Source: Propionibacterium ruminifibrarum (GTDB lineage Bacteria > Actinomycetota > Actinomycetes > Propionibacteriales > Propionibacteriaceae). From it: 32,000 nt of DNA. The stretch spans positions 60,001 through 92,000 of the forward strand of contig NZ_OMOH01000006.1 of the NCBI RefSeq assembly GCF_900289195.1, given 5' to 3'. The notes below the pieces were generated by a model. It was not told the origin of the DNA, ran no database searches, and saw only the letters and a program-made list of their open reading frames with translations. Below are positions 1 through 32,000 of the stretch, piece by piece; within the stretch, counting starts at the first letter, position 1; each line of letters starts with the position of its first letter. The position numbers and the translations under genes are program-made.

Positions 1-1067
1 TCGCCCGGTCGTCGAACTACGAGCTGTACGGGTCGATCTCCAGGCGGCTCATGGATCTCCTCCACGACGTGTCCCCCGCCGTCGAGGCGTACTCGATCGA
101 CGAGGCCTTCATCCGCGTGCAGGCCACCGACCCGGACGGCCTGGCCGCCCTCGGCCACCGGATACGCGCCACGGTGCGGCGGGACCTGGGGATACCGGTG
201 TCCGTGGGGATCGGCCCGACGAAGACCCTCGCGAAGCTCGCCTCCCATGGCGCGAAGCACTCCCGGGCCCTCTGCGGGGTCGCCGTGTGGGACCAGTGCA
301 CCGAGTCCGCCCGGGCACGGATCCTCCAGGCGACACCGGCCGCCGGCGTGTGGGGGGTGGGGCGTCGCACGGCCCGGCGGCTGGCCGCGCGAGGCATCGA
401 CACGGCCGGGCAGCTGCACGGGCAGGACCCCGGCGCCCTCCGGCAGCAGTTCGGCGTGAACCTGGCCCGCACGGTCCTGGAGCTGCGCGGGACACCGTGC
501 ATCGAGACCGCGGACCATGACGCCGACCGGAGCGGCCGGCTGGTGTTCTCCCGGTCGTTCTCCACCCCCGTCACCACGGCGGACCAGATGCACCAGGTGC
601 TGAGCCTGTACGCGCAGCAGCTCACCTCCCGGCTGCGCCGCCAGGGCTCCGTGGCGGGAGCGGTGTGGGCCTTCGCCGCCACGAGCCCGTGCCGGGAACC
701 CTTCCACCAGGTGTCGGCCGCGGCCGAGCTGCCCGAGCGCACCGACGATCCCCTGGCGGTACTGCGGAGCGTGTCCGGGCTGCTGGAGCCGCGGATGGCC
801 GAGGGGGCGCGATACGTGCGGGCGGGGATCTGCCTGTCCGAGCTGGCCCCCGCAGGCCGCCAGGAGCCCCTGCCCGTGTTCGCCGCGGATCCCCGCGGGC
901 GGCGCATCGGCGCCGTGATCGACGAGGTCAACACCCGGGTCGGCCACGGCGCGGTCGGGCTCGGGCTGGCCGGGCTGGCCTGCCCGCCCGACTGGCAGAT
1001 GCGCCGCGGGATGCTCTCCAACCGGGGTACCACCTGCTGGGCGGAGCTGACGACCGTCCGGGCCTGA
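1..1067 (+). CDS. Y-family DNA polymerase, UmuC-like (5' end outside the window)
   Basis: The frame is open from base 3 (ARSSNYELYGSISRRLMDLL...), so the ORF-track Met at 51 is internal. The translation matches UmuC/Y-family motifs as I recall them: SSNYELY, YSIDEAF, GIGPTKTLAKLASHGAK, VWGVGRR. Stop TGA at 1065-1067. Confidence 0.85.
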   Translation, partial: ARSSNYELYGSISRRLMDLLHDVSPAVEAYSIDEAFIRVQATDPDGLAALGHRIRATVRRDLGIPVSVGIGPTKTLAKLASHGAKHSRALCGVAVWDQCTESARARILQATPAAGVWGVGRRTARRLAARGIDTAGQLHGQDPGALRQQFGVNLARTVLELRGTPCIETADHDADRSGRLVFSRSFSTPVTTADQMHQVLSLYAQQLTSRLRRQGSVAGAVWAFAATSPCREPFHQVSAAAELPERTDDPLAVLRSVSGLLEPRMAEGARYVRAGICLSELAPAGRQEPLPVFAADPRGRRIGAVIDEVNTRVGHGAVGLGLAGLACPPDWQMRRGMLSNRGTTCWAELTTVRA

Positions 1068-1219
1068 GCGGGCGGGGCGCGCAGGCGCGCCACTGACATC
1101 CACGGCCCGGACCCATGCCGGGCACCGTTGGACGTGGGCTGCCGCGAGTAGGGTGGGGCCGTTTCTGGCGGGAGCCGCGGTTCGCCGGCCCGCCCCGGTC
1201 TCGACTCGCAGGACTGATC

Positions 1220-2692
1220 ATGACCACACGCACCACCCGGACGGGTCCGGCCACGGACTCCGCGTCCGCCGAGGGGCTGCGTCGTTCGCTACGCGGCCGG
1301 CACCTGACGATGATCTCCATCGGGGGCGCGATCGGCACCGGCCTGTTCGTCGCCTCGGGCAGCACGATCTCCCAGGCCGGGCCGGGCGGCGCGCTGGTGG
1401 CCTACGCGGCGATCGGCGTGATGGTCTGGCTCATCATGCAGTCGCTCGGCGAGATGGCGGCATGTCTTCCGGTGGCCGGCTCATTCGGCGAGTACGGGAC
1501 GCGTTTCGTCTCGCCGTCCTTCGGGTTCGCCATCGGCTGGAACTACTGGTTCAACTGGGCGGTCACGGTGGCGGCCGAGCTGGTGGCGGCCGCCCTGGTG
1601 ATGAAGTTCTGGCTGCCCGACGTGCCCTCGATCGTGTGGTCCGGCCTGTTCCTGCTCATCCTGTTCGGCATCAACGCGCTGTCCACCCGCGCCTACGGTG
1701 AGAGCGAGTTCTGGTTCGCGACCATCAAGGTGGCCGCCGTGGTCGTCTTCCTCGTCCTGGGCGTGGCCATGATCGCCGGAATCCTGGGGGATTCCCCGGG
1801 CGCCGCCAACTGGACGCGGGGCGAGGCCCCCTTCGTCGGCGGCGGCAAGGGGATCCTGCTGGTCCTGCTGGTGGCCGGCTACTCCTTCCAGGGCACCGAG
1901 CTCATCGGTACCGCGGCCGGTGAGGCCGCGCACCCGGAGCGGACGATCCCGCGGGCCATCCGCACGATCTTCTGGCGCATCCTGCTGTTCTACGTCGGGG
2001 CGATCATCGTCATCGGTTTCCTCATCCCCTACACCGACCCGAACCTGCTCAACACCTCGGAGGAGAACGTCTCGATCAGCCCGTTCACGCTCGTCTTCCA
2101 GCGCGTGGGCGTCCTGGGGGCGGCCAGCCTCATGAACGCCGTCATCCTCACCTCGGTGCTCTCGGCCGGCACCTCGGGCCTGTATTCCTCCACGCGCATG
2201 CTCTTCGCGCTGGCCGAGCGGGGCCACGCGCCGCGTTTCCTCAAGCGGCTGAGCCGCCACCAGGTGCCGCTCAACGCCCTGCTGGCGACCACGCTCGTCG
2301 GCCTGACCGGCTTCCTGACCTCGCTGATCGGCGACGGGCGTGCCTACGAACTGCTGCTGACGGTCTCGGCCCTGGCCGGCTTCATCACCTGGGCGGGGAT
2401 CTCGTGGTGCCACTGGAAGTTCCGCGCGGCCCTGAAGGCGCAGAACCACGACCTGGGCGAGTTGCCCTACCGGGCCCGGTTCTTCCCGGCCGGCACCATC
2501 GCCGCCCTGCTGGCCTGCGTGGCGATCATCGCGGGTCAGGCCTACGAACCCGTCGTCTCGGGGGCGTCCCTGTCGGACATCCTCATGTCCTACGTGGGCA
2601 TACCGTTCTTCTTCGCCCTGTGGTGGGGCCACAAGCTGGTGACCCGGGCCCCGAGGGTCGACCCGGCGACGGCCGACCTCGGGCTGGACTGA
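1220..2692 (+). CDS. lysP: APC-family amino acid permease, lysine-specific permease (LysP)-like
   Basis: ORF 1115-2692, with the start placed at ATG 1220 (MTTRTTRTG...). It resembles E. coli LysP over nearly its full length, from memory: RHLTMISIGGAIGTGLFVASGSTISQAGPGGAL, GWNYWFNWAVT, YSFQGTELIG, ISPFTLVFQ, LSAGTSGLYSSTRML. The hydrophobicity pattern suggests 12 TM helices. The symbol is inferred from similarity only. Confidence 0.85.
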   Translation: MTTRTTRTGPATDSASAEGLRRSLRGRHLTMISIGGAIGTGLFVASGSTISQAGPGGALVAYAAIGVMVWLIMQSLGEMAACLPVAGSFGEYGTRFVSPSFGFAIGWNYWFNWAVTVAAELVAAALVMKFWLPDVPSIVWSGLFLLILFGINALSTRAYGESEFWFATIKVAAVVVFLVLGVAMIAGILGDSPGAANWTRGEAPFVGGGKGILLVLLVAGYSFQGTELIGTAAGEAAHPERTIPRAIRTIFWRILLFYVGAIIVIGFLIPYTDPNLLNTSEENVSISPFTLVFQRVGVLGAASLMNAVILTSVLSAGTSGLYSSTRMLFALAERGHAPRFLKRLSRHQVPLNALLATTLVGLTGFLTSLIGDGRAYELLLTVSALAGFITWAGISWCHWKFRAALKAQNHDLGELPYRARFFPAGTIAALLACVAIIAGQAYEPVVSGASLSDILMSYVGIPFFFALWWGHKLVTRAPRVDPATADLGLD

Positions 2693-2743
2693 TGCCCGGC
2701 CGGGTCTCGGCGCTGCCGGCTCGTCCGGGGAGCGGCAGAGGGG

Positions 2744-3271
2744 TCACGGCCGGGGCCGTTCCGCGGCCCGGCCGACGTGCCGCAGCCTCAGCTGGGGGCC
2801 GGGTGAACGCACCGGGGTGAAGCCGCAGCGTTCCAGGACGGCGATCGAGGGGGCGTTGTCGGGATCCACGTCGGCGAGCACCGTCGCGCACCCGTTGGCG
2901 TGCGCCCAGTCCAGCAGGGCGGTCAGCGCCTCGCTCATGTAGCCCCGGTGCTGGGCGCTCGCCGCGAGGCCGTAGCCGATCTCGGCCGCCCCCCGCAGAT
3001 CCGGCGGGGCGTGGAAGCCGATGTCGCCGACGACCAGCCCGTCGCGCCGACGCACGATCATGTACATGCCGTAGCCGGGCACCCAGTTGTCGAACTCGAT
3101 GGCGGCCCTGGCCAGGCGGGCCGCGCTGCTCGTGTCGGCGTGCGGATAACCGGGGGCGCACGGCAGGGGGCACACCCCCTCGGCGAGCGCCTGGGCCTGG
3201 GCCGGGTCGACGCCGACCAGGTCCAGTCGTCGTGTGCGCAGCACGATCGGCTGCCAGGGCTGGGCGGTCAT
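2744..3271 (-). CDS. GNAT family N-acetyltransferase (RimJ/RimL-like)
   Basis: Only the C-terminal 175 codons of minus ORF 2744-5962 look like real protein: MTAQPWQPIVLRTRRLDL...GDIGFH...EIGYGLAASAQHRGYMSEALTALLDWAH...ADVDPDNAPSIAVLERCGF. This is a typical Acetyltransf_3/GNAT pattern. ATG at 3271; an alternative ATG at 3289 is possible. Confidence 0.75.
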   Translation of the reverse strand: MTAQPWQPIVLRTRRLDLVGVDPAQAQALAEGVCPLPCAPGYPHADTSSAARLARAAIEFDNWVPGYGMYMIVRRRDGLVVGDIGFHAPPDLRGAAEIGYGLAASAQHRGYMSEALTALLDWAHANGCATVLADVDPDNAPSIAVLERCGFTPVRSPGPQLRLRHVGRAAERPRP

Positions 3272-3463
3272 GACCCCATCCTGACCCATCCCGGCCGGTG
3301 GCCGGGGCCCGGCTGCCAAGCCGTCGGCGGAATCGACCGCTCGCGGGGCGCATCGGACGTGCAACCGGCTTGCCGCCCACCCCCGGCAGGAGCGGCAACT
3401 CCATAAAATGAGTGGGCCGGGCCGCCGTGACGACCCGGCCCCCGAGTAGACCAACGGAACCGC

Positions 3464-4696
3464 ATGTCCAACACCGAGCAGAACCCGTCCACCACCTCCG
3501 CGTCCCTGAGCCCGGGACTGCTGTGCGTCCTGGCCCTCCTGTCGGCGGCTCCCCCGCTGGGCACCGACATGTACCTGTCGACCTTCGTCCAGATGGCCGC
3601 CGACCTGAACACCTCGGCCTCGGCGGTGCAGCTGACACTGACCAGTTTCATGGTGGGCATGGGCGCCGGCCAGCTCATCGCCGGGCCCGTCTCCGACGCC
3701 ACGGGCCGGCGCCCGGTCCTGCTCCTCGGCACCGGCCTGCTGTTCGCCGCCTCGGCCCTGACCATCGTCGCACCCGGCATCGGCCTGCTCATCGCGCTGC
3801 GCCTGCTCACGGGGCTCGGCGGCGGGGCCGCCGTGGCGCTGGCCCGCACGGTCGTGGCCGACAGGGCGCACGGGATCGCGGCGGCGAAGGCCTTCTCGAT
3901 GCTCATGATGATCCAGGGCATCGCCCCGGTCGCGGCCCCCGTCGTCGGCGGGCTGCTCGCCACCCACGGCGGCTGGCGGGGCATCTTCGCCGTCATCACC
4001 GCCTGCAATCTGGCCGCCTTCGTCCTGACGGCCACCAGCATCCAGGAGACGCTGCCCCCTGAACGGCGCAACCACGACGGCCCCCGCGCCTTCTTCGCAG
4101 TGGCCGGCAGGGTCGTGTCGAACCGCCGGTTCATGGGCTTCACCCTCGTCACCGCGTTCGGTTTCGGCGTCATGTTCGCCTACATCTCGGGCTCCCCCTT
4201 CGTCCTGCAGGAGACCTATGGGCTGAACCAGCTCACCTACGCGCTGCTCTTCGGCAGCGGGGCCCTGTGGATGACGATCGTCTCGGGGGCCAACGCCCGG
4301 CTCGTCGACCGGTTCCCCGTGCGCTCGGTGCTCGGCACGGGCCTGGTGATCATGACGTGCGCGGCGCTGGCCTTCCTGGCCGCCGGTCTCGTCCGTGCCC
4401 CGCTGTGGTGCATCGTCGGCTGCATGCTCACCACCGTCACCGGCGTGGCCCTGGTCCTCGGCAACGCCACCGCGCTGGCCACCGACGCGCTCGGCGGGCA
4501 CGCGACCGGCACCGGCTCCGGCCTGCTCGGCGCCATCCAGTTCCTCATCGCCGGGTGCATCTCCCCGCTGGTCGGTCTGGCCTCCGACCCCACGACCGGG
4601 ATGGCGATCGTCATGCTGGTGTGCCTGGCCGTCGTCCTGGGGGCCGGCCTCCCGCTGGCGCGCGCCGGTTCGGCCGCCGCGCCCGATGGTGCCTAG
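3464..4696 (+). CDS. MFS transporter, Bcr/CflA drug-resistance subfamily-like
   Basis: 410 aa with a 12-TM profile. N-terminal signature GTDMYLSTFVQMAADL, then GAGQLIAGPVSDATGRRPVLL (MFS motif A-like). It is divergent from the GNAT gene. Confidence 0.85.
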   Translation: MSNTEQNPSTTSASLSPGLLCVLALLSAAPPLGTDMYLSTFVQMAADLNTSASAVQLTLTSFMVGMGAGQLIAGPVSDATGRRPVLLLGTGLLFAASALTIVAPGIGLLIALRLLTGLGGGAAVALARTVVADRAHGIAAAKAFSMLMMIQGIAPVAAPVVGGLLATHGGWRGIFAVITACNLAAFVLTATSIQETLPPERRNHDGPRAFFAVAGRVVSNRRFMGFTLVTAFGFGVMFAYISGSPFVLQETYGLNQLTYALLFGSGALWMTIVSGANARLVDRFPVRSVLGTGLVIMTCAALAFLAAGLVRAPLWCIVGCMLTTVTGVALVLGNATALATDALGGHATGTGSGLLGAIQFLIAGCISPLVGLASDPTTGMAIVMLVCLAVVLGAGLPLARAGSAAAPDGA

Positions 4697-4705
4697 ACTG
4701 GGCCG

Positions 4706-6193
4706 GTGACCGACGAAGCAGCGCATCACGGCCAGTCCCGCAGGGCACGGGCACGTGCCTGGACGGACAGCCACTGCACCGGGCTGCTGGCACTCATGTG
4801 CCTCCTCGCGTTGGCCGCCTATCTGACCGTCAGCCTGCTCAAGTACGCCCGTCTCGGCGACGGCATGGACCTGACGATCTTCGACCAGGCCATCCGCTCC
4901 CTGGCGCGGGGCGAACCCGGGTACACGGCGATGAAGTCGCCGGGCATGTCGATCTTCGGCGACCACTGGCACCCGATCATCGCGGTGCTGGTGCCGTGCT
5001 ACTGGCTCTGGGACGACCCCCGCGTGCTGCTCATCGCGCAGGCGGTCTGCGTGGTGTGGGCCGGCTGGGTGCTCGGCCGCCTCGCCCAGCGGCGCATCGG
5101 CGCCGGGCCGGCGCTGGCCATCACCGCCGCCTGGCTGTGCGCGCTCGGCACGCAGTCGGCGATCATCTTCGACTTCCACGAGGTCGCGCTCGGCCTGCCA
5201 CTGCTCGCCTACGCGCTGAGCGCCTTCTGCCGGCTGCGATGGGGCCTGTTCTGGGCCCTGGCGGCCTCGCTCATGCTCGTCAAGGAGGACATGTGCTTCC
5301 TGGTGGGCGGCCTGGCGATCGCGCTGCTGGTACGCCGCCGGATCAGGGCCGGCCTGGGCCTCGGGGTCTTCGCCGTGGCCTGGACGGCCGCCGCAGTCTT
5401 CGTGGTCATCCCCCGCATCAACCCGGAGCACGTGTACGCCTACCTGGGCTCGCTGGGCACCGTCACCGTCGAGGGCGTCCAGGAGGCCGGGCACCCGGCC
5501 TGGTACGGTCCGCTGTCGACGCTCGGCACCGCCGCCGTCCTCCTCGCCGCGACCGGGTTCGTCGCCGCCCGGTCGGCGCTGATCTGGGGATTCATCGGGT
5601 CCTTCGCCGTACGCGCCCTGTCGAAGAACCCGCAGCACTGGACGACTGGTTTCCACTACAACCTGATGCCGATGCTCGTCGCCTGCTTCGCCTTCGTCGA
5701 CGCCTGGCCGCGTCTGGCGTCCAGGGCCGAGGCCCTGGGGCGGACCGGGTCCCGGGGCCTTCGGGCCCGGGTGGTCCGGGCCTGGCGGGCGCTGGCCCTG
5801 CCCGTCGTCGTCGCCGTCGCCCTGGTGTCGATCCCGGCCGGCGCCGTGCTCCACGACCTGACCGGCAAGGCCTGCGGGGCGGCCTGCGTGGAACTGGACG
5901 AGGCGACGGCGATGATTCCCGCCGGTTCGTGGGTGGGGGCCGACGTCTACCTGACGAACCACCTGGCGGACCGTTTCGAGGTGAGCCAGTGGCGCCCCAC
6001 CGACGGCTACCTCGACGACCTGGGCAAACCGGTCGACCCGGAATGGCTCGTCCTGAACCTGGAGACGATCAGCTACGAGAACGAGACCAGTTCGTGGGTG
6101 CAGGAGTTCCTGGACGACCCCGTCGTGCGCGGCGCCCGCTACGAGGTCCGGTGGGCCGGGGAGGCGATCGTCGTCCTGCAGCGGGAGGGCTGA
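4706..6193 (+). CDS. DUF2079-like polytopic membrane protein (uncharacterised)
   Basis: 495 aa starting at GTG, 9 nt after the MFS stop. Multi-TM N-terminal two thirds plus a soluble C-terminal domain. The N-terminal pattern (YARLGDGMDLTIFDQAIRSL...FGDHWHPIIAVLVPCYWLW) matches my memory of the DUF2079 family. The family assignment needs an HMM check. Confidence 0.7.
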   Translation: MTDEAAHHGQSRRARARAWTDSHCTGLLALMCLLALAAYLTVSLLKYARLGDGMDLTIFDQAIRSLARGEPGYTAMKSPGMSIFGDHWHPIIAVLVPCYWLWDDPRVLLIAQAVCVVWAGWVLGRLAQRRIGAGPALAITAAWLCALGTQSAIIFDFHEVALGLPLLAYALSAFCRLRWGLFWALAASLMLVKEDMCFLVGGLAIALLVRRRIRAGLGLGVFAVAWTAAAVFVVIPRINPEHVYAYLGSLGTVTVEGVQEAGHPAWYGPLSTLGTAAVLLAATGFVAARSALIWGFIGSFAVRALSKNPQHWTTGFHYNLMPMLVACFAFVDAWPRLASRAEALGRTGSRGLRARVVRAWRALALPVVVAVALVSIPAGAVLHDLTGKACGAACVELDEATAMIPAGSWVGADVYLTNHLADRFEVSQWRPTDGYLDDLGKPVDPEWLVLNLETISYENETSSWVQEFLDDPVVRGARYEVRWAGEAIVVLQREG

Positions 6194-6214
6194 GCCGCCT
6201 GGGCCGGGCCCTGC

Positions 6215-6865
6215 TCAGACGATGACGTAGCGGACGAGGACCATGCCGGCCAGGACGAGCAGGAAGGCGATGGTGATGATCCAGTCGTTGCCGCTCGCGA
6301 TGAACCAGCGCAGGCGCGCGCTGCCCGGCAGCACGTGGTCGCGGATGTTCAGCCGTGTCAGGCCGGCCCACACCAGTGTCGTGGTGACCGTGATGAGCAG
6401 GCACCACGGGCACAGCGCGTGGATGACGAAGTAGGACTGGCTGAACAGCCACAGGGCGAAGAGCAGCGCCACCGTGTAGAGCGCCTCGGCGCACCGCATG
6501 TACCAGCGCGGAAAGCGCACCCCGGCGACGGTGGCCACCGAGATGGCCAGCACGACGCCCTCGAACAGGATGCCGAGGAAGGCGTTCGGGAAACCGAGCA
6601 GGGTGGCCTGCCAGGTGCTGGCGACGGTGACGCAGCTGATGCGCTCGTTGATGTCGCAGGCCAGGTCGAGCCCGGGGTCGCCGGCCAGCTCCCAGGCCTC
6701 GATGGACAGCTTGAACGAGACGAACAGGCCCACCAGGCCGGAGACGATCATCTCAGTGGCGGTGCGGGCCCGCCACCGCTGGGGTGCCGGGCCGGCCAGC
6801 TCAGGATCGAGCTCGACCGTCCCGGAGGATTCGAGATCTGCTGCCACGCTTTGCTCCTCGTGCAT
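6215..6865 (-). CDS. vitamin K epoxide reductase (VKOR) family protein, DsbB-type disulfide oxidoreductase analogue
   Basis: ORF 6215-6919, with the start placed at ATG 6865 (MHEEQS...); GTG 6919 is an alternative. Loop cysteine pair in LACDINERISC and active-site CxxC in HALCPWCLL within a TM helix. Profile of 4-5 TM helices. Confidence 0.8.
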   Translation of the reverse strand: MHEEQSVAADLESSGTVELDPELAGPAPQRWRARTATEMIVSGLVGLFVSFKLSIEAWELAGDPGLDLACDINERISCVTVASTWQATLLGFPNAFLGILFEGVVLAISVATVAGVRFPRWYMRCAEALYTVALLFALWLFSQSYFVIHALCPWCLLITVTTTLVWAGLTRLNIRDHVLPGSARLRWFIASGNDWIITIAFLLVLAGMVLVRYVIV

Positions 6866-7022
6866 CTGCTCGGCTCTGGATCGCGCCCCCGCCGGGCGCC
6901 CAGTCGAGCATACCTGCACCGAACCCGGCGCCGATCACGGCGAACGCACCGGGCGGCCCCGGTCCGGGGAGGTCGGCTGCGCTGCCGCAGTCACACTGAC
7001 GGCGTCGTCACGGTGACGGCAA

Positions 7023-7056
7023 AGGGCCCGCTCCCCACGGAAGGGGAGCGGGCCCT
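7023..7056 (-). terminator. stem-loop terminator downstream of tuf
   Basis: Perfect 14-bp inverted repeat: AGGGCCCGCTCCCC (7023-7036), 6-nt loop, GGGGAGCGGGCCCT (7043-7056). It lies 24 nt past the tuf stop on the minus strand and is followed by UUGCC. Confidence 0.6.
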
Positions 7057-7079
7057 GCGCCTGATGCTCGGGAATCAGC

Positions 7080-8270
<1,191 letters not shown>

Positions 8271-8428
8271 TGGGGCTCCTTCATGATGTCGCGTCACGCT
8301 GGCTTGCGGGACGCCCGTGTTGACTACTGCGGGGATTCCCCCGCAGTTCTGGTTGTATCAGTTCCCGGTACCGGCCGGTGAAATACCGGGCACGATAACG
8401 CATGGGCACGCGCCCACGAACTTTTGCA

Positions 8429-8457
8429 ATTTTGGTCCTTCCCCGCGGCATAGTCAA
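8429..8457 (-). promoter_or_regulatory. candidate tuf-proximal promoter (-35 TTGACT, 17 nt spacer, -10 CAAAAT)
   Basis: The minus strand reads TTGACT (8457-8452), a 17-nt spacer, then CAAAAT (8434-8429). This sits just downstream of the post-fusA hairpin and about 160 nt upstream of the tuf start. Called from sequence pattern only. Confidence 0.3.
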
Positions 8458-8476
8458 ACGCCCCGGGAGGGACCGG

Positions 8477-8506
8477 GTCCGCCCGCCGCACGCGCGGCGG
8501 GCGGAC
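8477..8506 (-). terminator. GC-rich stem-loop between fusA and tuf (partial terminator or processing site)
   Basis: Perfect 13-bp inverted repeat: GTCCGCCCGCCGC (8477-8489), 4-nt loop, GCGGCGGGCGGAC (8494-8506). It lies 12 nt after the fusA stop and has no U-tract. Confidence 0.45.
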
Positions 8507-8518
8507 GTGGTGGTCGGT

Positions 8519-10621
<2,103 letters not shown>

Positions 10622-10714
10622 TGGATCAAACCTCTATTTCTTGGTCTTGGTTGAACGATCCGCCCCGGAGCAGGGCGGCGCCCCCGCCACTGCGAGCGGG
10701 GGCCTTTGCTGCGA

Positions 10715-11185
10715 TTACCAGCGGTAATGGGCGAAGGCCCGGTTGGCCTCCGCCATGCGGTGGGTGTCCTCGCGCCTCTTGACCGAGGCGCCCAGGCCAT
10801 TGCTGGCGTCCAGGATCTCGTTCATGAGACGCTCGGCCATGGTCTTCTCGCGACGCGCGCGGGCGAAGCTCACGAGCCAGCGCATGGCCAGCGTGTTCGA
10901 CCGCGCGGGCTTGACCTCGACGGGCACCTGATAGGTGGCGCCGCCAACCCGGCGGGAGCGGACCTCGACCGAGGGCTTGACGTTGTCAAGGGCCTTCTTG
11001 AGGGTCTGCACCGGGTCGACGCCGGTCTTCTCACGGGTGCCCTCGAGGGCGGTGTAGACGATGCGCTGGGCGGTGGTCTTCTTGCCGTCGAGCAGGATCT
11101 TGCTCACGAGCTGGGAGACCAGCGGGGAGCTGTACACCGGGTCGATGATGACGGGGCGCTTGGGCGCGGGTCCCTTGCGAGGCAT
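10715..11185 (-). CDS. rpsG: 30S ribosomal protein S7
   Basis: The last 156 codons of ORF 10715-11704 read [20 protein letters not shown]...[13 protein letters not shown]. The ATG at 11185 overlaps the rpsL stop (TAATG). Confidence 0.97.
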
Positions 11186-11556
11186 TACTTCTCCTTCTTC
11201 GCGCCGTAGCGGCTGCGGGCCTGCTTGCGGCCCTTGACACCCTGGGTGTCGAGGGCGCCGCGGATGATCTTGTAACGGACGCCAGGCAGATCCTTCACGC
11301 GGCCGCCGCGCACGAGCACCATCGAGTGCTCCTGCAGGTTGTGGCCGATGCCGGGAATGTAGGCGGTGACCTCGACTCCGGAGCTGAGACGGACGCGGGC
11401 GACCTTGCGAAGCGCCGAGTTCGGCTTCTTCGGGGTCGTCGTGTAGACACGCGTGCACACGCCACGGCGCTGGGGCGATCCCTTGAGCGCCGGCGTCTTG
11501 GCCTTGCTGACCTTGTCGGTGCGGCCCTTTCGGACCAGCTGCTGAATAGTGGGCAC
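11185..11556 (-). CDS. rpsL: 30S ribosomal protein S12
   Basis: 123 aa, [11 protein letters not shown]...[19 protein letters not shown]...[16 protein letters not shown] start at 11556. Confidence 0.97.
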
Positions 11557-11842
11557 CTGCTGGTATCTCTTTCGTTGTTAGAGGGATTCTCCTGATGGTG
11601 CAACTCCCCCAGCAACCCGACCGCCGCACCCAGCAACCGATGCGCGTTCGAAGGACGATGGGTCGTTGCCGCACACACCCGGGCACCACCAGGCCGCCTC
11701 GCAACGTTCAGGAACCGGGCCGTGAGGGCATGTGCTTCATCCGGGCAAACCGAACCAAGTCACAAGTTTACGCGGCGCGGCGCCGGTTGGCAAAAACATG
11801 GCGCACCGCCCGGCCGGGCGCGCGATCGGCCGGGCACCAGTG

Positions 11843-11871
11843 AGATCTGTCATACGAACCCGGTGACAGAT
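11843..11871 (+). promoter_or_regulatory. 9-11-9 inverted repeat upstream of the ABC/two-component operon (candidate operator)
   Basis: GATCTGTCA (11843-11851), 11-nt spacer, TGACAGATC (11863-11871). The arms are perfect and the repeat lies 42 nt upstream of ATG 11913. Confidence 0.3.
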
Positions 11872-11876
11872 CGTAC

Positions 11877-11897
11877 TGCCGCCGGGGAGCCCGGCGG
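11877..11897 (+). promoter_or_regulatory. GC stem-loop in the leader just before the ABC ATPase start
   Basis: GCCGCCGGG (11877-11885), loop GAG, CCCGGCGGC (11889-11897). It lies 15 nt before ATG 11913, where no clear Shine-Dalgarno sequence is visible. Confidence 0.25.
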
Positions 11898-11912
11898 CGA
11901 AATCCTTGAGCC

Positions 11913-12860
11913 ATGAACAACATGGCCTCCACGACAGCACCAGAACCGGCCGTCCGGATCAGCGGCCTGACCAAGTCGTTCGGCCCGCTCGTCGCGGTCG
12001 ACCGGCTCGACCTCACCGTCGCCAGGGGCGAGGTGGTCGCCTTTCTCGGCCCCAACGGTGCCGGCAAGTCCACCACCCTCGACGTCGTCCTCGGGTTCTC
12101 CCGGGCCGACGCCGGCACCGTCACCGTGCTGGGCGACGCACCGGCCCGGGCCGTCCGCGACGGGCGGGTCGGCGCCGTCCTCCAGGCCGGCGGCCTGCTG
12201 CCCGACCTCACCGTGCGCCAGACCCTCGACGTGGTCGCCTCCCTGCAGTGCAGTACCCCCGACGTCGAGGCCGTCATCGCCCAGACCCGCCTGTCGGGCC
12301 TGCTGCGCCGCAAGGTGGGCAAGTGCTCCGGCGGGGAGGTCCAGCGCATCCGTCTCGCGCTGGCCCTGCTGCCCCGCCCCGAGTTGCTCGTCCTCGACGA
12401 ACCCACCACTGGCATGGACGTCACCGCCCGCGCCGACTTCTGGGAGACCATGCGCGAGGCCACGGCGCAGGGCCGGGCCATCCTGTTCGCGACCCACTAC
12501 CTGACCGAGGCCGCCGACTTCGCCGATCGCATCGTCATCATCGACCGCGGCCGGCTCGTCGCCGACGGCTCGGTTGACGAGATCCGGGCGCTCGGCGAGG
12601 GCACCACCGTCACCGCGAGCTGGCCGGGGCTGAGCGGCGAGCCCGAGCTGCGCGAGGCGCTCGCCCCCGTGGCCGGCTCCCTGCTCACGGTGAGCGTCCA
12701 CGGCGAGCACGTGGAGCTGCGGACCACCGCCGCCGACGACGTGGCCCGGCTCCTGCTCACCGCGACCCCGGCCGTGCACCTGGGCATCAGCGCGCTGAGC
12801 CTCGACGACGTCTTCACCGAGCTCGTCGCCCAGGAGCCCGACGCCGCACCGGCCCCCTGA
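11913..12860 (+). CDS. ABC transporter ATP-binding protein (ABC-2/DrrA-type exporter ATPase)
   Basis: Walker A GPNGAGKST, signature CSGGEVQR, Walker B LLVLDEPTTGMD. The C-terminal extension is typical of DrrA-like ATPases. Confidence 0.9.
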   Translation: MNNMASTTAPEPAVRISGLTKSFGPLVAVDRLDLTVARGEVVAFLGPNGAGKSTTLDVVLGFSRADAGTVTVLGDAPARAVRDGRVGAVLQAGGLLPDLTVRQTLDVVASLQCSTPDVEAVIAQTRLSGLLRRKVGKCSGGEVQRIRLALALLPRPELLVLDEPTTGMDVTARADFWETMREATAQGRAILFATHYLTEAADFADRIVIIDRGRLVADGSVDEIRALGEGTTVTASWPGLSGEPELREALAPVAGSLLTVSVHGEHVELRTTAADDVARLLLTATPAVHLGISALSLDDVFTELVAQEPDAAPAP

Positions 12861-12954
12861 GCGGCGCTCCGCGCCGCAGACCAGTACCGCGGCCCGGCCG
12901 CCCACCACGGAGCGGCCCGGCCCGCCAGAAGAACTCACGAAGGATTCATCGACC

Positions 12955-13749
12955 ATGACGACACTCACCACGACCAGCGGGCGGCCCCGGCTGGGCACCT
13001 ACACGCGGATCGACGCGCTGACCACCCTGAAGCGGGCCGACATGATCGTCTTCACCCTGCTACTGCCGTTGGGCATGTACCTGTTCTGGGGCGCCATGCA
13101 GGACTACTCCGGCCTGGACGTCGGACGCGGCAACATCGCCGCCTCGACCATGGTCAACATGGCGGTCTTCTCCGTCGCGGTCGCGGCGACCTGCACGGCG
13201 GCCGGCGCCGCGGTGGAGCTGGCCGGCGGCTGGGGCCGCCAGATGGCCCTCACCCCGGCCGGCACCCGCGGCTACGTCCTCGTCAAGCTGCTCTGCGCCG
13301 TCATCGTCTCGGCCGCGCCCGTCACGATCATCTTCATCGCGGGGCTGTTCACCGGCGCCGAGATGGACGCCTTCTGGGTGTGGGCCGCGAGCTATCTACT
13401 CGCGCTGGCGCCGACGGCCCTGCTCTTCGGCTGCTACGGCCTGGCGGTGGGGCTGTGGTTCCCGGCGCAGGGGGCCGTCGGCATCGCGGGCACCTCGATC
13501 GCCCTGTTCGGCTTCCTCGGCAATCTGTTCATGCCGCTCGACGGCACCCTGTTCGCCCTGGGCCGCTTCACCCCCATCTACGGGGCGGGAGCCCTGGCCA
13601 CCCGGCCCATCCAGGGCGACACCGTCGCCCTGATGAGCGACGTCGTCGACGAGGCGCTGTGGGTGCCGCTCACTAACATGATCGCGTGGACCCTGCTCTT
13701 CGCCCTCGTGGGCCTGGCGGCGCGCCGCCGGACGACCCGGCGCCGGTGA
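12955..13749 (+). CDS. ABC-2 type transporter permease
   Basis: 264 aa with a six-TM hydrophobic profile, located immediately downstream of the ABC-2-type ATPase. The stop overlaps the next start (GTGA). Confidence 0.8.
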   Translation: MTTLTTTSGRPRLGTYTRIDALTTLKRADMIVFTLLLPLGMYLFWGAMQDYSGLDVGRGNIAASTMVNMAVFSVAVAATCTAAGAAVELAGGWGRQMALTPAGTRGYVLVKLLCAVIVSAAPVTIIFIAGLFTGAEMDAFWVWAASYLLALAPTALLFGCYGLAVGLWFPAQGAVGIAGTSIALFGFLGNLFMPLDGTLFALGRFTPIYGAGALATRPIQGDTVALMSDVVDEALWVPLTNMIAWTLLFALVGLAARRRTTRRR

Positions 13750-14903
13750 GCACGATGACCGGGCGTGCGGCGAGTCCGGCCGGTGGGCGGAAGGGATTCT
13801 GGCACCGGGTCAACTGGATGGCGAGCATCTGGGTGGTCTTCCTCCTCATCCCGCTCGTCATACTCGCTCGCTCCACCACGGCCTGGCCGGCCAAGGCCAG
13901 CGGGCTGGTGGGCACCTGCGGGTTCATCGTCGCCTACCTCGTCATGGTGAACTCCTCGTCCGAGACGTTCGCGTGGGAGCGGCTGCCGGCGGGGACCACG
14001 ATGGCCGAACAGCTGCGGGTACCGCTGCGCGCGAGCTGCGTCCTGCTCCCCCTCGTGGCGCTGACCGTGCCGGGCCTGGGCTGGTGGGCGTTCTACTTCC
14101 TGCCGTTCTTCACCGCGCTGCTGCTCTACACGACGCGGCTGGGCACGGGGCTGCTGGCCGTTGCCCTGCTGAACGCGGGGGCGGCGATCTGCGCGGTGCT
14201 GTTCATTCCCGACCCCGAGATGAGGTGGAACGGCGTACTGGGGCCGTGCTTCTCGGTGTTCATCATCGCGCTGTCGCGCATCGGCGTGGACGCCGAGGAG
14301 CGCCGCCAGGTCAAGGAGCGCGAGCTCGCCGCGGCGTCCGAGCGCGAGGAGATCAGCCGGGACGTCCACGACCTGCTGGGCCACTCCCTCACCGTCCTCA
14401 CCCTCAAGGCCGAGGTCGCGCAGCGTCTCGTACGCCGCGACCCCGACGCCGCCGAGCGCGAACTCGGCGAGATCGTCGGGCTGGCCCGCACGGCCCTGGC
14501 GGACGTGCGCGCCACCGTCACCCGGCTGCGCGTACCGGACCTCGCCGGCCAGCTGGAGGCCTCCCGCACGGCCTTCGCCGCCGGCGGCCTCGAGGCGGCC
14601 TTCTCGGGACGGCCCGACGCGGTGCCGGCTCCCCAGCGGGAGCTGCTCGCCTGGGCGCTGCGCGAGGCGACGACGAATGTGCTGCGCCACGCCGGGGCGC
14701 GCAGCGTGAGCGTCGAACTCGCCCCGGGACTGGTGCGGGTCACCGACGACGGCGCCGGCGCCGCGGGGCACGAGCTGGGCAACGGGCTGCGGGGGCTGTC
14801 CGAACGTGTCCGGGCCGCCGGGGGCACCCTCACGCTGACCAGCCCGGCGCCCGGGGGCGGCACGGGCACCGGCCCGGGAACCCTTCTGGAGGTGAGACTG
14901 TGA
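13746..14903 (+). CDS. sensor histidine kinase, DesK/LiaS-like (HisKA_3), intramembrane-sensing type
   Basis: The N-terminal half is all TM helices with short loops. H-box EREEISRDVHDLLGHSLTVL, and an HATPase region (TTNVLRHAGA, GNGLRGLSERV). Start at GTG 13746 overlapping the permease stop; ATG 13755 is an alternative. Confidence 0.85.
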   Translation: MSTMTGRAASPAGGRKGFWHRVNWMASIWVVFLLIPLVILARSTTAWPAKASGLVGTCGFIVAYLVMVNSSSETFAWERLPAGTTMAEQLRVPLRASCVLLPLVALTVPGLGWWAFYFLPFFTALLLYTTRLGTGLLAVALLNAGAAICAVLFIPDPEMRWNGVLGPCFSVFIIALSRIGVDAEERRQVKERELAAASEREEISRDVHDLLGHSLTVLTLKAEVAQRLVRRDPDAAERELGEIVGLARTALADVRATVTRLRVPDLAGQLEASRTAFAAGGLEAAFSGRPDAVPAPQRELLAWALREATTNVLRHAGARSVSVELAPGLVRVTDDGAGAAGHELGNGLRGLSERVRAAGGTLTLTSPAPGGGTGTGPGTLLEVRL

Positions 14904-15517
14904 ACCCCTCCCCCATCAGGGTGCTCATCGCCGACGACCAGGGGCTCGTCCGCGGGGCGCTCGCCACCCTGCTCGGGCTCGAACCCGACATCGAGGTGGT
15001 CGCCCAGGCCGGCACGGGCCAGGAGGCGATCGACGCGGTGCGCGCACAGCCGATCGACGTGGCCCTGCTCGACATCGACATGCCGGACATGGACGGGCTC
15101 GCAGCCGCCGCGGCGATCACCGCCCTGGGTCCGGGCTGCCGCAGCCTCATCGTCACGACCTTCGGGCGCCCGGGCTATCTCTCGCGGGCCCTCGAGGCTG
15201 GGGCGAGCGGCTTCCTCGTCAAGGACACCCCGCCGGCCGAACTGGCCGAGGCGATTCGAAAGATCGCCCGGGGCCTGCGCGTCATCGACCCGACGCTGGC
15301 CCAGGAGTCGGTGCTGCTGGGGCCGAACCCGCTGACCGAGCGCGAGAAGGACGTCCTGCGGCTGGCGGCCGAGGGGGCCGACGCGCAGGGCATCGCCGGG
15401 ACGCTGGCGCTCGGCGAGGGCACGGTGCGCAACTACCTGTCGAGCGCCATCGCCAAGACGCACGCCCGCAACCGCACCGAGGCGGCCCGGACGGCGGAGC
15501 GGAACGGCTGGCTGTAG
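14900..15517 (+). CDS. response regulator, NarL/LuxR family
   Basis: The last 205 codons of ORF 13973-15517 read VNPSPIRVLIADDQGLVRGAL...DVALLDIDMPDMDG (receiver domain), followed by LTEREKDVLRLAAEGADAQGIAGTLALGEGTVRNYLSSAIAK (LuxR-type HTH). The GTG start overlaps the kinase stop (GTGA). Confidence 0.9.
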   Translation: MNPSPIRVLIADDQGLVRGALATLLGLEPDIEVVAQAGTGQEAIDAVRAQPIDVALLDIDMPDMDGLAAAAAITALGPGCRSLIVTTFGRPGYLSRALEAGASGFLVKDTPPAELAEAIRKIARGLRVIDPTLAQESVLLGPNPLTEREKDVLRLAAEGADAQGIAGTLALGEGTVRNYLSSAIAKTHARNRTEAARTAERNGWL

Positions 15518-15550
15518 TGAAACGGCCTCGGGGCGCCGCTGCGGGGACGA

Positions 15551-16462
15551 TCAGCCGGCCTCGACGGGCAGCCAGGGCAGGCCGGGGCTCGTCCGGGCGT
15601 CCTCGTCGGTGACCGTCAGGTATTCGACGCCGTCGAGCAGCCCGGGCAGTCGCCCGGCGGGACGCATCATGAGGGCCGTCGCCGCGACCTCGGCCCGCAT
15701 CCCGTCGGCGCACACCGCGCTGGCCTGGCGCACCCCGGAATCCGACGGCCGCCCGGTGGCCGGGTCGACGACGTGGTGCACGACCTGCCCGTCGACCAGG
15801 CGCGGCAGCTGCTGCAGGTAGTCCCCTGAGGTGGCCAGGTCGGCGCCATCGGCCAGCTCGACGGAGCCGAGGATGGCGTCACCGGCCACGGTGTTCACCC
15901 CGACCCGCCAGGGCAGTCCGTCCGGCCTGGTGCCGGCAGCCGCGATCGACGAGGCCCCGACCGAGACGAGAGCGGATTCGACCCCCCGGTCGAGACAGAG
16001 CCCGCGGACGGCGTCGGCGACGAATCCCTTCGCGATGGCCCCCAGGTCGAGCCGTGCCCCGCCGTGCAGGCGGTAGGCGCGTTCGTCCACCTTCTCGAGC
16101 AGTTCGGGCGCGCAACGCCGCCTCGCCGCCTCGATCGCCTCCCGGCCGGGTGGGCGCACGGGCCGGCCGGACGCGAGGGCGGCCAGCCAGTCCTTGACGT
16201 TCCACATCCGGCTGAGTGCGCCGATGCAGGGCGTGAAGGCCCCGTCGCTGAGTGCGGCGAGCGTCAGGGCGGCGTCGAGCACCGCGGCCGTCGGGGCGGC
16301 GACCTCGACGACGGTCCCGCCGGAGCGGTTGAGCGCGGACACGTCCGAGTCCGGCTGGAAGCGCGACAGCAGCGACTCGTGGCGGATCAGCAGGTCGGCG
16401 GTCTCCTCGACCAGGTCACCCAGCCGCCCCGTCACGACGGTCACCTCGACGATGGTCGCCAT
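15551..16462 (-). CDS. apbE: ApbE-family FAD:protein FMN transferase (N-terminus uncertain, no signal peptide visible)
   Basis: The last 303 codons of ORF 15551-16963 carry ApbE-like motifs: AMATIVEV (in place of the usual MGT), SRFQPDSDVSALN, LDLGAIAKGF, LVSVGASSIAA, ATSGDY, HHVVDPATGRP. The only canonical start downstream of the preceding gene is ATG 16462. The conserved strand RFVLPA lies upstream of that ATG, so a CTG start at 16549 is possible. Confidence 0.78.
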   Translation of the reverse strand: MATIVEVTVVTGRLGDLVEETADLLIRHESLLSRFQPDSDVSALNRSGGTVVEVAAPTAAVLDAALTLAALSDGAFTPCIGALSRMWNVKDWLAALASGRPVRPPGREAIEAARRRCAPELLEKVDERAYRLHGGARLDLGAIAKGFVADAVRGLCLDRGVESALVSVGASSIAAAGTRPDGLPWRVGVNTVAGDAILGSVELADGADLATSGDYLQQLPRLVDGQVVHHVVDPATGRPSDSGVRQASAVCADGMRAEVAATALMMRPAGRLPGLLDGVEYLTVTDEDARTSPGLPWLPVEAG

Positions 16463-16553
16463 CGCGGGCAGGACGAAGCGCTGCGCCCCAGGTGCCGCCC
16501 TGATGCGCGCGGGCCGGCCGCCCGGTCCGGCCGGGCGGTGCGGGACCAGCGGG

Positions 16554-17096
16554 TCAGTAATCCTCGTCCTCCAGACCCAGGCCGGGCATGTTGATCGTGT
16601 CGGCACGTCCGTCGTCCTCGACCCCCTGCGCCTGGTAGACGGCGCGCAGCGAGGCCTGCAGGAACTGGCTGTGCGCCACGGTGGCGCCCGAGATCGTGTC
16701 GACCGCGGTCGGGTCCTGGACCTCGACGAGGCTCGCGGAGTACTGCTCGTAGGAGGCGACGGCGGCCTGGGCGCGCTGGTAGTACTCGGCGTTGGCGATC
16801 TCGCCCGAGCTGTCCTTGCCGTAGTTCTCGTCCTTGACGGTGCCGTCGGACTCGACCGTCTCGTACGTGGCCTCGGTGATCCGGCCGCCCTGGACGGTGA
16901 TGGTGACGGTGCCCACCGAACCCTGGTCGTCCTCGTTGGACTGGCCGGTGTAGGTGCCGTCACTCATCGGAATGCTCATGTCGACGAGTTCGTCGTCGCC
17001 GGCGCAGGCGGTCAGCATCATGGCGCCGACCGCGCCGAGCCCGGCGAAGGCCGCGAAGCGTCGGGTGAGGCTGCGGTTCCGGTTGCTCATGCTCAC
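16554..17096 (-). CDS. FMN-binding domain lipoprotein (predicted flavinylation substrate)
   Basis: Signal MSMSNRNRSLTRRFAAFAGLGAVGAMMLTAC has a twin-arginine motif (TRRF) and a lipobox (LTAC). The FMN_bind-type domain carries the flavinylation motif DTISGAT (16680-16700). Start is GTG 17096 (GTGA overlap with the ATPase stop) or ATG 17090 (GGAG plus a 5-nt spacer). Confidence 0.8.
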   Translation of the reverse strand: MSMSNRNRSLTRRFAAFAGLGAVGAMMLTACAGDDELVDMSIPMSDGTYTGQSNEDDQGSVGTVTITVQGGRITEATYETVESDGTVKDENYGKDSSGEIANAEYYQRAQAAVASYEQYSASLVEVQDPTAVDTISGATVAHSQFLQASLRAVYQAQGVEDDGRADTINMPGLGLEDEDY

Positions 17097-17842
17097 TCCC
17101 CCTGATCCGTACCGCCGGTCATGACCACGTTCGACTGGGCGGGCTCGTCACCGCCGGCACCGGCATCGTCGTGAACGGTCGTCTCGACGATCCTGCCGTG
17201 GTCGAGACGAACCTCGCGCTGGCCCTTCGATGCGACCCAGGCGTCGTGGGTGACGACGATGAGCGTGGTGCCCTCGGCGTGCAGCTGCCCGAAGATGTCG
17301 AGCACGATGCGTTCGTTCTTCTCGTCCAGGTTGCCGGTGGGTTCGTCGGCCAGGACGATCTTCGGCGAGTTGATGAGGGCGCGGGCGACGCACACGCGCT
17401 GCTGCTCGCCGCCGGACAGCTGGCTCGGCAGGTGGGTGGCCCGTTCGGCCAGGCCCACCCGGTCGAGGGCGGCGAGGGCCTCGGTCTCGTCGGGCATCGA
17501 GTGGTAGTACTGGGCGACCATGACGTTCTCGAGGGCCGTCAGGTGCGGGATGAGGTGGAACTGCTGGAAGATCAGGCCGATCGTCTCCCGGCGCACCTGG
17601 GTGAGGTCGAAGCCGGAGAACTTCGAGATGTCCCGGCCGTCGAGCATGACGGTGCCCTCGGTGGGCTGGTCCATGCACCCGATGATGTTCATCATCGTCG
17701 TCTTGCCGGAACCGGACGGGCCGACGATCGAGACCCACTCGCCGCGCCGGACGGTGAGGTCGACGTGGTCGAGGGCGTGCAGGTCGCCGTAGATCTTCGA
17801 GACGTCGGTGAGCCGCAGCAGATCGGACGTGGTGTTGGTCAT
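17093..17842 (-). CDS. ABC transporter ATP-binding protein, MacB/LolD/FtsE-type
   Basis: Walker A GPSGSGKTT, Q-loop FQQFHL, signature LSGGEQQR, Walker B LADEPTGNLD, H-loop VTHD. AGGAA lies 5 nt before the ATG. Confidence 0.92.
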   Translation of the reverse strand: MTNTTSDLLRLTDVSKIYGDLHALDHVDLTVRRGEWVSIVGPSGSGKTTMMNIIGCMDQPTEGTVMLDGRDISKFSGFDLTQVRRETIGLIFQQFHLIPHLTALENVMVAQYYHSMPDETEALAALDRVGLAERATHLPSQLSGGEQQRVCVARALINSPKIVLADEPTGNLDEKNERIVLDIFGQLHAEGTTLIVVTHDAWVASKGQREVRLDHGRIVETTVHDDAGAGGDEPAQSNVVMTGGTDQGE

Positions 17843-17850
17843 GATGGTTC

Positions 17851-19086
17851 CTATTCTCCGCGCAGCACCAGGGCTGGGTCGATGTCGACGGCTCGGCGCA
17901 CCGGGATGAGGCTCGCCAGGGTGGACACGCCGATGGCGGCCACGACCGTGCCGATGAGGATGAGCGCGTGGGCCTCGACGGTGCGGTGGAAGACGTTGAG
18001 CGAGATCACCTGCGCCAGACCGAATCCGGCGATGGCGCCGATGACGCCGCCGATCAGGCCGAGGACGACGCCCTCACCGAGGAACTCCACGATGATCGAC
18101 CGGTCGTCGGCGCCGAGGGCCTTGCGCAGGCCGATCTCGTTGCGACGCTCCGTGACGATGGCCATCATCGTCGTCGAGACACCGATCATGATGAGGGCCA
18201 GCACGATGACCGAGATGATCACCATGAGCGAGCGGAGCATGCCCAGCACGTCCGCGTCGGACTGGGCGAGGCGTGCCACCGGATCGGCGCTCACCTCGGG
18301 GTGGTCGGCGTCGATCCGGTCGGCCAGCTGCTGGAGGGCGTCGCCCTCGACCGAGATCGAGAACTCGGCGACGGTGAAGACCGGTGGCTCGCCGGTCAGC
18401 TCGGTCATGTCTTCCATGGACAGGTAGACGAAGCCGTCCTCGTTGCCGCCGGTCTCCAGGATCCCCGAGACCGTCACCGCGGTCTCGGCGCTCGTGGCCG
18501 CCTCGGCCTGGCTCACGTCCTGGTTCGAGATCTCCTTGCCGTTCTCCCCCGTCGCCCCCGTTCCCGGGGTCTGGCTCCCGCTGTCGCCCGAGTCGTCCTT
18601 GGCGAGCATCGACAGGGTGACCGAGTCGCCCACATGGGCGTCGACGGCCTGCGCGACGTCCTGGCCGATGAGCACCTGGCCGGTGCCGGCGGGCCAGTCG
18701 CCCTCCACGTACCAGTACGGGTTCAGCCGGTGGGCGGCATCGAGATCGGCGCCGGCCGCCACGTACGGCAGGTCGTTGACGAGGACCGACTCGTAGTCGA
18801 TGCCAACCGCTCCGACGAGCCCGTCGGGGCCGACCTCGTCGGCGATCTCCTCGACGACCGAGACGTCGAAACCGGTCGCATCACCGGCCGGTGTCAGCAG
18901 CATGTTGGCGCCGGCGGAACGCATCTCGCGGGCCATCTGTCGCGGCACGTCGACCGAGATCGTGGCCAGCGCCGAGAGTGTGGTGGCGCCCACCGCGACG
19001 GCCAGCATCGCGACGATGACGCGGGAGTGCCGCCGCAGGATCGACGACATGACCATGCGGATGAACAGTCTGCGCTTGGGGTTCAT
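17851..19086 (-). CDS. FtsX/MacB-type ABC permease (second of two)
   Basis: 411 aa: an N-terminal TM helix, a large extracytoplasmic domain of about 250 aa, then three C-terminal TM helices containing the FtsX-type segment ERRNEIGLRKALGA. GGAGG lies 7 nt before the ATG. Confidence 0.85.
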   Translation of the reverse strand: MNPKRRLFIRMVMSSILRRHSRVIVAMLAVAVGATTLSALATISVDVPRQMAREMRSAGANMLLTPAGDATGFDVSVVEEIADEVGPDGLVGAVGIDYESVLVNDLPYVAAGADLDAAHRLNPYWYVEGDWPAGTGQVLIGQDVAQAVDAHVGDSVTLSMLAKDDSGDSGSQTPGTGATGENGKEISNQDVSQAEAATSAETAVTVSGILETGGNEDGFVYLSMEDMTELTGEPPVFTVAEFSISVEGDALQQLADRIDADHPEVSADPVARLAQSDADVLGMLRSLMVIISVIVLALIMIGVSTTMMAIVTERRNEIGLRKALGADDRSIIVEFLGEGVVLGLIGGVIGAIAGFGLAQVISLNVFHRTVEAHALILIGTVVAAIGVSTLASLIPVRRAVDIDPALVLRGE

Positions 19087-19090
19087 CGTG

Positions 19091-20383
19091 TCACCTCCCG
19101 TGCAGCACTTCGGCCGGGCGCAGCCTCAGCAGGAATCTGACGGCCGGAATGGAGCCGGCCAGGACGACGAGCAGGACCAGGGCCGCGACGATGCCGGCGA
19201 CCGAGGGCAGGATCGATATGGCCGAGCCGAACACGAGGTGCCCGATGACCTGGGCCAGGCCGATCCCGACGCCGAACCCGAGCAGGCCCCCCACCAGGCC
19301 GATGATGAGGATCTCGGTGAGGATCAGGCCGACCACCGCCGCGTCGCGGGCCCCGATGGCCTTCATCAGACCGATCTGGGCTGCGCGCTCCATGACGTTG
19401 GCGGTGACCAGGTTGGCGATGGCGAGCGCGGCGCCGGCCATCGACAGGACCGTGACGAGCACCATGAGCAGCTGCGTCTTCTCGAGGATGGTGCCCTCCG
19501 ACTCGGAGACCTGGCGTACCGCACGGGCCGTGGAGTCGGGGATGACCTCCTCGATCTGGTAGGCGATCGAGGAGACGTAGGCGGTGCAGTACCAGGTCTC
19601 GCGCTCGGCCACCGACAGGCTGGCGGGATTCTTCGCGGCCTTCCTGGCCAGGTCGTTGTCCGGCGTGGTGAGGGCCGAGACCTCGACCTCGCCGACCGCG
19701 TCGGGTACGGCGATGAGATCCTGGGTCGCGGCGATGTTGGTGAGCACCTGGTTGTCCACGTCCTCACCCGTGGTGACGATGCCCGACACCGTCATCTGCT
19801 CGGTGACACCGTCCCGGGTGAGCGTGAAGGGGTCGCCGATCCCGAGCCCGTTGTCCTGGGCGAAGGTTACGCCCACCACGGCCTGGTCCGTGGCCTCCTG
19901 GTCGGGCCACGCGCCGTCGATCGTCCACCAGCCGCGCATGTTCACCAGGCCGGTGTCGACCGATTCACCGTCGGCCAGGTCGAGGTGCCGGTTGAACCAG
20001 GTGCCGACGACGGTCACGTCCTCGGTGGTGCCGCCCGCCGTCGACACGTCACCCTGCGCGGTGAGCAGGGGCGCGAAGTCGACGATGTTGTAGGTCCAGA
20101 AGATCGTCTTGATCCTGGGCACGTCCGCCTCGTCCAGGTAGGACTGCTGGATGTCGTCGCCGCCGTCGACGTCGTAGATGTCCTGGACGACCGCGGCCCC
20201 CTGGGGGCGGACGACGATGTTGGCCCCGTAGGCCTTCAGCTCCTGGTTGATCTTGTCGCCCACGGAGAACATGACCGAGAGCATTGAGGTGGCGACCGAG
20301 GCACCGAGGGCCACTGTCGCGATGATCATGAGACGCCGGGAACGCTGCCTGAGCAGTGCCCCGCGCAACATGCGAAGAAACAT
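19091..20383 (-). CDS. FtsX/MacB-type ABC permease (first of two)
   Basis: I place the start at ATG 20383 (MFLRMLRGALLRQRSRRLMII...), preceded by GAGGT. Same architecture as its neighbour: TM1, a large extracytoplasmic domain, then three TM helices with MERAAQIGLMKAIGA. Confidence 0.85.
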   Translation of the reverse strand: MFLRMLRGALLRQRSRRLMIIATVALGASVATSMLSVMFSVGDKINQELKAYGANIVVRPQGAAVVQDIYDVDGGDDIQQSYLDEADVPRIKTIFWTYNIVDFAPLLTAQGDVSTAGGTTEDVTVVGTWFNRHLDLADGESVDTGLVNMRGWWTIDGAWPDQEATDQAVVGVTFAQDNGLGIGDPFTLTRDGVTEQMTVSGIVTTGEDVDNQVLTNIAATQDLIAVPDAVGEVEVSALTTPDNDLARKAAKNPASLSVAERETWYCTAYVSSIAYQIEEVIPDSTARAVRQVSESEGTILEKTQLLMVLVTVLSMAGAALAIANLVTANVMERAAQIGLMKAIGARDAAVVGLILTEILIIGLVGGLLGFGVGIGLAQVIGHLVFGSAISILPSVAGIVAALVLLVVLAGSIPAVRFLLRLRPAEVLHGR

Positions 20384-20403
20384 GATGACTACCTCGTTCG
20401 GGT

Positions 20404-21726
20404 TCAGGCGAAGACGTCGGCGCTGGATTCCAGGACGTGGATCGGTACGCTCAGCTCGCCATTGGCGATGGTGTAGTCGATCGGGATGGGATTGCATCCG
20501 CCCTTGAAACCGATGGTGGCGATGTTCATGGCCACCCCGCACAGCTTGCAGATGACCTGGCCGTCCTCCTCGTAGTAGCCGCTGGGACCACAGATCTCGC
20601 AGGCGTCGAGGCCGACGCCGAAGGACGTTCCGGCCTTCTGGATCGCGATGAAACGCACCGTGGTGCCCGCGGACGTCTGGTACTCGAAACGGTGCAGGTG
20701 CGCATCGCTGATCGCGTCGAGGCCGACCACGACGTTGTCGCCCTTGACGTCGAAGGGCTCGGGGGCCGACAGCTCGACCTCCTGTGTCGCATAGCGCTCA
20801 CCGATGGTCAGGACACCGGCTGTGGCAGCCAGGGCGCCGAGGCTGAGGACCGAACGACGACTCATCGAGCGGACGCCGGCCCTCTTCAGCCGCTGCTCGG
20901 ACGCCGCGTCCGCCCCGGTGGGCGTGCGGCGCGCCTGGACCAGCAGGATCATGGCGGCGACGGCTGTGGCGGCCATGGCGACGAAGGAGAACAGGTTGAG
21001 GTGATTGACCAGCCAGGACATCGCCGTGGCGGTCTGTTTCGAGACGCGGATGACCCGCAGGGAGTACAGCAGCCGGATGATGAGGAAGACGTGGGTCGCG
21101 GTGAGGACCAGACCGGTGATGGTGAACAGGACCGGGGCGTAGAACGGGCGCCGCGTGCACATCATCGAGACGCTCGCCCCGGCGACGACCGCGAGTCCGA
21201 CACCGGTCAGGAAACCCAGCGCGTTGAGGAAGGTGGTGCTGGAGAACAGCGTCGAACTGGACGGCACCCACTCCCAGATCTGGAGGTAGACGCTCTGGCT
21301 GGCCCGGAAGACGACGGCCAGGGCCCAGAGGAAACCGGCGGCCGAGGCCACGACGCGCCACGGCGCGGGGATCGGGTTCGCGACGCCGGCGCTGGCCAGC
21401 GAGTTGCCCTGCGCCCCGCGCAGGAGCCCCAGGGTCCGCCGACCGAGGAACCAGACGAGGGCCAGGAGCACCACGAAGAGCCCGACGGTGGGTTCGAGGG
21501 TGGTGAGGGTGAGCCGCTGACGGTCGAAACGGATGATCGAGAACTGGTGGACGATGATGAACGCCAAACCGATGACCGCACCGGTCAGCGCACCCCAGAC
21601 CACCGGGCGGGGGCCCGGACGAGCCGGGTCCCCGCCGCAGGCCAGGCGCACACTGGGAGCCAGCGCTCCGATCGTCAGGGCGACGAGGATGAGCGAACCG
21701 AGCGCGTCAACGAGCTGTGCGAGCAC
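20404..21726 (-). CDS. polytopic membrane protein with C-terminal Cys-rich DUF2318-type domain (Cj1660-like)
   Basis: 440 aa with about 8 predicted TM helices. After a strongly basic loop and a last TM helix (SRRSVLSLGALAATAGVLTIG) comes a soluble domain of about 130 aa with CEICGPSGYYEEDGQVICKLCG...GGCNP (Cys 376, 379, 393, 396, 411; 20494-20601). GTG start preceded by GGGAGAG. Confidence 0.75.
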   Translation of the reverse strand: MLAQLVDALGSLILVALTIGALAPSVRLACGGDPARPGPRPVVWGALTGAVIGLAFIIVHQFSIIRFDRQRLTLTTLEPTVGLFVVLLALVWFLGRRTLGLLRGAQGNSLASAGVANPIPAPWRVVASAAGFLWALAVVFRASQSVYLQIWEWVPSSSTLFSSTTFLNALGFLTGVGLAVVAGASVSMMCTRRPFYAPVLFTITGLVLTATHVFLIIRLLYSLRVIRVSKQTATAMSWLVNHLNLFSFVAMAATAVAAMILLVQARRTPTGADAASEQRLKRAGVRSMSRRSVLSLGALAATAGVLTIGERYATQEVELSAPEPFDVKGDNVVVGLDAISDAHLHRFEYQTSAGTTVRFIAIQKAGTSFGVGLDACEICGPSGYYEEDGQVICKLCGVAMNIATIGFKGGCNPIPIDYTIANGELSVPIHVLESSADVFA

Positions 21727-21748
21727 TGTCTCTCCCGAATGACTGAGG

Positions 21749-21762
21749 TTTGGTATACCAAA
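21749..21762. promoter_or_regulatory. perfect 14-bp AT-rich palindrome TTTGGTATACCAAA in the P19/DUF2318 intergenic gap
   Basis: Read directly from the sequence. It lies 23 nt upstream of the DUF2318-gene GTG and is the most AT-rich patch of the cluster. Function unknown. Confidence 0.25.
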
Positions 21763-21809
21763 GCTCGATCATAGGCACCGGATCAGCTGATCGGTAGCCG
21801 AGGGGCCGG

Positions 21810-22448
21810 TCACCACCACACGGCCTCGGGGTCCCAGTGCCAGTCGGGGAAGGTCGCGACGATCGGTTCGGTCCAGAAGCGCCCCTCGACGCCGGTCTCG
21901 TCGTCGGTGTGCAGCATCCAGCCGTTCTCCTCCGGGGAGTGGATGGTGATCTCGAGCGTGTAGTCGCCGGCGGCCAGCTCGGGCAGGTTGAGGCCGTAGT
22001 GCGGGCCGTCCGAGGCGTTCATGGTCATGAAGGTGCCGCTCTGCACCTCGTTGTCGGAGGCGTCCTTGATGGCGTACTCGACGGTCAGGCCGGGGACGAA
22101 GTCGCCGGCGCCGTAGCCGAGCTGGTTGTCCTCGACGGCCGTGATGTCGGCCTCGAGGTGCATGGCGGCCTGGGAGGCGTCGACACCCATCTTCGGGGTC
22201 ATCTCGACGGGCTGGAAGTAGACCGCTGCGATCTTGAGGGGGCCGGAGAAGACCTCATCGCCGACGGGTTCCTCCTGGAAACCGGCGTCGCCACTGTCAT
22301 CGGCGGTCTCGGCGGCCGAGGCATCGGCGGTGCTCGTGTCGGCCGCCGAACTGGAGTCGGAACTCGAACTGCCGGAGCAGCCGGTCATGAAGCCGGCCAG
22401 CGCCAGTGCGGCGATGAGGCTTCCTACCTTCTTGAATGACATGGACAT
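21810..22448 (-). CDS. P19/Tp34-type periplasmic iron-transport lipoprotein
   Basis: Start at ATG 22448 (AGGAGA plus a 6-nt spacer). Sec-type lipoprotein signal MSMSFKKVGSLIAALALAGFMTGC, then a Ser/Asp/Ala-rich linker. The domain matches C. jejuni P19 as I recall it: IAAVYFQPVEM, HLEADITAVE, GYGAGDFVP, GTFMTMNASDGPHYG, HTDDETGV. Confidence 0.88.
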   Translation of the reverse strand: MSMSFKKVGSLIAALALAGFMTGCSGSSSSDSSSAADTSTADASAAETADDSGDAGFQEEPVGDEVFSGPLKIAAVYFQPVEMTPKMGVDASQAAMHLEADITAVEDNQLGYGAGDFVPGLTVEYAIKDASDNEVQSGTFMTMNASDGPHYGLNLPELAAGDYTLEITIHSPEENGWMLHTDDETGVEGRFWTEPIVATFPDWHWDPEAVWW

Positions 22449-22479
22449 GAAATGTCTCCTGTGTAGAGAGGATTCGGTG

Positions 22480-24144
22480 CTATTCAGTTGTCTGACCCGC
22501 TGTCCGCTCGCCCCGGTCACCGGGCGCCCCGCCGCGACGGCGTTGACGCCGGGATCCGATGACGTAGAGAGCAACGATGATGACGAGAACCACGGCCTGG
22601 CCGGTCAGGTTCTCAACCCGCGGGTAGATCCCCAGCAGGTCGATCGTGGGCAGCCCGTCGATCGCCGTCGACGGCAGGACGTCGGCCTCCTGCAGCTCCT
22701 TGATGCCGGAGCCGGTGAAGACGACGGCCATGGCCGCCAGGAAGATCGACGTGATGATGAAGAAGGGCCGCAGCGGGATGCGCAGGCTGAAGAACCGGAT
22801 CGCCACGTAGACGAGGACGAGGCAGACCGCACCGACGGCCAGGCCGAGCCACACGAGGTGGGTGTCGTCGCCCGCCATCGCCAGGATCGGCTGGTAGAAG
22901 AGGATCGTCTCGGCGCCCTCGCGCAGCACGGCGACGAAGGTGACCAGCACGAGGGAGAACAGTGAGGCGCGGCTGATGCCGTTCTCGGTCGACCCCGGCA
23001 GGTACTTCTTCCACGAGGCGTGGTCGGAGTTCTCGATCATCCAGTTCGACACCCAGATGAGCATGGCCACGGCGACCAGCGCCGTGACGCCCTCGAGCAG
23101 TTCCTGGTTGGAGCCGGCCGCCGCGGTCACGAAGTGGAACAGGAGCGCCAGGGCGCCCGAGATGAGCACGGCGAGGGCCACGCCCGCCCAGATGGCGCGC
23201 GACTCGCGCCGCAGGCCGGCCTTGATCATGAAGGCCATCACGGCGGCGACCACGAGGATGGCCTCCAGGCCCTCGCGCAGGATCACGAGGAAGGCGGAGA
23301 GGAACAGGGTGAGGCCGCCCCCCTCGCTCGTCGCCCCGGTGCTCGGGTCGTACCCGTCGAGCGTGTTGGCGTCCTGGATGAGCATGACCTCGAGCTCGGC
23401 GACTCGCGTCGCGACCGAGTCGTTGTCCTGGTCCGTCATGTCCCGTTTGATGTTGGCGAACTCCAGCTCGATGGTGGACACGCGGGCGCCGGAGACGCGA
23501 CTCATGGTGACCTTCTCGAAACCGGTCGTCTCGTAGTTCCCGTAGTAGGCCTCGTTGACGAGTTCCTTGCCCCGGTCCGGGTCGCCGGCCGCCGAGGCGT
23601 CCCTGCCCTGATTGAGCAGGTCGATCATGGTCGAGGCGACCTGACCCCACTTGCCGGGACTGATCGGCATGTCCTCGGCCCGTTGGGAGTTGCCGTCGAG
23701 GGTCTGCGCCGCATCCGTCACGAGTCTCTTGAGCTCGTCGACCCTGCTGTCGACCTCGGTGCCGTTGTTGTCCTTGATCGCCTGGATGAGCAGGGCGAAG
23801 TCCATGTCGGCGTCCTTGACGTCGGCGCCCGACTTCGCCCCGAGCGCCTCCTCGAAGCCAGAGCCCACGTACGTCTTGTAGCGGGTGTCCCTGACCTGGT
23901 TCTTCGCGCCGTCCTGGTCGCCGTCGTGGAAGGTGGCGGCCGCCGCATCGAGCTCGTCACTGATCTGCTGGGCCACTGTCGTCCACTGCCCCGCGGGTTC
24001 GGCGACGGCCGTCGCCGGACGGCTGAGCGGCAGCAGCACCGCGAGGAGCAGGATCACGCCGATGGCGACGGGCAGGCGGTGCAGGCCGGCCGGCCTGTCC
24101 ACCATCGCTGTCAGCTGCGCGGAATGCACTGGCGAACACCCCAT
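22480..24144 (-). CDS. FTR1-family high-affinity iron permease with a long N-terminal extracytoplasmic domain
   Basis: Two RExxE motifs in TM helices: REGLE (23263-23277) and REGAE (22909-22923). An N-terminal signal or anchor (LPVAIGVILLLAVLLPL) is followed by a helical domain of about 220 aa made of two homologous halves. The start is ambiguous between ATG 24144 and ATG 24105. Confidence 0.88.
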   Translation of the reverse strand: MGCSPVHSAQLTAMVDRPAGLHRLPVAIGVILLLAVLLPLSRPATAVAEPAGQWTTVAQQISDELDAAAATFHDGDQDGAKNQVRDTRYKTYVGSGFEEALGAKSGADVKDADMDFALLIQAIKDNNGTEVDSRVDELKRLVTDAAQTLDGNSQRAEDMPISPGKWGQVASTMIDLLNQGRDASAAGDPDRGKELVNEAYYGNYETTGFEKVTMSRVSGARVSTIELEFANIKRDMTDQDNDSVATRVAELEVMLIQDANTLDGYDPSTGATSEGGGLTLFLSAFLVILREGLEAILVVAAVMAFMIKAGLRRESRAIWAGVALAVLISGALALLFHFVTAAAGSNQELLEGVTALVAVAMLIWVSNWMIENSDHASWKKYLPGSTENGISRASLFSLVLVTFVAVLREGAETILFYQPILAMAGDDTHLVWLGLAVGAVCLVLVYVAIRFFSLRIPLRPFFIITSIFLAAMAVVFTGSGIKELQEADVLPSTAIDGLPTIDLLGIYPRVENLTGQAVVLVIIVALYVIGSRRQRRRGGAPGDRGERTAGQTTE

Positions 24145-24195
24145 TCCTCGAGAAGGACTCGGTTCTTCACAGGTCCTCGACAGAACCCACAGGGA

Positions 24196-24211
24196 GTTAG
24201 CCTAGGCTAAC
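24196..24211. promoter_or_regulatory. perfect 16-bp palindrome GTTAGCCTAGGCTAAC, candidate IdeR/DtxR-type iron box upstream of the FTR1 operon
   Basis: Read directly from the sequence, 52-67 nt upstream of ATG 24144. It contains TAGGCTAAC, identical to the core of the IdeR consensus TTAGGTTAGGCTAACCTAA as I recall it, for about 13/19 overall on either strand. The palindrome also includes a TAnnnT-type hexamer (TAGGCT). Confidence 0.4.
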
Positions 24212-24402
24212 AGTCTCAGGGTTCGCCAGTCGACTCGGCGATCGTTTCGTTCTTGCTGGTCAGACGGCCTTGCACTCCTCGCCTCGGGAGGCGACAGCCT
24301 GTCACAGGATCAGGGGCTGGGTACGACCACAGGCCCTCTGCCCTCTGGACGACCCCGGCGAAGGCCGCGTCGTGCGCCGCCACGAGCGGGTCCACAACGC
24401 AG

Positions 24403-24436
24403 CGAGGGCGCCCCGCGTGTGTGCGGGGCGCCCTCG
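24403..24436 (-). terminator. stem-loop terminator downstream of rpoC
   Basis: Perfect 14-bp inverted repeat: CGAGGGCGCCCCGC (24403-24416), loop GTGTGT, GCGGGGCGCCCTCG (24423-24436). It lies 15 nt after the rpoC stop, and the U-tract is weak (CUGCGUUGUGG). Confidence 0.6.
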
Positions 24437-24451
24437 GTGTTGATGGGCCGG

Positions 24452-28342
<3,891 letters not shown>

Positions 28343-28431
28343 GTTGGTTCTCTTTCCCCTGCCTCCGGCAGGCGGTCAAAACTGTGGATCCAGTGGTCGT
28401 GGGACGGGCCGGAGCCCGACGCCGGAAGGCG

Positions 28432-31400
28432 TCAGGCCTCGGACTCCAGCTTGTACGAGTCGGCGCCGGGCCGGCGGGAGAGGTCGATGCCCAGGTCGTC
28501 GGCGGAGCGGAAGTCGTCCTCCGTGTCGCGCAGGTCGATGACCTGGCCGTCGACGCCGAGGACCTCGACGTTCAGGCACAGCGACTGCATCTCCTTGACG
28601 AGGACCTTGAAGCCCTCGGGGATGCCGGGCTCCGGGATGTTCTCGCCCTTGACGATGGCCTCGTAGACCTTGACGCGGCCGGCGACGTCGTCGGACTTGA
28701 TGGTGAGCATCTCCTGAAGGGCCCAGGCGGCGCCATAGGCCTCGAGGGCCCACACCTCCATCTCGCCGAACCGCTGGCCGCCGAACTGGGCCTTGCCGCC
28801 CAGGGGCTGCTGCGTGATCATCGAGTACGGGCCGGTGGAGCGGGCATGGATCTTGTCGTCGACCAGGTGATGCAGCTTCAGCATGTACATGTACCCGACG
28901 CCCACCTTCTCGGGGAAGGGCTCGCCGGAACGCCCGTCGAAGAGGGTCGCCTTGCCGTCGCTGTCGACGACCATGTCGCCGTCGCGGTTGGGCAGGCCGT
29001 TGGCCAGCAGCCCCGAGATCTCGGCCTCGTTGGCGCCGTCGAACACCGGGGTGGCCAGGCGGGCATTGCCGGCGACGTGCTCGAGTCCGACCTCGCGCAG
29101 CCGCTGGGCCCAGGGATCGTCGCAGTCGCCGATGTCCCAGCCCGAGTGGGCCACCCAGCCGAGGTGCATCTCGAGCACCTGGCCGAGGTTCATGCGGGAG
29201 GGCACGCCGAGCGGGTTCAGGATGATGTCGACCGGGGTGCCATCGGCCATGAAGGGCATGTCCTCGACCGGGAGGATCTTGGAGATGACGCCCTTGTTGC
29301 CGTGCCGGCCGGCGAGCTTGTCACCCACCTGCACCTTGCGCTTCTGCGCGACGTAGACGCGGACCATCTGGTTGACGCCGGGCGGCAACTCGTCGGAGTC
29401 CTCGCGGTCGAAGATGCGCACACCGATGACGGTGCCCTCCTCGCCGTGCGGGACCTTCATCGAGGTGTCGCGGACCTCGCGGGCCTTCTCGCCGAAGATG
29501 GCGCGCAGCAGACGCTCCTCGGGGGTCAGCTCGGTCTCGCCCTTGGGGGTGACCTTGCCGACGAGGATGTCCCCGGTCCGGACCTCGGCGCCGATGCGGA
29601 TGATGCCGCGCTCGTCGAGGTTGGCGACCATGTCGTCGGACACGTTCGGGATGTCGCGGGTGATCTCCTCGGGCCCGAGCTTGGTGTCGCGGGCGTCGAC
29701 CTCGTGCTCCTCGATGTGGATCGAGGTGAGGATGTCCTCGGACACGACCCGTTCGGACAGGATGATGGCGTCCTCGTAATTCAGGCCGTTCCACGGCATG
29801 AAGGCGGCCAGCAGGTTGCGCCCCAGGGCGAGCTCGCCCTGGTCGGTGCAGGGACCGTCGGCCAGGGGCGTGCCCTTCTCGACGTGCTGCCCGGGCACGA
29901 CGACCGGACGCTGGTTGACGCAGGTGCCGGCGTTGGAGCGCTGGAACTTCTCGAGCTTGAACGTCTGGTAGGTGCCGTCGTCGCAGGCGATGTCGATGAG
30001 GTCGCCGGTGACGGAGGTCACCGTGCCGGGCTTTGAGGCGCAGGTGACCTCGCCGACGTCGATGGCCGTGCGGTACTCCATGCCGGTGCCGACGAAGGGG
30101 GCCTCGTTGCGCACCAGCGGAACGGCCTGGCGCTGCATGTTGGCGCCCATGAGGGCCCGGGAGGAGTCGTCGTGCTCGAGGAACGGGATGAGGGCCGAGC
30201 CGACCGACACCATCTGGCGCGGGGAGACGTCCATGTAGTCGACCTCGTCGCGCGGGAGCAGGTCGACCTCGCCGTGGCGCTTGCGCACCAGGACGCGGTC
30301 CTCGACGAAGCGGCCGTCCGCATCGACCCCGGCATTGGCCTGGGCGATGATGTGCCGGTCCTCCTCGTCCGCGGTCAGGTAGTCGACGTCGTCGGTGACC
30401 ACGCCGTCGACGACCTTGCGGTACGGCGTCTCGATGAAGCCGAAGGCGTTGACCCTGGCGAACGAGGCCAGCGAGCCGATGAGGCCGATGTTCGGCCCCT
30501 CAGGGGTCTCGATCGGGCACATCCGGCCGTAGTGGCTCGGGTGGACGTCGCGGACCTCCATGCCGGCGCGGTCGCGGGAGAGGCCGCCGGGGCCGAGGGC
30601 CGACAGGCGGCGCTTGTGCGTCATCTCGGCCAGCGGGTTGTTCTGGTCCATGAACTGCGAGAGCTGGCTGGTGCCGAAGAACTCCTTGAGCGCGGCGGTG
30701 ACCGGGCGCACGTTGATCAGGGTCTGGGGCGTGATGGCCTCGATGTCCTGCGTGGTCATGCGGTCACGCACGACGCGCTCCATCCTGCCCAGGCCGGTGC
30801 GGAGCTGGTTCTGGATGAGCTCGCCCACGGTGCGCAGGCGGCGATTGCCGAAGTGGTCGATGTCGTCCGCCTCGACGAGGAGACCGCCGTCGAGCTCGGT
30901 GCGGCCCTCGTGCAGGGCGCAGATGTAGTGGATCGCGGCCTTGATGTCGTCGATCGTCAGCACCTGCTGGTCGAAGGGCAGGTTCAGGCCGAGCTTCTTG
31001 TTGATCTTGTAGCGGCCCACCTTCGCGGTGTCGTAACGCTTGGGGTTGAAGTAGAAGTTCTCCAGCAGCGTCTGGGCGGCGTCGCGGCTCGGCGGCTCGC
31101 CGGGGCGGAGCTTGCGGTAGATGTCGAGGAGCGCCTCGCCCTGGGTGGTGACGTGGTCCTTCTCCATCGTCATCCGGATGGACTCGTGCTCGCCGAACTC
31201 CTCGAGGATCTGCTCCTCGGTCCAGCCCAGCGCCTTGAGCAGGACGGTGACGTTCTGCTTGCGCTTGCGGTCGAGACGGACGCCGACGGTGTCGCGCTTG
31301 TCGATCTCGAACTCGAGCCACGCACCGCGGGAGGGGATCACCTTGCAGGTGAAGATGTCCTTGTCGCTGGTCTTGTCAGGGGTCTGCTCGAAGTAGACGC

Positions 31401-31908
31401 CCGGGGAGCGCACGAGCTGGGAGACGACGACGCGCTCAGTCCCGGTGATGATGAAGGTACCCTTGTCGGTCATCAGGGGGAAGTCGCCGATGAACACGGT
31501 CTGGCTCTTGATCTCGCCCGTGTCGTTGTTCATGAACTCGGCGGTGACGAACAGCGGCGCGGCGTAGGTGGCGTCACGGTCCTTGCACTCGTCGATGGTG
31601 TACTTGGGCTCCTCGAAACGATGGTCACGGAAGCTCAGCGACATCGTCTGGGAGAAGTCCTCGATCGGGGAGATCTCCTCGAAGATCTCCTCGAGTCCGG
31701 ACTTGGTGTTGACACTGGTGCGCCCGGCAGCCAGGGCTTCATCCACCTCACGCTGCCAGACGTCGTTGCCGACGAGCCAGTTAAACGATTTCACCTGCAG
31801 ATCGAGCAGGTTGGGGACCTCCAGGGGCTCCTGAATCTTCGCGAAGGAGATTCGTCCGCTGCTGGAGACGACATCAGTATTCTTCAACGCATTGCGCGAG
31901 GCGGCCAA
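28432..31908 (-). CDS. rpoB: DNA-directed RNA polymerase subunit beta
   Basis: Full-length RpoB: [52 protein letters not shown], and the C-terminal [20 protein letters not shown] favour the TTG start at 31908 (LAASRNA...), preceded by GGAAGGA. The ORF-track start at 31950 is also TTG and cannot be excluded. Confidence 0.96.
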
Positions 31909-32000
31909 GGTGTGGTCCTTCCAAGAACTCGCTAGGTTCTTTGCATGCAAAACGGCCCGCGTCGAAACGGGTCGTCCATATGGCGATAAGCAACTACGAA

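Follow-up and report, generated by a model that had tools for sequence, protein, structure and literature searches.

A Gram-positive form of the P19/FTR1 iron-uptake cluster in Propionibacterium ruminifibrarum, with a flavin transferase that appears to stay intracellular

What system is encoded by the eight co-directional genes on the minus strand at positions 15551-24144 of the window (the 32,000-nucleotide stretch of P. ruminifibrarum DNA that was analysed), and which part of it is new? A sequence-only reading had proposed, in this order, an FTR1 permease, a P19 lipoprotein, an 8-TM protein with a DUF2318-type domain, a pair of FtsX/MacB-type permeases, an ABC ATPase, an FMN_bind lipoprotein and ApbE; the first three correspond to FetM, FetP and FetA. 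All eight ORFs are present where they had been placed. Pfam and NCBIfam profile searches of the eight proteins upheld the family assignments, with FMN_bind 0.5 bit below its gathering score, and the reported motifs (REGLE, REGAE and DTISGAT with the Thr139 codon) were found as described. Recomputed intergenic gaps are 31, 83, 20, 4, 8, −4 and 91 nt. A 99%-identical metagenome contig with independent gene calls has identical gaps, except that the FMN_bind gene there starts two codons later. The 91-nt gap is probably coding, as discussed below. Relatives of the cluster occur in at least 573 species. Among the 80 best related loci, the order FTR1, P19, FetA, FtsX, FtsX, ABC is found in about 75, with FMN_bind next in about 60 loci and ApbE present in 31. 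Since the order recurs in nearly all of these loci, the arrangement is not due to chance.

The proposed identity of the gene order with C. jejuni cj1658-1663, a locus now named fetMP-fetABCD, is correct (PMC10783030). It is also real that an FMN_bind lipoprotein and ApbE stand in for the thioredoxin genes. Its claimed novelty does not hold: Liu 2018 (PMC6083913) described, nearly verbatim, an FMN-binding gene in Actinobacteria, Firmicutes and Spirochaetes where Proteobacteria have thioredoxins, and suggested that either partner provides reducing power for Fe(III) outside the cytoplasm. Meheust 2021 (PMC8238504) repeats both points, the swap being reported for 260 clusters. Nor is it true that no actinobacterial member has been characterised, since for bfeUO/sifABCDE of B. 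breve UCC2003 there are mutants, operon mapping and induction data (PMC5449479). C. jejuni and B. breve need each core gene to grow when iron is low, and iron limitation induces the genes (PMC10783030, PMC5449479). The cluster is an ordinary Gram-positive version of the P19/FTR1 system, and its exchange of thioredoxin for flavolipoprotein was already known. We consider it likely that it forms the Gram-positive counterpart of the FetMP-FetABCD high-affinity iron-uptake system, including the flavin relay and its biogenesis proposed here. The sole fresh point is that the flavin-attaching enzyme ApbE appears to stay intracellular.

The FMN_bind lipoprotein (16554-17096, minus strand) matches PF04205 with 21.5 bits, just below the gathering score of 22, and NCBIfam PplA with E 6e-11. 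Its flavinylation motif DTISGAT (Thr139, codon 16680-16682) aligns with the xGAT site of the PDB homologues 2KZX and 3O6U, and D-x-[IV]-[ST]-G-A-T is present in 56 of 59 cluster homologues. The signal sequence carries a twin arginine, R12R13 (17058-17063), in its N-region, an Ala/Gly-rich h-region and the lipobox LTAC with Cys31. The RR motif is shared by the window protein and all five of its closest relatives (L001-L005); the P19 signals in those same genomes are short, Lys-type and Sec. The Schaalia flavoprotein has R-S-R only, and outside the Propionibacterium clade the Tat inference is weak. The twin-arginine signal had been missed in the sequence-only reading.

ApbE (15551-16606, minus strand, certain core 15551-16462) matches PF02424 with 3e-56 and PDB entries with 6e-25 to 2e-18, and its catalytic motifs DLGAIAKG, TSGDY and HHVVDP are intact. 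The fold alignment with 3PND already begins some 17 residues before the proposed ATG 16462, and the conserved RFVLPAMAT corresponds to the family motif F-x-P-A-M-G-T. Judged from these sequence features, the 91-nt gap is probably coding and ApbE probably starts further upstream. No canonical start codon was found in the gap, therefore either GTG 16606 (53-nt overlap) or the non-canonical ATC 16504 would be used. Neither this protein nor 30 of the 31 in-cluster orthologues shows a hydrophobic segment upstream of the MGT motif; a hydrophobic N-terminal 12-mer occurs in 1/31 in-cluster ApbEs versus 36/53 generic homologues (Fisher p = 2e-9). The earlier reading had not remarked on the leaderless in-cluster ApbE. 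As ApbE is without a signal peptide, the membrane is predicted to separate enzyme from substrate unless the lipoprotein is modified before it is exported. FMN is probably attached in the cytoplasm because ApbE lacks an export signal and the lipoprotein has a twin-arginine one. ApbE would then probably flavinylate the lipoprotein inside the cell, and the holo-protein would be exported by Tat and lipidated.

It is possible, but we regard it as clearly less probable, that ApbE acts extracellularly after leaderless or piggy-back export, or that it serves another cytoplasmic target while the lipoprotein is flavinylated by a further ApbE that is exported. Characterised FMN_bind lipoproteins are all modified by exported ApbEs, many clusters have no ApbE of their own, and apbE of B. 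breve is unlinked and yet was recovered in an iron screen (PMC5449479). Moreover, Clostridium minihomine (L050) has a leaderless ApbE alongside a plainly Sec-type flavoprotein signal. Against this, leaderless ApbE is tightly linked to or overlaps the flavoprotein gene in 31 species, localisation is reported to determine ApbE specificity (Bertsova 2014), and the cluster proteins hold no other conserved [ST]GA[ST] site.

The covalently flavinylated lipoprotein would replace the thioredoxins FetE/FetF as extracytoplasmic redox relay. Its electrons would most likely go to Fe(III), either chelated or bound to P19, and might pass through the cysteine/histidine site of FetA; reduction would allow iron to be released and then moved through FTR1. 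P19, the lipoprotein that binds iron on the outside (21810-22448, minus strand; PF10634, P19/Iron_transport, 6e-51), has the lipobox MTGC with Cys24 and the PDB relatives 8T7M, Tp34 (2O6C), FetP (3NRP), P19 (3LZL) and FtrA (E 3e-42 to 1e-21). FetA, a FetA/SifA-type membrane protein (20404-21726, minus strand; FtrD-like/DUF2318, PF10080, 2e-30), has eight TM helices and an external C-terminal DUF2318 domain, in which H343-x-H345 and C376xxC379-x13-C393xxC396-x14-C411 are invariant across 25 homologues; the cysteine pattern CxxC-x13-CxxC-x14,15-C is already in the literature (PMC6083913). The AF2 model of FetA has pLDDT 81, the Cys loop being low; no structural relative was found in PDB, and comparison with PDB structures revealed no recognisable redox-cofactor fold. 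None of the cluster genes encodes an electron source.

The same parts could work with the electron flow reversed, which we think is unlikely. The flavolipoprotein would then be an electron sink or oxidase passing electrons to O2 or quinone. It would obtain them either by oxidising Fe(II) at P19/FTR1, in the manner of the oxidase-coupled permeation of Fet3/Ftr1, EfeUOB and FtrABCD, or by re-oxidising the FetA CxxC pairs. FTR1 systems are classed as 'oxidase-dependent' and the C. jejuni thioredoxins FetE/F look more like oxidases (PMC10783030). In B. breve, Fe(II) chelators affect sif mutants and a Fe(III) chelator does not (PMC5449479). Flavin-to-CxxC chemistry is generally known as usual in sulfhydryl oxidases. 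It is equally general knowledge, however, that oxidised FMN poorly oxidises Fe(II) and that reduced flavins are the usual ferric reductants. Many host taxa are strict anaerobes without O2 as acceptor. PplA, which serves extracellular electron transfer in Listeria, is both the top NCBIfam match of the flavoprotein and its closest named relative; this flavoprotein of Listeria reduces ferric iron and sends electrons outward.

The iron permease is a FetM-type FTR1 protein (22480-24144, minus strand; PF03239 2e-48; NCBIfam EfeU/Ftr1). According to the TM scan it consists of a signal/anchor helix, an external N-terminal domain of about 240 aa and seven TM helices; REGLE is at residues 290-294 (23263-23277) and REGAE at 408-412 (22909-22923). 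The external domain, absent from the sequence-only reading, had no match in the Pfam search, and a PDB sequence search gave no relative of the protein. A 16-bp perfect palindrome, GTTAGCCTAGGCTAAC (24196-24211, unstranded), precedes the start of the FTR1 ORF by about 52-67 nt and occurs once in the whole window. This conserved element had also been overlooked. The core TTAGCCTA(A/G)GCTA is kept in the closely related P. australiense, where there are two tandem copies, and in one Propionibacterium MAG, although the rest of their upstream regions has diverged; other Actinomycetaceae have TTAGGT-N7-ACCTAA IdeR-like boxes at the equivalent position. The palindrome matches the canonical 19-bp IdeR box at 13/19 positions and so differs from it. 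It is probably a DtxR/IdeR-type operator, on which a repressor of this type would probably shut the operon off when iron is plentiful.

The FetB-type permease (19091-20383; FtsX 7e-14, MacB_PCD 1e-9) has an external domain of about 265 aa in the TM scan, and the FetC-type permease (17851-19086; FtsX 2e-19, NCBIfam LolCE/MacB-like; MacB_PCD 4e-5, whose 24.3 bits fall short of the gathering score, 27) one of about 245 aa. The FetD-type ATPase (17093-17842; all three genes on the minus strand) matches ABC_tran with 2e-36 and, as best NCBIfam families, MacB, LolD and FtsE, and contains the Walker A motif GPSGSGKT and the signature LSGG. Judged by sequence, FetA and this MacB-type FetBCD ABC machine round off the conserved six-gene core. 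FetBCD would contribute mechanical work rather than transport. It is very improbable that the cluster holds two independent neighbouring transporters, an arrangement proposed for B. breve, in which FTR1/P19 would import iron alone and FetA, FtsX/FtsX/ATPase and the flavoprotein would form a separate ABC importer for ferrous iron or siderophores, equipped with a ferric reductase. B. breve does have two transcription units and different chelator profiles of bfe and sif mutants (PMC5449479), and the P19-FetA gap is 83 nt here and 82 nt in C. jejuni, but the permeases are of the FtsX/MacB type, having four TM helices and large domains outside the membrane, a class (MacB, LolCDE, FtsEX) not known to import substrates, DUF2318 genes nearly always adjoin FTR1/P19 (80 best loci; PMC6083913), C. 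jejuni fetA-D mutants mirror the fetP phenotype (PMC10783030) and the cluster has no substrate-binding protein gene.

Compared with known systems, Bordetella/Brucella FtrABCD and E. coli EfeUOB likewise combine an FTR1-family permease with P19 (FtrA) or another external iron-binder and a redox accessory. The accessories are a cupredoxin and a polyferredoxin (FtrB/FtrD) in FtrABCD and a DyP peroxidase (EfeB) in EfeUOB, and neither system has the DUF2318 protein, MacB-type ABC or flavoprotein found here. Listeria monocytogenes PplA/FmnB is also an FMN_bind lipoprotein with ApbE-family flavinylation, its electrons reaching extracellular ferric iron. However, there are two FMN_bind domains in PplA, FmnB is itself exported as a lipoprotein and receives FAD via an ECF exporter, and the electron input Ndh2/DMK/EetAB is encoded nearby, unlike in the present cluster. 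ApbE2 of Klebsiella pneumoniae (Bertsova 2014) is leaderless, like ApbE here, and acts in the cytoplasm, as is probable for ApbE here. Its substrate is a cytoplasmic fumarate reductase, whereas the substrate encoded next to ApbE in the present cluster is a lipoprotein that is exported.

C. jejuni FetMP-FetABCDEF (cj1658-cj1665; CJJ81176_1649-1656) matches in its first six genes in order and families: FTR1 with the external N-domain, P19, the 8-TM DUF2318 protein with CxxC-x13-CxxC-x14/15-C, two FtsX permeases and the ATPase. In both, P19 and the next gene lie about 82-83 nt apart. Genes 7 and 8 encode thioredoxin-fold FetE/FetF in C. jejuni versus the FMN_bind lipoprotein and ApbE here; C. jejuni FetA carries a YHS domain, while Pfam detected none here; iron repression is via Fur there and probably via a DtxR-type box here; and the host is a diderm there and a monoderm here. 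B. breve bfeUO/sifABCDE (Bbr_0221-0227) is actinobacterial and has the same seven-gene architecture of FTR1, P19, 8-TM, FtsX, FtsX, ATPase and, last, the FMN-binding lipoprotein SifE; its Tn5 mutants are sensitive to iron chelators, its operons were mapped by RT-PCR and dipyridyl or iron limitation induces them (PMC5449479). Its apbE is unlinked (Bbr_1825). Flavoproteins of the Bifidobacterium type form a divergent FMN_bind subtype in which V-A-G-A-S (Ser site) takes the place of I-S-G-A-T, BLAST found no similarity between them and the window protein, and the signal peptide of Bifidobacterium locus L080 has no RR. The 260 P19-associated flavinylation clusters of Meheust 2021 were filtered on predicted signal peptides, and the accessible portion of that text does not discuss leaderless linked ApbE. 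These clusters, with P19, FTR1 and an FMN-binding gene, are mostly Gram-positive, in contrast to Gram-negative clusters with thioredoxin-like genes (PMC8238504), and they are of exactly the same kind as the one described here.

The central idea of the sequence-only reading, in which a flavin module takes the place of the thioredoxins in a P19/FTR1 iron-uptake cluster, is plausible but already published, and the locus adds nothing conceptually new to the picture of the Fet/P19-FTR1 systems, through which many pathogens and gut commensals acquire iron. Its remaining interest lies in a leaderless ApbE encoded beside a flavoprotein with a predicted Tat signal, and in the mechanism of Fet transport.

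Profile and motif matches establish the predicted parts list of the cluster. All eight family assignments were borne out by Pfam and NCBIfam searches, that of FMN_bind at slightly less than its Pfam gathering score, and the gene spacing (31/83/20/4/8/−4/91 nt), the REGLE and REGAE motifs, the lipoboxes and the position of the Thr139 codon were reproduced. The eight genes are co-directional on the minus strand. Together with their adjoining genes they sit between rpoB-rpoC (24452-31950, minus strand) and the rpsL-rpsG-fusA-tuf operon (7080-11556, minus strand), in a window with a GC content of about 70%. Among named organisms Propionibacterium australiense is closest, with a FetA-like protein at 87% identity, and a metagenome contig (L081) that is 99% identical to the window has the identical gene layout. 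Genes for an ABC ATPase, an ABC-2 permease, a HisKA_3 sensor kinase and a LuxR-type response regulator (11913-15517, plus strand) converge on the 3' end of apbE across a gap of 33 nt; they are the same neighbours on the metagenome contig and have no evident iron link. A gene for a membrane protein of the VKOR (vitamin K epoxide reductase-like) family adjoins tuf (6215-6919, minus strand), and in actinobacteria this family is the usual substitute for DsbB in extracytoplasmic disulfide formation. Near the start of the window, a Y-family DNA polymerase-like ORF (51-1067, plus strand; IMS, IMS_C, DUF4113) does not cover the profile of the IMS catalytic domain in its first ~80 positions, perhaps owing to truncation or to a wrongly placed start. 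Neither Rfam families (at the gathering threshold) nor tRNAs were found in scans that covered the entire window.

The order of the transport genes is M-P-A-B-C-D, as in Campylobacter jejuni. The FTR1 permease (FetM, 22480-24144) matches PF03239 at 2e-48 and carries its two REXXE motifs at residues 290-294 (REGLE) and 408-412 (REGAE). A signal/anchor helix is followed by an external N-terminal domain of ~240 residues (~45-280) and then by seven transmembrane helices. The external domain has no sequence match in Pfam, NCBIfam or PDB; presumably it is of the FetM type, FetM having a periplasmic domain. P19, encoded beside the permease at a gap of 31 nt, matches PF10634 at 6e-51 and finds P19, FetP, Tp34 and FtrA as relatives in PDB, where sequence searches with FTR1 and with FetA returned none. 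FetA is an eight-TM protein with an external FtrD-like/DUF2318 domain (PF10080, 2e-30), in which H343-x-H345 and C376xxC379-x13-C393xxC396-x14-C411 are invariant among 25 homologues; the cysteine pattern is that of the published DUF2318 motif CxxC-x13-CxxC-x14/15-C (PMC6083913). No YHS domain was matched in FetA by the Pfam search (E <= 0.01), and this domain is not universal in the family. The AF2 model of FetA (pLDDT 81) gave only generic transporter bundles in Foldseek (best E = 0.14), so that the predicted fold offers no structural relative that would mark FetA as an electron conduit. Two FtsX-type permeases with MacB-type external domains and one ATPase, whose best NCBIfam matches are MacB, LolD and FtsE, complete the core.

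The seventh gene encodes the predicted FMN_bind lipoprotein. At 21.5 bits its PF04205 match falls just short of the gathering score (22), and the assignment is backed by matches to NCBIfam PplA (6e-11) and to PDB entries 2KZX (3e-7) and 3O6U (1e-4), the latter being a flavinylated FMN_bind protein (PMC11334425). The xGAT site of both structures lines up with DTISGAT, residues 133-139 of the flavoprotein, in which Thr139 is encoded at 16680-16682; the pattern D-x-[IV]-[ST]-G-A-T is kept in 56 of the 59 flavoprotein homologues from such clusters. Two other [ST]GA[ST] tetrapeptides were considered as cytoplasmic or further ApbE targets, T269-G-A-T of FTR1 (23329-23340) and T176-G-A-T of the second FtsX permease (18550-18561); both fall in external linkers, they are kept in only 10 of 75 and 6 of 143 orthologues, respectively, and are probably due to chance.

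How would these parts work together? By analogy with the relatives, all core genes would be needed in low iron. The flavolipoprotein would take over the external redox-relay place of FetE/F, the MacB-type ABC would perform mechanical work, and the Cys/His domain of FetA would bind metal or exchange electrons. The cluster itself encodes no electron donor. We favour delivery of electrons from the flavoprotein to Fe(III), since ferric iron is usually reduced by flavins and PplA is the closest named relative of the protein. A live rival is the reverse flow, in which the flavoprotein would accept electrons, either in oxidase-coupled Fe(II) uptake or from the thiols of FetA; the oxidase data on C. 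jejuni FetE/F (PMC10783030) and the Fe(II)-chelator-specific phenotype of Bifidobacterium breve sif mutants (PMC5449479) speak for it. Covalent FMN would provide the flavin variant, to which the locus belongs, with a spectroscopic handle that is absent from the thioredoxin variant.

The eighth gene encodes ApbE (PF02424, 3e-56), with intact catalytic motifs DLGAIAKG, TSGDY and HHVVDP. Its start probably lies upstream of ATG 16462, judging from family alignments: the core aligns with solved structures from ~17 residues upstream of this codon, and the upstream stretch RFVLPAMAT corresponds to the conserved F-x-P-A-M-G-T of the ApbE family. The 91-nt "gap" between the flavoprotein gene and apbE contains no ATG, GTG or TTG. 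These two observations together place the start either at GTG 16606, with a 53-nt overlap with the flavoprotein gene, or at a non-canonical codon. None of the possible starts, including that of the longest form (15551-16606), provides the window ApbE with a signal peptide. The same is seen in its relatives: all 31 in-cluster ApbEs (the window and loci among L001-L031, L050, L062 and L070) lack a signal peptide, and the single one reaching signal-peptide hydrophobicity upstream of MGT, in its longest possible ORF, does so through an Ala/Gly low-complexity run. A hydrophobic N-terminal segment is present in 36 of 53 generic ApbE homologues, in the form of lipoprotein signals or of twin-arginine signals of their own (Fisher's test, p = 2e-9); this control set came from a word-index homologue search and includes only four close orthologues, the others being at most 40% identical. 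The leaderless state of P19/FTR1-linked ApbEs seems not to have been noted previously. In a review of ApbE, leaderless members occur only with cytoplasmic substrates, and evidence is cited there that localisation sets ApbE specificity (PMC12052999).

The predicted compartments of enzyme and substrate thus differ, ApbE being without a signal peptide and the flavoprotein having both a signal peptide and a lipobox, and the two would fit together only with modification ahead of export. The flavoprotein signal, SLTRRFAAFAGLGAVGAMMLTAC, combines a twin arginine, a weakly hydrophobic Ala/Gly h-region and a lipobox, and fits the pattern predicted for Tat-exported lipoproteins. RR is also present in the flavoprotein signals of the five closest relatives (L001-L005), while the P19 proteins of these genomes carry short Sec signals of the Lys type. 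It is possible, and we offer it tentatively, that a dedicated, leaderless ApbE flavinylates the precursor inside the cell, drawing on the ample FAD of the cytoplasm, and that export of the holo-protein (in Propionibacterium by Tat) and its lipidation come afterwards. Given the leaderless ApbEs, the twin-arginine flavoprotein signal and the Sec-type P19 signals, this is the simplest reading. The case for Tat is less strong elsewhere: the Schaalia flavoprotein has only R-S-R, that of Winkia lacks RR, and in Clostridium minihomine (L050) the leaderless ApbE is paired with a Sec-type flavoprotein signal. As short peptide tags can be ApbE substrates (PMC12052999), it is conceivable that an unfolded flavoprotein precursor is modified before Sec export. 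We did not find a cytoplasmic maturation route for exported substrates described in the ApbE review (PMC12052999) or in the flavinylation surveys consulted. If cytoplasmic maturation is true, there would be no need for FAD export and the flavin variant of P19/FTR1 would be easy to reconstitute; were it confirmed, one could no longer assume that the flavin of exported FMN_bind proteins is always attached outside the membrane. A leaderless ApbE beside a twin-arginine lipoprotein is a concrete case for testing the site of flavinylation.

Regarding regulation, a 16-bp perfect palindrome, GTTAGCCTAGGCTAAC (24196-24211), occurs once in the window, ~52-67 nt upstream of where the FTR1 ORF starts. Its core is kept in two further Propionibacterium genomes (three sequences including the window) whose upstream regions have otherwise diverged, in P. 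australiense as two tandem copies. At the same position, other Actinomycetaceae have TTAGGT-N7-ACCTAA boxes that depart from the IdeR consensus at four positions, all central. The palindrome is a candidate operator, likely read by an iron repressor of the DtxR/IdeR type. A 14-bp perfect AT-rich palindrome in the 83-nt gap between P19 and FetA, TTTGGTATACCAAA (21749-21762), was rejected as a second operator; it is not kept in the two nearest loci of the genus, those of P. australiense and a Propionibacterium MAG. The conserved 5' leader between the candidate operator and FTR1 does not fold better than its shuffles (z = −0.35), a sigma-70 promoter scan, with a consensus ill-suited to an actinobacterium of 70% GC, gave no match, and the single terminator-like site is intragenic.

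In a scan with one genome per species, a FetA relative was found in at least 573 species. Core order is almost invariant among the 80 best loci: FTR1, P19, FetA, FtsX, FtsX and ABC follow each other in about 75, the FMN_bind lipoprotein comes next in about 60, and ApbE follows the flavoprotein in 31. Clusters with ApbE occur in Propionibacterium, Schaalia, Pauljensenia, Winkia, Gleimia, one Bifidobacteriaceae MAG, one Coriobacteriales MAG and Clostridium minihomine. Those of Bifidobacterium, Alloscardovia and Actinomyces gerencseriae have no linked ApbE and end in a second, divergent FMN_bind subtype with a Ser/Asp-rich linker and a V-A-G-A-S site (L080 15027-15608, L077 14721-15332, L036 14691-15260, L066 14795-15343), which shows no BLAST similarity to the window flavoprotein. 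In the Bifidobacterium and Alloscardovia loci (L080, L077, L036) the seventh gene matches PF04205 and the seven genes are ordered as in the window.

The contrast between thioredoxin and FMN-binding modules, which the sequence-only reading presented as a replacement, does hold in that genes 7 and 8 encode FMN_bind and ApbE; the swap itself is not new. Liu et al. (2018) reported that most Proteobacteria have a thioredoxin gene in seventh place, where Actinobacteria, Firmicutes, Spirochaetes and Synergistetes have one for an FMN-binding protein, and that either could give reducing power for Fe(III) (PMC6083913). Meheust et al. (2021) drew the same parallel from 260 P19 clusters with an FMN-binding gene (PMC8238504). 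It had also been claimed that no actinobacterial member was studied, which is wrong: Lanigan et al. (2017) characterised bfeUO/sifABCDE of B. breve, the same seven genes ending in FMN-binding SifE, by Tn5 mutants, RT-PCR, promoter fusions and dipyridyl induction, and an unlinked apbE was also found in the screen (PMC5449479). Biochemical work on the cluster flavoprotein itself was not found in the literature. Low-iron phenotypes of this cluster type are known only from B. breve (PMC5449479) and C. jejuni, whose genes were renamed fetMP-fetABCDEF by Richardson-Sanchez et al. (2023); fetM, P, A, B, C and D are each required there in low iron, fetE and fetF are redundant, and FetE resembles a thiol oxidase (PMC10783030). 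That study also confirms the order of the first six genes.

Compared with C. jejuni Fet, in which genes 7 and 8 encode the thioredoxin-fold proteins FetE and FetF, the window has FMN_bind and ApbE, i.e. the published Gram-positive variant (PMC6083913, PMC8238504), and its FetA is without a match to the YHS domain reported for C. jejuni FetA. With BfeUO/SifABCDE of B. breve the window shares the seven-gene synteny ending in an FMN-binding lipoprotein, whereas the Bifidobacterium clusters differ from it in the flavoprotein subtype and in having no linkage to apbE.
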